Shown: positions 1 to 64,000 of the stretch, in pieces
How the letters are laid out: the number at the start of each line of letters is the position of its first letter
Numbering within the stretch: position 1 is the stretch's first letter
Assembly (NCBI GenBank): GCA_964618415.1
Contig: CAZUAT010000007.1
Coordinates: forward strand, 929-64,928
Reading direction: 5' to 3'
Source of the DNA: an uncultured Thermoanaerobaculia bacterium
GTDB taxonomy: Bacteria > Acidobacteriota > Thermoanaerobaculia > Multivoradales > JAGPDF01
Length of the DNA stretch: 64,000 nt
The notes under the pieces: generated by a model
Told to the model about the DNA's origin: nothing
What the model saw: only the letters and a program-made list of their open reading frames with translations
The model's database searches: none
Position numbers and translations under genes: made by a program

Positions 1-867
1 CTCGCCGCGGCGCCGCCCGCGCCGTTCGCGCGCCGCGACGCGCGCCCGCCGGCGTTCGACCCCGAGGAGCTGCTCGGGCTGATGCCGATTCAGCGCAGCC
101 GGCCCTACGATACGCGGGAGCTGGTCGCGCGGCTGATCGACGAGGCGGACTTCGACGAGTTCAAGGCGGACTACGGGCGCACGATCGTCTGCGGCACCGG
201 CTGGATCGAGGGCCACGCGGTCGGCATCGTCGCCAACCAGCGCTCGATCGTCGACAAGCGCACCGGGCTCGAGCCGAAGGATCGCGAGCTGCAGATCGGC
301 GGAGTGATCTACTCGGACTCGGCCGACAAGGCGGCACGCTTCGTGGAGATCTGCAACCAGAAGCGAATTCCGCTGCTTTTCCTCCAGGACGTCACCGGCT
401 TCATGGTCGGTTCGCGCGCCGAGCGGGGCGGCATCATCAAGGACGGGGCGAAGCTGGTGAACGTGGTCGCCAACTCGGTGGTCCCCAAGATCACCGTGTT
501 CGTCGGCAACAGCTATGGCGCCGGCAACTACGCGATGTGCGGCAAGGCGTACGGCGCGCGCTTTCTGTTCGCCTGGCCGTCGGCCTCGATCGCGGTCATG
601 GGCGGCGAGCAGGCGTCGAGCACGCTGCTCTCGATCCAGCTCAAGAACCGCGGCGCCGACGTCTCCGAGGCGGAGAAGCAGGCGCTGCTGGACGACATCC
701 GCAAGCGCTACGCCGACGCGATGAACCCCCGCTTCGCCGCCGCCCGCCTCTGGGTCGACGCGATCATCGACCCGCGCGACACCCGCACCGTCCTCGCCCG
801 CGCCCTCGAAGCCTGCGCCACGAACCCCGACGTCCCCGAGTTCAAGACCGGCGTTCTGCAGACCTGA
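1..867 (+). CDS. Acyl-CoA carboxylase carboxyltransferase (beta) subunit, methylcrotonyl/geranyl-CoA carboxylase-like; 5' truncated by window edge
   Basis: Frame open from base 1. Carboxyl_trans motifs GIVANQ, PLLFLQDVTGFMVG, GGIIKDGAKLV, GNSYGAGNYAMCG, AVMGGEQA, LWVDAIIDP. Neighbours are AtuA-like and enoyl-CoA hydratase genes. Confidence 0.9.
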   Translation, partial: LAAAPPAPFARRDARPPAFDPEELLGLMPIQRSRPYDTRELVARLIDEADFDEFKADYGRTIVCGTGWIEGHAVGIVANQRSIVDKRTGLEPKDRELQIGGVIYSDSADKAARFVEICNQKRIPLLFLQDVTGFMVGSRAERGGIIKDGAKLVNVVANSVVPKITVFVGNSYGAGNYAMCGKAYGARFLFAWPSASIAVMGGEQASSTLLSIQLKNRGADVSEAEKQALLDDIRKRYADAMNPRFAAARLWVDAIIDPRDTRTVLARALEACATNPDVPEFKTGVLQT

Positions 868-911
868 GTCGCCAGCCGGACCCGCGAGGCCGCACTTCGG
901 ATTCGCGGCCG

Positions 912-935
912 CGCTCGCGCACGTTGGCGCGAGCG
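912..935. terminator. GC-rich hairpin between convergent genes (possible bidirectional terminator)
   Basis: Perfect 9-bp inverted repeat CGCTCGCGC (912-920) / GCGCGAGCG (927-935) with a 6-nt loop; no U-tract. Confidence 0.45.
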
Positions 936-941
936 GGCGCC

Positions 942-2309
942 TCAGTTCCCGCTCCACCCTCCCGTCGAGCCGCGTTCGAGGCCGTCGCGGAAGATGAGGG
1001 AGCTGGTGGTGCGGGTGATGCCGAACGAGGTCTCGGGGTCGACGGTCACCGGGCCCGCGGCGACCAGCCGGCCGCCCGAGAGGGTCATCGCCGCCGCGGA
1101 GTCGGAGAGGTCGGGCACCTGCTCGAAGCTCACCCGCCGCACGCCGTTGGAGTGGAAGGTCGCGTCGAGGAGGCCGGTGGGCGTCAGCCGGAAGAGGAAG
1201 AAGTCGGCGGAGCCCGGGATCGTGACGTAGATCGATCCGACGCCGATCAGCTTGCCGTCGCTCTGCACTTCCATGGCACGGATCCCGAGGCGGGCATCGA
1301 AGACGAGCTGGGCGAGGCCGTCGCCGCCGAAAGTGCCGTCGAGCACGCCGCCGCTCGACAGCCGCAGCACGCCGGCATAGTCGTCGTAGACGCCAGAGCT
1401 GAATGCCATGGCGACGTACATCGATCCCGAGCTCGGGTCGACGGCGAGCTGGTAGGGGTTGGTGTGGCCGGCCGGCAGGTCGAACGGCGCGATGCCGTCG
1501 CCGCCGCCGAACGAGGTGTCGAGCGCGCCCGAGGCGAGGAGGCGGACGATCGCGAAGCCGCCCGACTGGCCGAGCACGAGCAGCCGGCCGGCTCCGTCGA
1601 GGCGAAGATCGTAGGGGTAGGTGGCGCTCCAGGCGCCGGTGCTCGGCACCTCCCAGCCGTCGCCCGAGAAGGTCGGGTCGGGAACGCCGGCGGTCGTGAC
1701 CCGCAGCAGCATCGGGCGCGAGTCGCCGCTGTTGTCCGGACAGTCGTAGCAGTAGCCGTAGAAGACCACCTTGCCGTCGGGCTGGACGAGCGCCCCCTGC
1801 CAGCCCCAGGAGCTGGTCGCCCAGGGCAGGTCGAACACCGCGACGCCCACGTCGCCGAACGTCGGGTCGAGGTCGCCTTCCGGCGTCAGCTTCGCCAGGG
1901 CCGGCAGATCGAGAGACTCCTGATCGTCGACCTGCGAGAGCGCGGCGACCAGCAGCGAGCCGTCGGGCAGCGGCGAGAGGGCGAGGAGCTGGTCGCTGGC
2001 GCCCGGTACGGCGTCGATCGCCACCCGTCGCCGCCCCGTCGCCCCCCAGGCCAGATTGAGCGCTCCGGTGGAGGTGAGCCGGGTCACCCCCAGGTCCTGG
2101 CCGAGCGAGGTTTCGACCTCGCCGCCGACGTAGAGCGAGCCGTCGCCGAGGGCGCGCACGGCGGTCGGCTGGGCGGAGTCGCCGCCCCAGCCGATGACCT
2201 GCAGGCCGTCGGAGCTGAAGGTCGGATCGGCATAGCCGTCCTGGGCGACGGCGGGCCCGGCCAGCGTCAGTGCGGCGAGCAGGAGGAGGAAGGCGGTGGG
2301 TCGGGTCAT
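942..2309 (-). CDS. Secreted delta-60 repeat (beta-propeller) protein with C-terminal IFRDGLE tail
   Basis: Signal peptide MTRPTAFLLLLAALTLAGPAVA/QD. About 7 repeats of the type (L)D(P/T)TF(G/S)xDG ... QPDGK(I/V)V. Ends SSLIFRDGLERGSTGGWSGN. Alternative ATG at 2327. The first ~370 aa of the ORF-track entry are antisense shadow of the kinase. Confidence 0.85.
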   Translation of the reverse strand: MTRPTAFLLLLAALTLAGPAVAQDGYADPTFSSDGLQVIGWGGDSAQPTAVRALGDGSLYVGGEVETSLGQDLGVTRLTSTGALNLAWGATGRRRVAIDAVPGASDQLLALSPLPDGSLLVAALSQVDDQESLDLPALAKLTPEGDLDPTFGDVGVAVFDLPWATSSWGWQGALVQPDGKVVFYGYCYDCPDNSGDSRPMLLRVTTAGVPDPTFSGDGWEVPSTGAWSATYPYDLRLDGAGRLLVLGQSGGFAIVRLLASGALDTSFGGGDGIAPFDLPAGHTNPYQLAVDPSSGSMYVAMAFSSGVYDDYAGVLRLSSGGVLDGTFGGDGLAQLVFDARLGIRAMEVQSDGKLIGVGSIYVTIPGSADFFLFRLTPTGLLDATFHSNGVRRVSFEQVPDLSDSAAAMTLSGGRLVAAGPVTVDPETSFGITRTTSSLIFRDGLERGSTGGWSGN

Positions 2310-2451
2310 GATCAATCTCGCTTTCATCCGGAAGAACGGAGATCCGGGTCCTGGGCTGTCACGCCGCCGTCTCCCGCGCCGGACGCGGCCCGGCGGTTGA
2401 CGGGGGGCAGGGGACGCGGAAGACTCCCGGCGCACCCCGGAGGATGCCGCC

Positions 2452-4443
2452 CTGAACAGCCCCGCCGAAGACGCCGCCTCCGCCGAGCGCGAGGCCCTGC
2501 TGAGGCAGGAGCTCGCGGAGGCGCGCGAGGAGCTCGGCCGGCTGCGCGGCCAGCTGCAGCTCTTCGCCGCGGCGGTGCGCGACAATCCGCTGCCGATCCT
2601 GATCAGCGACCTCGACACCGCGGTCATCGAAGAGGCCAACCAGGCCTTCCTCGCCTTGCTCGGCCTCTCCAGCGAGCAGGTGATCGGCCGCACGGGATTC
2701 GAGGTCGGCCTCTGGAAGGACGCCGCGGAGCGGGTGGCGCTGCTCGCGGAGCTGTCCGCCCGGGGTGCGGTTCGCCAGCGCCCGTTCTCGTTCGTCGCGC
2801 CGGACGGCACCGCGCGCGATTTCCTCCTGTCGTTCAATCGCCTCCGTCTCGGCGGCCGCATCTTCCTGCTCACCGCGGCCGAGGACGTCACCCAGCTCGA
2901 ACGGGCGCGCCGCGAGCTGGCCGAGAGCGAGCGGCGCTTCGCAGTCGCCTTCCGGGCCAACCCCGCGGGGCTGTCGCTGTCGCGCCTGCGCGACGGCGTC
3001 TTCCTCGACGTCAACGACGCCTTCGCCGAGCTGGTCGGGCTGACGCGCGAGGCGATGGTCGGCCGCAGCGCCTTCGAGCTGGGGCTCTGGCCGGACGCCG
3101 AGTCGCGGCGACGGGCCTTCGAGCCGATCCTCGCCGGCGGCTTCGCGCGACGCATTCCGGCGCAGGTGCGTGGCGCCGACGGCCAGCCGCGCGAGGCGCG
3201 CATCTCGGGCAGCGCCTTCGACCTCGATGGCGAGCGCTGCATCCTCGTCCTGGCCGAGGACGTCACCGAGCTGAACCGGGCGCAGGAGGCGCTCGAGCAG
3301 AGCGAGCGCCGCTTCCGCGCCGCGCTCGACGGCAGCGCCGACGCCTTCCTGCTGCTCGAGGCGCAGCGCGACGGGACCGGAAGAGTGGTCGATTTCCGCC
3401 TCGCCGACGCCAACCGGAGTGCGACGCGCCAGATCGGGCGCGAGCGCGAAGAATTGCTCGGCGGATCGCTGCTCGAGAGCTGCCCTCTGCACCAGGACGG
3501 CGAGATGTTCGAGCGCTACCGGCGGGCCTTCGAGGAGGGTCAGGTGCTCGAGGGCGAGTACCAGACCAGCGCGCCGAAGCGGCGGACGCGCCTGCTGCGC
3601 ACCCAGGTGGTGCCGCTCAGCGACGCGGTCGCGATCTGGTTTCGCGACGTCACCGAGCTGCGCTCGGCCGAGGCGGAGCACCGGCGCAAGAGCGAGGAGT
3701 TCCACCGCGGCCAGCGGCTCGAGAGCCTCGGCCTGCTGGCCGGCGGCGTGGCGCACGACTTCAACAATCTGCTCACCGCCATCCTCGGCTATGCCGAGGT
3801 CGCCGCGCGTCGCCTTCCCGACGGGGCGCCGGCGGCGGCGCCGGTGGCCGAGATCGGCCAGGCGGCGCGGCGGGCGGCCGAGCTGACCCAGAAGATGCTC
3901 GCCTTTGCCGGCGGCGGCGCGATGCAGTTCGCCTGGATCTCGCTCAACGAGGTCGTCTCGGAGATGGTCGACCTGCTGCGACCGGCGCTGCGCGGCGGGC
4001 GCGAGGTCTCGCTGTCCCTGGCCCGCCCCTCGCCCGGCCTCGAAGCTGACCCGACCCAGATGCGCCAGGTAGTGCTCAACCTGGTGCTCAATGCCGCCGA
4101 GGCGATCGAAGGCGAAGCGGGGCGGATCGAGGTTTCGACCGGCGAGGTCTACTGCGAGCGCGAGCGCCTGGCGGCGGCCGTCGTCGGCGCCGATCGCGGC
4201 GAGGGGCGCTATGTCTTCCTGCGCGTCTCGGACGACGGCGGCGGCCTGTCGCCGGAGCTGCGCGAGCGGATCTTCGAGCCGTTCTTCACCACCAAGTTCA
4301 CCGGGCGCGGGCTGGGGCTCGCCGCGGTGCTCGGCATCGTCCGTGGCCACCACGGCGCGATCGAGGTCGAGAGCACAGAGGGGCGGGGGACCACCTTCAC
4401 CCTGCTGCTGCCGCTCGCGCAACCGCGCCCCGAGCCTCGTTAG
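2452..4443 (+). CDS. Cytoplasmic multi-PAS sensor histidine kinase (no receiver domain)
   Basis: Three PAS-like repeats, H-box LAGGVAHDFNNLLTAIL, N-box NLVLNAAEAI, VSDDGGG, FEPFFTTK..GRGLGL. Frame is open from the stop at 2398-2400. CTG at 2452 follows GGAGG; first canonical start is GTG 2575. Start uncertain. Confidence 0.88.
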   Translation: MNSPAEDAASAEREALLRQELAEAREELGRLRGQLQLFAAAVRDNPLPILISDLDTAVIEEANQAFLALLGLSSEQVIGRTGFEVGLWKDAAERVALLAELSARGAVRQRPFSFVAPDGTARDFLLSFNRLRLGGRIFLLTAAEDVTQLERARRELAESERRFAVAFRANPAGLSLSRLRDGVFLDVNDAFAELVGLTREAMVGRSAFELGLWPDAESRRRAFEPILAGGFARRIPAQVRGADGQPREARISGSAFDLDGERCILVLAEDVTELNRAQEALEQSERRFRAALDGSADAFLLLEAQRDGTGRVVDFRLADANRSATRQIGREREELLGGSLLESCPLHQDGEMFERYRRAFEEGQVLEGEYQTSAPKRRTRLLRTQVVPLSDAVAIWFRDVTELRSAEAEHRRKSEEFHRGQRLESLGLLAGGVAHDFNNLLTAILGYAEVAARRLPDGAPAAAPVAEIGQAARRAAELTQKMLAFAGGGAMQFAWISLNEVVSEMVDLLRPALRGGREVSLSLARPSPGLEADPTQMRQVVLNLVLNAAEAIEGEAGRIEVSTGEVYCERERLAAAVVGADRGEGRYVFLRVSDDGGGLSPELRERIFEPFFTTKFTGRGLGLAAVLGIVRGHHGAIEVESTEGRGTTFTLLLPLAQPRPEPR

Positions 4444-4473
4444 ATCGGCGTCGATGCTAGGCTCGTCCACCGA

Positions 4474-5841
4474 GTGAAGACCGTCCGCATCGCCAACGGC
4501 CAGGGATTCTGGGGGGACAACGTCGACGCGCCGCTCGAACTGCTGCGCGGCGGCCCGATCGACTATCTCGGCATGGACTACCTCGCCGAGGTGACCCTGT
4601 CGATCATGATGCGGCAGAAGCTGCGCAATCCGGCGGCCGGCTACGCGACCGACTTTATCGACTTCATTCGCCGCGCGCTGCCCGAGCTGATGGCGCGCAA
4701 CGTGCGGATCGTGACCAACGCCGGCGGCCTCAATCCGGTGGCCTGTCGGGCGAAGATCTTCGAAGTGGCCCGCGAGCTGGGCGTTACGGGCCTGCGGGTC
4801 GGAGTGGTGGAGGGCGACGACCTGCTCGGACGTCTGCCCGATCTGATCGCGCGCGGACACCGGCTCGAGAACATGGACACCGGGGACCCGATTGCCGGCG
4901 TGCTGGACCGGGTCACCTCCGCCAACGCGTACATCGGCGCGCTGCCGGTCGCCGAGGCGCTCGCCGGAGGCGCCCAGATCGTGCTCTGCGGCCGGGTCAC
5001 CGACACTGCGCTCGCCCTGGGGCCCCTGGTCGCCGAGTTCGGCTGGGCGCGTGACGACTGGGATCGGCTGGCGGCCGGCACGATCGCGGGTCACATCCTC
5101 GAGTGCGGCGCCCAGGCGAGCGGCGGCAACTTCACCCGCTTCTGGGAGGTGCCGGACCTGTGGAACGTCGGCTATCCGATCGCCGAGGTGACCGAGGACG
5201 GCAGCTTCACGGTCACCAAGCATCCGGGAACCGGCGGTAGGGTGAGCGTCGACACGGTGTCCGAGCAGCTGCTCTACGAGATGGGCGATCCGGTCGGGTA
5301 CATCACGCCGGACGTCACCGCCGACTTCACGTCGATCCAGCTCGCCGACGCCGGACCCGACCGGGTCCGCGTCACCGGTATCCGGGGACGGCCGAACACA
5401 CCGTTCCTCAAGATCTCGGCCTCGTATCTGGACGGCTGGAAAGCCGCCGGCCAGGTGACACTGGCGGCGCCGCGGGCGCTGGAGAAGGCGCGGCTGGCGG
5501 CAGAGATCGTCTGGAAGCGGCTCGAGCGCGCCGGCGTGACCTTCCCCCCGGAGGATCGGCGTGAGGAGTATGTCGGCGTGTCGGCCTGTCTGCCCGGCAT
5601 CGCGCCGGCGCCGGCCGACCCGGCGGAGGTCGTGCTGCGGCTCGCCGTGCGTGGCTCCGACCGGTCGGCGGTCGATCGGTTCGGCAAGGAGATCGCACCG
5701 CTGATCACCGCCGGCCCGCCGGGCGTGACCGGATTTGCCGGCGGCAGGCCGAAGGCGCAGGAGGTGGTCGCCTACTGGCCGGCGCTGCTGGCGCGCGAAG
5801 AGATCGAGCCCGGGCTCGAGGTTACGGTGGAGGAGGTTTAG
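4474..5841 (+). CDS. Acyclic terpene utilization AtuA-family protein (DUF1446)
   Basis: N-terminal VRIANGQGFWGD, DYLAEVT, TNAGGLNP, SANAYIGA, GRVTD, AGHILECGAQASGGN, QLLYEMGDP. GTG start 10 nt after an extended -10 TGcTAGGCT. Confidence 0.88.
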   Translation: MKTVRIANGQGFWGDNVDAPLELLRGGPIDYLGMDYLAEVTLSIMMRQKLRNPAAGYATDFIDFIRRALPELMARNVRIVTNAGGLNPVACRAKIFEVARELGVTGLRVGVVEGDDLLGRLPDLIARGHRLENMDTGDPIAGVLDRVTSANAYIGALPVAEALAGGAQIVLCGRVTDTALALGPLVAEFGWARDDWDRLAAGTIAGHILECGAQASGGNFTRFWEVPDLWNVGYPIAEVTEDGSFTVTKHPGTGGRVSVDTVSEQLLYEMGDPVGYITPDVTADFTSIQLADAGPDRVRVTGIRGRPNTPFLKISASYLDGWKAAGQVTLAAPRALEKARLAAEIVWKRLERAGVTFPPEDRREEYVGVSACLPGIAPAPADPAEVVLRLAVRGSDRSAVDRFGKEIAPLITAGPPGVTGFAGGRPKAQEVVAYWPALLAREEIEPGLEVTVEEV

Positions 5842-5845
5842 GCCG

Positions 5846-6175
5846 ATGCGGGTTCCTCTCTCGCGCATCGCGCACGCCCGGTCGGGAGACAAGGGCGACG
5901 CGTCGAACGTCGGCCTGATCGCGAACTCCCCCGAGCTGTTCGACCTGATTCGGCGCGAGGTCACCGCCGAGCGGGTGCGCGAGCATTTTCGCGAGGTCTG
6001 CCGCGGCGACGTGGAGCGGTTCGAGGTGCCCAACCTGCTCGCGCTCAACTTCCTGCTGCACGATTCGCTGGGCGGCGGCGGCACGGCTTCGCTGCTGACC
6101 GACGCGCAGGGCAAGACGCACGGCCAGGGGCTGCTGCTGCTCGAGATCGACGTGCCGGACGAGCTGCTGCGGTGA
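5846..6175 (+). CDS. AtuA-related small protein (stand-alone C-terminal domain)
   Basis: MRVPLSRIAHARSGDKGDASNVGLIA ... LNFLLHDSLGGGG ... DAQGKTHGQ; GGAGG SD upstream. Confidence 0.85.
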   Translation: MRVPLSRIAHARSGDKGDASNVGLIANSPELFDLIRREVTAERVREHFREVCRGDVERFEVPNLLALNFLLHDSLGGGGTASLLTDAQGKTHGQGLLLLEIDVPDELLR

Positions 6176-6957
6176 CCGATCGGCTGCTCGTCGAGCGCGA
6201 GGGCGATCTGGTCCGGTTGACGCTGAACGATCCGGAGCGGGCCAACGCCCTGTCGCCCGAGCTGGCGGCCGCGCTCACCCGCGAGTTTCGCCGCGATTGG
6301 CGCGCCGAGGGGGCGCGGGCGATCCTGCTCGCAGGCGCCGGCCGGCACTTCTGTGCCGGGGCCGATCTGGCGAACCTGCGCCAGCTCGCCGACGCCTCGC
6401 CGCTCGATCATCGCCTCGACTCGCAGCGACTGCGCGATCTGTTCGAGGCGATCCTGCGTCAGCCGGCGCTCACCATCGCCGAGGTCCAGGGTTCGTGCGT
6501 GGCCGGCGGTTGCGGCCTGGCCACGGCTTGCGATTTCGTGGTCGCGACGCGCGACGCCCGCTTTCTCTACAGCGAAGTGCGGATCGGCTTCGTCGCCGCC
6601 CTGGTGGCGACGTTCCTGACCCTGCGGCTGCGCGGTCGCGAGGTGCGGGAGCTGCTGCTGTTCCCGGAGTTCGTCGGTGCTGAGCGGGCGCTCGAGCTCG
6701 GTCTCGTCGACCGGGTCGTCGAGCCCGAGGAGTTGCACGCGGCGGCCGCAGATCTGGCCGGGCGGATTCTCGCCAATGGGAGTTCGGAGTCGATCGCGCT
6801 GACCAAGCAGGTGTTGCTGGGCATCGTCGGGCTCGGCCTCGACGAGCGACTCGACCTGGCGGCCTCGATCAACGCCGCCTCTCGCTCGACCGCCGACTGC
6901 CGCCGCGGCGTCGCCCACTTCCTCGAGACCAAGACACCTCCCCGCTGGCGCGACTGA
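6172..6957 (+). CDS. Enoyl-CoA hydratase/isomerase (methylglutaconyl-CoA hydratase-like)
   Basis: Crotonase motifs LTLNDPERANAL, FCAGADL, GSCVAGGCGLATACD, SEVRIGF; GTGA overlap with the previous gene. Confidence 0.9.
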   Translation: MTDRLLVEREGDLVRLTLNDPERANALSPELAAALTREFRRDWRAEGARAILLAGAGRHFCAGADLANLRQLADASPLDHRLDSQRLRDLFEAILRQPALTIAEVQGSCVAGGCGLATACDFVVATRDARFLYSEVRIGFVAALVATFLTLRLRGREVRELLLFPEFVGAERALELGLVDRVVEPEELHAAAADLAGRILANGSSESIALTKQVLLGIVGLGLDERLDLAASINAASRSTADCRRGVAHFLETKTPPRWRD

Positions 6958-6969
6958 GGGTTTCGCTTC

Positions 6970-6999
6970 GCCGAGCGCAGCCGGCCGGCTGCACTCGGC
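6970..6999. repeat. 30-bp near-perfect palindrome (REP-like or terminator) between convergent genes
   Basis: GCCGAGCGCAGCCGG|CCGGCTGCACTCGGC, one mismatch, no loop. The first 16 nt recur exactly at 62275-62290. Confidence 0.7.
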
Positions 7000-7025
7000 G
7001 CTTCATGGTCGAGGGATGCGCGGTC

Positions 7026-8813
7026 TCAGCGGCGGGCGGGGGGCTCGGGGACGACGGCGGTGGCCAGGGCGGTCGACAGCAGGCCGGCGACCTGGTCGGT
7101 GACCGTCACCGCGACGCGATAGGTGCCCGGCTCGAGGCGCAGCTCGGCGCGATGGGCCCAGTTGCCGGCCAGCGCCTCGGCGTGCTCGGCGTCCGGGATG
7201 CGCAGGTCGATCGCCGCCGGAGCGCCGACACGTACCGCCCCGACGTCGTCCCGCAGCGCGACGCGGACTTCGAGCCGGCCGACCCACTGTCCGCCCTGGG
7301 GCACGAGCGCCAGGCCGGCGATCGGGATGCGTACCGTCAGCGGCACGATCTGCGCGCGCCCGCGGCCACCCTCGGGCTCCGGCGCACTCAGCTCGAGAGC
7401 GACCGGGAAAGCGTGTGCAGCCGCTCCCAGCGCAGCGCCGGCTGCCACCTGCTGATCGGCCGCTTCGGCCAGGCCGAGCCGCCGGAAGCTCTGTCGGTGG
7501 CGGACGCGAACTCCCTCGCGCCGTACGCGCACCTCGACCCGGTGATCTCCGTCGCCTGCCTCCGGGCCGACCGGGAAGCCGAGAGAGTACGCTGCGGCGT
7601 GGTCGAGATCGACCTGTGCCAGGCCGGCAGAGAGATTCTCGTCGACGAACAGTCGCGTGCCGCCCGTAGCGGCGGCGAGCTGGGCGACGCTCGAAGAGGC
7701 TTCGACCAGGCTGATGTCGCGCGGAGCCGTGCGGGCCTGGCCGCGTCCCAGGCTGCCGAATTCGGCCGAGTTCTGCTCCACTGGCGGCGTGCGCGGCGTG
7801 ATCGTGTAGAACGAGATTCGCGCATTCTGGGCGGCCCGCAGCATCGCCTCGAAGCGGGTCATCACGGCCGTTCCCTCGGCCTCCATCAGGTCGACCTGGT
7901 CGAACCCGCTGCGCAGCACCTGGCCGCGCTTCTGCATCAGCAGCGCCGAGAGGAAAGCAGTGGGGGAGGCAGAATATCCGGCGGTCGCCAGCAGCACCGA
8001 CTTGTGCCCCTCGAGCGCCGCGACGGCGCCGATCCACTGCTCGAGTGCGGCGATCGACCGGCGCTGCCGGTCCAGCTCCTCGCGACCGTACTGCTCGATC
8101 TCGCGCCGCAGGCGCTGGCTTTCCTGTTCGATGAAGTTCTGCTCGCGTTCCGGGTCGACGCTGAACGAGAGGCCGAAGTTGCGCACCTCGCGCTCCAGAA
8201 GCGTGCGCTCGGAAGCGATGCGTGTCCCGCGGCCGCGCATCTCTTCCAGCTCGTCGAGGGCGGCGAGCACGGCCGAGCGGTCTCCGGTCGCGTCGGCGAG
8301 GATGCGCAGCGTGTCGGCGAATGCGGCAACCAGGATCCGGTCGTCTTCGGCGGTGCGGGTGAGCAGGTAGTCGCGGATCTCCTCGACGATCGTGTCCGAC
8401 GTCTTCCAGCTCAGCGCGCTCAGGTCGACGAAAACGAGCACCTGGCTGGGTGTCGTGGTCTCTGTGGCAGGCGGCTGGGTGGGGTCGCTCGCCGGCGCCT
8501 CTGGAGTTGTCGCCGGGGCAGCAGCCGGAGTCGCGGTCTCCTGCGTCCGCAGGGCCGGGGCGGCGAAATAGTCGATGGCGGTCGGCTGACCGTCGATCCG
8601 CAGTTCGAAATCGGAGCGGGTGAGATCGGAAACCGGGCGCCCGTTGCGGTCGACCACGATCACGTCGACGTTGACGATCTCGACTTCGACCCGGTCGGCG
8701 AACTCCGGCGGGGCGGCTGGCTGTGGCGCTGGCGCCTCCTGGGCCGCCATGGGAGCCGCCAAGGCAGGGAGCACGATGGCGGCGAGGGCGGCATGGGCGA
8801 CGAGCCGGCGCAT
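7026..8813 (-). CDS. Secreted VWA-domain protein (VWFA-related acidobacterial type), paralog 1
   Basis: Signal peptide MRRLVAHAALAAIVLPALAAPMAA/QE; FADRVEVEIVNVDVIVVDRNGRPVSDLTRSDFEL; partial MIDAS FVDLSALS; GHKSVLLATAG; LAAATGG; YSLGF; HRVEVRVRREGVRVRHR. Confidence 0.85.
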   Translation of the reverse strand: MRRLVAHAALAAIVLPALAAPMAAQEAPAPQPAAPPEFADRVEVEIVNVDVIVVDRNGRPVSDLTRSDFELRIDGQPTAIDYFAAPALRTQETATPAAAPATTPEAPASDPTQPPATETTTPSQVLVFVDLSALSWKTSDTIVEEIRDYLLTRTAEDDRILVAAFADTLRILADATGDRSAVLAALDELEEMRGRGTRIASERTLLEREVRNFGLSFSVDPEREQNFIEQESQRLRREIEQYGREELDRQRRSIAALEQWIGAVAALEGHKSVLLATAGYSASPTAFLSALLMQKRGQVLRSGFDQVDLMEAEGTAVMTRFEAMLRAAQNARISFYTITPRTPPVEQNSAEFGSLGRGQARTAPRDISLVEASSSVAQLAAATGGTRLFVDENLSAGLAQVDLDHAAAYSLGFPVGPEAGDGDHRVEVRVRREGVRVRHRQSFRRLGLAEAADQQVAAGAALGAAAHAFPVALELSAPEPEGGRGRAQIVPLTVRIPIAGLALVPQGGQWVGRLEVRVALRDDVGAVRVGAPAAIDLRIPDAEHAEALAGNWAHRAELRLEPGTYRVAVTVTDQVAGLLSTALATAVVPEPPARR

Positions 8814-8836
8814 CGGCCGATGATACCGTCGCCCCG
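8814..8836. promoter_or_regulatory. 23-bp divergent intergenic region with overlapping -10 hexamers (two leaderless starts)
   Basis: Plus strand: TGaTACCGT (8821-8829), 7 nt, ATG 8837. Minus strand: TATCAT (8825-8820), 6 nt, ATG 8813. No room for an SD sequence. Confidence 0.65.
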
Positions 8837-9820
8837 ATGGGCGATCGGTCGGACTGGTTGGAAGCATCCGGACAAGACATGCAGGTGTTGCGCCGAGGCA
8901 GTGCGCTTGCGGTCGCGCCCGCGGCCGAGCAACTGGCGCTCACCGGCCCGGACGCGGCGCGCTTCCTCAACGGCTACGTGACCTGCGACGTGGCGCGGAT
9001 GACACCGGGACAGGCCTCGCGCGGCTTTCTCACCGGCCTCAAGGGGCAGGTGCTGTCCGATCTGGACCTGCTCGTCGAGGTCGACGGAGTGAGGCTGCGC
9101 CTCCCGGCCGGCTACGGCGCCCGAGTTCGCGAGCATCTGGCTCGCTATCAGCTCGCCGACCGTTTCGAGCTGTCGGCCGCCGAGCCGCTCGAGCGACTGC
9201 TCCTGCGGGGTGAAACCGCGCCCGCGACGCTGGCGGCGGCCGAACTGCCGGCGCCCGAGACGGGAAAGCACGGTACCGGAGCGGGCCTCACCGTCGTCCG
9301 TACCGCGCGACCCGGCGAGCCCCGTTTCGAGCTGTGGGGAGAGCACGCTCCTCTGTCTGCCGCGCGAACGGCGCTCACCGCTGCCGGGGTTGTTGGGGTG
9401 GACCCGGTGGTGTTCGAGGTGGCGCGCGTCGAGGACGGCGAACTCGCGTTCGGCGTGGACTACGGCGACGACGCGTTTCCCCAGGAGAGCGGCGATCTGG
9501 ATGCAGTCAGCTTCACGAAAGGCTGCTACCTCGGGCAGGAGGTGGTGGCCCGCATCCATTACCGGGGCGGCGTGCAGCGGGTGCCCCGACGGCTGCTGTT
9601 TCCGCAGGAGGTCGCCCTGGCAGGCGACCCGCGCGGCCGGGTGTTGCTGCACGAGGGCCGGCCGGCTGGCACCGTCACCTCGGCCGTCGGCTCACCGGAG
9701 TTGGGCCGGATCGGCCTCGCCCTGGTGCACCGCCGGGTCGGCGAGCCGCCGCTGCGGCTGGAGCTCGAAGGCGGCGGCGCGGTCGAGCTGTTCGCGCTGC
9801 CCGATCCGCCCGCCGCCTGA
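8837..9820 (+). CDS. ygfZ: YgfZ/GcvT-family folate-binding protein
   Basis: LALTGPDAARFLNGYVTCDV; signature VSFTKGCYLGQEVVARIHYRG. Confidence 0.88.
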   Translation: MGDRSDWLEASGQDMQVLRRGSALAVAPAAEQLALTGPDAARFLNGYVTCDVARMTPGQASRGFLTGLKGQVLSDLDLLVEVDGVRLRLPAGYGARVREHLARYQLADRFELSAAEPLERLLLRGETAPATLAAAELPAPETGKHGTGAGLTVVRTARPGEPRFELWGEHAPLSAARTALTAAGVVGVDPVVFEVARVEDGELAFGVDYGDDAFPQESGDLDAVSFTKGCYLGQEVVARIHYRGGVQRVPRRLLFPQEVALAGDPRGRVLLHEGRPAGTVTSAVGSPELGRIGLALVHRRVGEPPLRLELEGGGAVELFALPDPPAA

Positions 9821-9829
9821 GCGTCGCCG

Positions 9830-10456
9830 TCAGCGCTCGCGAGCGTGCTGGAAGCGGAAGACTGCCGCCGCCGCCGCCGCGCCGACCAGTTGCGCGGCGA
9901 GGTAGACCCACCAGGTGGAGAAGCGGAACAGTCCCATGAACGCGCCACCCAGCCAGACGGCGGGGTTGAAGGCACCGCCGGACACGTCGCCGACCGCCAG
10001 GGCACCCACCAGCACCGTGAATCCGATGGCGAGGCCGAAGTAGGAGTTGCCGGACGTCGCCTTGGCGGTCGCGACGTTGAGCACCACCAGGCAGAGGGCA
10101 AAGGTGAACAGGAACTCGGCGACCAGGACGACGCCGGTGGCGCCCGCGTTGGCCGCCACTGCGGCGTCGGGGCGCAGGTAGTCGACGACGAACGCCGCCA
10201 GTCCGGCACCGACCGCCTGGAAGAACCAGTACGAGCCCACGTCGGCGTTCGAGATTCCGCCGCGCAGCCGGACGGCGAGCGACACCGCGGGGTTGTAGTG
10301 GCCCCCGGAGATGTGACCCCCGGCATAGACCATCACCATCAGGGCGCTGCCGATGGCGAGCGGGGCAAGAACGCCGGCGCCGCCGCCGATCACCGTGCAG
10401 CCGACCGTAAGGACGAGGAAGAAGGTGCCGATCAGCTCGGTCAGGTACTTGTTCAT
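9830..10456 (-). CDS. Aquaporin/MIP-family channel
   Basis: MNKYLTELIGTFFLV; two NPA motifs (SGGHYNPAV, GGAFNPAV); six hydrophobic segments; GGAGG SD. Confidence 0.92.
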   Translation of the reverse strand: MNKYLTELIGTFFLVLTVGCTVIGGGAGVLAPLAIGSALMVMVYAGGHISGGHYNPAVSLAVRLRGGISNADVGSYWFFQAVGAGLAAFVVDYLRPDAAVAANAGATGVVLVAEFLFTFALCLVVLNVATAKATSGNSYFGLAIGFTVLVGALAVGDVSGGAFNPAVWLGGAFMGLFRFSTWWVYLAAQLVGAAAAAAVFRFQHARER

Positions 10457-10649
10457 GGTGCGATCCACTCCCTCCATGCCGGCGCACCGGTTTAGTCCGG
10501 TCCGCACACTCGCTCGCAGCGGTGCCTCGACGTGGCGGCGGGTCGTCAGGCCCCGTCTCGGCCTGCCGCCGCGTCGCCGCGCGCTTGCTGACTCGTTTCC
10601 GCACTCGATCCTACCGCTCGCAGGGCGCGGAGCGACTAGACTCGCCGGC

Positions 10650-11582
10650 ATGACTGCTGTGCTCCGCGGGCTCACTCTCGGTCTGATGGTCTTTCTGGCC
10701 GGTGCTGCGGCCGCGTCGGCCTGGAACGGCAAGACCCACCGCCAGGTGGCCGAGGTCGCGGCGACGCGCCTGCCCGGGGATCTGCCGGCTTTTCTGCGGA
10801 CGGCCGGTCCGGCCCTGGGGCGCGCCGCGATCGACCCGGATGTCTGGCGAAATGAAGCGACGTCCGCTCTGCGTGCGGCTACTCGCGCCGACCACTACTT
10901 CGATCTCGAGCGCGTCGAGACAGCCGGCTGGCCCGAACGCCGGCACACCTACCTGGCGCGCCTCGGAACGGCGGGCCACGATGCCGGCTGGACGGGCACG
11001 CTGCCACTTGCCATCGCCGAGCATTCCGACCGGCTGGCGCTGGCGCTGGCCGAGTACCGCTGCTGGCCCGACGACGCGGCGATCCGGGCGCGGGTGATCG
11101 AGACCGCCGGCGTGCTGGCGCACTTCGCGGCCGATCTGCAGCAGCCGCTGCACACCTCGATCCATCACGACGGTCGGGCGCGCCCGGACGGCAGCTCGCC
11201 GGGCGACGGCAGCCATGTCTGGAGCGACCGGCTGATCGAATGGGCGATCGACGATCCGCATCGTGTGGCGCGCCGCGTGGAGCCGCTTCAGATCGTCGAC
11301 GTGGCGACCGCGACCCGCACTCAGCTCGAAGCGAGTCACGCCAAGCTGGATCGCGCCTACACCGCGGTGGCGCTCGCGCGCGAAGCGGAGCGGGGCCGGG
11401 CGCCGCGCGAGCTGCGGCGCTATGCCGAGGAGCGCCTGCGCGCCGCGGTGGCGTTCGTGGCGGGACTCTGGATCGAGGCCTGGCAGCGGTCGGAGCGCAT
11501 CGAGCTGCCGGGCTGGTTGCCGGCGGCGCGCGGCGAGGCAGCTCGGCCGGCCTGCAGCAGCTTCAGCCCGGCCCGCGACTGA
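10650..11582 (+). CDS. Secreted S1/P1 nuclease / zinc-dependent phospholipase C fold protein
   Basis: Signal peptide followed by mature N-terminus WNGKTH (W-x4-H zinc ligands), PD, DHYFD, G.LP, HFAADLQQPLH. TAGACT 7 nt before the ATG. Confidence 0.75.
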   Translation: MTAVLRGLTLGLMVFLAGAAAASAWNGKTHRQVAEVAATRLPGDLPAFLRTAGPALGRAAIDPDVWRNEATSALRAATRADHYFDLERVETAGWPERRHTYLARLGTAGHDAGWTGTLPLAIAEHSDRLALALAEYRCWPDDAAIRARVIETAGVLAHFAADLQQPLHTSIHHDGRARPDGSSPGDGSHVWSDRLIEWAIDDPHRVARRVEPLQIVDVATATRTQLEASHAKLDRAYTAVALAREAERGRAPRELRRYAEERLRAAVAFVAGLWIEAWQRSERIELPGWLPAARGEAARPACSSFSPARD

Positions 11583-11603
11583 CTCGAAAGGGAGGCCGCG
11601 GTC

Positions 11604-11987
11604 TCAGACCGCGAACGAGTGGCCGCAGCCGCAGGAACCGGTCGCCTTCGGATTGAGGAACTTGAAGCCGGCGCCGGCCATGCCGAAGACGTAGTCGATC
11701 GTCACGCCTTCGAGGTAGCGGGCGCTGACCGGATCGACGAAGACACGCAGCCCGTCGACGGTGAAGACGTGGTCGTTGTCGCGCGCCTGCTGGTCGAAGT
11801 CGAGGGCGTACTGAAAGCCGCTGCAGCCGCCGCCCATGACGCCGACGCGCAGGCCGAAGCTGTCGTCCATCCCCTCCTGATCGCGCGTCGTCTTGACCAT
11901 TTCCACCGCCTTGGCGGTGAGCGTGAGGATCGGCGCGTCGGTCTCGGCGGGCGCGGGAGTGCTGGTCGTCGGCATAGCGGTGTCCAT
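11604..11987 (-). CDS. HesB/IscA/ErpA-family Fe-S cluster assembly protein
   Basis: LTLTAKAV, LRVGVMGGGCSGFQY, FLNPKATGSCGCGHSF; AGGAG SD before ATG 11987. Confidence 0.93.
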   Translation of the reverse strand: MDTAMPTTSTPAPAETDAPILTLTAKAVEMVKTTRDQEGMDDSFGLRVGVMGGGCSGFQYALDFDQQARDNDHVFTVDGLRVFVDPVSARYLEGVTIDYVFGMAGAGFKFLNPKATGSCGCGHSFAV

Positions 11988-12133
11988 CGGCGGTACTCCT
12001 TCCGGACTCTGCAACGGCCCCCGCGCCGCGTTTGTTCCCGGTGCCGCGGCGGCGGGCTTCGGCTGTCGGGGAGTCTACCAGCCGACCCGGGCGCGGTCGC
12101 CGCCTGTCCGGACGGGGCGGTACAATGCGAGGC

Positions 12134-12622
12134 GTGATTCGAGCGATCCTCTTCGGGTTCCACGGCGCGCTGTTCGACGACGGGCCGCACGAGGCCGACC
12201 TGCGGCCGGCCGCCGGGGCGGGGGAGATCGTCCGCGCCGCGGCCGCGGTCGGCCTGCCGCTCGGCGTGGTGACCCGCGCCGAGCGGGCCGAGGTGCGGGC
12301 GGCGCTCGATCGGGCCGGGCTCGGCAGTCAGTTCAAGACCCTGGTCACCGGCGAGGATGTCGGGCGCGAACTGCCCGACCCGGAGGCGTTCGAGCTGGCC
12401 CTGATGGCGCTCAACGCGGAACCGCCGCTGCCCGAGCGGATCATCCACCCGCACGAGGTGCTGGCGATCGGCAGTCGGCCCGACGCGCTGGCGGCAGCGA
12501 GGCAGGCCGGGATGCAGACGGTCGCGGTCGGCCGGGCGGGCGATCCGCGGCTGTCGGATGCCGATCAGGTGGTGGCGTTTCTGTGTGAGATTCCGCTCGC
12601 GCGGCTGGCCGCGGCGAGCTGA
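12134..12622 (+). CDS. HAD-superfamily hydrolase-like protein, catalytic motif I degenerate, cap largely missing
   Basis: MIRAILFGFHGALFDD (DxD replaced by GxH), LGVVT, VTGEDVGRELPDPE, LAIGSRPDALAAARQAGM. TACAAT 7 nt before GTG 12134; alternative ATG 12125. Confidence 0.75.
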   Translation: MIRAILFGFHGALFDDGPHEADLRPAAGAGEIVRAAAAVGLPLGVVTRAERAEVRAALDRAGLGSQFKTLVTGEDVGRELPDPEAFELALMALNAEPPLPERIIHPHEVLAIGSRPDALAAARQAGMQTVAVGRAGDPRLSDADQVVAFLCEIPLARLAAAS

Positions 12623-12659
12623 CGGCCCCAGGGCACAGGCCCGCCCGGGTAGTCGAGCT

Positions 12660-12998
12660 TCAGGCGACCGGCACGCGGCCGTCGAACCCTTCTTCGTAGC
12701 CGTGGAAATGCCCGATCGTCGGCTCCGGGTACCGCCAGCAGAACCAGCCGTCCCCCGAATCCCAGTCGACCAGCCACGGCCCTTTGACCGCGCAGCCGAT
12801 CGATTCGATCTCCAGCGTCCACTGCTCGACGACCTGCTGGCAGGCGGTCTCGAACTCGGCGCGTCGGGCCTCGACGTCGGCGCGGCTGCGCAGGCCGTTG
12901 CTGAGCGCGGCCATCTGCTGCACCGCCGCTTCGGTTCGATCGCGGACCACGGGGAAGATGGCGAGCGCTTCGTCGTAGCTGAACACGCGGCGCGACAT
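12660..12998 (-). CDS. DUF2203-family protein
   Basis: RVFSYDEALAIFP ... IGCAVKGPWLVDW ... FCWRYPEPTIGHFHGYEEGFDGRVPV; extended -10 TGcTATCCT 8 nt before the ATG. Confidence 0.8.
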   Translation of the reverse strand: MSRRVFSYDEALAIFPVVRDRTEAAVQQMAALSNGLRSRADVEARRAEFETACQQVVEQWTLEIESIGCAVKGPWLVDWDSGDGWFCWRYPEPTIGHFHGYEEGFDGRVPVA

Positions 12999-13073
12999 CG
13001 CGGCGCAGGATAGCATCCGCACCCGTCGCGCCCGGCCGCCGGCCGCCGGCCGCTGCGACTGCGGACGAAAGGG

Positions 13074-13643
13074 ATGAAACTGCACCGACTCGATGGCGCC
13101 CCCGGACGGATCGAAGTGATCGCCGGCGGCATGTTCTCCGGCAAGAGCGAGGAGCTGGTTCGCCGCCTGCGGCGCGCGGCGATCGCGCGCCAGCGGGTCC
13201 AGGTGTTCAAGCCGCTCGCCGATACGCGGCACGGCGCGGACCGGTTGATCACCCGCGACCTGCGGGAGCTGGAAGCCGAAAGCGTGGCTGACGCGACAGC
13301 GCTGCGGGCCCGCCTCCGCCTGGGAGTCCAGGTCGTCGGCGTCGACGAAGCCCAGTTCTTCGACGCGGGGCTGGCCGATCTCGCCACCGAACTGGCCGAT
13401 CACGGGGTGCGTGTCATCGTGGCGGGCCTGGATCAGGACTTCGATCGCCGGCCGTTCGGCCCGATGCCACGGCTGCTGGCCCTGGCCGAACTGGTCGACA
13501 AGATGCACGCCGTCTGCGTGCGCTGTGGCGCTCCGGCGCACTACAGCCAGCGGATTGCCGGCGGCGCCGACCAGGTTCAGGTCGGCGACGTCGAGTCGTA
13601 CGAGGCCCGCTGCCGCGCCTGCTTCGAGCCGTGGTCGGGCTGA
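13074..13643 (+). CDS. tdk: Thymidine kinase
   Basis: GGMFSGKSEEL, VQVFKP..DTR, VGVDEAQFF, VIVAGLDQDF...PFG, C-terminal CVRC ... YEARCRAC zinc site. Confidence 0.96.
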   Translation: MKLHRLDGAPGRIEVIAGGMFSGKSEELVRRLRRAAIARQRVQVFKPLADTRHGADRLITRDLRELEAESVADATALRARLRLGVQVVGVDEAQFFDAGLADLATELADHGVRVIVAGLDQDFDRRPFGPMPRLLALAELVDKMHAVCVRCGAPAHYSQRIAGGADQVQVGDVESYEARCRACFEPWSG

Positions 13644-13720
13644 ACCGACGGCACCCGCAGAACCGGATCCGACCCCGCTGCGTATAGACGGGTACACTGG
13701 CGGCCCCAGCGGGCCGACAC

Positions 13721-13753
13721 CCCGATCCCGATCCCGATCCCGGTCCCGGTCCC
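13721..13753. repeat. Intergenic hexamer tandem repeat (CCCGAT)3(CCCGGT)2CCC
   Basis: Read directly from the sequence; lies between tdk and the TPR lipoprotein gene. Confidence 0.85.
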
Positions 13754-13810
13754 CGCGCGATCCAGACGACGCGCTGCGATGCCCGCGACCTCTGCTCTGG
13801 AGACTCTCCG

Positions 13811-15484
13811 ATGCAACTGAGATTGCTGACCCTCGGCCTGTCCGCCCTGTTCCCGCTGCTCGCCTGTGCCCCTGCCCCGCCGCCTTCCGCCCCCGAGTCG
13901 GCCGCCCCGGTGGCCGACGCCGCGGCGAGTGACGGCTTCGGCGCCCACCGTCGCCCGGTGACCACCAGTTCGGAGGCGGCACAGGCAGAGTTCGACCGCG
14001 GGCTCGCATGGCTGTACGGGTTCAACCACGACGAGGCGATTCGCGCCTTCACCCGGGCCGCCGAGCTCGACCCGAGCTGCGCGATGGCCTGGTGGGGGAT
14101 CGCCTACGCCCACGGGCCCCACATCAACAACGCCGCGGTCCCGCCGGAACGGGCCGAGGCGGCCTGGGCCGCTCTTGCCGAGGCACGCCGGCACGCCCCG
14201 GCCGGCACGCCGGTCGAGCAGGCACTGATCGAGGCGCTCGGTCACCGCTACTCCGCCGAGCCGGTCGAGGATCGCGCGCCGCTCGACGCCGCCTTTGCCG
14301 AGGCGATGCGCGGCGTGCGCCGGCTGGCGCCGGACGATGCAGACGTCGGCTCTCTGACTGCCGAAGCACTCATGAACCTCCATCCGTGGGACCTCTGGAT
14401 GGCCGACGGCACACCGCAGCCTTGGACTCCCGAGATCGTGACCCTGCTCGAAGAGGTCCTGACTCAGGCGCCGCGGCATCCGCTCGCCACCCACCTGTAC
14501 ATCCACGCCGTCGAAGCCTCGAACGAGCCCGGTCGCGCCGACGCGGCTGCCGACGCGCTGCGCGATCTCGTGCCGGCGGTCGGGCACCTGGTGCACATGC
14601 CGTCCCACATCGACGTACGGCGGGGCCGGTGGCGGGAGGCGATCGAGGCCAACACGCTCGCCATGGCTGCCGACCACACCTACGAACAGCGCCAGCCGGG
14701 CCAGCAGTTCTACCGCGTCTACATGGCGCACAACCACCACATGCGGGCGTTCGCCGCGATGATGATCGGGCGCAGTGAGCTGGCGCTCGCCAGCGTGCGC
14801 GAGATGGTGGCCGAGATGCCGACCGAGTGGCTGCAGGCCAACGCGCTCGCGGCCGACGGCTGGTACGCGATGCCGATCGAAGTCCTGATGCGATTCGGGC
14901 GCTGGGAGGAGATCCTGGCCGAGCCGGAGCCGCCGGCATGGCTGCCGCTGTCGCGGGCCCTGCGCCACTACGCGCGCGGCGTCGCGCTGGCCGCTCGCGG
15001 CGAGATCGAAGCCGCGCGCGCCGAGCAGGAGGCGTTCGAGGCCGGACGCAGCGCCGTGCCCGAGGAGGCCACGTTCGGCAACAACGCCTCCCACGCCCTG
15101 CTCGGCGTCGCGGCGGCGCTGCTCGATGGCGAGATTCTCGTGCGAGCTGGCGAGCTCGAGCGGGGCATCGAGCGCCTGCGCGAGGCGGTCGCCCTCGAGG
15201 ATCAGCTGCGCTACGACGAACCGCCGGACTGGATTCAGCCGGTGCGGCACGCTTTGGGAGCGGTGCTGCTGGCGGCCGGTCGGCCGGAGGAGGCCGAAGC
15301 GGTGTTCCGCGCCGACCTGGAGCGCCTGCCGGGCAACGGCTGGTCGCTCTATGGCATGGGGCGGGCGCTGCGCCTCCAGGGACGCGACGCGGAAGCGGAG
15401 CGCTGGGAGGCCGACTTCGAAGCGGCGTGGGCGGGGGCCGACGTGCGCATCGATTCGCCCTGCTTCTGTCAGCGCGGGGTCTGA
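13811..15484 (+). CDS. TPR-repeat lipoprotein
   Basis: Lipobox PLLA-C; AQAEFDRGLAWLYGFNHDEA; conserved HLYIHAVEAS and GHLVHMPSHI blocks; EDQLRYDEPPDW; ends SPCFCQ. Confidence 0.8.
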   Translation: MQLRLLTLGLSALFPLLACAPAPPPSAPESAAPVADAAASDGFGAHRRPVTTSSEAAQAEFDRGLAWLYGFNHDEAIRAFTRAAELDPSCAMAWWGIAYAHGPHINNAAVPPERAEAAWAALAEARRHAPAGTPVEQALIEALGHRYSAEPVEDRAPLDAAFAEAMRGVRRLAPDDADVGSLTAEALMNLHPWDLWMADGTPQPWTPEIVTLLEEVLTQAPRHPLATHLYIHAVEASNEPGRADAAADALRDLVPAVGHLVHMPSHIDVRRGRWREAIEANTLAMAADHTYEQRQPGQQFYRVYMAHNHHMRAFAAMMIGRSELALASVREMVAEMPTEWLQANALAADGWYAMPIEVLMRFGRWEEILAEPEPPAWLPLSRALRHYARGVALAARGEIEAARAEQEAFEAGRSAVPEEATFGNNASHALLGVAAALLDGEILVRAGELERGIERLREAVALEDQLRYDEPPDWIQPVRHALGAVLLAAGRPEEAEAVFRADLERLPGNGWSLYGMGRALRLQGRDAEAERWEADFEAAWAGADVRIDSPCFCQRGV

Positions 15485-15507
15485 GCCGGCCGGCGCGCGA
15501 CCCGCGG

Positions 15508-15909
15508 TCAGCCCGCTGGTCGCGCGAGCGGCAGGGGCCGTCCGTCCTGGCCGACGTGCACGAACACCACGTCGGCCTCGGTCACCTTCACCCGCGGCCC
15601 GCCGGCGTGGCCGCGCTCGGCCTCGACTTCGACGTGGACGGTGATCGAGGTCGTGCCGAGCCGCACGGTAGAGGTCCAGAACGAGACCAGGTCGCCCACG
15701 AAAACGGGGGCATGGAAGACGACCTCGCGCATCGAAACCGTCACGATGCGGCCCGGGCTGTGCCGATGTGCTTCGACGGCGCCCGCCTGGTCGATATACG
15801 AGAGGATCACGCCGCCGAAAATCGTCCCCAGCGCGTTGGTGTCCTTCGGCATCATGATGACGCGGATAGCCGGGATGCGCGGCCCCGGGGCGATGGCGTT
15901 GTCGGTCAT
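15508..15909 (-). CDS. Acyl-CoA thioesterase (hotdog fold, YciA-like)
   Basis: MMPKDTNALGTIFGGVILSYIDQAG, VTVSMREVVFHAPVFVGD, GTTSITV. Confidence 0.92.
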   Translation of the reverse strand: MTDNAIAPGPRIPAIRVIMMPKDTNALGTIFGGVILSYIDQAGAVEAHRHSPGRIVTVSMREVVFHAPVFVGDLVSFWTSTVRLGTTSITVHVEVEAERGHAGGPRVKVTEADVVFVHVGQDGRPLPLARPAG

Positions 15910-15949
15910 CTCGACTCCGGCTGACAGGGAAATGGTGGCTCGAAGGCGG

Positions 15950-16465
15950 TCAGATGGCGACCGAGCGATCGCGCGGCACGGCGCGCAGCGCCAGCGTGAC
16001 GGCGTCCTCCGCCGACCGCGCGTGGGACAGCAGCGGATCCGTGAGGCCGTCGGGCCGGTTCAGATTCCAGCTGCGCAGGGCCACGACGGGAACGCGCGAC
16101 TTGAGTGCGGCGGCAATCTCCGCCAGGGTGCCCCAGCCGCCGCCGATGGCGATCACTGCGGACACCGACAGCACGACGGTGAGATGGCGCGCCTCGCCCA
16201 TGCCCGAGTAGAGGACTACGTCGAGCAGCTCCCCGGGTGGCGAGGCGGCGGAGTCGACGCCGGGCAGAACGCCGATCGTCCGGCCGCCCTGCTCGCGGGC
16301 GCCTCGACAGGCCGCCTCCATGACTCCGCTGCTGCCACCGCAGACCAGCGCCGCGCCTTCGCGCGCCAGCCCGGCGCCGACTGCATGGGCGAGCTCGGCA
16401 GTCGGGCCGTCACACGCGGCAGCGCCGACGACGGCGATCTGAATCGGGCGGGACACCGGGCGCAT
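15950..16465 (-). CDS. TIGR00725-family (LOG/SLOG-like) protein
   Basis: IAVVGA, LVCGGSSGVMEAACRGA...GGRTIGVLP, GMGEAR, VIAIGGGWGTLAEI. Confidence 0.85.
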   Translation of the reverse strand: MRPVSRPIQIAVVGAAACDGPTAELAHAVGAGLAREGAALVCGGSSGVMEAACRGAREQGGRTIGVLPGVDSAASPPGELLDVVLYSGMGEARHLTVVLSVSAVIAIGGGWGTLAEIAAALKSRVPVVALRSWNLNRPDGLTDPLLSHARSAEDAVTLALRAVPRDRSVAI

Positions 16466-16511
16466 GCTATCGTAGCGACGTCTCCGGTAGTCATTGCACG
16501 GAAGTCATCCG

Positions 16512-17105
16512 ATGCCCGCGGCTCCCGCTTCTCCGGCACCGCTCCGCGCGGTCGACGACCTCTCGCTGGTGCGTCAGATGGCGCGCCGCGAGCCGGCGGC
16601 CCTGGCCGAGCTCTACGATCGCTTCGGAGGGCTGCTGCTGGCCGTCATCCGACGGATTCTCGGCCCCGGCGGGGAGGTCGAAGAGGTCCTGCAGGACGCC
16701 TACCTCCAGGCCTGGATTCAGGCCGAGCGCTACGATCCCGTCCGTTCGTCGGTATCCACCTGGCTGGTGCTGATCGCCCGCAGCCGGGCGCTCGACCGCC
16801 TGCGCGCGCGTCGCAGCCGCGACCAGACGGCGGCCACTGCGGCGGCGGAGGCCGTCCACGAGACATCCGGCGAGGCCGAGTCCCACGTACTGCACAGCGA
16901 ACGTCGGCATCGGGTCCGCGAGGCACTCGCCGGCCTGCCGACCGAGCAGCGCGAGGTGCTCGAACTGGCATTTTTCGAGGGGTTGTCGCAGACCGAGATC
17001 GCCACCCGCACGGGGGCGCCGCTCGGGACCGTCAAGACACGCGCCCTGCTGGCGATGAAGAAGCTGCGCCAGGAGCTGCGCGACGACGTCCGGGAGTTGA
17101 TGTGA
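16512..17105 (+). CDS. ECF sigma-70 factor (SigK-like)
   Basis: ALAELYDRF, EEVLQDAYLQAW...RYDP, WLVLIARSRALDRLR, LELAFFEGLSQTEIA...PLGTVKTR. Alternative ATG 16494. Confidence 0.92.
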   Translation: MPAAPASPAPLRAVDDLSLVRQMARREPAALAELYDRFGGLLLAVIRRILGPGGEVEEVLQDAYLQAWIQAERYDPVRSSVSTWLVLIARSRALDRLRARRSRDQTAATAAAEAVHETSGEAESHVLHSERRHRVREALAGLPTEQREVLELAFFEGLSQTEIATRTGAPLGTVKTRALLAMKKLRQELRDDVRELM

Positions 17106-18028
17106 GCCCCGAGATCGATCCCGAAGAGACCGCCACCCTGGCCGTCCTGGCCGAACTCGGACGCATTCCGGGATCGGACGACACGCGGGTGATCTCTGGC
17201 GAGGACGAGGTCGTCGACGTGCTGCGCCGGCTCGACCTGGAGGCCATCGGTCTGCTGGCCTACGGGCTCGATGTGTCGCCTGCACCGGCGCACCTGCGCA
17301 CGCAGCTGCTCGAACGGCTGGCGGCGGACGAGACTCAGGACGTCGGACAGGCCGCCCGGGCGGCGATCACCGCCGGCCGGGAGCCGGAGGCGCCGCCGGT
17401 TGCCGAGGTTCGGACGCTGCCGGGGGCCGGCGGGCCGGTGGCCTGGGGCGGGTCGGGGGCCGTGCGGCGTCGCTCGTGGGCCCCGGCGCTCGCAGCGGTC
17501 TTCGCACTGCTGGCCATCGGCGCCGGCCTGGGCGCGTTCTGGCTTGCGTCCGAACTCTCCTCGGCGCAGGCCCGCCTGGCCCGGCTGGAGTCCGAGGTGG
17601 CGCGCATCGAGGCCGCCAGTGCGGCCGAGCGCGAGGCGACGCAGGCGAGGCTCGCCGCCTACGAGCGGCAGCGCGACTTCGTCACCAGCCGCGCCGCACT
17701 CGTCTTCGACCTGCGCCCGGCCGCCGGCGGCAGCCAGCCGACCGCGCGCGGGCGCCTCTGGGTGGCCGCCGACCACCAGCACTGGCAGCTGGACGTCGCC
17801 GGCCTGGCGCCGGCCCCTGCCGGCCGCGAGTACCAGCTCTGGTTCCTGGTCGACGGCGTACCGACCAGCGGCGGGACGTTTGCCGTCGAGGCCGGCCGGG
17901 GCGTGCTCGCCTCGGCTCAGATGCCGGCCGGCACGACCGGAGCCGTGGTCACGCTCGAACGCACCGGCGGGGTTGCGACCCCGACGACCCCGCGCCTGCT
18001 GCTGGCCGAACGCGCCGTCGATCTGTAG
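17102..18028 (+). CDS. RskA-family anti-sigma factor
   Basis: GTGA coupling to the sigma gene; PPAHLRTQLL; one transmembrane helix; coiled coil; C-terminal GLAPAPAGREYQLW ... AVVTLERTGG. Confidence 0.85.
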   Translation: MSPEIDPEETATLAVLAELGRIPGSDDTRVISGEDEVVDVLRRLDLEAIGLLAYGLDVSPAPAHLRTQLLERLAADETQDVGQAARAAITAGREPEAPPVAEVRTLPGAGGPVAWGGSGAVRRRSWAPALAAVFALLAIGAGLGAFWLASELSSAQARLARLESEVARIEAASAAEREATQARLAAYERQRDFVTSRAALVFDLRPAAGGSQPTARGRLWVAADHQHWQLDVAGLAPAPAGREYQLWFLVDGVPTSGGTFAVEAGRGVLASAQMPAGTTGAVVTLERTGGVATPTTPRLLLAERAVDL

Positions 18029-18046
18029 CGCCTGCGGGCGGGGCGG

Positions 18047-18087
18047 TGGACTGGTTCACGGTCCAGCTCGGCGCGCGCTGCTAGCCT
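18047..18087 (+). promoter_or_regulatory. Candidate operator palindrome plus extended -10 upstream of the GH44 gene
   Basis: TGGACTG-N5-CGGTCCA (18047-18065, one mismatch) and TGcTAGCCT (18079-18087). Confidence 0.4.
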
Positions 18088-18133
18088 GCTTGGTAGAACA
18101 CCCGCCCGGCGGTCTCCGCAGGAGGTCTTCCCG

Positions 18134-20308
18134 ATGCGCACCTCGCTCCTCGCCAGCACGTTCGCTCTGGCCTGGCTGTCCGCACCCGCGGTGGCGCAGG
18201 ATCTGCTCGTCTACGACAACCAGCTGCGCAGCGGGTTCGAAGACTGGAGCTGGGCAACACGCGATCTCGCCTTCGCCGGGCAGAGCCACTCCGCCCCCAA
18301 TTCGATCCGTATGGAGCCCGACGCCTGGGGTGGCCTCTACTTTCACACCAACACGCCGAACGAGGTGTCCGACTTCGTCGACCTGCGTCTCTGGGTCAAG
18401 GGTGAAGCGAGCGGCGGGCAGCAGCTTACGCTGCGCATTCAGTCGAACGGCGTCGAGCGCGCGAGCGCGCCGCTCGCCGGCTTCGTGACCGGGGGGATCT
18501 CCGGCAGCGTCTGGCGGCAGGCGGTCGTCTCGTTCGCGGCCCTCGGCCTGACCTCCGGGACCTTCAACGAGCTGATCCTGCAGGACGCGACCGGCGGCAA
18601 CCAGGCCGCGGTGCTGTTCGACGATCTGCTGTTCACCGCCGACCCGACGCCGCCGGGAGTGCTCACCGTCGCCATCGACCCGGACGCCGGGCGACGCCCG
18701 ATCTCCGATCTCGTATACGGGGTCAACTTCGCGAGCCCGGAGCAACTGGCGGATGTCGGCTACACCGTCAACCGGTGGGGCGGCAACCGGTCGACGCGAT
18801 ACAACTGGCAGCTCGACGTCGACAACAGCGCCTTCGACTGGTTCTACCAGAACTACACCGGTTCGGAGGGGCAGCCGCTGCCGGAGGGCTCGAGCTCCGA
18901 CCAGTTCATCATCGCCTCGCGGGCGGCCGGCGCCGAGGTCGTGTTGACGCTCCCGACCATGGGGCGTGTCGCGGGTCCGGATCGGCAGCGGCGGTGGAGC
19001 TTCTCGCAGGCGCTCTACGGGCCGCAGCTGCAGGACGAGTGCAGCTACTTCCCGCCGCCCGCCCCCGGCTGGTGCCAGCCCGACGCCGGCAACGGTCTGT
19101 GCAATCCGGCGGTCAACACTACCGGGCACTGTTCGGCTGACGGCAGGATCGTCGGCAACGATCCGAACGAAACCTCGATCGTGGTCGAGCCGCCGTTCGT
19201 GGAGAGCTGGCTCGACTTCGTTGCCACGCGGGTCGGGCCGCCGGACGAGGGCGGGGTGCGTTTCGTCGCGCTCGACAACGAGCCGATGCTCTGGAACTCG
19301 ACACACGCGGACCTGCATCCGGCGCCTGCCACCTACGACGAGGTCTGGCAGCGCGGACGCGACGTGGCGGCCGCGGTCAAGGCGGGGCACGAGGGGATTT
19401 CCGTTCTCGGCCCCGATACCTGGGGTTGGTGCGATCTGTGGACCTCGGCAGCGGACGCTCCCGGCGACTGCACGGACGGGCCGGACCGCCAGGCGCACGG
19501 CGGCGTACCGTTCGTGCGCTGGTACCTCGGCCAGGTCTGCGCCCACCAGCAGCAGACGGGCGTGCGGCTGGTCGACTACGTGGACGTGCACTACTACCCG
19601 CAGAGCGGCGAGGCGTTCGGCGGCGAGGAGTACGCCGCCATCCGCCTGGATTCGATCCGCGAACTCGACTCGCCGACGTACGTTTCGCAGTCGTGGATCG
19701 CTGCGAACGTGCGGCTGATTCCCCGCCTGCGCGACTGGATCGCTGCCGCCTGTCCGGGCACGCGGATCGCGATTACCGAGTACGCGTGGGGCGCGGACGA
19801 CGCGCCGTCGGCCGCTCTGGCGCAGGCCGAAGTGCTGGCCATTTTCGGGCGCGAGGGGGTGGGCCTGGCAACCCGCTGGGTGGTGCCGGAAAGCGGGACG
19901 CGGACCGAAGACGCATTCCGGTTCTATCTCAACTACGACGGCGCCGGAGCGCGAGTGCGCGGCGACAGCGTCGCCGCGACCTCGTCCGACATCGACGAGG
20001 TCGGCGCCTACGCGGTGCGCGGGACCGACGACCGGCTCTTCGTCCTCCTGTTCAACAAGGAGACCTCGCCGCGTGATGTCGAGGTGAACGTTGCAGGGAC
20101 CGTGGTCGGCCCGGCGACCTTGTGGCGGTTCACTCCGACGCAGCCACTCGGCCCGGCCGGCACGCTGCCGGTGTCCGGCGCCGGTTTCGCCGCCACGCTG
20201 CCGGCGAGGTCTGCCACGCTCGCCGTCGTGCAGCTGGAATCCGGCCTGGTGTTCCGCGACGGCTTCGAGTCGGGCTCGACCGGCGCCTGGTCGCTGGTCG
20301 CCCCCTGA
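18134..20308 (+). CDS. Secreted GH44-family endoglucanase/xyloglucanase with N-terminal CBM-like domain and C-terminal FRDGFE tail
   Basis: Signal peptide ...APAVA/QD; RRPISDLVYGVN, NRWGGNRSTRYNW, acid/base LDNEPMLWNSTHADLHP, DYVDVHYYPQ, nucleophile ITEYAWG; ends LVFRDGFESGSTGAWSLVAP; GGAGG SD. Confidence 0.88.
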   Translation: MRTSLLASTFALAWLSAPAVAQDLLVYDNQLRSGFEDWSWATRDLAFAGQSHSAPNSIRMEPDAWGGLYFHTNTPNEVSDFVDLRLWVKGEASGGQQLTLRIQSNGVERASAPLAGFVTGGISGSVWRQAVVSFAALGLTSGTFNELILQDATGGNQAAVLFDDLLFTADPTPPGVLTVAIDPDAGRRPISDLVYGVNFASPEQLADVGYTVNRWGGNRSTRYNWQLDVDNSAFDWFYQNYTGSEGQPLPEGSSSDQFIIASRAAGAEVVLTLPTMGRVAGPDRQRRWSFSQALYGPQLQDECSYFPPPAPGWCQPDAGNGLCNPAVNTTGHCSADGRIVGNDPNETSIVVEPPFVESWLDFVATRVGPPDEGGVRFVALDNEPMLWNSTHADLHPAPATYDEVWQRGRDVAAAVKAGHEGISVLGPDTWGWCDLWTSAADAPGDCTDGPDRQAHGGVPFVRWYLGQVCAHQQQTGVRLVDYVDVHYYPQSGEAFGGEEYAAIRLDSIRELDSPTYVSQSWIAANVRLIPRLRDWIAAACPGTRIAITEYAWGADDAPSAALAQAEVLAIFGREGVGLATRWVVPESGTRTEDAFRFYLNYDGAGARVRGDSVAATSSDIDEVGAYAVRGTDDRLFVLLFNKETSPRDVEVNVAGTVVGPATLWRFTPTQPLGPAGTLPVSGAGFAATLPARSATLAVVQLESGLVFRDGFESGSTGAWSLVAP

Positions 20309-20410
20309 GCCCGGCGCGCGTTGCCGGATCGCCGGCCTGCGTGACTGCAGCGCGGCACGGCGCAGCGGCGAACGGGGAAGCGGCTCCGAGTTGTTAGACT
20401 GCCGCGCTCG

Positions 20411-21463
20411 ATGGCCCACTCCGCACTCATCCTGGCCGGCGGCTCGGGAACCCGCTTCTGGCCCGCCTCCCGACGCGCCCGCCCCAAGCAGCTGCTGGCT
20501 CTCGACGGCGAACGGTCGTTGCTCCAGGCCACGGTCGACCGGCTGATCCCGCTGGTCGGACCCGAGTCGATCTGGATTGCCACCACACCGGCGCTGGCCG
20601 CCGAGGTGGCACAGCAGCTGCCTGAGCTCGCTCCGGACCGGCTGCTCGTCGAGCCGGCGCCGCGCAATACCGCGCCGGCGATCGGCTTTGCCCTGCAGGC
20701 GATGCCGGAGGCGGCGCGGCAGGGCGCCGTGGCGGTGCTGCCGGCCGACCACCGGGTGGCCGACGGTCGCGAATTCCGCCGCGTGCTGGCCGAGGCACTT
20801 ACCGTAGCCGCCGCGAGCACGACGGTGGTGGCACTCGGCGTCGTCCCGCGCTGGGCGGAGACCGGCTTCGGCTGGCTCGAACTCGGCGAGACCCGGCCCG
20901 GGGCCCCGGGCCTGCGGCACGTGGCGCGGTTCCGCGAGAAGCCGGATGCCGCGACCGCGCGCCAGTTCCTGGCCTCGGGCGGCCATCTCTGGAACGCCGG
21001 GATCTTCGTCTTCCAAGGCAGCGCCATGCTCGATCACCTCGACCGATTCGCGCCGGAGATCGGCGCCGGGCTGGCCGCCATCCGGCGCGAGCCGGAGCGC
21101 GCGGCGGAGCTGTTCGCGGGCCTGCCGTCGCGCTCGATCGACTACGCCGTCATGGAGCACCTGACCGACCTGGTGGCGCTGCCGCTCGACTGCGGGTGGG
21201 ACGACCTGGGGTCCTGGCAGGCCCTGTTCGATGTCCTGCCGGCCGACACGTCGGGGAACCGCTCGCACGGGGCCACCTGTGCGGTCGACGCGCGCGACAA
21301 CCTCCTGTTCGCCGATGCCGGCACGATCGCCGTGCTCGGCGTGGAAGGCCTGGCGGTCGTGCGCACTGCCGATGCCGTTCTGGTCCTGCCGCGCGAGCGC
21401 GCGCAGGAGGTGCGCGAGATCGTCGACGCGCTCGAGCGGGCCGGCCGGACCGACCTGCTCTGA
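20411..21463 (+). CDS. manC: Mannose-1-phosphate guanylyltransferase
   Basis: ILAGGSGTRFWPASRRARPKQL, EPAPRNTAPA, LPADH, FREKP, WNAGIF, SIDYAVME, WDDLGSW. Confidence 0.95.
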   Translation: MAHSALILAGGSGTRFWPASRRARPKQLLALDGERSLLQATVDRLIPLVGPESIWIATTPALAAEVAQQLPELAPDRLLVEPAPRNTAPAIGFALQAMPEAARQGAVAVLPADHRVADGREFRRVLAEALTVAAASTTVVALGVVPRWAETGFGWLELGETRPGAPGLRHVARFREKPDAATARQFLASGGHLWNAGIFVFQGSAMLDHLDRFAPEIGAGLAAIRREPERAAELFAGLPSRSIDYAVMEHLTDLVALPLDCGWDDLGSWQALFDVLPADTSGNRSHGATCAVDARDNLLFADAGTIAVLGVEGLAVVRTADAVLVLPRERAQEVREIVDALERAGRTDLL

Positions 21464-21479
21464 AGCGTCGTCCGCGCCC

Positions 21480-22472
21480 ATGCAGTGGAAGATCGCGCGC
21501 CCGAGCCGCCTCTCCGATCGCTTCAACCGGTGGGCGATCCGACGCGGCTTTCCGGCTCTGGCCTGGCTGGCGCCGCGGGCGCCGCGCTGGTTCCTGCTCG
21601 CCGGGGCGCGGCGCATCATCGGCGTCGTGATGTTCCTGCACCCGAAGCCGAAGGCCGACATCTCGCGCAATCTGGCGCGCATCACCGGCCTGCGGCCGGG
21701 CTCGCGGGCGCTCCATCGGGCGGTGCGCGAGATGCTGCATCACCTGGCGTATTACTGGGTCGATCTGTTTCGTTTTGCGCAGCTGCCCGCCGAACGGCTG
21801 CTCGAGCTGGTGGAAGGGCGCGGCACGGCGACAATCGAGCCGCTGCGGGCGGCGCACGCCGCGGGTGAGCGCGTCATCCTGCTCACCGCGCACCTCGGCA
21901 ATTGGGAGCTGGGCGCCATCCTGGTCGGGCAGGCCGATCTGCCGGTGTCCGTGGTCTACGTACCGGACGAGTTCGGCGAGGCCGAGCACTATCGGAGCGT
22001 CCTGCGGTCGTTCGGGCGGCTCGAGGAGATCCCGATCCGGGTGGAGGATCGGTTCGCGAGCCTCCCGGTGCTGCGCGCTTTCGCCAACGGTCGCCTGGTC
22101 GCCCTGCAGGGCGACCGCGACTTCAACGACCGGGGCATCGAACTGCCGTTCTTCGGACAACCGGCACGCTTTCCCGCCGGACCGTTCCACCTCGCCCGCA
22201 TGACCGAGGCCCGGCTCTGGCCGTCGTTCATCGCCTATACGCCGGAACGCGGTTTCGAGATCGAACTCGGCACGCCGATCGAGGTCGAGCGCACTGCGGA
22301 TCGCGATGGAGACGTCCGGCGCGCAGCGGAACGTTGGGTGGCGGTCCTCGAGGCGGCGGTCGCCCGCTGGCCGACGCAGTGGTACACGTTCTACGACTTC
22401 TGGGCGAGCGACGGCGCATCGACGCCGTCGGGACCGGCCGTGCCGCCCGCTGGCGACGGAGAGGCCGCGTGA
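21480..22472 (+). CDS. Lysophospholipid / lipid A acyltransferase family (LpxL/HtrB-like)
   Basis: ILLTAHLGNWELG, VALQGDRD, VELPFFG-like IELPFFGQPARFPAGP, PTQWY.FYDFW. Confidence 0.85.
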   Translation: MQWKIARPSRLSDRFNRWAIRRGFPALAWLAPRAPRWFLLAGARRIIGVVMFLHPKPKADISRNLARITGLRPGSRALHRAVREMLHHLAYYWVDLFRFAQLPAERLLELVEGRGTATIEPLRAAHAAGERVILLTAHLGNWELGAILVGQADLPVSVVYVPDEFGEAEHYRSVLRSFGRLEEIPIRVEDRFASLPVLRAFANGRLVALQGDRDFNDRGIELPFFGQPARFPAGPFHLARMTEARLWPSFIAYTPERGFEIELGTPIEVERTADRDGDVRRAAERWVAVLEAAVARWPTQWYTFYDFWASDGASTPSGPAVPPAGDGEAA

Positions 22473-23182
22473 GCGCGCCACTGCAACTCGCCACAGCGGA
22501 GGGACTGCCCATGCCGCCCGCGCCGGGGGAGGCCGGCTTCCTCGATCGCCTGTTGCCCGGCGACGGTGCGTGGGAGCTGGAGATCGGCTTCGGCAAGGGT
22601 CGTTTCCTCCTCGCCAGCGCGGCGGCGCAGCCGACTGCCCGCTGGTTGGGCATCGAGATCGCCGGCGAGTACTTTCGGCTCGCCGCCCGGCGGATCGCGC
22701 GCCGTCGGCTCGCCAATGTCGCGCTGCTGCACGGAGAGGCGCTCTACCTGCTGGCTGCGGTGCTGCCGCGCGGCTTCGCGCGGCGTGTACACGTCTACTT
22801 TCCCGACCCGTGGCCGAAAGCACGGCATCAGCGGCGACGACTCTTCTCGCCCGCTTCCGTCGACCTGGTGCTCGGCGCACTCGCGCCGGGGGGCGAGCTC
22901 TGTTTTGCCACCGACTACGTCAGCTACGGGCAGGAGGTCGAGGCGATCCTGCGCGCCGCACCCGGGGTGGAGGTCGAATCCGTGAGCGGCGGCTGGCCGG
23001 ACGGGGCGCGAACCAACTACGAGGCCAAGTACGAACGCGAAGGAAGATCGTTCGTCCGCCTGATTGCGCGTCCGAGCGGGTCGCTTGCGGCCTCGCCCGG
23101 CGCTGCGCTGCATCCCGCCGGCGCGCGCGAGGTCCTGGTGGCGGCCGGCGACGATGGTGCCAGCCGGGTCGAGCTGCTATGA
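22469..23182 (+). CDS. trmB: tRNA (guanine-N7)-methyltransferase
   Basis: LEIGFGKGRF, LGIEI, VYFPDPWPKARH.RRRL, FATD, TNYEAKY; GTGA overlap. Confidence 0.9.
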   Translation: MSAPLQLATAEGLPMPPAPGEAGFLDRLLPGDGAWELEIGFGKGRFLLASAAAQPTARWLGIEIAGEYFRLAARRIARRRLANVALLHGEALYLLAAVLPRGFARRVHVYFPDPWPKARHQRRRLFSPASVDLVLGALAPGGELCFATDYVSYGQEVEAILRAAPGVEVESVSGGWPDGARTNYEAKYEREGRSFVRLIARPSGSLAASPGAALHPAGAREVLVAAGDDGASRVELL

Positions 23183-24093
23183 GCGGCGCCGACCGGGTGG
23201 TCATCGCCGGCGGCAGCGGCCTGATCGGTCGCGCCCTGGCGCACTCGCTGGTCGCGCAGGGTCGCGAGGTCGTGGTGCTGTCGCGCAGCGCGGAGCCTCC
23301 GGGTCTGGCCGGCTGCCGGGTCGAGCGCTGGGATGGCGAGTCGTTGGGCCGGTGGCGCGAAGCGCTCGAGGGGGCGGCTGCGGTGGTCAACCTGGCCGGT
23401 GCCGGGATCGCCGACCGGCGCTGGACCGCGGATCGCCGTCGTGTGCTGCGCGCCAGCCGGATCGGGCCGACGGCCTTGCTCACCTCGGCCATCCGATCGG
23501 CTGCACAACCGCCGGGGGTCCTGGTGCAAGGCTCGGGCATCGGGATCTACGGCGATCGCGGGGACGAGAGGCTGACCGAGCAGTCGACCGCCGGAGAGGG
23601 CTTTCTGCCGCTGCTGGCCCGCGACTGGGAGGCGGCCTCCGAGGCCGTCGAGGAGGTCGGGACGCGCCGCGTCGTGGTGCGCACCGGACTCGTCCTGGCC
23701 CGCGAGGGCGGCGCGCTGGCGCGACTGCTGCCGGTCTTCCGGGTCGGGCTGGGGGGGCGGCTCGGATCTGGGCGCCAGTACTTTCCCTGGATTCATCTGA
23801 CCGACGAGGTGGCGGCGATCGGCCACCTGATCGGTGAGACGACCGCGCGCGGGCCGTTCCATCTGGTGGCTCCGGAGGCCATTCGCCAGCGCGAGTTTGC
23901 GCGTCGGCTGGGACGGGCGCTGCGTCGTCCCGCCGTGCTGCCCGTGCCGGGCTGGCTGTTGCGGACCGTGCTCGGAGAGCTGGCCAGCGAGCTGCTGACC
24001 GGGCAGCACGCGGCGCCGGAGGCTCTGCTTGCCAGCGGATTTCGTTTCCGCTTTGCCAGCCTGGACGCGGCGCTCGCCGACCTGGTCGGCTAG
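23179..24093 (+). CDS. TIGR01777-family NAD-dependent epimerase/oxidoreductase
   Basis: VVIAGGSGLIG, VVNLAG, RWT, SRIGPT, RVVVRTGLVL, GLGGRLGSGRQYFPWIHLTD, GFRFRF. Confidence 0.92.
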   Translation: MSGADRVVIAGGSGLIGRALAHSLVAQGREVVVLSRSAEPPGLAGCRVERWDGESLGRWREALEGAAAVVNLAGAGIADRRWTADRRRVLRASRIGPTALLTSAIRSAAQPPGVLVQGSGIGIYGDRGDERLTEQSTAGEGFLPLLARDWEAASEAVEEVGTRRVVVRTGLVLAREGGALARLLPVFRVGLGGRLGSGRQYFPWIHLTDEVAAIGHLIGETTARGPFHLVAPEAIRQREFARRLGRALRRPAVLPVPGWLLRTVLGELASELLTGQHAAPEALLASGFRFRFASLDAALADLVG

Positions 24094-24102
24094 CGGCGGC
24101 GA

Positions 24103-25386
24103 TCAGGAACGGTCGGCAGGCGCTGCGGCGCTCTCGGTCGGCGGCAGACGCTGGCGCAGCTCGGCAGCCACCTCGTCGCGGATCTCGGGGCGCGCGTAGA
24201 CACGCGAGCGGTCGATGCGGGCGAGAAAGCGCAGGAACTGGCTGGCCTGCTCGAGCGGTTCCGCGCCGTTGCCGGTGGCGACCAGCACCCGGCTCGGGCC
24301 CAGTCGATGGGGATCCTTGGCCGACCGGACCACGAGCAGCGCACCGTCGCCGTAGCGGGCCACGAGATCGGGCAAGGCCGCGTCGAAGGCCACCCGTTCG
24401 CGCGCGCTCGGGTGCTCGCGGGTTTCGAAGGCGAGTGGGAAGTGGGCCCGCGCCACCACCGCGCGGGCATGGACGCCCGGGTCGGCGCGCATCGCCGCGA
24501 GCACCGAGTGATCGTCTTCGCGCAGGAACTCCTCCGGGTCGGACGACCAGCAGCGATCGGTGGCGCGCAGCCACTCCGTGAGATGGTGCTCGAGGGCCTT
24601 GCCGGTGACGTTGAAGTAGACCTGCGTGAACATGTAGTAGCGCGCCAGGATCAGAGCTTCGACCGCGTGAACGCCACCCTCCTCGACGCCGAGTCCGATC
24701 GATCCGGACTGCGGATCGGCCACCGGTGCCAGGGTGTCGATCAGCCGGTCGAGGTCGTAGACGCCGTAGCGGACGCCGCAGAAAAGACTGTCGCGCAGCA
24801 GGTAGTCCATCTTGTCGACGTCGAGCTCCCCGGCGACGATCTGGGCGAGGAAGCGGCGATCATCGGGGACACGGCCGGCGAGCAGATCGATCACGTCGCC
24901 GGCGGCCAGGCCGTCGCCCTGCCGGTCGAAGCAGGCGCGCAGCTCCGGTCCGTCGAGCAGGCGCCGGGTCATCTCCTCGTGGTCGATGCCGTCCTGGAAG
25001 CGATCCTCGGCCGAGTGGGAGAACGGCGCATGGCCGATGTCGTGCAGCAGCGCGGCGGCTCGCACCAGGCGGCGCGCGCGCCCGGCCTCGTCGCGAGGCA
25101 GCAGATCGGGGCGCTTGGCGAGGACCGAGTCGAAGGCGCGCCCGGCCAGGTCCATCGCTCCCAGCACGTGTGAGAAACGGCTGTGTTCGGCGCCCGGGTA
25201 GACGAGAAAGGTCAGGCCGAGCTGGTGGATCCAGCGCAGGCGTTGCACCGGGCGGGTAGCCACGAGCGCAGCCTCGAGCGCGTCGAGGTGCAGAAAGCCG
25301 TGGATGGGGTCGCGCAGGCGCAGCATCACGTGGGCCGTCGAGCGCGGGGAGTCTGGCACAGATGGGACCTGGCGGGATCTGGCCAT
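24103..25386 (-). CDS. HD-domain phosphohydrolase (SAMHD1/dNTPase-like)
   Basis: LRDPIHG, VQRLRWIHQLG, YPGAEHSRFSHVLG, AALLHDIGHAPFSH, ELDVDKMDYLLRD, ARYYMFTQVY. Start is ATG 25386 or 25326. Confidence 0.9.
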   Translation of the reverse strand: MARSRQVPSVPDSPRSTAHVMLRLRDPIHGFLHLDALEAALVATRPVQRLRWIHQLGLTFLVYPGAEHSRFSHVLGAMDLAGRAFDSVLAKRPDLLPRDEAGRARRLVRAAALLHDIGHAPFSHSAEDRFQDGIDHEEMTRRLLDGPELRACFDRQGDGLAAGDVIDLLAGRVPDDRRFLAQIVAGELDVDKMDYLLRDSLFCGVRYGVYDLDRLIDTLAPVADPQSGSIGLGVEEGGVHAVEALILARYYMFTQVYFNVTGKALEHHLTEWLRATDRCWSSDPEEFLREDDHSVLAAMRADPGVHARAVVARAHFPLAFETREHPSARERVAFDAALPDLVARYGDGALLVVRSAKDPHRLGPSRVLVATGNGAEPLEQASQFLRFLARIDRSRVYARPEIRDEVAAELRQRLPPTESAAAPADRS

Positions 25387-25429
25387 GATGGCCGGGTCCC
25401 GCCAGAGAACGGCAGCAGGCCTGCGCCGT

Positions 25430-25780
25430 TCAGCGGCGCTTCTTGCTGTCGCGAAGCAGTTCGTCGAGCTTGTTGATGATGCGCGCAAGCGCCTTCGACA
25501 GCGGGCCGTTCTTGGCCGCCACCTCGCCGCTCTTGAGCGCGATGCGCACCAGCTGGAGGTCGGTCGAGTCGAGGTTGCCCTCGCGCTTGCGGGCGTCGGA
25601 AACGACCCGGTAGCGACCGCTCTCGCAAACGATCGGCACGCCCTCTTCGATCAGGGCGGCAATGTCGCGGAAGACGGTCCGCTCCGAAACGTCGAAGCGC
25701 GACTTGATCTGGTCCAGCGTCCGTCCGGCATTGGAGTGGAGATACTGGGCGATGACGTACATTCTTTCGGCTTTGCGCAT
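25430..25780 (-). CDS. Stand-alone YafY/PafB-type winged HTH protein lacking a WYL domain
   Basis: MRKAERM..I...L, TLDQIKSRFDVSERTVFRDIAAL.EEGVPI....G.Y, followed by a helical linker and a stop at 116 aa; GGAG SD. Confidence 0.82.
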   Translation of the reverse strand: MRKAERMYVIAQYLHSNAGRTLDQIKSRFDVSERTVFRDIAALIEEGVPIVCESGRYRVVSDARKREGNLDSTDLQLVRIALKSGEVAAKNGPLSKALARIINKLDELLRDSKKRR

Positions 25781-25850
25781 GGTGGTTGAATCTCCGTGGA
25801 GCGTATCGTCTCACGGAATCTGCTCGATTGCACCCCTGAGCTGCGGCAGG

Positions 25851-25867
25851 TGTCAGCCCGATGTCAG
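25851..25867. promoter_or_regulatory. TGTCAG-N5-TGTCAG direct repeat upstream of the HTH gene
   Basis: Hexamers at 25851-25856 and 25862-25867 (11-bp period); they read CTGACA on the coding (minus) strand. Confidence 0.5.
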
Positions 25868-25950
25868 GGGCACAGGCCCTGTCCTGATTTGGCGAGCGGC
25901 ATTCTGCTGTGGCCGTTTGGCACCTCGTTGGCAGAAGCGGCGTGTCGCGG

Positions 25951-25970
25951 GGAACCGCCTGGAACCGCCT
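25951..25970. repeat. Perfect 10-bp tandem duplication GGAACCGCCT x2
   Basis: Read directly from the sequence; immediately 3' of the membrane-protein stop at 25973. Confidence 0.8.
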
Positions 25971-25972
25971 GT

Positions 25973-26728
25973 TCAGGGCGCCAGCAACTCGACCGGCAGC
26001 TCCTCCATCGTGCCGAGTACGCCGGCGGCGGCGGCCGAGCGTGCGAGGACCACGGTGGTCAGGAGCAGGCCCACGATGCCGGTAAAGCGCTGAAACTTGG
26101 CGGGAAGGAATCGACTCGCGGCCAGAAGGACGGCTCCGACGGCGAGCGTGAGCAGGTCCGGACCCAGTGCGCCGCGCAGGCTGGTGGGCCAGATCGGCAC
26201 CGAGACCAGCAGCAGCGGCGCGGCGAGTGGCGCGGCAAAGCGGGGCTTGCCGCTCGCCAGTTCCGCCGCCGCCAGCGCGAGCGGAAGCCGCAGCAGCGCG
26301 CCGAACAGCAGGGGCCAGGGCATGGGTACAGGGCCGGCGCCATAGCGCAGCATCTCCGAGCCCCAGGTGACGAGTACCAGCGCGAGGCCGCCAAACAGTG
26401 CCTGTACGGTCCACTCGCGGCGCCCGAGCTTCTCGGCGGCCAGCAGTGCGACCGCGTCGGCGGCCACCAGGGCGAGTATCGCCACGGCGAGCATGCGGAT
26501 CGGCAGCGGGCCCGTGAGCGGGCCGACGATGCCCCAGGCGAGCGCGGCGTCGGGGGAGCGGCGGATGGCGACCAGCGTCAGCGCGGTGGCCAGGCCAAGC
26601 GCAGGCAGAGCCGTCCGTGCCCACAGGATGGCAGTACGTGTATCTCCGCCCGCGGCGCGAAGTGGGAACAGCAGGTGCCCGCCGAAGACCACGAGGTTCA
26701 CCAGCATCACCACCAGGGTCAGCAGCAC
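25973..26728 (-). CDS. Hypothetical multi-pass membrane protein
   Basis: About 7 hydrophobic segments; GTG start overlapping the folK end, GGAGG upstream; no family recognised. Confidence 0.7.
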   Translation of the reverse strand: MLLTLVVMLVNLVVFGGHLLFPLRAAGGDTRTAILWARTALPALGLATALTLVAIRRSPDAALAWGIVGPLTGPLPIRMLAVAILALVAADAVALLAAEKLGRREWTVQALFGGLALVLVTWGSEMLRYGAGPVPMPWPLLFGALLRLPLALAAAELASGKPRFAAPLAAPLLLVSVPIWPTSLRGALGPDLLTLAVGAVLLAASRFLPAKFQRFTGIVGLLLTTVVLARSAAAAGVLGTMEELPVELLAP

Positions 26729-27234
26729 ATGTCCTCCGGCAATGGCCAGCGCTCGACTCGCGCCCCGTCGGTCAGCGCCGCCAGCAGCTGACCGACCGTG
26801 CGGCCGTCCGGTGGCAGCTCCAGATCCGGGGCCATGCTGGCCAGCGGCACGAGCACGAAGCGGCGCTCGCGCAGGCGTGGATGGGGCAGCTCGAGGCCGG
26901 GCTGGTGACGCTCCTGGCTGCCGACGAAGAGCAGATCGATATCGATCCGGCGCGGTCCGAGCGGCGCGTCGCGCCGCCGGCCGAGTGCCGCCTCGATCTC
27001 CAGCGCGCCGGCCAGCAGTTCCTCGGGCTGGTGGTGACCCCAGCCGAGGGCGACGGTGTTCAGAAAGTCGGCTTGCGGAATGGGGGAGACCGGCTCGGTG
27101 CGATAGAGGGGCGCCACTTCGAGGGGTCCGAACCGGGCCGCCAGGCCGGCCAGCGCGGCGGCGATCGCCGCCCGCGGCTGGTCGAGGTTGGCCCCCAGGG
27201 CGAACGCGAACGGCGCAGCCGGACTACTCGTCGT
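26719..27234 (-). CDS. folK: 2-amino-4-hydroxy-6-hydroxymethyldihydropteridine diphosphokinase (start codon non-canonical or uncertain)
   Basis: FALGANL, LYRTEP, DFLNTV, GRRR....GPRRIDIDLL, LPHPRLRERRFVLVPL. No ATG/GTG/TTG at the domain start; ACG at 27234 follows GAGG. Confidence 0.88.
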   Translation of the reverse strand, partial: TTSSPAAPFAFALGANLDQPRAAIAAALAGLAARFGPLEVAPLYRTEPVSPIPQADFLNTVALGWGHHQPEELLAGALEIEAALGRRRDAPLGPRRIDIDLLFVGSQERHQPGLELPHPRLRERRFVLVPLASMAPDLELPPDGRTVGQLLAALTDGARVERWPLPEDMCC

Positions 27235-27514
27235 CGAAGTCCTCGCCCGCGTCGTCCTCGTCGGCTCCGTCGGGCTGATCGAGCTCGTCGTCCCCGAAAT
27301 CGTCTTCGGCGGACGCCGAGACGGCGTCGTCCTCGGGCAGGTCCACCGGCTCGTCACGCTTGCGACGCCGGACCACGGCCTCTGCGGTCGCCTCCTGCTT
27401 GCGGGCATCCTTCTGGTTGGCGCCGCACTTCGGGCAGATGGGGGCCGGCTTGCCGAGGTCGTAGAACTTGGCGCCGCAGCTGAAGCACTCGTGTTTGTTT
27501 CCCAGTTCGGGCAT
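27224..27514 (-). CDS. FYDLN acid domain protein (TIGR02300-like)
   Basis: MPELGNKHECFSCGAKFYDLGKPAPICPKCG followed by an Asp/Glu-rich tail. Confidence 0.9.
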   Translation of the reverse strand: MPELGNKHECFSCGAKFYDLGKPAPICPKCGANQKDARKQEATAEAVVRRRKRDEPVDLPEDDAVSASAEDDFGDDELDQPDGADEDDAGEDFDDE

Positions 27515-27556
27515 GTCAGGGGATCTCCGGGGGACCGACGGTCCAGCGAGCGCGGG

Positions 27557-27608
27557 ACGGTAGCAGCGGCTTCCGGGGCTGTCAACTGCGTGCCGCGCCG
27601 GATACAAT
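27557..27608. promoter_or_regulatory. Overlapping divergent sigma70-type promoters
   Basis: Minus strand: TTGACA (27585-27580), N17, TACCGT (27562-27557) with an extended TG. Plus strand: CTGTCA (27579-27584), N18, TACAAT (27603-27608). Confidence 0.7.
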
Positions 27609-27663
27609 CGGCGCCTCGCCGGGGCGCGCCTGCGCCTCGCTCGAGTTCTGGATCCCCGCCCCG

Positions 27664-27711
27664 CCCGGCCATCTGCCCGGCCATCTGCCCGGCCATCTGC
27701 TCAGCCATCTG
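27664..27711 (+). repeat. 12-bp tandem array (CCCGGCCATCTG)3 + CTCAGCCATCTG
   Basis: Four units ending directly before the AAGGAG SD of the lolA-like gene. Confidence 0.9.
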
Positions 27712-27731
27712 AAGGAGCCGTACGAAACGCC

Positions 27732-28514
27732 GTGAACTCGATGACCTTTCGCCTCTCGCGCGCTCTCCCGTCGGCCGTCGCCCTGCTGGTGGCCGGTGTC
27801 CTCCTCGCACCGGCCGCCGGACGGGCCGCCGGCCCGGCAGCACCGCCCGATCCCGAAGTGGCGGGGCTCAGCGCTACGGCGCGGCTGCACGCGCTGACCG
27901 AGCGGGTGCGCTGGGAACAGGCCCGTCTGGAGTCGATGGCAGCCCACTTCGTCCAGGAGCGCCAGAGCGAGTTTCTCCTCGCCCCGGAGCGCTCGACCGG
28001 CACGTTCTCGTACGCCCGCCCGGACCGCGTGCGTTGGGAGTACGAGCAGCCGCGGCCGATCTCTCTGGTCGTGAGCGGCAACGAGATGCTGACCTGGTTT
28101 CGTGACCTGGGCCGCGCCGAGCGCGTCAAGATCGGCTCGGTCTCGCGCCAGGTTTTCCACTATCTCAGCGCCAGCGGCTCGCTGGAGTCGCTGCTGTCGT
28201 ACTTTTCGGTGAGTTACTCGCCTCCCGCCCCCGGCGAGCCGTACGTGCTCCTGCTGACCCCTCGCTACGGCCGCATCGAGCGGCGGCTGAAGTCGATGAC
28301 GCTGTGGATCGACCGCGAGAGCTACCTGCCGGTTCGGATGCGCTACGTCGAGCCCAACGGGGACACGACGGAGTACCGGCTCGAGAAGATCGTGCGCAAC
28401 GGACCGATGCCGGCGGACCGGTTCGACCTGCAGCTGCCGGCGACCGTCGAGGTGCGTGAGGTCGAACTCGGCGACGGGGATGCCGGCGGCCCGGCGACCC
28501 TCGGCAAGCGGTGA
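27732..28514 (+). CDS. lolA: LolA-like outer-membrane lipoprotein carrier protein
   Basis: Signal peptide; AHFVQER, STGTFSYARPDRVRWEYEQP, LVVSGN..LTW, LWIDRESYLPVRM..VEPNGDTTEY. Confidence 0.75.
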   Translation: MNSMTFRLSRALPSAVALLVAGVLLAPAAGRAAGPAAPPDPEVAGLSATARLHALTERVRWEQARLESMAAHFVQERQSEFLLAPERSTGTFSYARPDRVRWEYEQPRPISLVVSGNEMLTWFRDLGRAERVKIGSVSRQVFHYLSASGSLESLLSYFSVSYSPPAPGEPYVLLLTPRYGRIERRLKSMTLWIDRESYLPVRMRYVEPNGDTTEYRLEKIVRNGPMPADRFDLQLPATVEVREVELGDGDAGGPATLGKR

Positions 28515-29722
28515 GCGAGTCGCACCTGGCCGGGGCGCCGGGCGGCCCGATCCGTTTCGAAGTCCTCGGTCGGGACGGCGCGGCACGCCGGGGCCGTCTG
28601 CACACGAGGCACGGCGCGATCGAAACGCCGGCGTTCATGCCGGTCGGCACCCAGGGAGCCGTCAAGGGGCTGACTCCGCAGGCGCTCGAAGAGGTCGGGG
28701 CCGAGGTGATGCTGGCCAACCTCTACCATCTCAGTCTGCGCCCCGGCATCGATGCAATCGAACGCGTCGGCGGCGTGCACGCGTTCGCGGGTTGGAAACG
28801 ACCGATCCTGACCGACTCGGGCGGCTTCCAGGTATTCAGCCTGGAGGGGATGCGCAGCGTCGACGAGGCGGGCGTCACCTTTCGCAGCCACCTCGACGGC
28901 GCTGCGCTGCGCTTCACGCCTGCCGGAGTCGTCGAGGCCCAGGAGCGGATCGGAGTCGACATCGCGATGATGCTCGACGAGTGTCCGCCGTGGCCGGTGG
29001 ACGAAGCGCGAGCCCGGTCGGCCTGGGAGCGCACGCGCCGGTGGGCGGAGCGGGCTCTGGCGGCGCGCCGGCGCCCGACCGAGACGGCGCTGTTCGCCAT
29101 CGCGCAGGGCAGCAGCTTTCGCGCTCTGCGCGAGCAGGCCGCGCGCGAGCTCGCGCAGCTGCCGTTCGACGGCGTCGCGATCGGCGGGGTGTCGGTGGGC
29201 GAGCCGGAGGCCGAGCGGCGGGCGGTCGTCGAGTGGACGGCGGCGCTGCTGCCCGAGGACCGGCCGCGGTACCTGATGGGGGTCGGGACGCCCGCCGACC
29301 TCGCCCACGCGGTGGCGCACGGGGTCGACCTGTTCGACTGCGTGCTGCCGGCCCGCAACGGTCGCCACGGCCTGCTCTACACCCGCTCCGGCCTGCTGCG
29401 CATCCGCAACTCGGCTTTTCGCGACGATCCGCGGCCCCTCGATCCGGAGTGCCGCTGCGCGGTCTGCGCGCGGGTCCCGCGCGCCCTCCTGCACCATCTG
29501 ATGCGGGCCGGCGAGATCACCGGGGCGGTGTTCGCGACGGTGCACAACCTGCGTTACTTCCTTGACTTCATGGCGGATCTTCGACAGGCTATCGAGTCTT
29601 GTCAGCTGGAAACACGCCTCCGCTCCGGGGGCGGAGGTCCAGTCGACGGAAACCGTACCGAGAGCCCCGACTCGCCGTCGTCCGGTTCCGCCGGGTTTGT
29701 CCGGTCGGTCCCCCGATCCTGA
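28511..29722 (+). CDS. tgt: Queuine tRNA-ribosyltransferase
   Basis: TPAFMPVGTQG, NLYHL, ILTDSGGFQVFSL, AIGGVSVGE, PRYLMGVG, DLFDCVLPARNGRHG, zinc CRCAVC...HN. Confidence 0.97.
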   Translation: MSESHLAGAPGGPIRFEVLGRDGAARRGRLHTRHGAIETPAFMPVGTQGAVKGLTPQALEEVGAEVMLANLYHLSLRPGIDAIERVGGVHAFAGWKRPILTDSGGFQVFSLEGMRSVDEAGVTFRSHLDGAALRFTPAGVVEAQERIGVDIAMMLDECPPWPVDEARARSAWERTRRWAERALAARRRPTETALFAIAQGSSFRALREQAARELAQLPFDGVAIGGVSVGEPEAERRAVVEWTAALLPEDRPRYLMGVGTPADLAHAVAHGVDLFDCVLPARNGRHGLLYTRSGLLRIRNSAFRDDPRPLDPECRCAVCARVPRALLHHLMRAGEITGAVFATVHNLRYFLDFMADLRQAIESCQLETRLRSGGGGPVDGNRTESPDSPSSGSAGFVRSVPRS

Positions 29723-29829
29723 TTTCGGCTTACCTGCCGACCCGGACATCGGAGGAACCACGGAGGATCCGCGCAGGAGGCGCTGCGCGACGCAGCCGGG
29801 TTCGCGGATCTCGTGACCGGAGGCGATCC

Positions 29830-30156
29830 ATGCCGTTCTTCCTACTCCAGGCGTCCGCGCCGGGTTCGGCGCCGTCGGCGCTGGTCCAGCTGGTCCCGGT
29901 GCTGCTGATCTTCGGGATCTTCTACTTCCTGCTGCTGGCGCCGATGCGCAAGCGCCAGAAGGCCCACCAGGCGATGCTCGGCCAGCTCAAGCGGGGCGAC
30001 AAGGTGGTGACCAACGGCGGATTGCTCGGCGAGATCGCGGCGGTCGAAGACAAGGTCGTCCATCTCAAGCTGGCCGACAACGTCCGCGTGCGGGTGGCCA
30101 AGTCGGCGGTCGCCGGCATCGAGGGCGAGCCCGGCAGCGAAGGGGGCAAGGGATGA
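29830..30156 (+). CDS. yajC: Preprotein translocase subunit YajC
   Basis: IFYFLLLAPMRKRQK, LKRGDKVVTNGGLLGEI; tgt-yajC-secD-secF synteny. Confidence 0.95.
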   Translation: MPFFLLQASAPGSAPSALVQLVPVLLIFGIFYFLLLAPMRKRQKAHQAMLGQLKRGDKVVTNGGLLGEIAAVEDKVVHLKLADNVRVRVAKSAVAGIEGEPGSEGGKG

Positions 30157-31736
30157 ACCGCAGCATTCTCTGGCGGGGAGTGCTGATTTTCGGCCTCGCC
30201 GGGCTGGCCATCTGGGCCGCCTATCCGCCCCAGAAGAAGATCAATCTCGGCCTCGACCTGCAGGGCGGCATCCACCTCGAGCTCCAGGTGCGCACCCAGG
30301 ACGCGGTGCGGGCGGAGACCGACCGCGACATGGAGATTCTGCGTCGGGAAGCGACCGGCGCCGGAATCGTCGGCCTTTCGACGAACCGGCTCACCGACAC
30401 CCGCTTCGAAGTCACCGGGCTCGCCGAGTCCGACCAGAGCCGCTTCGACGAGGTGACGCGCAAGTGGCTGGGCAACGCCTGGAACGCGGAGAAGGGCGTC
30501 GGCGGACGGGTGGTGTTCAACATGGCGCCGGCCAACGAGCGCGCCATCCGCGACCTGTCGGTCAATCAGGCGCAGCAGACCATCCGCAACCGTATCGACC
30601 AGTTCGGCGTCGCCGAACCGGTCATCGCGCGCCAGGGCGCCACCAGCGACCGCATCGTCGTTCAACTCCCGGGCGTGGACGATCCGGAGCGCGTGAAGCG
30701 ACTGATCAAGAACACGGCGTTTCTCGAGTTCCGGCTCTGCGACTTTCCGTGGACGGGAGCCGGCGCTGGATCACGCGACGACATCCTCGCCCACTACGGC
30801 GGGCGCCTGCCGGACAACATCGAGATCCTGCCCGAGGTACGGCGCGACTCGTCGACCGGCCAGGTGCTCTCGCAGGCTTTCTGGGCGGTCGAGAAGCGGC
30901 AGGTGATCACCGGCCGCGACCTCAAGCACGCCAGCCCCTCGCAGGGACAGTTCGGGCAGCCGGTCGTCTCGTTCAACCTGAACGTGGACGGCGCGCGGGC
31001 GTTCGGCGAGGCCACCGGCGCGAACATCGGCCGCGGTCTGGCAATCGTGCTCGACGGAACGATCGTCTCGGCGCCGCAGATCAACGGTCGGATCACCGAT
31101 TCGGGCGTCATCGAGGGCAACTTCACGCAGCAGGAGGTGCAGGACCTCGTCACCACGCTGCGCTCCGGCGCGCTGCCGGCGGGCATCGACTACGTCGAGG
31201 ACAGGACGGTCGGCCCGTCGCTCGGACAGGATTCGATCGATTCGAGCATCAAGGCGGGTTTGCTGTCGATGATCTGCATCGTGCTGTCGCTGCTGATCGT
31301 GTACCGGCTGTCCGGCCTCAACGCTCTGTTCGGTCTGGCGCTCAACGTGCTGCTGCTGTTCGGAGCACTGGCCTATTTCGACGCCACGCTTACGCTGCCC
31401 GGCACCGCCGGCATCGTGCTGTCCATCGCCATGGCGGTGGACGCCAACGTGCTGATCTTCGAGCGGATCAAGGAGGAGCTGCGAGCCGGCAAGACGCTCC
31501 GGTCAGCGATCGATGCCGGGTTCCAGAATGCGCTGTCGTCGATCCTCGACTCCAACATCACGACGCTGATCGCGGCCCTTTTCCTGTTCCAGTTCGGCAC
31601 CGGACCGATTCGCGGCTTCGCGGTCACGCTCTCAATCGGCATCCTCGGCACGCTCTTCTGCGCGATCTACGTCAGCCGCTGGCTCTTCGAGGTGACGCAG
31701 ACCCTGCGCCCGAACGCCGGGAAACTTTCCATCTGA
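30153..31736 (+). CDS. secD: Protein translocase subunit SecD
   Basis: LGLDLQGG, IRNRIDQFGVAEP, IVVQLPG, AIVLDG, LRSGALP, VGPSLG, LTLPG.AG, AVDANVLIFERIKEE. Confidence 0.97.
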   Translation: MNRSILWRGVLIFGLAGLAIWAAYPPQKKINLGLDLQGGIHLELQVRTQDAVRAETDRDMEILRREATGAGIVGLSTNRLTDTRFEVTGLAESDQSRFDEVTRKWLGNAWNAEKGVGGRVVFNMAPANERAIRDLSVNQAQQTIRNRIDQFGVAEPVIARQGATSDRIVVQLPGVDDPERVKRLIKNTAFLEFRLCDFPWTGAGAGSRDDILAHYGGRLPDNIEILPEVRRDSSTGQVLSQAFWAVEKRQVITGRDLKHASPSQGQFGQPVVSFNLNVDGARAFGEATGANIGRGLAIVLDGTIVSAPQINGRITDSGVIEGNFTQQEVQDLVTTLRSGALPAGIDYVEDRTVGPSLGQDSIDSSIKAGLLSMICIVLSLLIVYRLSGLNALFGLALNVLLLFGALAYFDATLTLPGTAGIVLSIAMAVDANVLIFERIKEELRAGKTLRSAIDAGFQNALSSILDSNITTLIAALFLFQFGTGPIRGFAVTLSIGILGTLFCAIYVSRWLFEVTQTLRPNAGKLSI

Positions 31737-31767
31737 CGGGCGCCAGGCGACCCGGGGAGCCCTATCG

Positions 31768-32973
31768 ATGGACATTCTGACCAACACCAAGATCGACTTC
31801 ATGAAGTATCGCCGCTTCTGGCTGGCCTTCTCCTTCGTGGTGATGGCAATCGGCGCGGTGGCGATCTTCTTCCTCGGTCACCTCAACATGGGCATCGATT
31901 TCGCCGGCGGAACGCAGCTGACGCTGAAGTTTGCCGAGCGGCCGGATGTCGAGCAGCTGCGCTCCGTGGTGACCGGCGCTGGCGTGGGCGACGCGCAGCT
32001 CCAGCGGTTCGGGGATCCGGCGAGCAACGAGGTGATCATCGGCACGCCGATCCTCGAGGGCAAACCGGAGGGCAGCGCCGCGGAGGTCCTGGCCGCGATC
32101 GACGCGCGGTACAACGCCGGGGCCGACAGCCGGTCGGACATCAACCGGATCGGCACGCTGTCACTGGCCGACCTGCTGGCCGCGACGGATCCCGACGGCG
32201 TCGGACCCGAGAGCGCAGCCGGGCACTACACGGGAGTGGCCGAGTCGGTGATGGCCGAGCGCAAGCGGCTCGGTATCTTCGTCTCCTGGGACGAAGTGGC
32301 GCGAGCGGCGGGACTCTCTCCGCGGGCCCTGGAGGCCATCAAGGCTCAGGGCAGGATCGGCAGCTACTCGGTGCTCGGCAGCGGCAACGTGAGCCCGCAG
32401 GTCGGATCGGAGATCCGTCAGCGCGGCATCCTCGCGGTAGTCGGCGCGATCCTGGGCATGCTGCTCTACATCTGGATCCGGTTCGAGCTTCGGTTCGGGA
32501 TCGGCGCGACGATGTCGATTCTGCACGACGTGCTCATCACCCTCGGCATCTATGCCTTCATGGGTTACGAATTCAACCTCACCACGGTCGCCGCGTTCCT
32601 GACGTTGATCGGCTACTCGGTGAACGACACGGTCGTCACCTTCGACCGCGTCCGCGAGAACATGCGCAAGACCCGCGGCGGCGACCTGCTGACGCTGATC
32701 AACCGCAGTCTCAACGAAATGCTGGCCCGGACCCTGTTGACCGGCGGCACGACGGTCCTCGCCGCGCTGATGCTCTGGCTGTTCGGTGGGGAGGCAATTC
32801 GCGGCTTCGCCTTCATCATTCTGGTCGGCATCATCGTCGGCACCTATTCGTCGATCTACATCGCCAGCCCGTTCGCGATCCTCTGGGAGGAGTGGTTCGG
32901 GCCCGGCGGGCGCTTCCATCGCGACAAGGGCAAGCCGCAGCGCGCGGGTGCGGCTCCGGCTGCCTCCCGCTGA
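31768..32973 (+). CDS. secF: Protein translocase subunit SecF with an extra periplasmic HhH-like insertion
   Basis: GIDFAGGT, VSPQVG, IRFE, HDVLIT, IGYSVNDTVVTFDRVREN, RTLLT, GTYSSIYIA; ~70-aa insertion at about 32137-32352. Confidence 0.95.
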   Translation: MDILTNTKIDFMKYRRFWLAFSFVVMAIGAVAIFFLGHLNMGIDFAGGTQLTLKFAERPDVEQLRSVVTGAGVGDAQLQRFGDPASNEVIIGTPILEGKPEGSAAEVLAAIDARYNAGADSRSDINRIGTLSLADLLAATDPDGVGPESAAGHYTGVAESVMAERKRLGIFVSWDEVARAAGLSPRALEAIKAQGRIGSYSVLGSGNVSPQVGSEIRQRGILAVVGAILGMLLYIWIRFELRFGIGATMSILHDVLITLGIYAFMGYEFNLTTVAAFLTLIGYSVNDTVVTFDRVRENMRKTRGGDLLTLINRSLNEMLARTLLTGGTTVLAALMLWLFGGEAIRGFAFIILVGIIVGTYSSIYIASPFAILWEEWFGPGGRFHRDKGKPQRAGAAPAASR

Positions 32974-33022
32974 ACATCCGTAGAATCGTCACCGGTGGCA
33001 GCTGCCTGTCCGGGCGCCGCCG

Positions 33023-35266
33023 GTGACACCGATGACCGACCACAAACGCCAGCCCGCGCCACCCGTTACGCCGCCGCGCCCGCCAGGGCTCGAGGAGCTG
33101 GCCGTCCATCTGGAGCGCAACGGGCGCGCAGTCGACCGCGTCCTGCTCGCCCGGGCCTGGGGGTTCTCGGCGGAGATGCACCGCGACCAGGTGCGCCGCT
33201 CCGGTGAGCCGTACCTGACGCACCCGGCGAGCGTCGCCTGGCTGCTGGCCGATCTGCGGCTCGACCTGACGAGCGTCGTCGTGGCGCTGCTCCACGACGT
33301 GCTCGAGGACACGCTGACCACGCGTGAGCGCCTGGAGCGCGAGTTCGGCAGCGAGATCGCCGAGCTCGTCGACGGCGTGACCAAGATCGGCCGGCACATG
33401 TACGTTCGCAAGGACGACGCCCAGGCCGAGACCTTCCGCAAGATGATCCTCGCGTCGGCACGGGACATCCGGGTGATCCTCGTCAAGCTGGCCGACCGGC
33501 TGCACAACATGATGACCCTCGGGTCGATGTCACCCGAGGCGCGGCGGCGGATCTCGCAGGAGACTCTCGAGATCTACGCCCCGATCGCCAACCGTCTCGG
33601 CATGGCCAAGGTCAAGGGCGATCTCGAGGACCTGGCGTTCTTCTACCTCTGGCCCCTGCAGTTCGCGGCGCTGCAGCAGGCCGTCAACGAGAAGGTCCGG
33701 GTCGGCAAGGCGGCGACCCGCCAGATCGCTGAACGGCTTGCCGCCAGTCTCGCCGAGGCCGGTGTCGAGTGCGAGATCAGCCATCGCGTGAAGCGCTTCT
33801 ACTCGATCTTCCAGAAGCTGCGGCGGCAGGAGATCGAGGTCTCCGAGCTCTACGACTACCTCGCCTTCCGCATCGTCACTCCGGAGCTGCGCGACTGCTA
33901 TACCGCGCTCGGGGTGGTCCACCAGAACTGGCGCCCGATTCCGGGCCGGTTCAAGGACTACATCGCGATGCCGAAGCCGAACCTCTATCAGTCCCTGCAC
34001 ACCACGCTGCTGGGCCCCGCGGGACAGCCGTTCGAAGTGCAGATCCGGACCCGCGAGATGGATCTGGTGGCCGAGGAGGGCATCGCCGCGCACTGGCGCT
34101 ACAAGGAGGGCAAGGCGGAGAACGCTTCGATCGACCGCAATGTCCTCTGGCTGCGGCAGCTGGTCGACGAGCACATCGAGGGCGAGGACTCACGCACCTT
34201 CCTGTCGACGCTCAAGGTCGACCTCTACCCGGACGAGGTCTACGCCTTCTCGCCGAAGGGCGACGTCTTCGCACTGCCCCGCGGAGCCACGCCGCTCGAT
34301 TTCGCATACCGGATTCACACCGATATCGGACATCACTGCGCGGGCGCGCGCGTCAACGGGCGGCTGGTGCCGCTGCGCACGGCGCTGCGCACCGGGGACG
34401 TGGTCGAGGTGCTGACCCATGCCTCCCGGCACCCGAGCCGCGACTGGCTCTCCTGGGTGGCAACGCCGAAGGCGAAGTCGCGCATCCGGCAGTGGATCAA
34501 CACCCAGCAGACCGCGGAGGCGATCCAGGTCGGGCGGCGCCTGCTCGAGAAGGAGCTGCAGCGGCTGCGCACCGCGCCGCGCGCCGTCTACGAGGGCGAG
34601 ACGTTCCGCGGGCTGCTGGTCGACGAGGGGCTGGCTCGCCCGGAGGATCTGCTGGCCCGCATCGGGTACGGAAAGATGTCGGTCCATCAGGTGCTGGAAC
34701 GCGTCCTGACGCGCGAGCAGCTGGACCGCGAGCCGGTGGTCCCGGGGCGGCTCCGGCAGGCCTTCGAGCGGCTGGTGCCGCGGCGGGGCGGCGCCGGCCC
34801 GATCCAGGTGCGCGGTCAGGGTGATCTGATGGTCGTGCTCGCCAAGTGCTGCCGCCCGCTGCCCGGCGAGGAGATCGTCGGCTACGTGACCCGAGGCCGC
34901 GGCGTCTCGGTGCACTCGGTCAGCTGCCCGAACGTGCGCAACCTGCTCTACAACCCCGAGCGCGAGATCGAGGTGGCGTGGGCGAGCGGCGAGGATGGCC
35001 TCTATCCCGTCTCGCTGCTCATCCGCACGGAGGACCGGCGAGGGATGCTGGCCAAGCTGACCGAGGCGATCGCCAAGCTCGACACCAACATCCGTCAGAT
35101 CGAGGCCGACACCGAGAACCCGGGGCGCGGCCACATCGAGGTGGTGCTCGACGTGCGCGACAGTGCCCATCTGGAGAGGGTGCGCCGCGCTCTGCGCGGC
35201 CAGCCCGGCGTGCTCGATGTCAGCCGGCGCATGCCCGGCGCCGCGCGGAGCGACGACCTGGGCTGA
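33023..35266 (+). CDS. relA: Bifunctional (p)ppGpp synthetase/hydrolase (long RSH)
   Basis: HRDQVRRSGEPYLTHP, intact LLHDVLED, VKLADRLHNM, FKDYIAMPKPNLYQSLHT, TGS domain, KCCRPLPG, C-terminal ACT. Start GTG 33023 or ATG 33032. Confidence 0.96.
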   Translation: MTPMTDHKRQPAPPVTPPRPPGLEELAVHLERNGRAVDRVLLARAWGFSAEMHRDQVRRSGEPYLTHPASVAWLLADLRLDLTSVVVALLHDVLEDTLTTRERLEREFGSEIAELVDGVTKIGRHMYVRKDDAQAETFRKMILASARDIRVILVKLADRLHNMMTLGSMSPEARRRISQETLEIYAPIANRLGMAKVKGDLEDLAFFYLWPLQFAALQQAVNEKVRVGKAATRQIAERLAASLAEAGVECEISHRVKRFYSIFQKLRRQEIEVSELYDYLAFRIVTPELRDCYTALGVVHQNWRPIPGRFKDYIAMPKPNLYQSLHTTLLGPAGQPFEVQIRTREMDLVAEEGIAAHWRYKEGKAENASIDRNVLWLRQLVDEHIEGEDSRTFLSTLKVDLYPDEVYAFSPKGDVFALPRGATPLDFAYRIHTDIGHHCAGARVNGRLVPLRTALRTGDVVEVLTHASRHPSRDWLSWVATPKAKSRIRQWINTQQTAEAIQVGRRLLEKELQRLRTAPRAVYEGETFRGLLVDEGLARPEDLLARIGYGKMSVHQVLERVLTREQLDREPVVPGRLRQAFERLVPRRGGAGPIQVRGQGDLMVVLAKCCRPLPGEEIVGYVTRGRGVSVHSVSCPNVRNLLYNPEREIEVAWASGEDGLYPVSLLIRTEDRRGMLAKLTEAIAKLDTNIRQIEADTENPGRGHIEVVLDVRDSAHLERVRRALRGQPGVLDVSRRMPGAARSDDLG

Positions 35267-35293
35267 GGACCGGCGGCGCGGCCGCGACGCCGC

Positions 35294-35524
35294 TTACTTG
35301 CCGGTGGGGGTTTCGGCGGGGGTCCAGGTGCGGACCGGCGGGCGTGCGACCTTGCCGCTGCGCAGGCAACGCGCGCAGACGCGCACCCGCTTGACGGTGC
35401 CGTCGATCAGCGCCTTGACGGAGCGCAGGTTCGGCTCCCAGGTCCGCGAGGTCACGTTGTGCGCGTGGCTGACCTTGCGTCCGGTGACGGTGGACTTGCC
35501 GCAGACTTCACACTGCTTCGCCAT
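35294..35524 (-). CDS. rpmB: 50S ribosomal protein L28
   Basis: MAKQCEVCGK..VTGRKVSHAHN.TSRTWEPNL ... VCARCLRSGKV. Confidence 0.97.
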   Translation of the reverse strand: MAKQCEVCGKSTVTGRKVSHAHNVTSRTWEPNLRSVKALIDGTVKRVRVCARCLRSGKVARPPVRTWTPAETPTGK

Positions 35525-35596
35525 GATGCAACTCCGAAAGACTCGCAGGGAACCGGTGGTGGATCCTCGGCTTCGCCCGGGCGGGCGAACCGGCCG

Positions 35597-35626
35597 ATTC
35601 TAGCCTTGCTTCCCCCAGGCCCGCAA
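35597..35626 (-). promoter_or_regulatory. Sigma70-type promoter for rpmB
   Basis: TTGCGG, N18, TAGAAT on the minus strand. Confidence 0.55.
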
Positions 35627-35701
35627 CCCGGCCTCGGAGGGGGTCCGAATCGGGGCTGTGCAATACTGCACAAGGATTTGGGCAGCATTTTCGGCAACCC
35701 C

Positions 35702-35730
35702 TTGACAGGCCTTGGGGTTGCTGGTACCTT
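35702..35730 (+). promoter_or_regulatory. Sigma70-type promoter for the pilM operon
   Basis: TTGACA (35702-35707), N17, TACCTT (35725-35730). Confidence 0.75.
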
Positions 35731-35795
35731 GCTGACACGAATCGCTAGTAAGAAGTGCGGTCGGCGAGCTCGCTGGAGAGGGGGTAGATCGCATC

Positions 35796-36851
35796 GTGCT
35801 GTTCTCGCGCTCGAAGGGTCTGGTTGGACTCGATATCGGCAGTTCGGCGCTCAAACTGGTCGAGCTCCACGAGAAGAAGGGCGAGTATTGGCTCCAGCGC
35901 CTGGGGGTCGAGCCCCTGTCGCCGGAGGCGATCGTCGACGGCTCGATCATGGACTCCGCGCTCGTGGTCGATGCCCTGAACCGGCTGATCGCCGCGACCG
36001 GGGTCAAGACCCCGAGTTTCGCCACCTCGCTGTCCGGTCACTCCGTCATCATCAAGAAGATCCAGGTGCCGGCGATGGCCTCGGAGGATCTCTCGGAGCA
36101 GATCCGGTGGGAGGCCGAGCAGTACATCCCGTTCGACATCAATGACGTCCGTCTCGACTACATCGTCCTCTCGGAGGGCGAGCCGGGTCGCGACAACATG
36201 GACGTGCTGCTGGTCGCCGTCAAGCGGGACAAGGTCAACGACTACGTCTCGGTGATCGGCCAGGCCGGCCGCGTCGCGACCCTGGTGGACGTCGACGCGT
36301 TCGCGATCCAGAACGCCTACGAGGTCAACTACGACCTCGATCACTCGAAGGTCGTGGCGCTGGTCAACATGGGCGCCAGCGTGACCAACATCAACATTCT
36401 CGTGCGCGGCCAGACCGCGTTCTGGCGCGACATCTCCTCGGCGGGCAACGGCTTCACGGAGGCGCTGCAGCGTGAGTTCAACCTGTCGTTCGAGCAGGCC
36501 GAGCGCCTCAAGCGCGGTCAGCCGGTCGACCGGTTCCAGCCCTCCGACGCCCGTGCGGTGCTCGATGGCGTGTCGGGCGAGCTCGCGACCGAGATCCAGA
36601 AGACTTTCGACTTCTTCGCCGCGACCTCCTCGGAGGGACCGGTCGACGAGATCGTGCTGTCGGGCGGCTGCGCGCTGACCCCGAACCTGCAGCAGGTGCT
36701 GCGCGAGCGGTTCGGAGTGCCGATCGAAGTGTTGGATCCGCTGCGCCGGATCCACTACCGCGACGGCGACTTCGACCGCGACTGGCTGCGCTCGATCTCG
36801 CCGATGCTGGCGGTTGCGGTGGGGCTGGCTGTCCGGAAGGCGGGAGGCTGA
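35796..36851 (+). CDS. pilM: Type IV pilus assembly protein PilM
   Basis: LVGLDIGSSALKLVEL, VIIKKI, EAEQYIPFDIN.V.LDY, VLLVAVK, DVDAFA, LVNMGAS, IVLSGGCA. Confidence 0.95.
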   Translation: MLFSRSKGLVGLDIGSSALKLVELHEKKGEYWLQRLGVEPLSPEAIVDGSIMDSALVVDALNRLIAATGVKTPSFATSLSGHSVIIKKIQVPAMASEDLSEQIRWEAEQYIPFDINDVRLDYIVLSEGEPGRDNMDVLLVAVKRDKVNDYVSVIGQAGRVATLVDVDAFAIQNAYEVNYDLDHSKVVALVNMGASVTNINILVRGQTAFWRDISSAGNGFTEALQREFNLSFEQAERLKRGQPVDRFQPSDARAVLDGVSGELATEIQKTFDFFAATSSEGPVDEIVLSGGCALTPNLQQVLRERFGVPIEVLDPLRRIHYRDGDFDRDWLRSISPMLAVAVGLAVRKAGG

Positions 36852-36855
36852 GCTC

Positions 36856-37491
36856 ATGCTCAAGATCAATCTGCTCGCCGAGGGAAAGCGCCCGGTCGTC
36901 GCTCGCAAGAAGGCGGCGACTTCGGGCGGCGGCGCCGGTAGCAGCGGCGACCTCGGGAACTACCTGCTCATTGCTGGGATCGTGCTCGGCCTGTTGGTGA
37001 CGGCCGGCTGGTGGCTGATGCTCAGCAACCGGATCTCTAACAAGCAGGAACAGATCGCGGAAGCGAAGCGCGAGGTCGAGGAGCTCAAGGCCGTCATCAA
37101 GGAGGTCGAGGAGTACAAGCGCAAGAAGGCCGACCTCGAGCGCAAGATTCAGATCATCAACGATCTGAAGGCCAATCAGCGCGGTCCCGTCCAGATCATG
37201 GACGAGGTCTCCAAGGGCCTGCCGGAGCTGCTGTGGCTGACCAGCCTCGAGACCACCAACACGAACGTGAGCCTGCGCGGATCGGCGTTCAACATGTCGG
37301 CCGTGGCCAACCTGATCGACAACCTCGACCGGGTGGAGGCTTTCGGCGAGCCGATTCTCCAGGACGCCACGCAGCGAGCGGGCCGTGGTGCGCGGACCGA
37401 GGTCTACGACTTCCGGCTCTCCTTCCCGTACTCATTCAAGGCGCCTGCGGCGGCGCCGGCCGACGGGGCCGGCGCTCCGGCGGCGCGCTGA
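36856..37491 (+). CDS. pilN: Type IV pilus assembly protein PilN
   Basis: MLKINLL, transmembrane helix, coiled coil, LPELLWLTSL; operon position. Confidence 0.92.
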   Translation: MLKINLLAEGKRPVVARKKAATSGGGAGSSGDLGNYLLIAGIVLGLLVTAGWWLMLSNRISNKQEQIAEAKREVEELKAVIKEVEEYKRKKADLERKIQIINDLKANQRGPVQIMDEVSKGLPELLWLTSLETTNTNVSLRGSAFNMSAVANLIDNLDRVEAFGEPILQDATQRAGRGARTEVYDFRLSFPYSFKAPAAAPADGAGAPAAR

Positions 37492-37504
37492 TCGGAGACC
37501 GACG

Positions 37505-38122
37505 ATGGCATTTCAGACCGGACTCGAAGGCAAGCCCGCCTGGCAAGGCGGCCTGGTCGGCCTGCTCGTCGCGGCGCTCCTGGTCGGCGGTACGTACTGG
37601 CTGAAGTTCAAGGGACAGTACGAGCAGCTCGAGCGGATGGAGACCGAGTACCAGGGCCTGCAGCAGACGATCGCCGAAGGCCGCGCCGCCAAGGCCAAGC
37701 TCCCGCAGTTCCGCGAGGAGGTTCGCCGACTCGAGCTCGAGCTCGAGAAGCTGCTGCGCATCCTTCCCGCACGGCGCAACACCCCCGAGCTGCTGCGGCG
37801 CATCCGCCAGTTGACCGAACAGGGTAACTTCGACCTTCTCAAGTTCACGCCGGGCAACTTCATCGACCGCGAGTTCTACAGCGAGTGGCCGATTACCGTC
37901 CGCCTGAACGGGACGTACCACAACCTGGCGCTCTTCTTCGACCGCATCGGCCGGTTCTCCCGCATCATCAACATCGAGAACCTCAAGGTCTCGACGCAGG
38001 CGAAGTCCGCCAAGGGGCACTCGATCACCGCCTCGTTCATCGCCAAGACGTTCGTCTACAAGGAGCCGGCTCCCGACGCCGAGCCCCAGACGGCGCCGGC
38101 GGGAGGTAGGGGTAACCGATGA
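37505..38122 (+). CDS. pilO: Type IV pilus assembly protein PilO
   Basis: Transmembrane helix, coiled coil, LLRILP, FYSEWPI...L.GTYHNLA.FFDRIGRFSRIINI. Confidence 0.93.
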   Translation: MAFQTGLEGKPAWQGGLVGLLVAALLVGGTYWLKFKGQYEQLERMETEYQGLQQTIAEGRAAKAKLPQFREEVRRLELELEKLLRILPARRNTPELLRRIRQLTEQGNFDLLKFTPGNFIDREFYSEWPITVRLNGTYHNLALFFDRIGRFSRIINIENLKVSTQAKSAKGHSITASFIAKTFVYKEPAPDAEPQTAPAGGRGNR

Positions 38123-38661
38123 GACCGGACCGATTCTTGAGCCGTATCGCGCTCGCCTTGCTCGCAGGCGCGGTGTTGACGACCGGCGCGGCACGCGCCC
38201 AGGACGACGGCACCGACACCACCGCGCCGGTCGACCCGACCGCGGCGGGTGACGCCGCCATCGTGGACGCCGGAGCCCGGATCGACGAGATCCTCGAGGG
38301 CGAGGAGGCGGTGCTCCAGGGCCAGGCGTACAGCTACGACCCCGGCGACCGTCGCGACCCGTTCCGGTCGCTCGAGACCGCGCAGACGCGGCCGGAGATT
38401 CAGGGCGAGCTGCCGGAGGGCGTACCGGGACTGCTGATCGACGAGGTCGATCTGACCGGCATCTACCGCACCTCGAGCGGTTACATCGCCCAGCTGGTGT
38501 CCCCCAACAAGGATCGCAGCTACCTCGTGCGCGTCGGGGATCAGCTCTACGACGGCGACGTGGTCCGGATCAGTCAGATGGAAGTCGTGTTCAAACAGAT
38601 CGTCAACGACCCGACGGTGCTCAAGCCGTATCGGGAAGTGGTCAAGAAGCTCAGCCCTTAG
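38119..38661 (+). CDS. pilP: Type IV pilus assembly protein PilP
   Basis: YSYDPGDRRDPFRSL, LTGI, YLVRVGDQLYDG.V..I; ATGA overlap with pilO. Confidence 0.85.
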   Translation: MRPDRFLSRIALALLAGAVLTTGAARAQDDGTDTTAPVDPTAAGDAAIVDAGARIDEILEGEEAVLQGQAYSYDPGDRRDPFRSLETAQTRPEIQGELPEGVPGLLIDEVDLTGIYRTSSGYIAQLVSPNKDRSYLVRVGDQLYDGDVVRISQMEVVFKQIVNDPTVLKPYREVVKKLSP

Positions 38662-38667
38662 ACGGGG

Positions 38668-41190
38668 ATGGAGACCGTGCGAGGCGACGCTACGGAGGCG
38701 AGCGAAATGCGTGACGCCGTGATGCGAAGGATGACGAATCGGAACTTCCGGCTGGGAATCGCCATCGCGATAGCGATGCTGATCCCGGGCTGGGGCGGTG
38801 CGTCCGCAGGTGCCGATCCCGAGGCGGCCGTGTCGGCCGACTCTCCAGTCGCGACCATCTCGAAGCTGGAGGTCGTCGAAACCGCGCTCGGGGCCCAGGT
38901 CCAGATCCAGGCCGACGAGGCTCTGGTTTGGAGGTCGTTCCGGGATGCTGCCGGGCGCCTGGTCGTCGAGTTCCCCAACTCCCGGCCGACCGAAGGCCTC
39001 GCGGCCCAGCCGGGTGCGGGTGGGCTCGTCGCGGCGGTCCACGTCTCCAGTTCGGAGGTCGGGGACCGTCCCGTGACGCGGGTGACGGTCGAAACACGCG
39101 ACGCCAGCGAGCATCGCCTCGATGCCGATGCCAGCGGCGTCCGTATCGACCTGATGCGCAGCGGTGCGATTGCCGCCGCGTCGCCGTCCGCCGAGGCCGA
39201 GCCCTCACCGGACGTCGAGGAGGTGGCCGTTCAGGCGCCCGCGGCTGAGCCGGCCCCGGCCGTCGATCCGGCCCCAACGGCGGTCGCTGCAGCCTCGCCG
39301 ATGCACACGCAGGCGGGAACCGTGGACCACCCGGTGGTCGCTCCACGACCGACCGGCGCCCCGGCGACCCGTCTCGAGGGCATCGTCGAGCTGGCGCCCG
39401 GAGTCGTCCGGATCGCTGGCGACGGCGAGTTCGCCTACTCGACGTTCCGACTGGAGAACCCGGAGCGGTTCGTCATCGACCTCGACGGCGTGTTCAACGC
39501 CAGTGATCGCGGCACCGTCCCGATGGGCGGCGCCGCGGTCGACCGCGTCCGCGTCTCGCAGTTCCGGACCGATCCGGTCCCGGTGTCGCGCGTGGTCTTC
39601 GACCTGTCGGCGACCCAGGTGCCGGCGATCGAACGGACCGGCTCGGGCCTCGTGGTCCGATTCGGCGAGCGGATCGCGGACACTCCGGCGCCCGCTGCGT
39701 ACGAGCCGGTGGCTGCCGTCGCCGCGCCGGTCGAGCCGGAGCCGGAGGAAGAGGTCGTCGCCGTCGCGCCCGCGCCGGTACCGGCCCCGGCCCCGGCGCC
39801 GGTCGCCGTGGCTGCGGCTCCGGCGGCAGCTCCCGCGACGGTCGCCGACTTCGAGGCGGCCGACATGCAGGGTTCGACGACGCTTGGCAGCGCCGGAGCG
39901 CCGGTTCAGGCTCCCCCGACGCTGGCCTCGATCGAGGCCGGGCAGACCCTGACCGGGGCGAAGAAGGAGTACTACGGCGAGCCGATCAGCATGACGCTGC
40001 GCGACGCTGACGTGCGCGAGGTGCTGCGCTCGTTCGCCCGCATCTCCGGCCTCAACGTCGTCATCCAGCCCGGCGTCAAGGGCACGGTGACCGTCGAACT
40101 CGAGCGGGTGCCGTGGGACCAGGCGCTCGATCAGATCCTCAAGATCAACGGCCTCGGCTACGAGCTCGACGGCAACATCATGCGCATCGCCCCAGTCGAC
40201 GTGCTCGAGCAGGAGGCCCGTCGGGCTCAGGCCCTGCAGCAGGCGCAGGCGCTCTCGATTCCGCTGCGCACCGTCGTCAAGCGGCTTTCCTACTCGACCG
40301 CGGGTGAGGTCGCCGGCCTGCTCAGCCAGGGCGGCGCCGGTGGCATCCTGTCGCAGCGCGGCACGGTGATCATCGACGGCCGCACCAACACGCTGGTGAT
40401 CAAGGAGCTGCCGAGCTACATGGACACCGTGCTCGCGGTCATCGACACCCTGGACGTGCCGGAACCCCAGGTGATGATCGAAGCCAAGATCATCGAGACC
40501 ACGAAGCAGTTCAGCCGCTCGCTCGGTATCAGCTGGGGCTTCGATGGCGTGGCCGACGCCGCGCACGGCAACTCGACGACGCTGCAGTTCCCCAACCACG
40601 GCACGGTCGACGGCGGCGTCGGGCTGCTCACCGGCGGCGCCAACGGGTTCATCGACATGACTCTCGGCAACGTGCTCGACACGTTCACGCTCAACGCCCG
40701 CCTCCAGGTGGCCGAGAGCGAGGGCCTGGTGACGGTCCTGTCGGCGCCGAAGATCTCGACACTGAACAACAACGCAGCGTCGATTCAAAGCGGCGTCCAG
40801 CTGCCGATCCAGACGGTGGCCAACAACACGGTCACTGTCCAGTTCGTCAACGCCACGCTGCGGCTCGACGTCACGCCGCATGTGACCGCCGAGGGGACGA
40901 TCCTGATGGACATCAACGTCCAGAAGCGCGAGCCGCAGCTGGCCTTCATCGTCCCCGGCGCGTCGAACGCCCCGATCTCCACCAAGGAAGCACGGACGCG
41001 CGTCATCGTCCGCGACGGTGGGACCACGGTCATCGGCGGCATCTACAAGGTGTCCAACGACAATGGCCAGGATCGCGTTCCCGGCCTGTCCAACGTGCCG
41101 CTGCTCGGGCATCTGTTCAAGAACCGCCGGATGCGGAACGAGAACGACGAGATGCTGATCTTCATCACCCCACGGGTCATCAAGCTCTGA
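38668..41190 (+). CDS. pilQ: Type IV pilus secretin PilQ with two AMIN-like domains
   Basis: Two AMIN-like domains (RLVVEFPN; RFVIDL), Pro/Ala-rich linker, GEPISMTLRDADVREVLR, VPWDQALD, DGRTNTLVI, PQVMIEAKI, SAPKI.T, IGGIYK, PGLSNVPLLGHLFK, EMLIFITPRV. Start could be a later Met. Confidence 0.96.
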   Translation: METVRGDATEASEMRDAVMRRMTNRNFRLGIAIAIAMLIPGWGGASAGADPEAAVSADSPVATISKLEVVETALGAQVQIQADEALVWRSFRDAAGRLVVEFPNSRPTEGLAAQPGAGGLVAAVHVSSSEVGDRPVTRVTVETRDASEHRLDADASGVRIDLMRSGAIAAASPSAEAEPSPDVEEVAVQAPAAEPAPAVDPAPTAVAAASPMHTQAGTVDHPVVAPRPTGAPATRLEGIVELAPGVVRIAGDGEFAYSTFRLENPERFVIDLDGVFNASDRGTVPMGGAAVDRVRVSQFRTDPVPVSRVVFDLSATQVPAIERTGSGLVVRFGERIADTPAPAAYEPVAAVAAPVEPEPEEEVVAVAPAPVPAPAPAPVAVAAAPAAAPATVADFEAADMQGSTTLGSAGAPVQAPPTLASIEAGQTLTGAKKEYYGEPISMTLRDADVREVLRSFARISGLNVVIQPGVKGTVTVELERVPWDQALDQILKINGLGYELDGNIMRIAPVDVLEQEARRAQALQQAQALSIPLRTVVKRLSYSTAGEVAGLLSQGGAGGILSQRGTVIIDGRTNTLVIKELPSYMDTVLAVIDTLDVPEPQVMIEAKIIETTKQFSRSLGISWGFDGVADAAHGNSTTLQFPNHGTVDGGVGLLTGGANGFIDMTLGNVLDTFTLNARLQVAESEGLVTVLSAPKISTLNNNAASIQSGVQLPIQTVANNTVTVQFVNATLRLDVTPHVTAEGTILMDINVQKREPQLAFIVPGASNAPISTKEARTRVIVRDGGTTVIGGIYKVSNDNGQDRVPGLSNVPLLGHLFKNRRMRNENDEMLIFITPRVIKL

Positions 41191-41212
41191 GCGACCCGGG
41201 GAGGAGCCAGAT

Positions 41213-41758
41213 ATGAACCGCTTCGTCAAGTTGCTCGCTCTTACGCTCGTCGCTGTGGTCGGACTCGGCTGCGAGAGCCGCACCGACAAGGTGGACGCCG
41301 GAGGCGTCATCCTCTCGGTCACCGACTTCGACGGTCTGCCGATCTCGATCAGTGCCTCGGGTTCGTTCCCGCTCGTTCAGGTGGAAACGATCACGGTCAC
41401 CAACGTCACGCGGAACAATTCACAGCCGACCAGTGACCTGATGAACGTGGAGATCCACAGCTACGAGGTATCGTTTACCCGTGAGGACACGGGGACGCGG
41501 GTCCCGCCGGTGCTGGTCAATCACATCTTCGGCATTGCGCCGGCCAACGGTACCTTCACGCTCGACGGTGGGCCGATCCTGCGTACCGACCAGTTCAACC
41601 ACGCGCCGATCAAGGATCTCATCGACTACGGCCGCGACACGGAGACCAACACGCAGGTCGTCCGGCTCAAGGTCGCGATCCAGTTCTTCGGTCGCACGCT
41701 CAGTGGCGACCCGGTCGCATCCGCGCCCGCATACTTCACACTCGAAGTCTTTCCCTGA
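41213..41758 (+). CDS. Hypothetical beta-rich lipoprotein immediately downstream of pilQ
   Basis: Lipobox VGLG-C; GGAGGAG SD; alternating beta pattern; ends FFGRTLSGDPV...YFTLEVFP. Confidence 0.8.
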   Translation: MNRFVKLLALTLVAVVGLGCESRTDKVDAGGVILSVTDFDGLPISISASGSFPLVQVETITVTNVTRNNSQPTSDLMNVEIHSYEVSFTREDTGTRVPPVLVNHIFGIAPANGTFTLDGGPILRTDQFNHAPIKDLIDYGRDTETNTQVVRLKVAIQFFGRTLSGDPVASAPAYFTLEVFP

Positions 41759-41779
41759 GGTCGCGGGAGGCGAACGGAT

Positions 41780-42274
41780 ATGAACGCACGCAAGATGTTT
41801 CTGCTCTCGGCCGCGATCGTGGCAGGTCTGGTGCCCGCAGCCTGCGATACGAACGAGGCCAAGCTGCCCAGCCAGCCGCGGGTGCAGCCCGTCCAGCCGG
41901 AGGTGGTGCCGATCGTCACGGTGACGACCAGCCGCGGCCGCCTGCTGGTCAACGACGATCGCTTCGCCATGATCAAGGTGACCGCGACCGATCCACGGAC
42001 CAACTACACGGTACCCAATCTGACTCTGGCTGCCCTGACCACCAACCTGGGCAACTTCCAGAGCCAGGGCGGGCCTCAGGAGGTCGAGCTGGAGTTCTTC
42101 TGGGGCGAGATCAACGTTCCGCTCTTTGCCGGTGGCACGCCGGGCGACGCCCGGGTCCGAGCCGAGGTCAACGGCGGAGTCGGCATCGTCCCGGTCCGCA
42201 TCGTCTGCCCGTCGGAGGGTTGCGGTGGAGGCACGGGTGAGGCGCCGCCGGAAGGGGACATCTCCTACTTCTGA
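41780..42274 (+). CDS. Hypothetical lipoprotein with one Ig-like (Big_1/invasin-type) domain
   Basis: Lipobox PAA-C; IKVTATDP....VPN...LTTNLGNF ... GDARVRAEVNG; GGGAGG SD. Confidence 0.75.
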   Translation: MNARKMFLLSAAIVAGLVPAACDTNEAKLPSQPRVQPVQPEVVPIVTVTTSRGRLLVNDDRFAMIKVTATDPRTNYTVPNLTLAALTTNLGNFQSQGGPQEVELEFFWGEINVPLFAGGTPGDARVRAEVNGGVGIVPVRIVCPSEGCGGGTGEAPPEGDISYF

Positions 42275-42474
42275 GTCGCGTTTCGCGACCAGCCCGCAGC
42301 ATTCGACCCGGCCCGTCGGGCGCCCCGGAGGCGCGCGGCGGGCCGCCGTCGTTCTTGGGGAACAGTCGTTTGGGTCCCCATCCAGCTGCAGGCGCTCCGG
42401 CCGCGCGGCGGCCTGTGGGCGCGGCGTCTGAGAGGCGGTTTGCGCGGGCGGGCGGTTTGCATAGAGTAGCCAGG

Positions 42475-43392
42475 ATGACGCTCAAGACCTTCGCGCGGGC
42501 CGTGTTTGCTTTCTCTGGAATCGCTCTCCTCGCCTGTGACGAGGGTACGCCTGTGGCGCCGCAGGGAATGGTGCTGCAGATCTCGGCGGCGCCCACCCGG
42601 ATCGCCCGTACGGGTATCTCGAACATCACCATGCAGGCGTTGCGTTCGAACGGCAACCCCGTCAACCCGGGCACCGAGATTCGCCTCTCCAGCACCATCG
42701 GCACCGTCGACCCGGTCGTCTACACCGACACGGACGGCATTGCCCGTGCCGTCTTGACCGGCGACGGCCGGGCGGGGATCGCCACCGTCAGCGCGTACTC
42801 CGGTGCCAACGACCCCGTGACCACCGAGATCGAGGTCGGTGCCCGGGCGGCGGCCATCAGCCTCAATGCCGACCCGAGCAACCTGCCACAGGAGGGCGGG
42901 GTGGTGGAGCTGATCGCGCTGGTGCGCGACGACGAGGGGCAGCCCCTGCCCGGCGCCTCGGTGAACTTCAGAACCGAGGCCGGATCGCTGCGATCCGGCG
43001 GCCGCTTCATCACCACCGACTCGCGCGGACAGGCGCGAGACGTCCTCACCGTTTCGGCCTCAGACACTCAGTCGGAGCCGGACCGTCTGATCACCGTGAC
43101 CGTCGAAGCTGGCGGGGAAGGCGGCGTGGTGACCGACTCGATCGACATCTCGATCCAGGCTCCGCCGATCGCAGCGTTCACGTTCTTCGTCTCCGGCAAC
43201 ACGGTCACCTTCACCGACACTTCGTCCGGCAATCCGACCAGCTGGAACTGGAACTTCGGCGATGGACAGTCGTCGAACGAACGCAGCCCGGTCCACCTGT
43301 ACACACTGCCCAACAGCTACATCGTGCGCCTGCGCGTCTCGAATGCCTTCGGCTCGAGCGAGGCGAGCGCGGTGGTCAACATCCTGCCCTGA
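42475..43392 (+). CDS. Lipoprotein with two Ig-like (Big_1) domains and a C-terminal PKD domain
   Basis: Lipobox LLA-C; GNPVNPGTEI...STIG, TDTDGIA; DDEGQPLPGASVNF.T..G; PKD pattern PIAAF ... VTFTDTSSG.PTSWNWNFGDG ... PVHLY. TAGAGT 7 nt before the ATG. Confidence 0.85.
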   Translation: MTLKTFARAVFAFSGIALLACDEGTPVAPQGMVLQISAAPTRIARTGISNITMQALRSNGNPVNPGTEIRLSSTIGTVDPVVYTDTDGIARAVLTGDGRAGIATVSAYSGANDPVTTEIEVGARAAAISLNADPSNLPQEGGVVELIALVRDDEGQPLPGASVNFRTEAGSLRSGGRFITTDSRGQARDVLTVSASDTQSEPDRLITVTVEAGGEGGVVTDSIDISIQAPPIAAFTFFVSGNTVTFTDTSSGNPTSWNWNFGDGQSSNERSPVHLYTLPNSYIVRLRVSNAFGSSEASAVVNILP

Positions 43393-43552
43393 TCGCCGGC
43401 GGCGGACCTGCAGCCGGCAGTACGCTCGCCGGCCGGAGGTTTGCCTCCGGACGGGCGGGTAGCCTGCCGGTGCGAAGTGCTAGAGTTACCGGAGTCATGG
43501 CCTCCCAATGCGTCCGAGCGGTCTGCCGGCGACTGGCCGGGAGCTGGTTCCG

Positions 43553-44905
43553 GTGACCGACGGCTTCTCTCCCGAACGGCTCGCCGAGTACGCGCAGCGC
43601 TGGCAGCGCGAGCCCGGGTCCCGGGTGTTCTTGCAGCTGGCCGAGGAACACCGGCGGGGCGGCCAGTTCGCCGAAGCGGTGGCCGTCCTGCGCCAGGGCC
43701 TCGAGCGCAATCCACGTCACGTTTCGGCGCTGGTCCTGCTGGGGCGATGTGAGCTCGAACGCGGCGACGCGGAGGCCGCGCGCGAGGCGCTCGAGCAGGC
43801 CGTCGTCAGCGACCCGGCGCAGCTGGTCGCCAACCGCCTCCTCGTCGACGCCTACCTCTCCCTCGGAGAGATCGACAAGGCGCGCGAACGCATCGAGTTC
43901 TACCGCCTGTTCAACGACCGCGATCCGGAGATCGACGAGCTCGACCGCCGGATCGAAACCGCGCAGCGGCAGGTGGAGGCATCCGCGGGGACGAGCGAAC
44001 CCCGAGCCGCACGTGCGGGCGGGTTCGACGCGCGGACCGAACGCGACCCGATGCCGTTTGGTCCGGTGTTCGACCCGGTGGCTGCCGGCGCTCGCATCGC
44101 CGCGGCCTTTTCTTCCGAGCAGATCTTTCCGCTCGCGCTGGCAGGCACGGCGCTGGGCGCAACCGCAGTCGCGGAGCCGCCGGCGGAAGAGGCGTCGGCC
44201 GAACTTCAGGTGGAAGCCGAGCCGGCAGCCGGCGAACCGTCCGCGCAGGAGCCGGAAGCGCCCACGTCGCGCCTCGTCTTCCGGTCGACTGCCCCCCGCA
44301 CGCCACCGCCGCCCGAGCCGGCCTCTGTAGCGGACTTCGAGGTCGAAGAGCCGGAACCGGAGTCGGAGCCGCCGGTGGCCGACCTGCCTCCCTGGGGTTC
44401 GTCGCTGCCACGCGGTGCGGAAGAGATCTTCGAGGCGCAGGCCGAGGTCATAGCCGCGCCGTTCATGCCCCGCACGATCGGCGAAGAGGTCGAGCGGGAG
44501 ATGCTCGAGGAGCCGTTCGACGAGGTGCTCACGGAGAGTTCCGTCGCCGTTCCGCTGCCGGATCGGGTCGCCGATCCGGAGCCCCCGGCGGCCGAACCGG
44601 CCAGCACCAGTGCGACTCTGGCCGAGCTCTACCTCTCGCAGGGTCACCTGGACGAGGCGGAAGCGGAGTACCGCCGCGTGCTGGCAGGGCGCCCGAATGA
44701 CGCCACGGCGCTCGCCGGCCTGGAAGAGATCTCGCGGCGCCGCCCTCGGCAGGTACCGGCGGAGGCGCCCTCGGCGGCCTGGGAGGCGCCGGAAGAGGCG
44801 ACAATTGCCGCGCCGCCGCAGGGCCTCACCGCACGCAAGCTGGCGACTCTGCGCGGCTACCTCGCGCGCGTGCGCCAGGGACGGGAGCGTGCCCGTGTAT
44901 CTTGA
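43553..44905 (+). CDS. TPR protein with acidic/Pro-rich linker and C-terminal TPR
   Basis: EPGSRVFLQLAEEHRRGG, GLERNPRHVSA.VLLGR; disordered E/P-rich middle; STSATLAELYLSQG. Start GTG 43553 (GGGAG SD) or ATG 43508. Confidence 0.8.
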   Translation: MTDGFSPERLAEYAQRWQREPGSRVFLQLAEEHRRGGQFAEAVAVLRQGLERNPRHVSALVLLGRCELERGDAEAAREALEQAVVSDPAQLVANRLLVDAYLSLGEIDKARERIEFYRLFNDRDPEIDELDRRIETAQRQVEASAGTSEPRAARAGGFDARTERDPMPFGPVFDPVAAGARIAAAFSSEQIFPLALAGTALGATAVAEPPAEEASAELQVEAEPAAGEPSAQEPEAPTSRLVFRSTAPRTPPPPEPASVADFEVEEPEPESEPPVADLPPWGSSLPRGAEEIFEAQAEVIAAPFMPRTIGEEVEREMLEEPFDEVLTESSVAVPLPDRVADPEPPAAEPASTSATLAELYLSQGHLDEAEAEYRRVLAGRPNDATALAGLEEISRRRPRQVPAEAPSAAWEAPEEATIAAPPQGLTARKLATLRGYLARVRQGRERARVS

Positions 44906-45251
44906 GCGCCTCTCCGCGATCAGCAACCGGGTCGACGGCACACTCGCGCTGTCGCTGGTCGCTGGCGACGGGATGCCGGTCGAGTCGTTCTCTGCCGATC
45001 CGGATCTCGATCTCGAATCGATCGCTGCCGAGCTGGTCGCGCAGGCGCGCACGATCGTGCAGCAGCAGCGCGAGTTGGCCGTCGGTGGTGTGCGGCAGCT
45101 GACCATCGTGGGCGACGCGCTGACGTTCGTGCTTTCCGCGCTCGGCGGCGGTCACTGGCTGCTCGCCGCTCTACGCCCCGAGGCTTCGCTCGGCCGGGCG
45201 CGTTTCGAACTCAAGCGCGCAAGGCTGCTGTTCGCCGACGACCTGGAATGA
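44895..45251 (+). CDS. Roadblock/LC7-domain protein (MglB/MglC-like)
   Basis: 118 aa; LSAISNRVDG.LA.SLVAGDGMPVE ... LGGGHWLLAAL...ASLGRARFEL; overlaps the TPR gene end. Confidence 0.8.
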   Translation: MYLERLSAISNRVDGTLALSLVAGDGMPVESFSADPDLDLESIAAELVAQARTIVQQQRELAVGGVRQLTIVGDALTFVLSALGGGHWLLAALRPEASLGRARFELKRARLLFADDLE

Positions 45252-45300
45252 TCTGTCCAACGCTCCAGACCCTGCAACGACACTTCCGACCGGTTCAGCC

Positions 45301-45771
45301 ATGTTGACCTTCGAACAGATCAAGGAACTCATCGAGTTGGTCGCCAGTCGGCGACTCCACGGCCTGGAGATCGAGCGCTCCGGCTTCGCGCTTCGGATCA
45401 CCGGCGAGCACGGAGGCGCGGCGGTCGCCGCGCCTGTCTCCGATGGCGGGCGCGCGCCGGTGGCCGAAGCGGTCGTCTCCGCGCCCGCCCCGACCGCCGA
45501 GCCCGCACTGCCCTCGCCGCCCGCGGCCGACGTGCACGTCGTCAACTCGCCCATCGTCGGCACCTTCTATGCCGCTCCTAGCCCGGATGCGCCGCCGTTC
45601 GTCAAGCTGGGCGATCGGGTCCGCAAGGGCCAGGTGCTCTGCATCGTGGAGGCGATGAAACTGATGAACGAGATCGAGTGCGACGCTGACGGAGTGGTGG
45701 CCGAGATCTATCCGAAGAATGGTCAGCCGGTCGAGTTCGGCGAGCCGCTGTTCGGGCTGCGGGCCGACTGA
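45301..45771 (+). CDS. accB: Acetyl-CoA carboxylase biotin carboxyl carrier protein
   Basis: IKELIELV, SPIVGTFY.AP.P, biotinylation motif VEAMKLMNEI. Confidence 0.97.
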   Translation: MLTFEQIKELIELVASRRLHGLEIERSGFALRITGEHGGAAVAAPVSDGGRAPVAEAVVSAPAPTAEPALPSPPAADVHVVNSPIVGTFYAAPSPDAPPFVKLGDRVRKGQVLCIVEAMKLMNEIECDADGVVAEIYPKNGQPVEFGEPLFGLRAD

Positions 45772-45900
45772 TTCGACGTCGCCACACCTCCGACCGCTCC
45801 TGCCGTTCGGTACCCGCCGCCGCCGCCCGAGAACCGGCAGGGTGACCCGGGTGACCCAACGGACAACCGATCCACCAGGGGACCGACCTACGGACAGCAC

Positions 45901-47262
45901 ATGTTCCGAAAGATCCTGATCGCCAACCGAGGAGAGATCGCGCTGCGGGTCATCCAGGCCTGCCGCGAACTCGGCATCCCGACGGTGGCCGTCTATTCGA
46001 CCGCCGATCGCGACAGTCTGCACGTTACCTACGCGGACGAGGAGGTCTGCATCGGCCCGCCGCCCTCGGGCCAGAGCTACCTCAATATCTCGGCGCTGGT
46101 TTCCGCGGCTGAGATCACGGGTGCCGACGCCATCCATCCCGGCTACGGTTTTCTGGCGGAGAACGCTCATTTCGCCGAGGTACTCGCCGAGTGCGGCCTG
46201 GCGTGGATCGGCCCGCCGCCCGAGGTGATCCGTCGCATGGGCGACAAGGCCGCCGCCCGCCGCACAGCGGTCGACGCGGGTGTGCCGGTGCTGCCCGGTT
46301 CGGGCGACCCGCTCACTTCGGGCGCCGAGGCTCGCGAGCTGGCCGCCGACGTGGGCTATCCGGTCATCCTCAAGGCAGCGGCCGGCGGTGGCGGTCGCGG
46401 CATGCGGATCGTGCGCTCGGAGGCGGATCTCGAGAAGCTGTTCGAAACCGCCTCGAGCGAGGCACAGAAGGCGTTCGGCGACGGTTCGATCTATCTCGAG
46501 AAGTACCTCGAGGAGCCACGCCACATCGAGTTTCAGGTGTTCGGGGACCGATACGGACACGCCATCCACCTCGGTGAGCGCGAGTGCTCGATCCAGCGCC
46601 GGCACCAGAAGATCATCGAGGAGGCGCCCTCGCCGGCTCTCACGCCGGAGCTGCGCGAGCGAATGGGCGAGGCCTCGGTCCGCCTGTGCGAGCACGTCGG
46701 ATACGAGAACGCGGGCACGATCGAGTATCTCCTCGACCGGGACGGCAGCTTCTACTTCATGGAGATGAACACTCGCATCCAGGTCGAGCACCCGGTCACT
46801 GAGATGGTCACCGGCGTCGATCTGGTGAAGCTGCAGATCCAGATCGCCGCCGGCGAGCGTTTGACCGTGCCCTCGGGCCTGAGGCACCGCGGTCACGCGA
46901 TCGAGTGTCGGATCAACGCCGAGGATCCGCGGACGTTCGCGCCGAGCCCCGGCAGGCTGACCACCTTCCACCTGCCGGGCGGCCCCGGTGTGCGGGTCGA
47001 CACCCATGGTTACGAGGACTACGTCGTGCCGCCGCACTACGACTCGCTGGTGGGCAAGCTGATCGCGCACGGCCGGGACCGCGACGAGGCGATCGCCCGC
47101 ATGATGCGAGCCCTCGACTTCTTCGTCATCGAGGGGATCCGGACGATCATCCCGCTGCACCGGGAGATTCTGCGGGACCCGGTTTTCCGGCGCGGGCGCT
47201 TCTCGACACGCTTCATGGAGGAGTTCCAGGCACGGCGCGAGGCGGAGGCTCCCAAGCCGTGA
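45901..47262 (+). CDS. accC: Acetyl-CoA carboxylase biotin carboxylase
   Basis: [71 protein letters not shown]. Confidence 0.98.
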
Positions 47263-47332
47263 GCACTGCCGGCCCGGGTCGGCCTCGGCGGTCGGGCGGC
47301 GCCCGCCGGCGATGCTCGCCGACGGGACGTAC

Positions 47333-47854
47333 ATGCGGATCTATCTGACGGGGTTCATGGGCGCCGGCAAGACCACCACCGGGGCCGATCTGGCGCGTCT
47401 GCTGGGCTGGCCGCTGATCGACCTGGATGCCGAGGTCGAACGGCGCGCGGGCGTCTCGATCCGCGAAATGTTCGCGACCCGGGGCGAGGCCGAGTTCCGC
47501 CGGCGCGAGCGAGAGGTCCTGCTCGAGACCCGCGCGGGCGGGGACGGAGTCATCGCCGTCGGGGGCGGCACCTTCGTCGACCCGGCCAACCTCACCGCGG
47601 CGCGCGAGGCCGGCACCATCGTGTGGCTGCACCCTTCGTTCGAGACGATCATGCGCCGCATCGGCCCGCTGGGTAAGCAGGATCGCCCGCTGTTTCGCGA
47701 CGAGATCTCCGCTTTTGCCCTCTACCGCGAGCGGCTGCCGTCCTACCGCGCCGCCGACCTGACCGTCGACGTGCGCGACGACGAGACCCCGGCCGAGGTG
47801 GCGGCGCGAATCCGGCTGCTGCTGCGGCTCCCGGAGCGGGCGTGCTCTACCTGA
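47333..47854 (+). CDS. aroK: Shikimate kinase
   Basis: MRIYLTGFMGAGKTT, IDLD..VE, GEAEFR, VIAVGGG, RPL. Confidence 0.93.
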   Translation: MRIYLTGFMGAGKTTTGADLARLLGWPLIDLDAEVERRAGVSIREMFATRGEAEFRRREREVLLETRAGGDGVIAVGGGTFVDPANLTAAREAGTIVWLHPSFETIMRRIGPLGKQDRPLFRDEISAFALYRERLPSYRAADLTVDVRDDETPAEVAARIRLLLRLPERACST

Positions 47855-48588
47855 TCCTCTCGGATCTGCACGGCAATACGACCGCCCTCTCGGCGGTGCT
47901 CCGCCGTGTGCGCCGCAAGCACTTCGACGGCACCTTTCTGCTCGGCGATCTGGTCGGGTACGGTGCCGGCCCGAACCAGGTCGTCGAGGACGTGCGCCGA
48001 CGCCTGCCGGGCCCGGTGTGGAAGATTCGCGGGAACCACGACAAGGTCGTGGCGGGGATCGAGACGGGAGAGAACTTCAACCAGGCAGCGCTGCAGGCGG
48101 CGCGCTGGACCGCGGGCAAGCTGACCGCGGCCAATCTGCGCTTCGTGCGCGAACTCCCTCAGGGGCCGATCGGCGCGCCGGGTGAAGTGACTCTCTGTCA
48201 CGGCTCGCCCGCCGACGAGGACCAGTATCTGTTTTCGGTCTACGAGGCCTGGGAGGCGTTCAACCTCTGGGACGGGCAGGTGGCCTTCTTCGGGCATACC
48301 CACGTGCCGTCGCTGTTCGTTGCCCAGGGGCGGGAGGTCCGCGTCGCCCTGCTCAGCGGGACGACCGGTTCGATCCGCATCGAGCCGGGCCTGCGCTACC
48401 TCATCAACCCGGGTTCAGTCGGCCAGCCCCGCGATCGCGATCCCCGGGCGGCCTACATGACGTTCGACACCGAGAAGCGTCTGGTGCGCTGGCACCGCGT
48501 TCCGTACTCGGTCCAGCGGGCTGGACAGCTGATCCTCGACGCCGGGTTGCCGAAGGTGCTCGCCGACCGGCTCGCGCTCGGCGTCTGA
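47842..48588 (+). CDS. Calcineurin-like metallophosphoesterase
   Basis: SDLHGN, LGDLVGYG, RGNHD, CHGSP, GHTH, NPGSVGQPRD. Confidence 0.92.
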   Translation: MLYLILSDLHGNTTALSAVLRRVRRKHFDGTFLLGDLVGYGAGPNQVVEDVRRRLPGPVWKIRGNHDKVVAGIETGENFNQAALQAARWTAGKLTAANLRFVRELPQGPIGAPGEVTLCHGSPADEDQYLFSVYEAWEAFNLWDGQVAFFGHTHVPSLFVAQGREVRVALLSGTTGSIRIEPGLRYLINPGSVGQPRDRDPRAAYMTFDTEKRLVRWHRVPYSVQRAGQLILDAGLPKVLADRLALGV

Positions 48589-48594
48589 GCCGGA

Positions 48595-50850
48595 TCAGCT
48601 GCCGGGCGTCGCGGCGTCGAGACGGCGCAGCTGACGCGCGCGGGCGATCAGCGCCAGGATGCCGCCGGCCAGCACGACGTACATTCCCCACCAGACGGCC
48701 TGCACGAGCGGCTTGCGCGTCACGTCGAGAGACAGGCGCGGCGGCACGCCTTCTTCGCCTCCCACGCCCTCGAACAGCAGCCGCACGGCGCCGGCTGTCG
48801 CGTCGATCCCGCCGACGGCCACTCGACCGCCGCCGGCGAGGGCGACCGGCGCGAAGTCGACCCGCCCGTCGCCGCTGAATCGATAGGCCGGCTCGAGCCG
48901 TTCGACGGCGCCGTTGCGCGTGATCTCCAGAATCGCGCCCACGGAGACCGGCTGGCCGGCGGCCATCTGTGCGAGGGCATTGCCGTCGTGCTCCAGGTTG
49001 AATCCGACGAACCGGACCTCGGCCTCGCCGATGCGGTCCGACTCACCCTTGCGCAGGGCGAGCCGGGCGATCCCAGCCGGCTGGCCGGGGTCGTACTCGA
49101 GCGGCGACAGGTACAGGTCCGCGAGCATCGTGCTGCGGATGTCGGGATTGACCATCAGCTGCCGCGTCCGCTGGTTGGCAAAGATCGCCGGGTGCGCCGT
49201 CCAGATCGTCTCGCCGTTGCGGCGGACGGTCACTTCGGTGCGCTCTTTCTGAAAGCCCTGGCGCTCGATGAACCGTTCGAAGGTCAGCGTGTAAGCGCCG
49301 ACATCGACCGGCTGGCCGCGCAGCAGGGTCACCTTGACGCTCTCGTCGTACGCCGACGAGGCGAGAAATCCGACCAGCATGATCCCGACGCCGACGTGGG
49401 CGAGGTAGCCGCCGGCGCTCGCCAGCTTGCCGTTGCGCGCCAGCTGCGCGACGCGGAGCAGGTTGTTGGCGAGGGCCGAGCAGGCCAGCAGCAGGAAGAG
49501 CACATGGAACGGATCGTGGACGCCGAGGCCGATCGCGCCACAGGTGGCGAGGAAGCCGAACGCAATGCCCGGCAGCGCCTTGCGCAGGATTGCCCGCCAG
49601 GTCTCCTCACCGCGCCAGGTCAGAAACGGCACCAGCGCGAGCAGAAAGGCGATCAGCAGGGCGATCGGAAGATTGACGCGGTTGTAGAACTCGGGGCCGA
49701 CCTGGCCGGGGTTCTCCATGAAGCGAGTGAGCAGCGGCGCCGACGTCCCCAGCGTCACGACGGTCGCGCAGGCGAGCAGAGCGACGCTCGCCAGCACCAG
49801 GAAGGTGCCGCGCGACAGGCCCGGGTCGACGTTGGTACCGGTTTCGACCGAGGACAGCCGGGTGCCGAGCAGGATCACCGCCATGCCGCCGAACAGCGCC
49901 ATGATGGCGATCAGCCAGCCGGAGATGCCGAGGTCGACGAAGCTGTGTACGGAGAAGTCGGCCAGAACGCCCGAGCGGGTCAGGAAGGTGCCGTAGAGCA
50001 CCGACAGGAAGACCAGCGCCGCCAGCACCAGGTTGAGGCGCCGGAAGCGGCCGCGGGTACGCTCCAGGTAGAGGCCGTGGACCAGCGCCGTGCCGAACAG
50101 CCAGGGGATGAGCGAAGCGTTCTCCACCGGGTCCCAGCCCCAGAAGCCGCCCCAGCCGAGAGTGGCGTACGCCCAGTAGCCGCCGAGCAGGATCGCGCCG
50201 CCCAGCACCAGGAATCCGGCCAGCGCCCAGGGGAAGGCGCGGGTGGCCCACTCGGACGTGTCTCGCCGCAGCAGCGCCGACATCGCGAAAGCAAACGGGA
50301 CGGCCGCCAGGGCGTAGCCGACGAACATGATCGGCGGGTGGATCACCATCCAGTTGTCCTGCAACAACGGATTGAGCCCCTGGCCGTCCACCGGCGCATG
50401 GCCGAGCATCGTGAACGGGTTCTCGCGCACCAGGATCAAGAGCAGCCCGAGCTGGGCGAGCAGGTAGATGCCCATGACCGAGGGCTCCTGCCGGCCGGTG
50501 GTGCGCATCAGCGGCAGACCGATCAGGGCGCCGAAAAGCAGCCAGATCAGGAAGCTGCCTTTCTGACCGGCCCAGAAGGCGGCGAGCTGGAAATACCACG
50601 GCAGGTCGAGGCCGGAGTACTGGAAGACGTAGTCGATACGGAAGTCCCGACGCCCGAGCGCCAGCAGCAGCAGCAGCGACGCGCCGACGATGGCGAGGGT
50701 GAAGCAGAGGTAGGCGCGACGCGCGAACGGCCGCGCCGACGCGTCGCCGCGGTACAGGTCGAGCCAGCCCCACAGAGCGGCCAGCGCGAAGGCGAGCGCG
50801 CACCAGAGCGCCACGGCCCCGGGCAGATACAGTCCTGCGAGTCCGTCCAT
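48595..50850 (-). CDS. ccmF: Cytochrome c biogenesis heme lyase CcmF
   Basis: FWAGQKGSFLIW, GLNPLLQDNWMVIHPP, WAYATLGWGGFWGWDPVENASLIPWL, GTFLTRSG...SVHSF; C-terminal periplasmic domain. Confidence 0.95.
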   Translation of the reverse strand: MDGLAGLYLPGAVALWCALAFALAALWGWLDLYRGDASARPFARRAYLCFTLAIVGASLLLLLALGRRDFRIDYVFQYSGLDLPWYFQLAAFWAGQKGSFLIWLLFGALIGLPLMRTTGRQEPSVMGIYLLAQLGLLLILVRENPFTMLGHAPVDGQGLNPLLQDNWMVIHPPIMFVGYALAAVPFAFAMSALLRRDTSEWATRAFPWALAGFLVLGGAILLGGYWAYATLGWGGFWGWDPVENASLIPWLFGTALVHGLYLERTRGRFRRLNLVLAALVFLSVLYGTFLTRSGVLADFSVHSFVDLGISGWLIAIMALFGGMAVILLGTRLSSVETGTNVDPGLSRGTFLVLASVALLACATVVTLGTSAPLLTRFMENPGQVGPEFYNRVNLPIALLIAFLLALVPFLTWRGEETWRAILRKALPGIAFGFLATCGAIGLGVHDPFHVLFLLLACSALANNLLRVAQLARNGKLASAGGYLAHVGVGIMLVGFLASSAYDESVKVTLLRGQPVDVGAYTLTFERFIERQGFQKERTEVTVRRNGETIWTAHPAIFANQRTRQLMVNPDIRSTMLADLYLSPLEYDPGQPAGIARLALRKGESDRIGEAEVRFVGFNLEHDGNALAQMAAGQPVSVGAILEITRNGAVERLEPAYRFSGDGRVDFAPVALAGGGRVAVGGIDATAGAVRLLFEGVGGEEGVPPRLSLDVTRKPLVQAVWWGMYVVLAGGILALIARARQLRRLDAATPGS

Positions 50851-50888
50851 CAGTTCCACCGCCGCGGCCGCCGGCTGTTGTGCATCAT
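50850..50888 (-). other. Candidate 12-aa mini-ORF MMHNSRRPRRWN bridging ccmE and ccmF
   Basis: AAGGAG SD 5 nt before ATG 50888; ATGA overlap with the ccmE stop; TGATG overlap with the ccmF start. Confidence 0.35.
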
Positions 50889-51286
50889 GAGTACTCCTTG
50901 ACCTCGACTTCGGCGCCCTGGTACTTGCTCGGGCACTTGACGAGCAGCTTCCCGGCGGCGAAGCGGGAGGCGGCGGCGTCCCAGCGCCCGATGGCAACGA
51001 TCGAGATCGCGTCCTCGAAGTTGGCCGGCTTTACGCCGTCGTACTCGACCTCGAGGCGCTCGCCGGTCGTCGGGTCGAGGAGTCGAAAACGCAGCCTGGA
51101 CGACTCGGTGTCGTAGCTGGTGCTGCCCTTGTCGAGCGACCCGGCCACCTGCACGGTGCGCCCGGCGCGGCGGGCCTCTTCATAGGACACGTAGGGAGTC
51201 AGGCTGGAACGGAACGAGGCGAACGCGAAACTCGCGAACACCGCCAGCAGCACGAAGCCCATGATGGTCCAGCCGCGGCGGCTCAT
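50885..51286 (-). CDS. ccmE: Heme chaperone CcmE, CxxxY variant
   Basis: N-terminal transmembrane helix, LTPYVS, VQVAG, VEYDGVKPANF, LLVKCPSKY. Confidence 0.92.
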   Translation of the reverse strand: MSRRGWTIMGFVLLAVFASFAFASFRSSLTPYVSYEEARRAGRTVQVAGSLDKGSTSYDTESSRLRFRLLDPTTGERLEVEYDGVKPANFEDAISIVAIGRWDAAASRFAAGKLLVKCPSKYQGAEVEVKEYS

Positions 51287-51393
51287 CGCTGCTGCTCCAG
51301 CTCGTCCAGGCGGCGATCGATCCGATACAGGTACCAGACCAGCCCGGACCAGATGACGAGGTTGACGGCAGTGACCCAGATCGGTCCACCCAT
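51283..51393 (-). CDS. ccmD: CcmD-like small membrane protein
   Basis: 36 aa, MGGPIWVTAVNLVIWSGLVWYLYRIDRRLDELEQQR; coupled between ccmC and ccmE. Confidence 0.8.
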   Translation of the reverse strand: MGGPIWVTAVNLVIWSGLVWYLYRIDRRLDELEQQR

Positions 51394-52073
51394 CAGACGA
51401 TCCTTTCGCGGTGAGCATGCGCGGCGGTCTCGGCGCGTCGGCGCAGGCGGTGGAGGAGGAAGTAGAACAGCGTGAAACCGCACATGCTGGCCAGCAGCAC
51501 CGTCAGCATGCGCGGCTCGACCTCGACCTCGCCGCTCCGGTTGACGACGGGCTCCGGATGCAGGGAGAAGCCGAGGCGCGGCAGCACCCAGTAGAAGAAC
51601 GGCGCCACCACCAGCCCGAGAGATGCGTAGGCGGCGGCCAGCCGGCCGCGCGACTGCGGATCGGCGACTGCGGCTCGCAGCGCCAGGTAGGCGGCGTAGA
51701 AGAGCAGCGCCACCACGATCGAAGTCTGCCGCGGGTCCCAGTTCCACCAGCTGCCCCACTCGATGCGGGCCCAGATGGCGCCGCTGACGGTGGCCAGCAC
51801 CGCGAACAGCAGACCGATTTCGACCGCGGCCGCCGCCGAACGGTCGTGGCGTGCTTCCCGCGCACCGGCCAGGTAGCGCACGCTGGACACCCCGGCGGCC
51901 ATGAAGGCGACAAAGGAGACCCACGCCACCGGCACGTGGAAGAAGAGAATCCGACTCGAGTCGCCCTGGAACCCTTCGGCCAGCGGCGCCCAGTGGTAGG
52001 CGGCGACGATGACCGCGCACATCCACAGCCAGCAGAGGCAGAGGAGCAGCGACGACGGGGCAGGCCTTCTCAT
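51393..52073 (-). CDS. ccmC: Heme exporter CcmC
   Basis: ILFFHVPVAW, SGAIWA..EWGSWWNWDPRQT, SLHP. Confidence 0.94.
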   Translation of the reverse strand: MRRPAPSSLLLCLCWLWMCAVIVAAYHWAPLAEGFQGDSSRILFFHVPVAWVSFVAFMAAGVSSVRYLAGAREARHDRSAAAAVEIGLLFAVLATVSGAIWARIEWGSWWNWDPRQTSIVVALLFYAAYLALRAAVADPQSRGRLAAAYASLGLVVAPFFYWVLPRLGFSLHPEPVVNRSGEVEVEPRMLTVLLASMCGFTLFYFLLHRLRRRAETAAHAHRERIV

Positions 52074-52750
52074 GGGTTCCAGATCGCGGGGAAGAGGAGG
52101 AAGCCCGCGACCACGACGGAGCCATCATACAGGAGCAGCTGCGTCAGAACGGGCCCCGCGGCGGCCTCGGCGACGAGGGCCGAGCGTGTCGCGGCTACCG
52201 CCAGGACGGCCAGCGGGACGAGCAACGGGAAGGCGAGCGCGGCGAAGAGCGTGGTGGCGCCGCGGCCCTGGGCAACGATTGCCGCCAGCACGGTCGTCGC
52301 TGCGGCCAGGCCCAGTCCACCGGCCGCCAGCGCGGCGACGAAGCGGCCCGGCGCCGCCACCTGCAGGTCGAACAACGCCACCGCGAGCGGTGCTGCGATC
52401 GCCTCGAGCAGGGCGATCAGCGAGCCGACCCAGAGCAGCTTGCCGGCGAACACCGCAGACGGCCGCGCTGCCAGGCGGAGCGCCGCGGCAGTTCGCGCCT
52501 CTTCCTCGTGCACGAACGCCCGCGGCAGGCCGGCGGCGGCGGCGAACAGCAGCAGGATCCAGAGCAGGGCCGCGACTACCTCGGCGCGCCCGTCGGCAGG
52601 ACCGGCGAGGGGCCCGAGCGCCAGGCTGGCAATCAGCAGCGTCGACAGGGAGAACAGCACCAGCGAGGTCACGGAGTGTCGGGCGCGAGCTTCGCTGCGC
52701 CAGTCCTTACCGAAGACCGCCAGCGCTTCAGCCAGCCAGGTCGACTTCAC
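52070..52750 (-). CDS. ccmB: Heme exporter CcmB
   Basis: KDWRSEAR, LWILLLFA, FVHEEE..T, GKLL, LAFPLLVP; six transmembrane segments. Confidence 0.9.
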   Translation of the reverse strand: MKSTWLAEALAVFGKDWRSEARARHSVTSLVLFSLSTLLIASLALGPLAGPADGRAEVVAALLWILLLFAAAAGLPRAFVHEEEARTAAALRLAARPSAVFAGKLLWVGSLIALLEAIAAPLAVALFDLQVAAPGRFVAALAAGGLGLAAATTVLAAIVAQGRGATTLFAALAFPLLVPLAVLAVAATRSALVAEAAAGPVLTQLLLYDGSVVVAGFLLFPAIWNP

Positions 52751-53342
52751 CGGCCACTCCGGGCAGCGCGATCGCGGCCGGGCTCGCCACCACGGCGAGC
52801 CCGCCCGAGGCCAGATGTTCGTCGAGCAGGGCGCGGGCGGTCTGCACGCCGGCCTCGTCTAGGTTCTGGAACGGCTCGTCGAGCAGCAACACGCAAGGAG
52901 CGTGGAGCAGTGCGAAGACCCACCGCATGCGCTGCTGCATACCCGACGAGAGGACGCGCCACGGACGCTGCGGCGGCAGTTCGAATCGCGCCGTCAGCCG
53001 GGAGGCCAGGTCCGGCGAGACGCCGCGCAGGCTGGCGAAAAGCTCACCGTTCTCGCGCACGGTCAGTTCCTCGTAGAGCGCCAGGTCGGGAGCCAGGTAG
53101 CCGGCGCGCCGCCGCCGGTGCGCGGTGTCGAAGTCGAGTCCGTGCTCGCGGACCCGGATGTCGCCGCGGTCGGGCGCCAGCAGGCCCGCCAGACAGCGCA
53201 GCAGCGTCGACTTGCCGCTGCCGTTCGGCCCGCGCACCGCCAGCAGGCCGCCCTCCTCGACCTCGCCCGACACGTCGCGCAGGACCGGGAGCGCGTCGAA
53301 GCGGCGGCTCAGGCCGACAAAGGAAAGGCTCGTTGCGACCAC
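52728..53342 (-). CDS. ccmA: Heme exporter ATP-binding protein CcmA
   Basis: Walker A GPNGSGKST, signature LSSGMQQR, LLLDEP; first gene of the ccm operon. Confidence 0.92.
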   Translation of the reverse strand: MVATSLSFVGLSRRFDALPVLRDVSGEVEEGGLLAVRGPNGSGKSTLLRCLAGLLAPDRGDIRVREHGLDFDTAHRRRRAGYLAPDLALYEELTVRENGELFASLRGVSPDLASRLTARFELPPQRPWRVLSSGMQQRMRWVFALLHAPCVLLLDEPFQNLDEAGVQTARALLDEHLASGGLAVVASPAAIALPGVAGEVDLAG

Positions 53343-53386
53343 CGGAGCAGCCTATCGGATCGGCAGCGGGCGGATTAGCATCGGGT
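53343..53386. promoter_or_regulatory. 44-bp divergent intergenic region with two leaderless-type -10 elements
   Basis: Minus strand: TAGGCT (53354-53349), 6 nt, GTG 53342. Plus strand: TAGCAT (53376-53381), 5 nt, ATG 53387. Confidence 0.6.
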
Positions 53387-55426
53387 ATGACTTCGTCTGC
53401 ACGCCAGGTGACGTGGCTGTTCCTGCTCGCTCCGACGCTGGTGCTGGCCGCCTGCCGGTCGACAACGGCGCCGCCGCCGCAGCCCGGGCCGACACCGGAC
53501 CTCGCCGCCCCCGATGCCGGCACGCTCGAGAGCCGGGCCATGCTGCTGCTGATGGCGGACCGGCGCCTCTACGACTCCACAGCCCTCGAGCTGATGCTCT
53601 CCGGGCCGGTGGAGGTCCGGCGCCAGCTGGCGGTGACCCTCGGACAGATCGGAGACGTGCGCGGCCGCAGCCTGCTCCAGGGGCTGCTGGTCGATATCGA
53701 CAATGAGGTTCGGAGTGCGGCGGCGTTCGCGCTCGGGGAGCTGGGCGCGCCGGAGGCTCGGCGGGCGCTGATCGTGGCAGCAGTCGACGACGATCCGGCC
53801 GTCGGCCGCCTGGCGGTCGAAGCGCTCGGCAAGATCGGGGCCCCGCTGGCGGAGGTCCGTCGCGCGCTCGGGGCCCTGGAGGCAGACGAGGCGTGGGCGC
53901 GCCTCGCCCCGTCCCTGTTCCGCTTCCGCGAGCCGGCGACCGTCGACGCGGCCGTCGAGGGGCTTACCCGAACCGAGCTCGCGGTGCGCGCCGGCAGTGC
54001 CTATGCCCTTGGCCGCGAGCCTCGACCGGACGGGGCCGAGGCGCTTCGGGGCCTGCTGACGGACGACGATCCATTCGTGCGCGCCTGGGCGGCGCGCGGT
54101 CTCGGGGAGGTGGGCGGCCTCGGCGACCTGGCGCGGCTGCTGCCGCTGCTCGACGACGCAGAGCTGTCGCCGCGCGTGCAGGCGATGCGCGCCGGGGCGC
54201 GCCTTCTCGCCCGCTTCGAGGCGCTGCCGCCGCTCGACTGGGGAGACCGGCTCGCAGCGGCAGTCGACGACGCGCAGCCGGGCGCCGCCGCCACGGCGAT
54301 CGAGGCCGCCGGCCGGTTCCTGCCGCACCCGGAGCTCGAGGCACGACTTCGCAAGGCGCTCGACGACGGCGAGCCCCGCCAGCGCGAGCTGGCTCTGCTG
54401 GCGCTCGCGACTGGCGGTGTCGACGATGCGGCCGGCCTCGTCACTGCCGCGGCGAGTGCCGGGGAGCGGTTGATGCGCGCCCGCGCCGCAGAAGCGGCGG
54501 CCCGCCTCGGCGACCTCGACACCCTCCTGGCCCTGCAACTCGATCCCGAGGCGATGGTGCGCGTGGCAGCGCTCGAGGGGTTGGCGAGGGGCGCCGGCGG
54601 CGCGCTGGGAGACCTGGTGCGCCGGAGCCTGCGCGACTCCGACCCGACGGTGCGCGCCACCGCGCTGGACCTGCTGGCGGGGGAGCCGGTGCTCGCGGCT
54701 GCCGAGCTGGCGCCGGTGATCGACGCCGAACGCGGAGAGCGAATGAACGATGCCCGGCTGGCGGGAATTCGGGCGCTGGTGTCGCGGGGGCGGGCGGAGG
54801 AGTCCGAGCGGGCCGCGGTCGTCGAGGCGCTGCTGCGGCTCCTCGAGGACGAGGACCCGCTGGCGCGGCGGGAGGCCGCGGCCGGGCTGGCGGGACTGGG
54901 AGAGGCGCGGCCGGGGATCGGCGCTGCCGCTCCTCTCCACGGCCTGGGCTACTACCGTCAGGTGTTGCTGCAGACCACCGCAGCGCGGCGCGTTCGCGTG
55001 GTCACCGAACGGGGCCCGGTGGAGATCGAACTGACCTGTCCGCAGACGCCGCTCACCTGCCTGTCGTTCTTGCAGCTCGCCGGGCAGCGCTACTTCGACG
55101 GGCTGACGTTCCACCGCGTGGTCCCGGACTTCGTCGTCCAGGGGGGCGATCCGCGCGGCGACGGCTGGGGCGGGCCCGGCTACACCCTGCGGGACGAGGT
55201 CCATCCCCTCCGCTTCGAGCGCGGCGTGCTCGGCATGGCGTTGTCGGGCCCGGACACGGGCGGCAGCCAGTTCTTCCTGACCCTTTCGCCGCAGCCGCAC
55301 CTGGATGGTGGGTTCACCGCCTTCGGCCGCGTGGTGTCCGGCCTCGATCGGCTCGACCAGATCCGCCAGGGCGACCGGATCCTGGAGGTTCGGGAGATTC
55401 CTGGCGGCGGCGGCCCGGTCCGCTAA
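53387..55426 (+). CDS. Lipoprotein with HEAT repeats and a C-terminal cyclophilin-type PPIase domain
   Basis: Lipobox VLAA-C; repeated VR..AA.ALG motifs; YFDGLTFHRVVPDFVVQGGDPRGDG.GGPGY, GMA.SG.DTGGSQFF, PHLDGGFTAFG.V. Confidence 0.92.
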   Translation: MTSSARQVTWLFLLAPTLVLAACRSTTAPPPQPGPTPDLAAPDAGTLESRAMLLLMADRRLYDSTALELMLSGPVEVRRQLAVTLGQIGDVRGRSLLQGLLVDIDNEVRSAAAFALGELGAPEARRALIVAAVDDDPAVGRLAVEALGKIGAPLAEVRRALGALEADEAWARLAPSLFRFREPATVDAAVEGLTRTELAVRAGSAYALGREPRPDGAEALRGLLTDDDPFVRAWAARGLGEVGGLGDLARLLPLLDDAELSPRVQAMRAGARLLARFEALPPLDWGDRLAAAVDDAQPGAAATAIEAAGRFLPHPELEARLRKALDDGEPRQRELALLALATGGVDDAAGLVTAAASAGERLMRARAAEAAARLGDLDTLLALQLDPEAMVRVAALEGLARGAGGALGDLVRRSLRDSDPTVRATALDLLAGEPVLAAAELAPVIDAERGERMNDARLAGIRALVSRGRAEESERAAVVEALLRLLEDEDPLARREAAAGLAGLGEARPGIGAAAPLHGLGYYRQVLLQTTAARRVRVVTERGPVEIELTCPQTPLTCLSFLQLAGQRYFDGLTFHRVVPDFVVQGGDPRGDGWGGPGYTLRDEVHPLRFERGVLGMALSGPDTGGSQFFLTLSPQPHLDGGFTAFGRVVSGLDRLDQIRQGDRILEVREIPGGGGPVR

Positions 55427-55498
55427 GATCGCCGCTCCCATGCCTCTGGCGGCCGCCGCGCCCCTGCGCCCCCGGTAGCGGCGCCCGACCGTCCGATC

Positions 55499-55525
55499 TG
55501 CAACCTTCCGCGAACCGGAGACGTA
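55499..55525 (+). promoter_or_regulatory. ECF-type (SigW-like) autoregulatory promoter
   Basis: TGCAACC, N16, CGTA, then 6 nt to the ATG of the ECF gene. Confidence 0.65.
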
Positions 55526-55531
55526 CTTCGA

Positions 55532-56113
55532 ATGCCGCACGAGCCCCCGAGCCCTCCGGACGAAGAGCTGGTGCGAGCGGTCCTTGCCGGGGACCCGGAG
55601 CGCTATGGCGAACTCGTCGAGCGCTATCAGGCGCGGTTGATCAACTACCTCAACCGCCTGGTCCGGAACCTCGACGAGGCCCACGATCTGGCGCAGGAGG
55701 TGTTCGTGCGGGTGTACCAGGCTCTCGATCGATTCGATCCGCAGTACCGCTTCTCGACCTGGATCTTCCGGGTGGCGCAGAACGCGGCGATCGACGTGAT
55801 CCGCAAGCGGCGATTTCGACTGGTGCCGCTGGTGCGAGCCGGGGAGGACGGCGAGGGACCGCGTGAGCTGGAGATCGCCGCCGAGGGTCCGAACGCCCAG
55901 GAGGCAATGGAGTCGGACCAGAGTGACGCCCGGGTGCGCGCCGCGATCGAGCGGCTGCCGGGCGAGTACCGGGAGCTGATCGAGTTGCGGCATTACGGCG
56001 AGCTGGCCTACGACGAGATCGCGACGCTGCGCACGATGCCGCTCGGAACGGTGAAGAACAAGCTGTTCCGGGCTCGCCAGATGCTCAAGAATCTGTTGCA
56101 GGCCGAGGGCTGA
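55532..56113 (+). CDS. ECF sigma-70 factor (SigW/RpoE-like)
   Basis: YGELVERYQ, AHDLAQEVF, FDPQYRFSTWIFR.A.N..ID, LRHYGELAY.EIA...MPLGTVK..LFRAR. Confidence 0.94.
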   Translation: MPHEPPSPPDEELVRAVLAGDPERYGELVERYQARLINYLNRLVRNLDEAHDLAQEVFVRVYQALDRFDPQYRFSTWIFRVAQNAAIDVIRKRRFRLVPLVRAGEDGEGPRELEIAAEGPNAQEAMESDQSDARVRAAIERLPGEYRELIELRHYGELAYDEIATLRTMPLGTVKNKLFRARQMLKNLLQAEG

Positions 56114-56140
56114 CCGGGAAGCAAGCGGAGAGACGGGCAC

Positions 56141-56716
56141 ATGGAGCATCGGACCTATCTCGAGTGGCTGGATCTCGACGCCGACGGCGCCCTGGGGGGC
56201 GACGAGCGTCGGCAGCTTGCCGAGCACCTGGCGGGCTGCCCGTCGTGTGCGGCCGAGCGCGAGCGGCTCGCGGCGCTGCTCTCCACGCTGGCCGCCGACC
56301 GAGTCGCGGTGCGGCCCGACTTCCGCGCCACGGTGATGGCCTCGCTCCCGGTAGCCCCCTGGGAGAGCCGGGCGCGTAGCGCCTGGCGCCTGCCGGCCGC
56401 ACTGCTCGCCGGTCTGGCGATCGCCGCCACGCTGCTGGCTAGCCTGGCGGCCGCCGAGCCGGCGCCGCTCGCCGGCCCGCTGTCCGCACTGGCCGCGCTC
56501 GGCGAGCTGTTCGTCGCGGCGCTCGCCGCGGGCACCGGAATGGTCACTGCGAGCTGGCGCGGTGTGGGCTCGGCCGTCGGAGAGTGGCTCGGCGCGTCGA
56601 CGGCCAATCAGATCGGCGCGCTGCTGCTGGTCGTGGGTCTGAATCTGGTCGCCTGGCGGCTGGTGCGTCGAGTGCGGCGCCCGCAACCCGAGCGGCCCGG
56701 TCGCCGGCCCCGCTGA
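56141..56716 (+). CDS. Zinc-binding anti-sigma factor (zf-HC2/ZAS) with three transmembrane helices
   Basis: HxxxCxxC motif EHLAGCPSC; PDFRATVM; three hydrophobic segments. Confidence 0.88.
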   Translation: MEHRTYLEWLDLDADGALGGDERRQLAEHLAGCPSCAAERERLAALLSTLAADRVAVRPDFRATVMASLPVAPWESRARSAWRLPAALLAGLAIAATLLASLAAAEPAPLAGPLSALAALGELFVAALAAGTGMVTASWRGVGSAVGEWLGASTANQIGALLLVVGLNLVAWRLVRRVRRPQPERPGRRPR

Positions 56717-56748
56717 CCTCGCCTCCCGGAACACGTAGCATGCGGTCG

Positions 56749-57702
56749 ATGCGACCGCTCATCGCCCTGCTGCTGGCCGGCGCTGCCGGCCTCGCTGTGC
56801 CCGTCGACGCCCGCGCGGCGGCCGGTCCGCCTCCCGCACCGGCACCGGCGCTGCGGCTCGACGCCGGGAGCGTGGCGCGGCACCGGGTCGTCGCAGTCGG
56901 CCGCGACGTCCTGATCGCTGGCGAGGCGCTGGCCGGGGTGACCGCCCTCGACGGCAACGCGCGCATCTCCGGGACCGTGATCGGCGACGTGACGATTCTC
57001 GGCGGCAGTGCCGAACTCGAGTCGACCGCAGTCCTGCGCGGCGAGGTCTTCATTCTGGGCGGCGAGCTGCACGCGGCGCCGGGCGCGCGCATCGAGGGGC
57101 GCTCGGTGGTCTATCCGTCGGTGTCCCGAGCCTGGATGACGCTGCTCGAGGGGCCCAGCCTCGGCCTATCGGCCGCGGCTCCGGTGGTCCTCGCGGCGAA
57201 GCTGGCGCTGGCAGCTGCCTGGCTCGTCCTGACGCTGCTGATCTTCGGCTCCGGGTCGCGGCCGGCGTGCGCGACTTCCGACGAGGTGCGGCGGGAGCCG
57301 TTCGCCTGCTTTGCCGCCGGTCTCGTGTCGATCCTCGCCGCTACCCTGACGGTCGTGTTCCTTGGCTCCCTCCTGCCACCCGTCGTCGCGGTGCCGTTGC
57401 TGGCCCTGGTAGTGCTCGGCGCGCTGCTCGCCAAGCTCTGGGGGATGGTGGCGGTCTTCCACGCCCTCGGAGCGGCGCTGGCTGCGCGCCTCGCTCCCGG
57501 CCGCCGCGTGGCGGCGCTTCACCTGGCGGTGCTCGGGCTCCTGGTTCTGGCACTGATCAAGTTTGCGCCCGTAGTCGGCCTGTGGGCGTGGACGGCCGCG
57601 ACGCTGGTCGGCGTCGGCGCGGCGCTGCGCACCAAGTTCGGGCGCGGCGAGGCCTGGTTCCCGGAGCCGCTCTCGGAGTCGGCGCTCTCCACACGGGTCT
57701 GA
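56749..57702 (+). CDS. Membrane protein with N-terminal bactofilin-like beta-helix repeats
   Basis: Signal peptide; repeats VVAVGRDVLIAG / GDVTILGGSAEL / GEVFILGGEL; 5-6 C-terminal transmembrane segments. TAGCAT 7 nt before ATG 56749; alternative ATG 56740. Confidence 0.78.
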   Translation: MRPLIALLLAGAAGLAVPVDARAAAGPPPAPAPALRLDAGSVARHRVVAVGRDVLIAGEALAGVTALDGNARISGTVIGDVTILGGSAELESTAVLRGEVFILGGELHAAPGARIEGRSVVYPSVSRAWMTLLEGPSLGLSAAAPVVLAAKLALAAAWLVLTLLIFGSGSRPACATSDEVRREPFACFAAGLVSILAATLTVVFLGSLLPPVVAVPLLALVVLGALLAKLWGMVAVFHALGAALAARLAPGRRVAALHLAVLGLLVLALIKFAPVVGLWAWTAATLVGVGAALRTKFGRGEAWFPEPLSESALSTRV

Positions 57703-57777
57703 GCCGGGCGCGGCGGCACACCGACCTGTGGCGAACGGCCGCTGCGCGATAGGCTGCGCGGCGAAGGAGCGGGAGCG

Positions 57778-58638
<861 letters not shown>

Positions 58639-58666
58639 GCGGCCGGGCGGGACAGAGCTGCGCGCC

Positions 58667-60523
58667 GTGCCGGCGACCGTGCTCTGCCAGGCCTGCGGGG
58701 CGCCGAACCCGGCCGAGCAGGATCTCTGCGGGCGCTGTCATCAGAAGCTGCTGGTGCTCTCGGGGCCGCCGACCGAGGATACGGAGGACCTGGCGCGGGA
58801 CCGGGACGCGGACTTCTCGCTCGACGAGCATCTGCTCGAGCGCGTCTCGATCCTCGAGGAGGCGGTCAAGCGGACGGCGGAAACCGTGCAGCGCCTGGTC
58901 GAGGCGCTCCACAAGCAGGAGAAGAACCTGCTGGTCAGTCAGACCGGCTTCGGCACCCTGCGCGAACTGCTCGAGCGCCGCCGGCTGATCGGGCGCGAAG
59001 AGTGGGCCGATCTCTGGCAGGCGAAGATGGACTACCAGCTCAAGGCGCTCGAGAAGCGCGAGCGGTTCGTCGGCGTCAAGGACCGGATAGCGGCGCTCTA
59101 CCAGGGCGACCGTCGCAAGAGCTTTCTGCACCAGCTCGAGGATGCCGAGTACGCCCTGTTCGCGTTCGACGTCGAGCGGGCCCGGCACTGCCTGTCGCAG
59201 GCGTTCAAGCTCGACCGCGCGAACTACGAGCTGGCCCTCTATCTCGGCGAGACGGCTTTCAACGAAGGCGAGGCCGAAGAGGCGCTGACCTACTTCGCGC
59301 GGGTCCTGGAGGTGCGTCCCGATCACTTCGAGGCGCTGGTCTTTTCCGGCGTGATCTGTCACGAGCGCGGCGACTCCAGTCGCGCCGAGAAGCTGCTCCG
59401 GCAGGCTGTGGACCTGTATCCCGACGCCTTCCTGCCGCACTTCAGCCTCGGCGCCGTCTACGCGTCGACCGGCGATCTGGACCGGGCGATCGAGCACCTC
59501 GAGGACGCCTGCCAGATCGATCCGGTGCCGCAGGCCCTCTACATGCTCGGCAACTGCTTCTACGAGCAGGGCCGTTCCGCCGAAGCGGTGGAATGCCTGC
59601 AGGAGGCCGTCCGCCTCGATCCCGCGTTCGAGGAGGCACACTACCTGCTCGGTCTCGCCTACCTGGCGCGCCACTGGAACCGCAAAGCGCTGGCGGCGTT
59701 CCGCGAGGCACAGCGCCTCAACCCGCGACGGCTGCGCTACCAGGATCTCGTGCAGTTCCTGTCCGGCCGGTCGGTCGAGCGCCTTCCCGAGGTGGCGCCT
59801 CAAGTGGCGTCGCTGCTCGTCCGCGCTCAGAACCACGTGGCACGCGGTGAGGGCGACAAGGCGATGGCGCTGTTCGACAAGGCGATCGACTACGGCCCGG
59901 ACAACGCCAACGTCTGGATGGCTTACGTGATGGCCTGCCTGACGCTGGGCCGGCGCCAGGAACTGGAGACTGCGGCGCGCCGGGTGCTCGAACTCGACTC
60001 CACCGAGATGCAGCGGGCCACGGCGGCGGCGGCGCTCATCGCCGCGCTGCGCAGCGAGGGCAAGTTCATCGAGGGCAACCGGATCGGCCTGGAACTGCTC
60101 GACGGCAGCAAGTCGAACTTCACGCGGACGATCGCGTTCTACGAGATGGCGTGCAACCTGGCCGAGATGGACGGCGAACTCGATCAGGCGCTCGACTACG
60201 CGCGTTCCGGTCTCGAAGCGGCTCCGGACGAACTCAAGCAGTTCCCGCTGGCCGTGCTCGGCTGGGTGCACTACAAGCGGCGCGAGTACGAGCAGGCGAT
60301 CGAATGCCTGCAGCGGTCCGCGGAGCTGGGGCCTTCCGCGACGACGTACACCCACCTCGGCATGGCGCTGCTGGCGGACGGAGACGAGGAGGGGGCGCGC
60401 GCGGCGTTCAGCCGCTCGCGCAGCCTCGAGCCCCGTGTGGGGGCGCTCGAGGAGCGCATGATGGAATGCATGAAGGATTCGGCCCGGTTGCTCGAACGGG
60501 TCAGGAAGCGGCAGAAGAAATGA
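58667..60523 (+). CDS. Zinc-ribbon + coiled-coil + multi-TPR protein
   Basis: CQACGAPN.....LCGRC (two CxxC), coiled-coil block LLERVSILEEAVKRT, about 10 TPRs. Start GTG 58667 or 58679 (ATG 58616 overlaps hbd). Confidence 0.82.
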   Translation: MPATVLCQACGAPNPAEQDLCGRCHQKLLVLSGPPTEDTEDLARDRDADFSLDEHLLERVSILEEAVKRTAETVQRLVEALHKQEKNLLVSQTGFGTLRELLERRRLIGREEWADLWQAKMDYQLKALEKRERFVGVKDRIAALYQGDRRKSFLHQLEDAEYALFAFDVERARHCLSQAFKLDRANYELALYLGETAFNEGEAEEALTYFARVLEVRPDHFEALVFSGVICHERGDSSRAEKLLRQAVDLYPDAFLPHFSLGAVYASTGDLDRAIEHLEDACQIDPVPQALYMLGNCFYEQGRSAEAVECLQEAVRLDPAFEEAHYLLGLAYLARHWNRKALAAFREAQRLNPRRLRYQDLVQFLSGRSVERLPEVAPQVASLLVRAQNHVARGEGDKAMALFDKAIDYGPDNANVWMAYVMACLTLGRRQELETAARRVLELDSTEMQRATAAAALIAALRSEGKFIEGNRIGLELLDGSKSNFTRTIAFYEMACNLAEMDGELDQALDYARSGLEAAPDELKQFPLAVLGWVHYKRREYEQAIECLQRSAELGPSATTYTHLGMALLADGDEEGARAAFSRSRSLEPRVGALEERMMECMKDSARLLERVRKRQKK

Positions 60524-62256
60524 TTCGCTGGAGCCGGTGGTACATCCACACGACACGGGAAGTTCCGAACGACGCCGAAGTCGTCTCGCACCAGCTGATG
60601 GTGCGTTCGGGCATGACGCGCAAGGTCGCGGCAGGCATCTACAGCTACCTTCCGCTCGGCTGGCGGAGCCTGCGCAAGCTGATGGACATCGTGCGGCGGG
60701 AGATGGATGCCGCCGGCGCGGTCGAGCTGTCGATGCCGGCGGTGCAGCCGGCCGAGCTGTGGGTCGAGTCCGGGCGCTGGCTCAAGTACGGCAAGGAGCT
60801 GCTGCGGATCCGCGACCGTCACGACCGGGAGTTCTGCTTCGGGCCGACGCACGAGGAGGTGGTGACCGACATCGTGCGCCGCGACGTGCGCAGCTACCGG
60901 CAGCTGCCGTTCAACCTCTACCAGATCCAGACCAAGTTCCGCGATGAGATCCGCCCGCGCTTCGGCTGGATGCGCGGGCGCGAGTTCCTGATGAAGGACG
61001 CGTACTCGTTCCATGCCAACGCCGGGAGCCTCGACGAGACGTACGAGGCGATGCGCACCGCCTATCGCCGCATCTTCGAGGCCTGCGGTCTCGAGTACAC
61101 GGTGGTGGAGGCCGACACCGGGACGATCGGCGGCTCGTCTTCGCACGAGTTCATGGTCACGGCGGCGACCGGGGAGAGCGCGGTCGTGCACTGCCCGGCG
61201 TGCGGTTACGGGGCGAACCAGGAAAAGGCCGAGCGCGGTGCCTGGCCGACGGAGTCGGCGTCCGTCGAGCCGCCGTCGCTTGCCCGCGTGCCGACGCCCG
61301 GCCGTTCCTCGATCGCTGACGTCTCCGAGCTGCTCGGCCTGCCGCCGGAGCGCCTGGTCAAGACGCTGATCTACGAGACGGACAGCGGCCAGCTCGTCGT
61401 GGCGGTGATCCGCGGCGACCGCGAGATCAACGAGGTCAAGCTGCAGAACGCCGTGCCGGACGCGCTCCACCTGCGCCTGGCGCCGGAGGAGCGGGTTCGC
61501 GAGCTGACTGGCGCGCCGACCGGATTCGCCGGGCCGATCGGGCTGCGAGGCAGCGCGACGCTGCTGATGGATCTCTCGGTGGTCGGGATGAGCGGTTTCG
61601 CGTGCGGCGCCAACGCGGCCGACGAGCACCTGACGGGCGTCGACTGGCAGCGCGATGCGGCTGAGTTCCTCGGCGCGGCGCGGCAGCTCGATCTGGTGAC
61701 AGTGGGCGAGTCCGACCCCTGCCCGACCTGCGGCGCTCCGCTGGCGGTCGTGCGCGGCATCGAGGTCGGCCACGTCTTCAAGCTGGGCGACAAGTACTCG
61801 CAGGCGATGCAGTGCGTGTTCACCGACGAGACCGGCGAGGACCGGGCGATGATCATGGGCTGCTACGGCCTCGGGATCGGTCGCACTCTTGCCGCGGCCA
61901 TCGAGCAGAACCACGACGCGGACGGCATCATCTGGCCGCTGCCGCTGGCACCGTTCTCGGTGCTGGTCGTCTCGCTCACCCCGGGCGACCCGGATTCGGC
62001 GCGCGCGGCCGAGACGCTGGCCGCCGGGCTGACGGCGCGCGGCCTCGATGTGCTGCTCGACGACCGCGAGGAGCGGCCGGGCGTGAAGTTCAAGGACGCC
62101 GACCTGATCGGAATCCCCGTGCGCGCCGTGGTGGGCGGCAAGTCGTTCGCCGCCGGCTCGATCGAGGTCTCCCTGCGCCGCGATCGCGAAAAGGTCGCCG
62201 TCCCGATCGGCGAAGCCGAAGCCCGCCTCCTCGACCTCGTCGACCGCCTGCGCTGA
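60520..62256 (+). CDS. proS: Proline--tRNA ligase (with INS editing domain)
   Basis: SHQLMVRSG, GIYSYLP, GPTHEEV, YQIQTKFRDEIRPRFG.MRGREF.MKDAYSF, GGSSSHEF, GIEVGHVFKLG.KYS, MGCYGLG, DDREERPGVKFKDADLIG. Confidence 0.98.
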   Translation: MIRWSRWYIHTTREVPNDAEVVSHQLMVRSGMTRKVAAGIYSYLPLGWRSLRKLMDIVRREMDAAGAVELSMPAVQPAELWVESGRWLKYGKELLRIRDRHDREFCFGPTHEEVVTDIVRRDVRSYRQLPFNLYQIQTKFRDEIRPRFGWMRGREFLMKDAYSFHANAGSLDETYEAMRTAYRRIFEACGLEYTVVEADTGTIGGSSSHEFMVTAATGESAVVHCPACGYGANQEKAERGAWPTESASVEPPSLARVPTPGRSSIADVSELLGLPPERLVKTLIYETDSGQLVVAVIRGDREINEVKLQNAVPDALHLRLAPEERVRELTGAPTGFAGPIGLRGSATLLMDLSVVGMSGFACGANAADEHLTGVDWQRDAAEFLGAARQLDLVTVGESDPCPTCGAPLAVVRGIEVGHVFKLGDKYSQAMQCVFTDETGEDRAMIMGCYGLGIGRTLAAAIEQNHDADGIIWPLPLAPFSVLVVSLTPGDPDSARAAETLAAGLTARGLDVLLDDREERPGVKFKDADLIGIPVRAVVGGKSFAAGSIEVSLRRDREKVAVPIGEAEARLLDLVDRLR

Positions 62257-62278
62257 CCGGCAGGTCCAGCCTCAGCCG

Positions 62279-62519
62279 AGCGCAGCCGGCTGGGGGGTTG
62301 CCCAAAGCGTCCGAACGGTGAGCGCGGCTTTGTCGATGCCATCGACTCCGTGCGATGGGAGCGGCACACCGGACGGCGGAGCGGATCCGCCACCCGACGC
62401 AGCGACTCTGCGCCCGTGCCGGTCTGCCGCTCCGCGGGCGGCTCGTTCCCTCCGGTCGCACGGAGTCAGCGCAGCTGACAAAGCCGCGCTCCCTGCGGGA
62501 ACAATCCGCCCGCTGCGCT
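62279..62519. repeat. ~240-bp nested inverted-repeat element (REPIN/MITE-like or structured ncRNA)
   Basis: Perfect nested arms: 62279-62286/62512-62519 (8 bp), 62320-62334/62477-62491 (15 bp), 62344-62355/62456-62467 (12 bp), 62358-62366/62425-62433 (9 bp), plus two small inner hairpins. Confidence 0.7.
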
Positions 62520-62552
62520 GTCGTTCGAGATCGTGGCCGGGCGACGATCTAG

Positions 62553-64000
62553 TCAGGGGATGTCGATCGTGGCCAGGGCGGTGGAGAGGAGGCCGGAGCC
62601 TTCATCGGTGATGACCACGGCGATACGGTGCGATCCGGCGGGCAGGCGCAGCTCGGCACGGTGTACCCAGTCCCGTGACAGGGCTTCCTCGACGTCTGCG
62701 GCGGGCACCTGGATGTCGATGGCGGCCGCTTCGCTGACCCGCAGGTCGCCGTCGGCGTCGCGCAGCGCCAGCTGCAGCCGCAGTCGACCGGAACGGCCGC
62801 TCTCGTCCGGCAGCAGGGCCAGCTCGCCGAGCGGGATGCGCACCGCGAACGGCAGGATCCAGCTCGTCTTGCGCCACGACTCGGGCTGGGGTTGCCCCAG
62901 CTCGAGAGAGATATCGAAGATCTCCTCGGCGGCACCGAGCGCGGCCGCCGCGGTGACTGCCTGCGCCGTCAGCTCGTCGAGCGACTGCCGGCGAAAGCCC
63001 GCCCGGTGACGCGTCTCAAGTTCGGGCCGACGCACCCGGACCTCGATCCGATGGTCGACCTGCTTCGCTTGCGGACCCACCGCAAACCCGAGCGAATAGG
63101 TCGACGCGCGGTCCTCGTCGACGCGGGCGAGCCGCTCGGAGAGGCCATCGTCGACGTAGAGCGGCTGGCCGCCGGTCGCTCCTGCGATCTGTACGACGCT
63201 GGCCGACTGCTCGACGATGCCGCGGTCGCGCGGCGGTGTCTGCTCGTTGTGGCGCCCGAGGCTGGGGAACTCGGCGGAATTCTGAATGACGGGCGGCGTG
63301 CGCGGTGCGATGGTGTAGAAGGCAATGCGTGCGTTCTGAGCCGCACGCAGCATCGCCGTGAACCTAGAGTTCAGATCCGCTGCGGCGGGGATCATCGGAT
63401 CGACGCCACTGAAATCGGACTTCGGTCCGCGCCGCCCGCGCTTCATGTCCAGCAACGCACTGAAGTACGCCGTCGGTGAAGACGTGTAGCCCATCGTGGC
63501 GAGCAGCACGGATTTGTGCCCTTCGAGCGGGGAGAGCGCGTCGATGAAGTGCTGCAGTGAGGCGAGCGAGCGTTGTTGGCGGTCGAGCTCCTCGCGGCCG
63601 TACTGCTCGATCTCGTGCTTGAGCCGCTGGATCTGCTGGGTCAGGTAGTTGCGCGCACTCGAGGAGCCGGACTGCAGGCTTTCGGAACTCACGCCGCGGA
63701 TCCTCATCGCGCGTCGATTCCCGCCCGCTGCATCCTCCAGGTCCACGTAGCGGTCGAAGTTGCGGATGTCGCGCTCGAGGTAGTTGCGGGTGGAGGCGAT
63801 TTGCGTGCCGCGTCCGCGCATGCGCTCGATCTCGTCGAGTGCCGCCAGCACGTCGCCGTGTTCGGCCGTGCCGTCGGCGAGGATGCGCAGGTCGTCGGTA
63901 AATGCCGCGACGAACACGCGCGCACCGGCCTCGACTCGCGGCTGCAGGTACTCACGGATCTCCGTGATGATCTGCTGCGACGTGTGCCATTCGAGGGCAC
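62553..64000 (-). CDS. VWA-domain protein (VWFA-related acidobacterial type), paralog 2; 5' end lies beyond the window
   Basis: Frame is open to the window edge and colinear with paralog 1 (ERMRGRGT.IAS, EQYGREELDRQ.RS, LEGHKSVLLAT.GY, QNARI.FYTI.PRTPP..QNSAEF.SLGR, HRAELRL). Confidence 0.88.
   Translation of the reverse strand, partial: ALEWHTSQQIITEIREYLQPRVEAGARVFVAAFTDDLRILADGTAEHGDVLAALDEIERMRGRGTQIASTRNYLERDIRNFDRYVDLEDAAGGNRRAMRIRGVSSESLQSGSSSARNYLTQQIQRLKHEIEQYGREELDRQQRSLASLQHFIDALSPLEGHKSVLLATMGYTSSPTAYFSALLDMKRGRRGPKSDFSGVDPMIPAAADLNSRFTAMLRAAQNARIAFYTIAPRTPPVIQNSAEFPSLGRHNEQTPPRDRGIVEQSASVVQIAGATGGQPLYVDDGLSERLARVDEDRASTYSLGFAVGPQAKQVDHRIEVRVRRPELETRHRAGFRRQSLDELTAQAVTAAAALGAAEEIFDISLELGQPQPESWRKTSWILPFAVRIPLGELALLPDESGRSGRLRLQLALRDADGDLRVSEAAAIDIQVPAADVEEALSRDWVHRAELRLPAGSHRIAVVITDEGSGLLSTALATIDIP

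Follow-up and report, generated by a model that had tools for sequence, protein, structure and literature searches.

Several systems are known in which a short element at the C-terminus marks exported proteins. The signals of the PEP-CTERM/exosortase, MYXO-CTERM/myxosortase and GlyGly-CTERM/rhombosortase systems are short C-terminal elements carried by unrelated Sec-exported families and expanded in particular lineages, and each is built of three parts, a signature motif, a transmembrane (TM) helix and a cluster of basic residues. The T9SS CTD (Por_Secre_tail), likewise C-terminal on diverse exoproteins and without a TM helix, is a folded beta-sandwich of 70-100 residues which occurs in Bacteroidota, is recognised in trans and is removed by PorU. 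Dockerins, the small end modules by which glycanases and proteases dock to cohesins, are modular and sometimes duplicated; each is some 70 residues long and contains two Ca-binding loop-helix motifs. In soils and sediments, Acidobacteriota rank with the most abundant bacteria, and they probably make their living chiefly by hydrolysis outside the cell; to our knowledge, little has been established about the way in which their exoenzymes are exported and retained. Our analysis of a 64,000-nt stretch of DNA (the window) and of related sequences demonstrates that two of its secreted proteins end in a real module, a widespread and so far unannotated end-tag which is found on many different exported proteins.

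Two secreted proteins with a common tail

The first of the two window genes (942..2309, minus strand, with the ATG at 2309 and the stop codon at 944-942) encodes a secreted delta-60 repeat beta-propeller protein of 455 aa which ends in ...SSLIFRDGLERGSTGGWSGN; the second (18134..20308, plus strand) encodes a secreted, EpsB-like GH44 glycoside hydrolase of 724 aa which ends in ...SGLVFRDGFESGSTGAWSLVAP. The GH44 gene adjoins a nucleotide-sugar gene. The sequence-only reading from which this work started had described the two products as unrelated exoproteins with the same tail and Sec-type signal peptides of common design, and in these points it was correct. The open reading frames are as described, and the tails are identical at 12 of 16 aligned residues. 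The bodies belong to different families, as the delta-60 protein matches PF17164 (2.6e-25) and TIGR02608 (4.1e-51), while the GH44 protein matches PF12891 (1.8e-57) and, under the equivalog cut-off of that model, NF041873 (3.7e-89). Both translations start with a predicted Sec signal peptide, MTRPTAFLLLLAALTLAGPAVA followed by QD in the delta-60 protein (2244..2309, minus strand; cleavage site placed by the AxA rule) and MRTSLLASTFALAWLSAPAVA followed by QD in the GH44 protein (18134..18196, plus strand; cleavage site likewise inferred), so that the PAVA/QD junction is common to the two.

In the delta-60 protein, the tail module (LIFRDGLERGSTGGWSGN with its stop) occupies 942-998 on the minus strand, which is exactly the stretch from a Leu codon (998-996) to the stop codon, and represents an 18-residue variant ending in W-x-G-N. 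That of the GH44 protein, LVFRDGFESGSTGAWSLVAP plus stop (20246..20308, plus strand), is the canonical, Pro-ended form with all properties of the tag described below, namely 20 residues, Thr12, Pro20 and a position at the end of a signal-peptide protein. When the two proteins were compared by BLASTP, a single significant local alignment was obtained (E 3e-6), the conserved block of which is the tail at its C-terminal end. The tail-coding DNA is identical at 33 of 48 bases, and different codons are used for five of the 12 identical residues; the tail is therefore conserved at the level of the protein and does not stem from a recent duplication of DNA. A degenerate DNA pattern of the motif hits the window at two sites, which are the two tails, where 100 shuffles gave an expectation of 0.00, and in a six-frame scan of the window the motif was found in no real gene besides these two. 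Residues 217-232 of the delta-60 protein (DGWEVPSTGAWSATYP) were considered as a second copy of the tail and rejected, as the match is not significant (E 0.13) and orthologues do not keep them.

Structural models predicted by AF2 are of high overall quality for both the delta-60 protein (mean pLDDT 89.9, with an N-terminal helix of low pLDDT for the signal peptide) and the GH44 protein (mean pLDDT 90.4). In the former, residues 445-455 fall below a pLDDT of 50; in the latter, the value declines over the tail from 70 to 37, with no strand predicted beyond residue 701. Neither tail is docked onto its protein, makes contacts or adopts regular structure. The models thus hint that the tail may be exposed in both proteins, low pLDDT in a monomer model being weak evidence for exposure.

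Distribution, form and conservation of the tail

In a motif scan of reference genomes, for which all counts given here refer to the matches listed and the taxonomic picture is that of a sample, the tail emerged as an acidic and aromatic element of about 20 residues with the consensus [LV][LI]F-x-D-G-F-E-S-G-D-T-S-A-W-S-x-x-x-P directly before the stop codon. Among the matches listed, the motif lies within 30 residues of the stop codon at 89 of 130 sites, and the distance from its start to the stop is exactly 20 residues at 49 of the 80 sites in long open reading frames. Within these 49 canonical tails the consensus is polar and acidic beyond position 3, Pro20 is the terminal residue in 45 and G10 is present in 47, both at positions that the search pattern had left unconstrained. 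An independent profile, built from the two window families only, matched at least 1859 representatives of 50% identity clusters at E <= 0.001; the tail is C-terminal in 81 of the best 150 of these matches, mostly as LIFADGFESGDTSAWSATVP before the stop. Among the matches listed, the tail is common in Acidobacteriota (Thermoanaerobaculia, Holophagae and relatives) and occurs in some Myxococcota, and Lysobacterales/Xanthomonadales possess a form of eight residues, ..F-x-N/D-G-F-E before the stop. This bears out the statement, made when the tails were first noticed, on similar ends in Acidobacteria and Xanthomonadales, with the addition that the form in the latter is a shortened one. A word-indexed protein search with the tail as the sole query returned three candidates and no match, and a search for a carrier from culture by way of cluster membership and encoding contigs led to metagenome records only.

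The carriers are highly diverse. Among the matches listed, 76 of them represent 69 families of Pfam and 82 of NCBIfam, each extracytoplasmic in type, the most-shared family being common to at most 12 carriers and the most-shared NCBIfam model to at most seven of the 76. Many are glycanases, proteases or adhesin-like repeat proteins, and in an anti-sigma factor (P0293) the extracytoplasmic part consists of two tail modules only. According to NCBIfam, bodies of tail proteins match myxosortase-dependent and rhombosortase-dependent M36 families as well as choice-of-anchor Q/J/B, T9SS-dependent M6-like and LPXTG-anchored peptidase families. A signal peptide was flagged in 42 of 59 complete carriers (71%) compared to 46 of 99 control open reading frames (46%) from the same loci, among the matches listed; the enrichment that the sequence-only reading had proposed to look for is modest and comes from a home-made predictor, too crude for it to carry much weight. 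No model of Pfam or NCBIfam covers the tail, and the literature searched for motif strings and for wording on sorting signals of Acidobacteria contained nothing on it, the hits being abbreviations, names of herbal medicines and peptides without relation to it.

The view of the tail as a C-terminal tag holds for its prevailing place at the extreme C-terminus and its fixed length, but not for all copies. Complete modules directly follow the signal peptide (P0309) or lipobox cysteines (L031, L096), occur in tandem (P0271, P0263, P0290), reside between domains (P0348) or precede a TM anchor (L113). Such copies argue against a sortase-like C-terminal cleavage signal, and a plain binding module would also fit them.

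In orthologues of both window proteins the tail is retained at 34-50% identity and is as strongly conserved as residues of the body. In 63 orthologues of the delta-60 protein, where the W-x-G-N variant is kept down to about 34% identity, the columns that hardly vary include the F, D, G, F and W of the tail. Most of 120 GH44 orthologues keep the tail, and an alignment of 78 GH44 orthologues shows no variation at F707 and hardly any at D709, E712 and W719. These alignments support strong purifying selection, which would act on the tail in both families. The GH44 orthologues share a strand ending in ...LPARSATL, after which alternative endings follow: in many the 20-residue tail, in those of Xanthomonadales the 8-residue ...FADGFE before the stop, in P0220 a Cys, a TM helix and an Arg-rich, MYXO-CTERM-like anchor, in P0222 a TM helix and a basic anchor, in P0204 and P0215 a dockerin (PF00404), and in P0225 no further element. 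The presence of known anchors at the position of the tail in homologues favours a role in anchoring or sorting.

The motif has a counterpart in folded domains. Sites of the search motif in the interior of proteins turned out to be starts of domains which weakly match PF02018 (profile positions 4-41) and PF14099 (from position 1), and the same motif forms the N-terminal strand of complete jelly rolls of 190-210 residues in Chloroflexota, Actinomycetota, Armatimonadota and Archaea. The best match of the tail profile in the PDB is FADSFDRGTLSGW of calnexin, the first strand of its lectin domain. The tail contains the strand motif of these jelly rolls, F-x-[DN]-G-F-E-x-G-x(4)-W, but lacks the complete beta-sandwich of about 130-210 residues, since the stop codon follows 18-20 residues past the start of the motif. 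There are also systematic differences: position 12 is Thr in 45 of 77 tails and Leu or Phe in 24 of 33 domain starts, while position 20 is Pro in 47 tails and in two of the 33 domain starts. Judged by these residues, the tails form a distinct subclass of fixed length, set apart from the starts of jelly-roll domains. The match to the first strand touches upon the concern, raised at the outset, that the tail might be the remnant of a shared larger domain; as a distinct, fixed-length subclass, the tails do not look like one.

Possible roles of the tail

Given an about even chance, the tail serves as a tag that is bound in trans for surface retention or for sorting. The tag sits, in most cases as the very end of the chain, on proteins of many unrelated families that are exported by Sec, and it would remain exposed and flexible after export. 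A partner in the envelope would bind it, probably by beta-strand or beta-hairpin augmentation, as the tag corresponds in sequence to strands one and two of a ConA-like jelly roll, and binding would lead to retention or attachment at the cell surface or to routing across the outer membrane. The dedicated partner, the strand augmentation and the outcome are what we infer. It might further be speculated, with considerable reserve, that the tail belongs to a so far unrecognised pair of tag and receptor by which Acidobacteriota handle their exoproteins, Myxococcota having relatives of it and Xanthomonadales a version with one strand. A detached ConA-like beta-hairpin would then be caught by strand complementation, either on a receptor dedicated to it at the outer membrane or surface or on a component of a secretion system. 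If true, exoproteins would be displayed on the surface or secreted without the need for a membrane anchor, by a route other than the sortase-type, T9SS and dockerin systems.

No receptor or machinery for the tail was found in the window or among the neighbours of 120 loci. An all-against-all BLAST of the neighbouring genes at these loci returned only abundant Ser/Thr kinases with TPR repeats, PP2C phosphatases and histidine kinases, and the tag genes are dispersed. A ConA-like receptor lacking the strand was sought with an HMM of the jelly-roll body minus its first 20 residues (one subfamily model, about 0.9 Mb searched); only loci with a complete domain matched, and there was no match in the window or in Thermoanaerobaculia loci. 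A LamG_3 neighbour of a GH44 orthologue (L122) was considered as receptor and proved to be an ordinary complete domain. Thus, the earlier interpretation of a modular tag which implies dedicated machinery is supported in part only: the modular nature is borne out by the 69 Pfam families among the 76 carriers in the matches listed, while the machinery was not found.

Other roles have to be weighed against binding in trans. The position-independence of the tail and its capacity for tandem duplication would also suit an adhesive or ligand-binding mini-module which needs no dedicated protein machinery and keeps exoenzymes near the cell by binding the cell's own exopolysaccharide or LPS, perhaps via Ca2+/Mg2+, or by self-association; it would form a beta-hairpin with an aromatic face (F3, F7, W15) and an acidic face (D5, E8, D11). 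The resemblance to the start of CBM_4_9, polysaccharide-lyase-type and calnexin lectin folds points in the same direction, as do the many glycanases, proteases and adhesin-like repeat proteins among the carriers and the EpsB-like window GH44 protein next to its nucleotide-sugar gene. However, 20 residues are far below the size of a carbohydrate-binding jelly roll, the Xanthomonadales form of eight residues keeps a single strand, and orthologues exchange the tail for membrane anchors or dockerins, which are directed towards membranes or proteins, so that we regard this reading as rather doubtful. A role within the protein itself or in quality control, as a C-terminal cap, folding aid, auto-inhibitory pro-peptide, block to carboxypeptidases or degron or stress signal for a periplasmic PDZ protease (DegS, Prc), appears unlikely. 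Secreted proteases do commonly bear C-terminal pro-peptides, the terminal Pro in 45 of the 49 canonical tails among the matches listed would block exopeptidases, and the two tail modules of the anti-sigma factor P0293 recall how C-terminal peptides are sensed through DegS and RseA; but AF2 docks the tail on neither window protein, the same peptide follows 69 unrelated folds, which renders a fold-specific cap or chaperone role unlikely, and a C-terminal degron is at odds with the copies at N-termini and in the interior of proteins.

We consider it quite unlikely that the tail is an outer-membrane secretion signal rather than a retention tag, read for instance by a GspC-type PDZ domain of the T2SS or by a secretin. 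Sec signal peptides and domains of extracellular type are found in the carriers, all taxa with the C-terminal form are diderm among the matches listed, and the T2SS is reported to export the homologous families that bear MYXO-CTERM or GlyGly-CTERM anchors. Against this, T2SS signals are generally conformational, the sole secretin of the window is a member of a pilMNOPQ cluster, and just two of the window's signal-peptide proteins inspected carry the tail. Finally, complete jelly-roll domains have the identical motif pattern in their N-terminal strand, and it also starts the calnexin lectin domain, as would be expected if the tail were a functionless vestige of the first strands of a lost ConA-like or CBM domain, or a chance likeness. 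This explanation is very improbable and largely refuted by the exact length of 20 residues with its terminal Pro, the retention in orthologues at 34-50% identity and in at least 1859 significant cluster representatives, the systematic differences from domain starts at positions 12 and 20, and the synonymous divergence of the window tails at identical amino acids.

The tail provides a simple marker, readable from sequence, for much of the acidobacterial exoproteome; it would allow thousands of hypothetical proteins to be annotated as one sorting class and makes the search for a cognate machinery directly testable, the 8-residue form occurring in Xanthomonadales, a lineage with cultured, genetically tractable members. 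If a receptor exists, binding in trans would add a novel type of terminal signal, for sorting or docking, that works without a membrane anchor, and the tail could serve as a compact tag for display or capture.

Comparison with known sorting and docking systems

The tail had been proposed to be unlike PEP-CTERM, LPXTG and T9SS signals, and this is confirmed, as it has neither a TM helix nor a basic cluster and is matched by no model of these signals. In the window tails LIFRDGLERGSTGGWSGN and LVFRDGFESGSTGAWSLVAP no hydrophobic helix follows the motif, and the C-termini, instead of a basic cluster, read ...W-S-x-x-x-P or W-x-G-N. PF07589, TIGR02595 and relatives gave no match on the whole proteins or the tail peptides at E values up to 10, while PF07589 was detected on the positive control L030. 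The combination of an LPXTG motif, a TM helix and a basic tail is absent from both window proteins. The PEP-CTERM, MYXO-CTERM and GlyGly-CTERM signals take the position of the tail in homologues (P0220, P0222 and, judged by family names, others), and like the tail they are appended to unrelated exported families; in contrast to them, the tail lacks all three of their parts, is acidic, may be N-terminal or in tandem and is not known to be linked with any sortase-type enzyme.

The T9SS CTD resembles the tail in its place and its range of exoproteins, and M6-like bodies homologous to those of tail carriers are T9SS-dependent elsewhere. It differs by its fold and size, the tail being 18-20 residues long and predicted to be unstructured, and PF18962/TIGR04183 did not match the tail; recognition in trans, established for the CTD, is a proposal for the tail. 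Dockerins occupy the exact site of the tail in two GH44 orthologues, yet the tail has 20 residues with a beta-strand pattern, PF00404 is without match on the window proteins, and we know of no cohesin-like partner. With the ConA-like jelly rolls (CBM_4_9 PF02018, Polysacc_lyase PF14099, calnexin) the tail has the pattern F-x-D-x-F-E-x-G-x-x-x-x-W in common, from which it departs by standing alone, without the remaining approximately 180 residues, and by Thr12 and the terminal Pro. C-terminal peptides recognised through beta-augmentation (the OMP beta-signal read by BamA, the YxF peptide bound by the DegS PDZ domain, the TonB box) and split-domain tags such as SpyTag have no sequence similarity to the tail, other compositions and known partners; they offer a conceptual model for it, a short aromatic terminal peptide which would become ordered only on its partner.

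A common tail on two unrelated secreted proteins

The delta-60 repeat propeller gene (942-2309, minus strand) is an ORF of 455 residues with matches to PF17164 and TIGR02608, while the GH44 gene (18134-20308, plus strand) encodes 724 residues matching PF12891 and, under the equivalog cut-off, an EpsB-like NCBIfam model. The propeller protein carries the Sec-type signal peptide MTRPTAFLLLLAALTLAGPAVA ahead of QD and ends in SSLIFRDGLERGSTGGWSGN; the GH44 protein carries the signal peptide MRTSLLASTFALAWLSAPAVA, again ahead of QD, and ends in SGLVFRDGFESGSTGAWSLVAP. Their bodies belong to unrelated Pfam and NCBIfam families, and BLASTP gave one significant local alignment between them, in which the conserved block is the tail at the alignment end. 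Here 12 of 16 aligned residues are identical, which bears out the sequence-only reading that two unrelated secreted proteins share a tail. As just 33 of the 48 corresponding bases agree and 5 of the 12 identical residues are encoded by different codons, the tail is conserved as a peptide and not as a DNA repeat. Within the 64 kb only these two sites fit a degenerate DNA pattern of the motif (expected 0.00 from 100 shuffles), and a six-frame scan of the window revealed no additional copy inside a real gene.

Orthologues of the delta-60 protein stem mainly from Thermoanaerobaculia and other Acidobacteriota MAGs; at identities as low as about 34% they still end in [LI][IV]F-x-DGFE-R-[GA]-S-x-x-[GA]-W-x-G-N. 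Over the full protein length of a 63-sequence alignment, F440, D442, G443, F444 and W452 belong to the columns with almost no variation. Some relatives end after the first half of the tail, in LIFSNGFE, LIFTDGFAH or LIFANGCGD (the last from Rhodanobacteraceae according to its source name), and more distant delta-60 proteins are devoid of it, ending with the last propeller strand, FALARYLGN. Most of the best 120 GH44 orthologues have a 20-residue tail with a final proline, and in 78 sequences F707 never varies and D709, E712 and W719 hardly do. AlphaFold2 models based on orthologue alignments (mean pLDDT 89.9 for the propeller, 90.4 for GH44) leave both tails unplaced. The propeller's last strand (426-434) is followed by a short helix of falling confidence (438-442) and by residues 445-455 at pLDDT below 50; in GH44, means of ten-residue blocks fall from 70 to 53 to 37 after the last strand (693-701), with no further strand. 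Neither predicted fold includes the tail, as would suit a peptide that gains order upon binding a partner; taken alone, this is weak evidence.

Three further resemblances in the window were considered. Two VWA-like proteins (7026-8813 and 62553-63917, both minus strand) have the C-terminal GLLSTALAT in common; they are ordinary paralogues, 54% identical over 454 residues, and a second shared tail was rejected. The internal segment DGWEVPSTGAWSATYP of the delta-60 protein (residues 217-232; 1614-1661, minus strand) resembles the GH44 tail at 10 of 16 positions (E 0.13) and overlaps a delta-60 repeat start; no conservation of it was found in delta-60 orthologues, and the likeness is probably due to chance. 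The N-terminus of mature GH44, starting DLLVYDNQLRSGFEDWSW (18200-18260, plus strand), loosely resembles the motif with different spacing; it is the conserved first strand of the N-terminal CBM-like domain, with little or no variation at Y27, D28, G34, W38 and W40.

Distribution, position and carriers of the motif

One genome per species (GTDB) was scanned with the DNA pattern for [hydrophobic][hydrophobic]F-x-[DN]-G-F-E-x6-W, which yielded, as a sample, at least 130 sites in at least 120 stretches. Independently, a 20-position profile built from the tails of the two window families only was compared with 1.84 billion cluster representatives and matched 1859 proteins at E <= 0.001. The tail therefore reaches far outside the window. 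A stop codon follows within 30 residues at 89 of the 130 sites listed; another 36 sites are internal, and the other 5 extend past the end of the locus. The distance from motif start to stop is exactly 20 residues in 49 of the 80 listed end-of-ORF sites (ORFs of at least 100 residues), and these 49 give the consensus L-[LI]-F-A-D-G-F-E-S-G-D-T-S-A-W-S-A-T-V-P, in which S9, G10 (47/49), D/N11, T12, S13, A14, S16 and P20 (45/49) are conserved though unconstrained by the scan pattern. Likewise, the motif occupies the extreme C-terminus in 81 of the top 150 profile matches, nearly all with the canonical LIFADGFESGDTSAWSATVP; the remainder are multi-copy and internal.

Among the matches listed, the 20-residue C-terminal form is almost entirely from Acidobacteriota (Thermoanaerobaculia/-ales, Holophagae, Ca. 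Sulfomarinibacteraceae and unclassified members), with a few from Myxococcota or "Deltaproteobacteria" MAGs. A form of 8-9 residues occurs in Lysobacterales (Rudaea, Aquimonas), and the internal form in Chloroflexota, Actinomycetota, Armatimonadota, Vicinamibacteria, Victivallaceae and Archaea. This bears out the sequence-only reading that similar tails occur on exoproteins of Acidobacteria and Xanthomonadales. Since many MAGs were matched on several contigs and at least four 8-kb loci harbour two tail genes (among the matches listed), the data suggest tens of copies per genome, which fits two in a 64-kb window.

On 76 listed carriers we counted 69 different Pfam families, all extracytoplasmic in type and none on more than 12 carriers, including FG-GAP, beta-helix, subtilase S8, M28, M4, M14, C25, sortilin/BNR, CarboxypepD_reg, MAM, DUF11, PKD and Calx-beta. 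A crude signal-peptide test was positive for 42 of 59 listed 5'-complete carriers, several of those missed visibly having signal peptides; because 46 of 99 control ORFs were also positive, the proposed enrichment is given little weight. In NCBIfam, carrier bodies match families that curators named after the sorting system on which the members depend: myxosortase-dependent and rhombosortase-dependent M36 peptidases (7 each among the 76), choice-of-anchor Q, J and B, T9SS-dependent M6-like, LPXTG-anchored serine peptidase and ExeM/NucH. Similarly, GH44 orthologues exchange their endings at one position, after the strand LPARSATL. Besides the prevailing 20-residue tail, this position is followed by FADGFE or FANGFEN in Xanthomonadales, by Cys, a TM helix and an RRRGRRG anchor in a Myxococcota protein (P0220), by a TM helix with basic anchor (P0222), by a dockerin (P0204, P0215), by other domains, or by nothing (P0225). 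Of the comparative data, this choice-of-anchor pattern is the strongest sign that the tail serves at the chain end for anchoring, docking or sorting.

Internal copies and resemblance to jelly-roll domains

The complete 20-residue unit, proline included, is also found away from the C-terminus. In database proteins it directly follows the signal peptide, ATVP end included (P0309), occurs in tandem (P0271, P0263, P0258, P0290, P0299) or lies between Ig-like repeats (P0348); in loci of Acidobacteriota MAGs it stands 2-3 residues past the lipobox Cys, before a Pro-rich linker (L031, L096), and in a Holophagae MAG the canonical LLFGDGFETGDTSAWSTVIP directly precedes a TM helix and a terminal RLKER (L113, approximately 5380-5530). 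Among the listed sites the tag is thus mostly but not strictly C-terminal, and such copies argue against a sortase-like signal dependent on a free C-terminus. The pattern favours an autonomous recognition module preferring chain ends and sites beside membrane anchors. The database protein P0293, a 198-residue anti-sigma factor, has a zf-HC2-like N-terminus and a TM helix, and its extracytoplasmic part consists, past a short linker, mainly of two modules, LVFADGFESGDLNSWS and the terminal LLFSDGFESGSLHGWSASSL. This suggests periplasmic sensing or binding of the module, and P0293 may serve the same pathway as a regulatory readout.

No Pfam or NCBIfam model matched the tail in whole proteins, in tail peptides (E up to 10) or in the 76-carrier tally; short models are detectable, the same search having picked up PF07589 in a PEP-CTERM protein. 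The motif was also absent from the text of the searched literature. Each listed internal site marks the N-terminal beginning of a jelly-roll domain (about 190-210 residues), and these domains come after Pro/Thr linkers or signal peptides. These match Polysacc_lyase PF14099 from profile position 1, mostly weakly (one at 35.2 bits, above the gathering cut-off), and weakly CBM_4_9 PF02018 (positions 4-41) and Laminin_G_3. In the PDB, the tail profile matched best to FADSFDRGTLSGW, the first strand of the calnexin lectin domain. Judged by these starts and the calnexin match, the tail corresponds in sequence to the opening beta-strand pair of a ConA-like fold. Arrays of a seemingly unannotated jelly-roll domain of about 200 residues occur in Chloroflexota MAGs (loci L009, L019, L021, L032, L068, L070, L093, L106 and L112); each domain starts with LIFADGFESGNLSAWS and TDGGDLSVS, contains RYRARFYFDPNS midway and closes with YFDAFESRR and YIGP, with Pro/Thr linkers between copies and only weak Pfam matches (PF14099, PF02018).

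Possible function of the tail

We give about an even chance to the tail being a tag read in trans. Once exported by Sec, the tail would be exposed and bound by a putative envelope partner, probably through beta-augmentation, and the bound protein would stay at the surface or be directed outward. A genuine signal for secretion across the outer membrane, for instance a T2SS PDZ ligand, overlaps with this tag reading and is by itself quite unlikely. The window contains a pilM-pilN-pilO-pilP-pilQ cluster (35796-43392, plus strand) whose secretin comprises AMIN, STN, Secretin_N and Secretin domains; next come two small predicted lipoproteins without Pfam match and a Big_1/Invasin_D3/PKD protein. 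No link between this secretin and the tail was seen. Nor was there any sign of a link for the envelope housekeeping genes (27732-28514 and 30153-32973, plus; 48595-53342, minus), comprising a LolA-like carrier (Pfam) and, as read from translations only, probable SecD and SecF and a probable cytochrome c maturation cluster. Two genes directly precede the GH44 gene (together 16494-18028, plus strand): one encodes an ECF sigma factor (16494-17105) and the other, without Pfam match, a putative anti-sigma factor. The glycanase may be under ECF control.

An adhesive or ligand-binding mini-module acting without a partner is rather unlikely. An intramolecular or quality-control role is unlikely, with both tails predicted outside the folds. 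That the tail is a vestige is very improbable. Among the matches listed, position 12 is Thr in 45 of 77 tails versus Leu or Phe in 24 of 33 domain starts, position 11 is mostly Asp versus Asn, and position 20 is Pro in 47 tails versus 2 of 33 domain starts. The tails therefore form a distinct class, and a decaying jelly-roll remnant, the outcome named beforehand as speaking against a sorting system, was rejected.

For the dedicated sorting or anchoring system proposed from the sequence, the choice of anchor lends plausibility, but no machinery emerged: clustering the neighbour genes of tail loci returned abundant signalling proteins only, and a jelly-roll body without its first strands, the candidate receptor, was not found in about 0.9 Mb searched with one subfamily model. 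On these sequence comparisons, a categorically new tag-and-receptor system for exoproteins would have a minority chance. The tail motif itself is new to Pfam-A and NCBIfam 20.0, while terminal tags on exoproteins are of a known kind.

What the first reader, a model, noticed from the sequence alone, without database searches (positions are those of the whole stretch)
32137..32352. SecF carries a ComEA-like helix-hairpin-helix module in its periplasmic loop
Seen: between the first periplasmic strands and the VSPQVG motif, SecF has about 70 extra residues: DINRIGTLSLADLLAATDPDGVGP...VAESVMAERKRLGIFVSWDEVARAAGLSPRALEAIK. By eye this tracks the ComEA/HhH_3 pattern IN.A..EEL..LPGIGP..A..II..R...G.F.S.EDL..V.GIG.K.LE.LK (IN, GVGP, A..VM..R...G.F.S.DE...AGL....LE.IK). 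Established: ComEA is the periplasmic DNA receptor in natural competence, and SecDF uses proton-motive force to pull substrates. Inference: the fusion could couple PMF-driven head motion to periplasmic nucleic-acid binding (DNA uptake ratchet), or the HhH may be repurposed as a protein-interaction module. pilMNOPQ begins about 2.8 kb downstream.
Basis: partly seen in the sequence, partly recalled or inferred. Interest (0 to 1): 0.75.

Follow-up and report, generated by a model that had tools for sequence, protein, structure and literature searches.

The report
ComEA-type HhH domain inside SecF
The protein-export subunit SecF of this acidobacterium (class Thermoanaerobaculia) really does carry a conserved, well-folded ComEA-type helix-hairpin-helix domain in its periplasmic loop, but the residues ComEA uses to hold DNA are missing, so it is more likely a second protein-contact "head" on the SecDF motor than a DNA receptor.

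Summary
SecF (window 31768-32973, 401 aa) has a 79-residue insertion (aa 119-197, nt 32122-32358) that solved SecDF structures lack. It is a divergent ComEA-type HHH_3 double helix-hairpin-helix domain. A profile of the insertion searched against 1.84 billion proteins returned only SecF homologues and ComEA-like HHH_3 proteins. hhalign gave 98.7 % probability. The AlphaFold model has pLDDT 96, and its most probable Foldseek match is ComEA.

The insertion sits between helix alpha2 and strand beta4 of the P4 domain. This mirrors the site where the P1 head is spliced into SecD. All 80 best genome relatives carry it; all are Acidobacteriota, mostly Thermoanaerobaculia.

The DNA-uptake interpretation is only weakly supported. 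The lysine pair essential for ComEA DNA binding is replaced by Glu/Asp plus Ala/Pro/Glu. The first hairpin's Gly-x-Gly is lost in divergent lineages. Helix 2 is 8 residues longer. The second hairpin has Ser/Thr where ComEA has Gly. The pilMNOPQ neighbourhood is dispensable synteny.

My best guess is a non-DNA protein-contact module, a "P4 head". This is a new variant of a known kind. I could not test DNA binding or whether these genomes have a separate comEA.

The parts
29830..30156 (+). yajC, the Sec accessory subunit gene upstream of secD
   Evidence: PF02699 YajC, E=3.3e-27. Start codon located.
30153..31736 (+). secD (527 aa). It has a normal P1 head at aa 241-343, spliced immediately before the SecD_SecF_C domain, which starts at aa 347.
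   Evidence: PF22599 SecDF_P1_head 1.2e-31, PF21760 SecD_1st, PF02355 and Sec_GG.
31768..32973 (+). secF (401 aa), carrying the insertion
   Evidence: ORF. TIGR00966 scores 290.5 bits (cut-off 160), matched in two stretches split by the insert. PF02355 at 2.5e-64. Foldseek of the full model matches SecDF 5xap, 5xan and 3aqp at E about 1e-13.
31885..32121 (+). N-terminal part of the P4 periplasmic domain: beta1 (aa 48-55), alpha1 (61-70), beta2 (77-80), beta3 (88-93), alpha2 (104-115)
   Evidence: Secondary structure of the full-length AlphaFold model. Alignment to 5xan residues 438-508.
32122..32358 (+). Inserted HHH_3-type (HhH)2 module, SecF aa 119-197. Its N- and C-termini are paired by a beta-bridge (aa 123-124 with 195-196), as expected for a domain spliced into a loop.
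   Evidence: Insert-only model has pLDDT 96.1. In the full model the module has pLDDT 89-94, the highest in the protein. hhalign against HHH_3 gives 98.7 %. 45 of 57 members hit Pfam HHH_3.
32137..32145 (+). D-[LI]-N cap motif (D124, N126 invariant; G129 follows). It is equivalent to the 'vNiNtA' start of ComEA HHH_3 domains.
   Evidence: Invariant columns. Aligned to the 'idlN' of HHH_3 by hhalign and comparable to VNINTA / VAINTA of ComEA 8dfk / 8dss.
32155..32271 (+). Remodelled HhH1. Helix aa 130-140; turn [N/D]141-P142-D143-G144-[V/I/L]145; long helix aa 147-168, 8 residues longer than in canonical HHH_3. It contains Y154 and R165-K166.
   Evidence: Helices. Gaps of 5 and 8 residues relative to HHH_3. 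Column counts. R165 corresponds to the structural R71 of V. cholerae ComEA (PMC3879209).
32209..32214 (+). SecF positions 148-149, the positions of the DNA-contacting lysine pair of ComEA (V. cholerae K62/K63; B. subtilis K164). Here they are Glu-Ser. In the family, position 148 is E/D in 69 of 84, and position 149 is A/P/E/Q with R in 5 of 84.
   Evidence: counts. Register G-V-G-P-E-S against ComEA G-V-G-P-S-K. Mutant data from PMC3879209 and PMC9747964.
32287..32349 (+). HhH2. Helix aa 174-178; hairpin G182-[L/V]183-[S/T]184-P; helix aa 185-194. This is the part closest to ComEA in sequence.
   Evidence: Pfam HHH_3 profile positions 26-62 align here. ComEA 8dfk residues 108-147 align here. 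S/T at position 184 in 84 of 84.
32359..32409 (+). Strand beta4 of P4 and the VSPQVG motif leading into TM2
   Evidence: Strand aa 200-208. The region has 0.73 pairwise identity. SecD_SecF_C starts at aa 205.
32410..32898 (+). SecF TM2-TM6 (SecD_SecF_C core)
   Evidence: PF02355 covers aa 205-375. Helices aa 210-377.
33023..35266 (+). relA/spoT-type (p)ppGpp synthetase/hydrolase, lying between secF and the pil genes
   Evidence: HD_4, RelA_SpoT, TGS and ACT domains.
35796..41190 (+). pilM-pilN-pilO-pilP-pilQ type IV pilus assembly genes. They are context only and not part of the feature.
   Evidence: PilM_2 1.5e-76, PilN, PilO, a weak PilP match, and Secretin/AMIN. The linkage is present in only 36 of 80 related loci.

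Best explanation
Shown: the segment is a genuine, independently folding, divergent ComEA-type (Pfam HHH_3) double helix-hairpin-helix domain of about 79 residues. It is spliced into the alpha2-beta4 loop of the ferredoxin-like P4 periplasmic domain of SecF. That loop is the pseudo-symmetry mate of the site where the substrate-binding P1 head is spliced into SecD, so this SecDF has a small second 'head'. The insertion is old. It is kept under purifying selection across the class Thermoanaerobaculia and in some other Acidobacteriota, and in two database SecFs it is duplicated in tandem.

Inferred: the domain has lost the signature ComEA uses to grip DNA. I therefore think it works as a protein-contact module and not as a DNA receptor. 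It would ride on P4 during the proton-driven rearrangements of the P1-base/P4 sheet. There it would either contact the mobile P1 head or the emerging preprotein, or dock a periplasmic partner such as a chaperone or the outer-membrane insertion machinery. Non-DNA HhH modules such as PsbU on photosystem II and GspK in type II secretion act as protein-contact parts of envelope complexes in the same way.
For: Identity and fold:
- 45 of 57 inserts hit PF12836.
- insert model pLDDT 96.1 with a four-helix HhH-loop-HhH topology.
- the most probable Foldseek match is ComEA 8dss (probability 0.90, TM 0.59). Most other hits are HhH DNA enzymes.
- the only non-SecF hits among 1.84e9 proteins are HHH_3 proteins that their sources name ComEA-like.
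- the reciprocal HMM search hits SecF ORFs only.
- hhalign 98.7 %.

Insertion site:
- One search gives the order beta1-alpha1-beta2-beta3-alpha2-[module]-beta4.
- One search shows that both the SecD P1 head (ends aa 343) and the SecF module (ends aa 197) stop 4-8 residues before the start of the homologous SecD_SecF_C domain.
- Review PMC8277102 states that the P1 head is spliced after alpha2, between alpha2 and beta4.

Conservation:
- All 80 best genome loci carry the module.
- D124, N126, G129, L137, P142 and R165 are invariant.
- Pairwise identity is 0.47 in the module, 0.59 in the P4 core and 0.38 in the C-terminal tail.

Against a DNA role, and so for a protein-contact role:
- The K62/K63-equivalent positions are E/D and A/P/E. 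V. cholerae K63E or K62/63A abolishes DNA binding and transformation, and B. subtilis K164A costs more than 2 logs of transformation.
- The HhH1 Gly-x-Gly is replaced by DPLQLK, DPEKLA or DPEHAA in divergent members, and several members carry net charge -7 to -14.
- The second Gly of HhH2 is Ser/Thr in 84 of 84.
- Helix 2 is extended by 8 residues.

Precedent for partner docking: periplasmic domains of SecDF are implicated in recruiting SurA (PMC9987972).
Against: - No partner or ligand was identified. The protein-contact role is inferred by elimination and by analogy.
- HHH_3 domains are overwhelmingly DNA binders.
- HhH-DNA contacts are mainly through backbone amides, so loss of the lysines does not prove loss of binding.
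- In the window's own clade HhH1 still reads G-V-G-P, exactly as in B. subtilis ComEA.
- Position 192 (K/R in 64 of 84) matches B. subtilis K199, whose mutation also costs more than 2 logs of transformation.
- The tandem duplication in P0163 and P0190 fits avidity for a polymer better than a single fixed docking surface.
- The Foldseek E-values were not significant (best 0.6).
- No coordinates were available, so I could not examine surface conservation, electrostatics or contacts with the P1 head.
Confidence: 0.5

Rival explanations
1. One reading: the module is a membrane-tethered, ComEA-like periplasmic DNA receptor. SecDF would then hold or ratchet incoming DNA, possibly replacing a free ComEA and cooperating with the nearby type IV pilus machinery.
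For: - The module is homologous to ComEA-type HHH_3 domains.
- It is periplasmic and membrane-anchored, as ComEA is in Gram-positives (PMC9747964).
- The window's HhH1 reads GVGP as in B. subtilis ComEA.
- A K/R equivalent to B. subtilis K199 is mostly kept.
- Net charge of -2 equals that of real ComEA DNA-binding domains.
- pilMNOPQ lies 2.8 kb downstream in the window and in 36 of 80 loci.
- No other HHH_3 ORF occurs in the window or in 1.1 Mb of related loci.
- Tandem duplication of the module in some SecFs would suit binding to a polymer.
Against: - The lysine pair that is indispensable in V. cholerae, and the equivalent most-conserved ComEA residue in B. subtilis, are Glu/Asp and Ala/Pro/Glu here.
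- An invariant Asp143 sits in the first hairpin.
- Gly-x-Gly in HhH1 is not conserved across the family, and some members have net charge -7 to -14.
- The second Gly of HhH2 is always Ser/Thr.
- The window insert scores 12.3 bits against TIGR01259 comEA, cut-off 152.
- relA/spoT separates secF from the pil genes. Many complete loci lack pil genes nearby yet keep the module.
- The sampled loci are centred on secF, so the absence of comEA in them says little about the whole genomes.
Confidence: 0.2
2. The module is a structural decoration with no ligand of its own. It would be a stably folded insertion that braces or shields P4 and tunes SecDF dynamics or stability, retained because removing it would destabilise the loop.
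For: - The conserved residues are mostly the structural core shared with all HHH_3 domains: the D-L-N cap, L137, the R165 equivalent of the structural R71, F171, W174, G182 and L191.
- The exposed segment after hairpin 1 varies in length and sequence.
- Lineage-specific periplasmic insertions are common in SecDF and RND-type porter domains (PMC8277102; the size range of SecDF models).
Against: - Retention in every one of 80 species-level relatives, down to 37 % SecF identity, suggests a selected function.
- Family-specific conserved features are not part of the general HHH_3 core: the N/D-P-D turn, Y154, K166 and S/T184.
- So does the independent duplication of the module.
Confidence: 0.2
3. 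The module binds something else in the periplasm, for example a cation at the acidic N/D-P-D-G turn, or a non-DNA polymer such as peptidoglycan or polysaccharide.
For: - A conserved acidic cluster at hairpin 1: N/D141, D143 in 83 of 84, and E/D148 in 69 of 84.
- HhH hairpins are known to bind monovalent cations in DNA polymerases (my own knowledge, not tested here).
- 17 of 57 members also hit the T2SSK (GspK) family model.
- Tandem duplication occurs in some SecFs.
Against: N-P-D-G is also simply a very favourable tight-turn sequence. No known metal-binding or carbohydrate-binding family matched.
Confidence: 0.1

Closest known systems
ComEA DNA-binding domain (Pfam PF12836 HHH_3; structures 8DSS and 8DFK; V. 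cholerae ComEA)
   Same: - The same atypical (HhH)2 fold, with no connector helix.
- The same D/N-x-N cap.
- The same 'R-x-x-x-G-x-F' loop and the second hairpin G-h-x.
- Periplasmic location.
- Best sequence and structure match.
   Different: - It is not a free or N-terminally anchored small protein. It is inserted in a loop of SecF.
- HhH1 is remodelled, with 5-residue and 8-residue insertions.
- The DNA-contacting Lys pair is replaced by E/D plus A/P/E.
- The second Gly of HhH2 is Ser/Thr.
- It fails TIGR01259 (12.3 bits against 152).

SecF / SecDF (TIGR00966; structures 3AQP, 5XAN, 5YHF, 5MG3)
   Same: - Full SecF membership: GG motif and six TM helices.
- A P4 domain with the beta-alpha-beta-beta-alpha-beta order.
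- The yajC-secD-secF operon.

   Different: Solved SecFs have a plain P4 with a short alpha2-beta4 loop, 38 residues between the aligned blocks against 117 here. This one carries a folded 79-residue domain in that loop.
P1 head of SecD (PF22599)
   Same: It is spliced into the equivalent alpha2-beta4 loop of the homologous porter-like domain, immediately before the SecD_SecF_C region. So the module is the positional counterpart of the head.
   Different: The fold is unrelated: the P1 head is not HhH. The module is smaller, and no evidence was obtained here that it moves or binds preprotein.
Non-DNA HhH modules of envelope complexes: PsbU (PF06514) and GspK/T2SSK (PF03934)
   Same: These are HhH-clan domains on the extracytoplasmic side of a membrane complex, used for protein contacts (my own knowledge of these families). 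T2SSK is the second most frequent Pfam hit, in 17 of 57 inserts.
   Different: The sequence match to HHH_3 is consistently better than to T2SSK. PsbU was not hit by the SecF inserts themselves.

Membership tests
SecF (TIGR00966 / PF02355) | Scores above the curated equivalog cut-off, and has the Sec_GG motif plus the SecD_SecF_C six-TM core | tested here: met
   TIGR00966 290.5 bits (cut-off 160). PF02355 216.6 bits. PF07549 28 bits. Foldseek to SecDF at E about 1e-13.
SecF (TIGR00966 / PF02355) | Encoded next to secD (and yajC) | tested here: met
   yajC 29830-30156, secD 30153-31736, secF 31768-32973. The same order is found in all 80 related loci.
HHH_3 / (HhH)2 fold family (PF12836) | Significant profile similarity to PF12836 | tested here: met
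   - The window alone is sub-threshold (16.6 bits against 27).
- 45 of 57 homologous inserts hit PF12836, best 2.9e-7.
- P0163, a SecF with two modules, passes the gathering score at 39.7 bits.
- hhalign to genuine HHH_3 domains gives 98.7 %, E=2.9e-16.
- The reciprocal HMM hits the window at E=4.9e-7.
HHH_3 / (HhH)2 fold family (PF12836) | Two helix-hairpin-helix units joined by a loop, without a connector helix | tested here: met
   The AlphaFold model (pLDDT 96) has helices 12-22, 29-50, 56-59 and 67-76 of the module. The most probable Foldseek match is ComEA 8dss_B (probability 0.90, TM 0.59), although no Foldseek E-value is significant.
HHH_3 / (HhH)2 fold family (PF12836) | Gly-hydrophobic-Gly in both hairpins | tested here: inconclusive
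   In HhH1 the sequence is G144-[VIL]-[G/A] in 61 of 84 close homologues (GVG in the window), but this is lost in divergent lineages (DPLQLK, DPEKLA). In HhH2 it is G182-[LV]-[S/T] in 84 of 84, never Gly.
ComEA DNA receptor (TIGR01259; functional family) | Scores above the curated comEA model cut-off | tested here: not met
   TIGR01259 comE scores 12.3 bits, E=0.12, against a cut-off of 152.35.
ComEA DNA receptor (TIGR01259; functional family) | Conserved lysine(s) just after the HhH1 hairpin that contact DNA (V. cholerae K62/K63, B. subtilis K164) | tested here: not met
   SecF position 148 is E/D in 69 of 84. Position 149 is A28, P22, E11, Q7, R5. By profile alignment the lysine falls on V/I157. 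Importance of the lysines: PMC3879209 and PMC9747964.
ComEA DNA receptor (TIGR01259; functional family) | Small secreted or N-terminally anchored protein, typically linked to competence genes (comEC) | tested here: not met
   The module is internal to SecF. No comEC, comEA or dprA family was matched in the 31 window ORFs scanned (SecD and SecF; 29 others). No other HHH_3 ORF was found in the window.
ComEA DNA receptor (TIGR01259; functional family) | Binds double-stranded DNA without sequence specificity | not testable with these tools
   This needs EMSA or anisotropy with the purified module. Net charge is uninformative: -2 here and -2 in the B. subtilis and G. stearothermophilus ComEA domains.
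T2SSK / GspK HhH-like domain (PF03934) | Scores above the Pfam gathering threshold | tested here: not met
   The window insert scores 16.4 bits against 24.2. 17 of 57 inserts hit at E<=0.1, always weaker than or comparable to HHH_3.

The most novel reading that the evidence does not exclude
In Thermoanaerobaculia the proton-driven SecDF motor doubles as the periplasmic DNA receptor. The HhH module on P4 would bind incoming DNA delivered by the type IV pilus and replace a free ComEA, so that proton-motive-force-driven movements of SecDF help pull DNA into the periplasm. My evidence weakens this reading, because the DNA-contact lysines are lost and hairpin 1 is eroded. It does not exclude it, because DNA binding and the comEA content of these genomes were not tested.
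Probability: 0.12. Interest if true: 0.85.

Novelty: new variant of a known kind. Interest (0 to 1): 0.5.

Why it matters
SecDF is a core, well-studied protein-export motor. Its working model rests on a single mobile periplasmic head (P1) next to a plain P4 domain. A whole bacterial class carries a folded extra domain at the mirror-image splice site of P4. This gives a natural 'two-headed' SecDF against which to test ideas about how P1/P4 movements are used and how periplasmic partners are recruited.

It is also a clear case of a DNA-binding fold (ComEA-type HhH) recruited into an envelope machine, apparently with loss of its DNA-contact residues.

A full-text search for SecDF together with 'helix-hairpin-helix' found no relevant paper. 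Automated Pfam annotation already flags HHH_3 in a few of these SecFs, for example P0074.

If the minority DNA-receptor reading were true, it would link protein export and DNA uptake mechanically. That would be a real surprise.

Tried and rejected
- a word-index homologue search with the insert alone found only a fragment identical to part of the query. The full-length SecF search was needed.
I used the SecF alignment instead.
- Foldseek of the insert model against PDB gave no significant E-value (best 0.6). I use only the ranking and probability (ComEA at 0.90) as supporting evidence, and rest the homology claim on the profile searches.
- my first HHH_3 HMM scan returned nothing because the output pipe cut hmmsearch short. 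I repeated it correctly.
- Searches used an out-of-frame yajC. I corrected this. The yajC count is therefore meaningless.
- The argument 'the module is acidic, so it cannot bind DNA' (pI 4.3-6.8 in 105 homologues) is rejected as a test. The DNA-binding domains of B. subtilis and G. stearothermophilus ComEA also have net charge -2. Only the extreme members (-7 to -14) are informative.
- The idea that pilMNOPQ adjacency is functional linkage is rejected as evidence. relA/spoT intervenes, the flanking genes are housekeeping (lolA, tgt, accBC, ccm), and pilM is within 8 kb in only 36 of 80 loci.
- my third homologue search used the SecF of the 'Terriglobia' locus L078 and was meant to map where the insertion stops in the phylum. 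That query could not be made.
- literature searches for SecDF plus HhH and for Thermoanaerobaculia plus competence genes found nothing relevant.
Full report
**1. What is in the sequence**

It lies inside a 401-aa ORF, 31768-32973. This ORF is SecF:
- TIGR00966 scores 290.5 bits against a cut-off of 160.
- PF02355 SecD_SecF_C covers aa 205-375.
- The Sec_GG motif is at aa 39-55.

It follows yajC (29830-30156) and secD (30153-31736).

Against solved SecDF structures the match splits in two. SecF aa 5-76 align to D. radiodurans SecDF residues 438-508, and aa 193-377 align to residues 546-730. So 117 residues stand where the solved protein has 38. The extra piece is therefore about 79 residues. 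I place it at aa 119-197 (nt 32122-32358).

**2. Is it a ComEA-like HhH domain?**

On its own the window sequence is only suggestive. PF12836 HHH_3 scores 16.6 bits (cut-off 27, E=0.009), covering only the second half. PF03934 T2SSK scores E=0.012.

The family context settles it.

- A full-length SecF search returned more than 120 homologues of about 400 aa at 57-80 % identity. Those with names come from Thermoanaerobaculia or Acidobacteriota MAGs, and all keep the insert.
- I aligned 57 distinct inserts (A2).
  - 45 of the 57 hit HHH_3 individually, best E=2.9e-7.
  - The profile's best PDB sequence matches are ComEA 8dfk (E=0.0068), the HhH region of EEPD1, and ComEA 8dss.
- The same profile, scored against every one of 1.84 billion representative proteins, gave 435 hits at E<=1e-3.
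  - Among the best 150, about 50 are SecFs or SecF fragments with the whole module at about aa 120-200.
  - About 100 are multi-repeat proteins that match only the second half of the profile.
  - The eight of these multi-repeat proteins that I sampled match Pfam HHH_3 at E=1e-18 to 1e-103. Their sources call them 'competence ComEA-like helix-hairpin-helix protein'.
- In the reverse direction, an HMM built only from those non-SecF HHH_3 domains hit 74 SecF ORFs, including the window's at E=4.9e-7. It hit no other ORF in the window or in 80 related loci.
- hhalign of the two alignments gave 98.7 % probability, E=2.9e-16, across the whole module including the D-L-N start. The template set was recruited by the query profile, so this test is partly circular. 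The independent Pfam scores of the templates remove most of that concern.
- AlphaFold2 with the insert alignment gave a very confident model (pLDDT 96.1). It has four helices arranged helix-hairpin-helix, loop, helix-hairpin-helix, and paired termini.
- Foldseek against PDB gave no significant E-value. The highest-probability match was G. stearothermophilus ComEA (8dss_B, probability 0.90, TM 0.59, 77 columns). Most of the other matches were HhH DNA enzymes: Pol beta 8-kDa domain, Pol lambda, TdT, OGG1, MutY and RuvA.

I conclude that the module is a divergent HHH_3 domain.

**3. Where it sits**

The full-length model (84-sequence alignment, mean pLDDT 79.6) gives this order:
- beta1 aa 48-55
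- alpha1 aa 61-70
- beta2 aa 77-80
- beta3 aa 88-93
- alpha2 aa 104-115
- the module, with helices at aa 130-140, 147-168, 174-178 and 185-194
- beta4 aa 200-208
- TM2

The module is the most confident part of the model, with pLDDT 89-94. The full model matches SecDF structures at E about 1e-13.

So the domain is spliced between alpha2 and beta4 of the P4 ferredoxin-like domain. A review of RND-type porter domains states that in SecDF the P1 head is spliced 'after alpha2', 'between alpha2 and beta4', of the first periplasmic domain, and that P4 is normally a plain beta-alpha-beta-beta-alpha-beta unit (PMC8277102).

My own Pfam coordinates agree. The SecD P1 head ends at aa 343, 4 residues before SecD_SecF_C begins. 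The SecF module ends at aa 197, 8 residues before the same homologous domain begins. The HhH module therefore occupies the pseudo-symmetric counterpart of the P1-head site.

**4. Distribution and selection**

A scan of one genome per species found 589 relatives. All of the best 80, down to 37 % identity, carry the module by my HMM. They are labelled as follows:
- mostly Thermoanaerobaculia or Acidobacteriota
- one Holophagales
- one Candidatus Multivoradales
- two 'Terriglobia'

Named members of the more distant clusters are also Acidobacteriota.

Pairwise identity by region:

| Region | Pairwise identity |
|---|---|
| Module | 0.47 |
| P4 core | 0.59 |
| TM2-6 | 0.78 |
| C-terminal tail | 0.38 |

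Invariant or nearly invariant residues are D124, L125, N126, G129, L137, P142, D143, Y154, R165, K166, F171, W174, G182 and L191. The domain is thus maintained by selection.

Two database SecFs (P0163, 474 aa; P0190, 478 aa) carry two modules in tandem.

**5. Does it look like a DNA binder?**

I first thought the uniformly acidic-to-neutral charge argued against DNA binding (pI 4.3-6.8 in 105 homologues). That argument fails. The DNA-binding domains of B. subtilis and G. stearothermophilus ComEA, read, also have net charge -2, the same as the window's module.

Position-specific evidence is stronger.

- *The lysine pair.*
  - In V. cholerae ComEA, K62/K63 immediately after the HhH1 G-I-G contact DNA. 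K63A lowers transformation about 250-fold. K63E or K62/63A abolishes transformation, and K62/63A also abolishes DNA binding in vitro (PMC3879209).
  - The window reads G-V-G-P-E-S where B. subtilis reads G-V-G-P-S-K.
  - Across 84 homologues position 148 is Glu/Asp in 69. Position 149 is Ala/Pro/Glu/Gln, with Arg in only 5.
- *Other changes to HhH1.* Asp143 is almost invariant inside the hairpin. Helix 2 is extended by 8 residues relative to canonical HHH_3. In divergent lineages the Gly-x-Gly of HhH1 is gone altogether (DPLQLK, DPEKLA, DPEHAA). Some members carry net charge -7 to -14.
- *HhH2.* The second Gly is Ser or Thr in 84 of 84.
- *What is kept.* R165 matches V. cholerae R71, which the authors judged structural. 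A K/R at position 192, in 64 of 84, matches B. subtilis K199.

The conserved features of the family are therefore the fold and a few family-specific surface residues, not the ComEA DNA-contact set.

**6. Genomic context**

The neighbourhood is, in order:
- lolA, tgt, yajC, secD, secF, relA/spoT, pilMNOPQ
- two small ORFs without family matches
- an Ig-like/PKD protein
- a TPR protein
- accB, accC
- a phosphoesterase
- ccm genes

This order is conserved in many relatives. However, pilM lies within 8 kb downstream in only 36 of 80 loci, and many loci with 8 kb of downstream sequence lack it while keeping the module. I treat the pil adjacency as synteny, not evidence of function.

No comEA, comEC or dprA family was matched in the 31 window ORFs scanned (SecD and SecF; 29 others), and there is no second HHH_3 ORF in the window. 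I could not examine whole genomes.

**7. Interpretation**

*Shown.* A conserved, folded, ComEA-type HHH_3 domain is inserted at the alpha2-beta4 loop of SecF P4, in Thermoanaerobaculia and some other Acidobacteriota.

*Inferred.* Because the DNA-contact signature is eroded while the fold and some family-specific residues are kept, the module most likely acts through protein contacts. It would be a small 'P4 head' that moves with the P1-base/P4 sheet during the proton-driven cycle. It would touch the P1 head or the preprotein, or dock a periplasmic partner. There is precedent for SecDF periplasmic domains recruiting SurA (PMC9987972), and for HhH-clan domains serving as protein-contact parts of envelope complexes (PsbU and GspK; my own knowledge).

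I put this at about 0.5. The rivals are:
- a tethered DNA receptor, about 0.2
- a ligand-free structural decoration, about 0.2
- another ligand such as a cation at the acidic N/D-P-D-G turn, or a non-DNA polymer, about 0.1

The tandem duplication seen in two SecFs fits polymer binding somewhat better than a single docking surface, and it keeps the rivals alive.

**8. Novelty**

A full-text search for SecDF with 'helix-hairpin-helix' found nothing relevant. Automated annotation already attaches PF12836 to at least one such SecF (P0074). The architecture is therefore visible in databases but, as far as I could find, not described.

I rate it a new variant of a known kind: SecF with a recruited HhH domain. 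Interest is moderate. It would be high only if the DNA-receptor reading proved true.

**9. Limits**

- No coordinates were available, so I could not map surface conservation or electrostatics, or model the SecD-SecF complex.
- The comEA content of these genomes is unknown.
- DNA binding cannot be tested with these tools.

Noticed in passing
Proteins P0163 (474 aa) and P0190 (478 aa), from the representative search: These SecF homologues carry two HhH modules in tandem in the P4 loop. P0163 comes from a low-GC, Lys-rich lineage, and its modules are basic (pI 9.4 and 8.1). It passes Pfam HHH_3 at 39.7 bits. The N-terminus of P0190 resembles the 'Terriglobia' loci L078 and L080.
   Followed up: partly
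Window 27732-41190; loci L001-L080: The gene order lolA-tgt-yajC-secD-secF-relA/spoT-pilMNOPQ is conserved in many Thermoanaerobaculia. lolA is present in 62 of 80 loci, tgt in 76, relA in 57 and pilM in 36. A stringent-response gene sits between the Sec accessory operon and the pilus assembly operon.
   Followed up: partly
Window 41213-41758 and 41780-42274 (+): Two small ORFs (181 and 164 aa) directly after pilQ have high GC3 and no Pfam match at E<=1e-4. They are followed by an Ig-like/PKD protein (42355-43392) and a TPR protein (43508-44905). They may be uncharacterised pilus-associated components.
   Followed up: no
Protein P0225 (659 aa), from the representative search: This database protein reads as SecF fused to Arg/Pro-rich out-of-frame text and then to a relA/spoT-like sequence. 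It looks like a frameshifted or mis-called gene on a high-GC contig, not a real fusion.
   Followed up: no
Loci L045, L038, L053, L062 (SecF module): The segment between hairpin 1 and the conserved Tyr varies in length by up to about 12 residues between lineages, and it is often strongly acidic. This is the most plastic part of the module. It may be where lineage-specific specificity lies.
   Followed up: no
Window 7029-8867 (-): A 613-aa ORF with coding-like GC3 (0.84) has no Pfam family at E<=1e-4. A long ORF also lies on the opposite strand (7005-8981 +), so which strand codes is unresolved.
   Followed up: no
Window 18134-20308 (+): A glycoside hydrolase family 44 protein (E=1.8e-57) lies next to a mannose-1-phosphate guanylyltransferase-like gene (20411-21463). 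This suggests polysaccharide metabolism in this organism and is unrelated to the finding.
   Followed up: no
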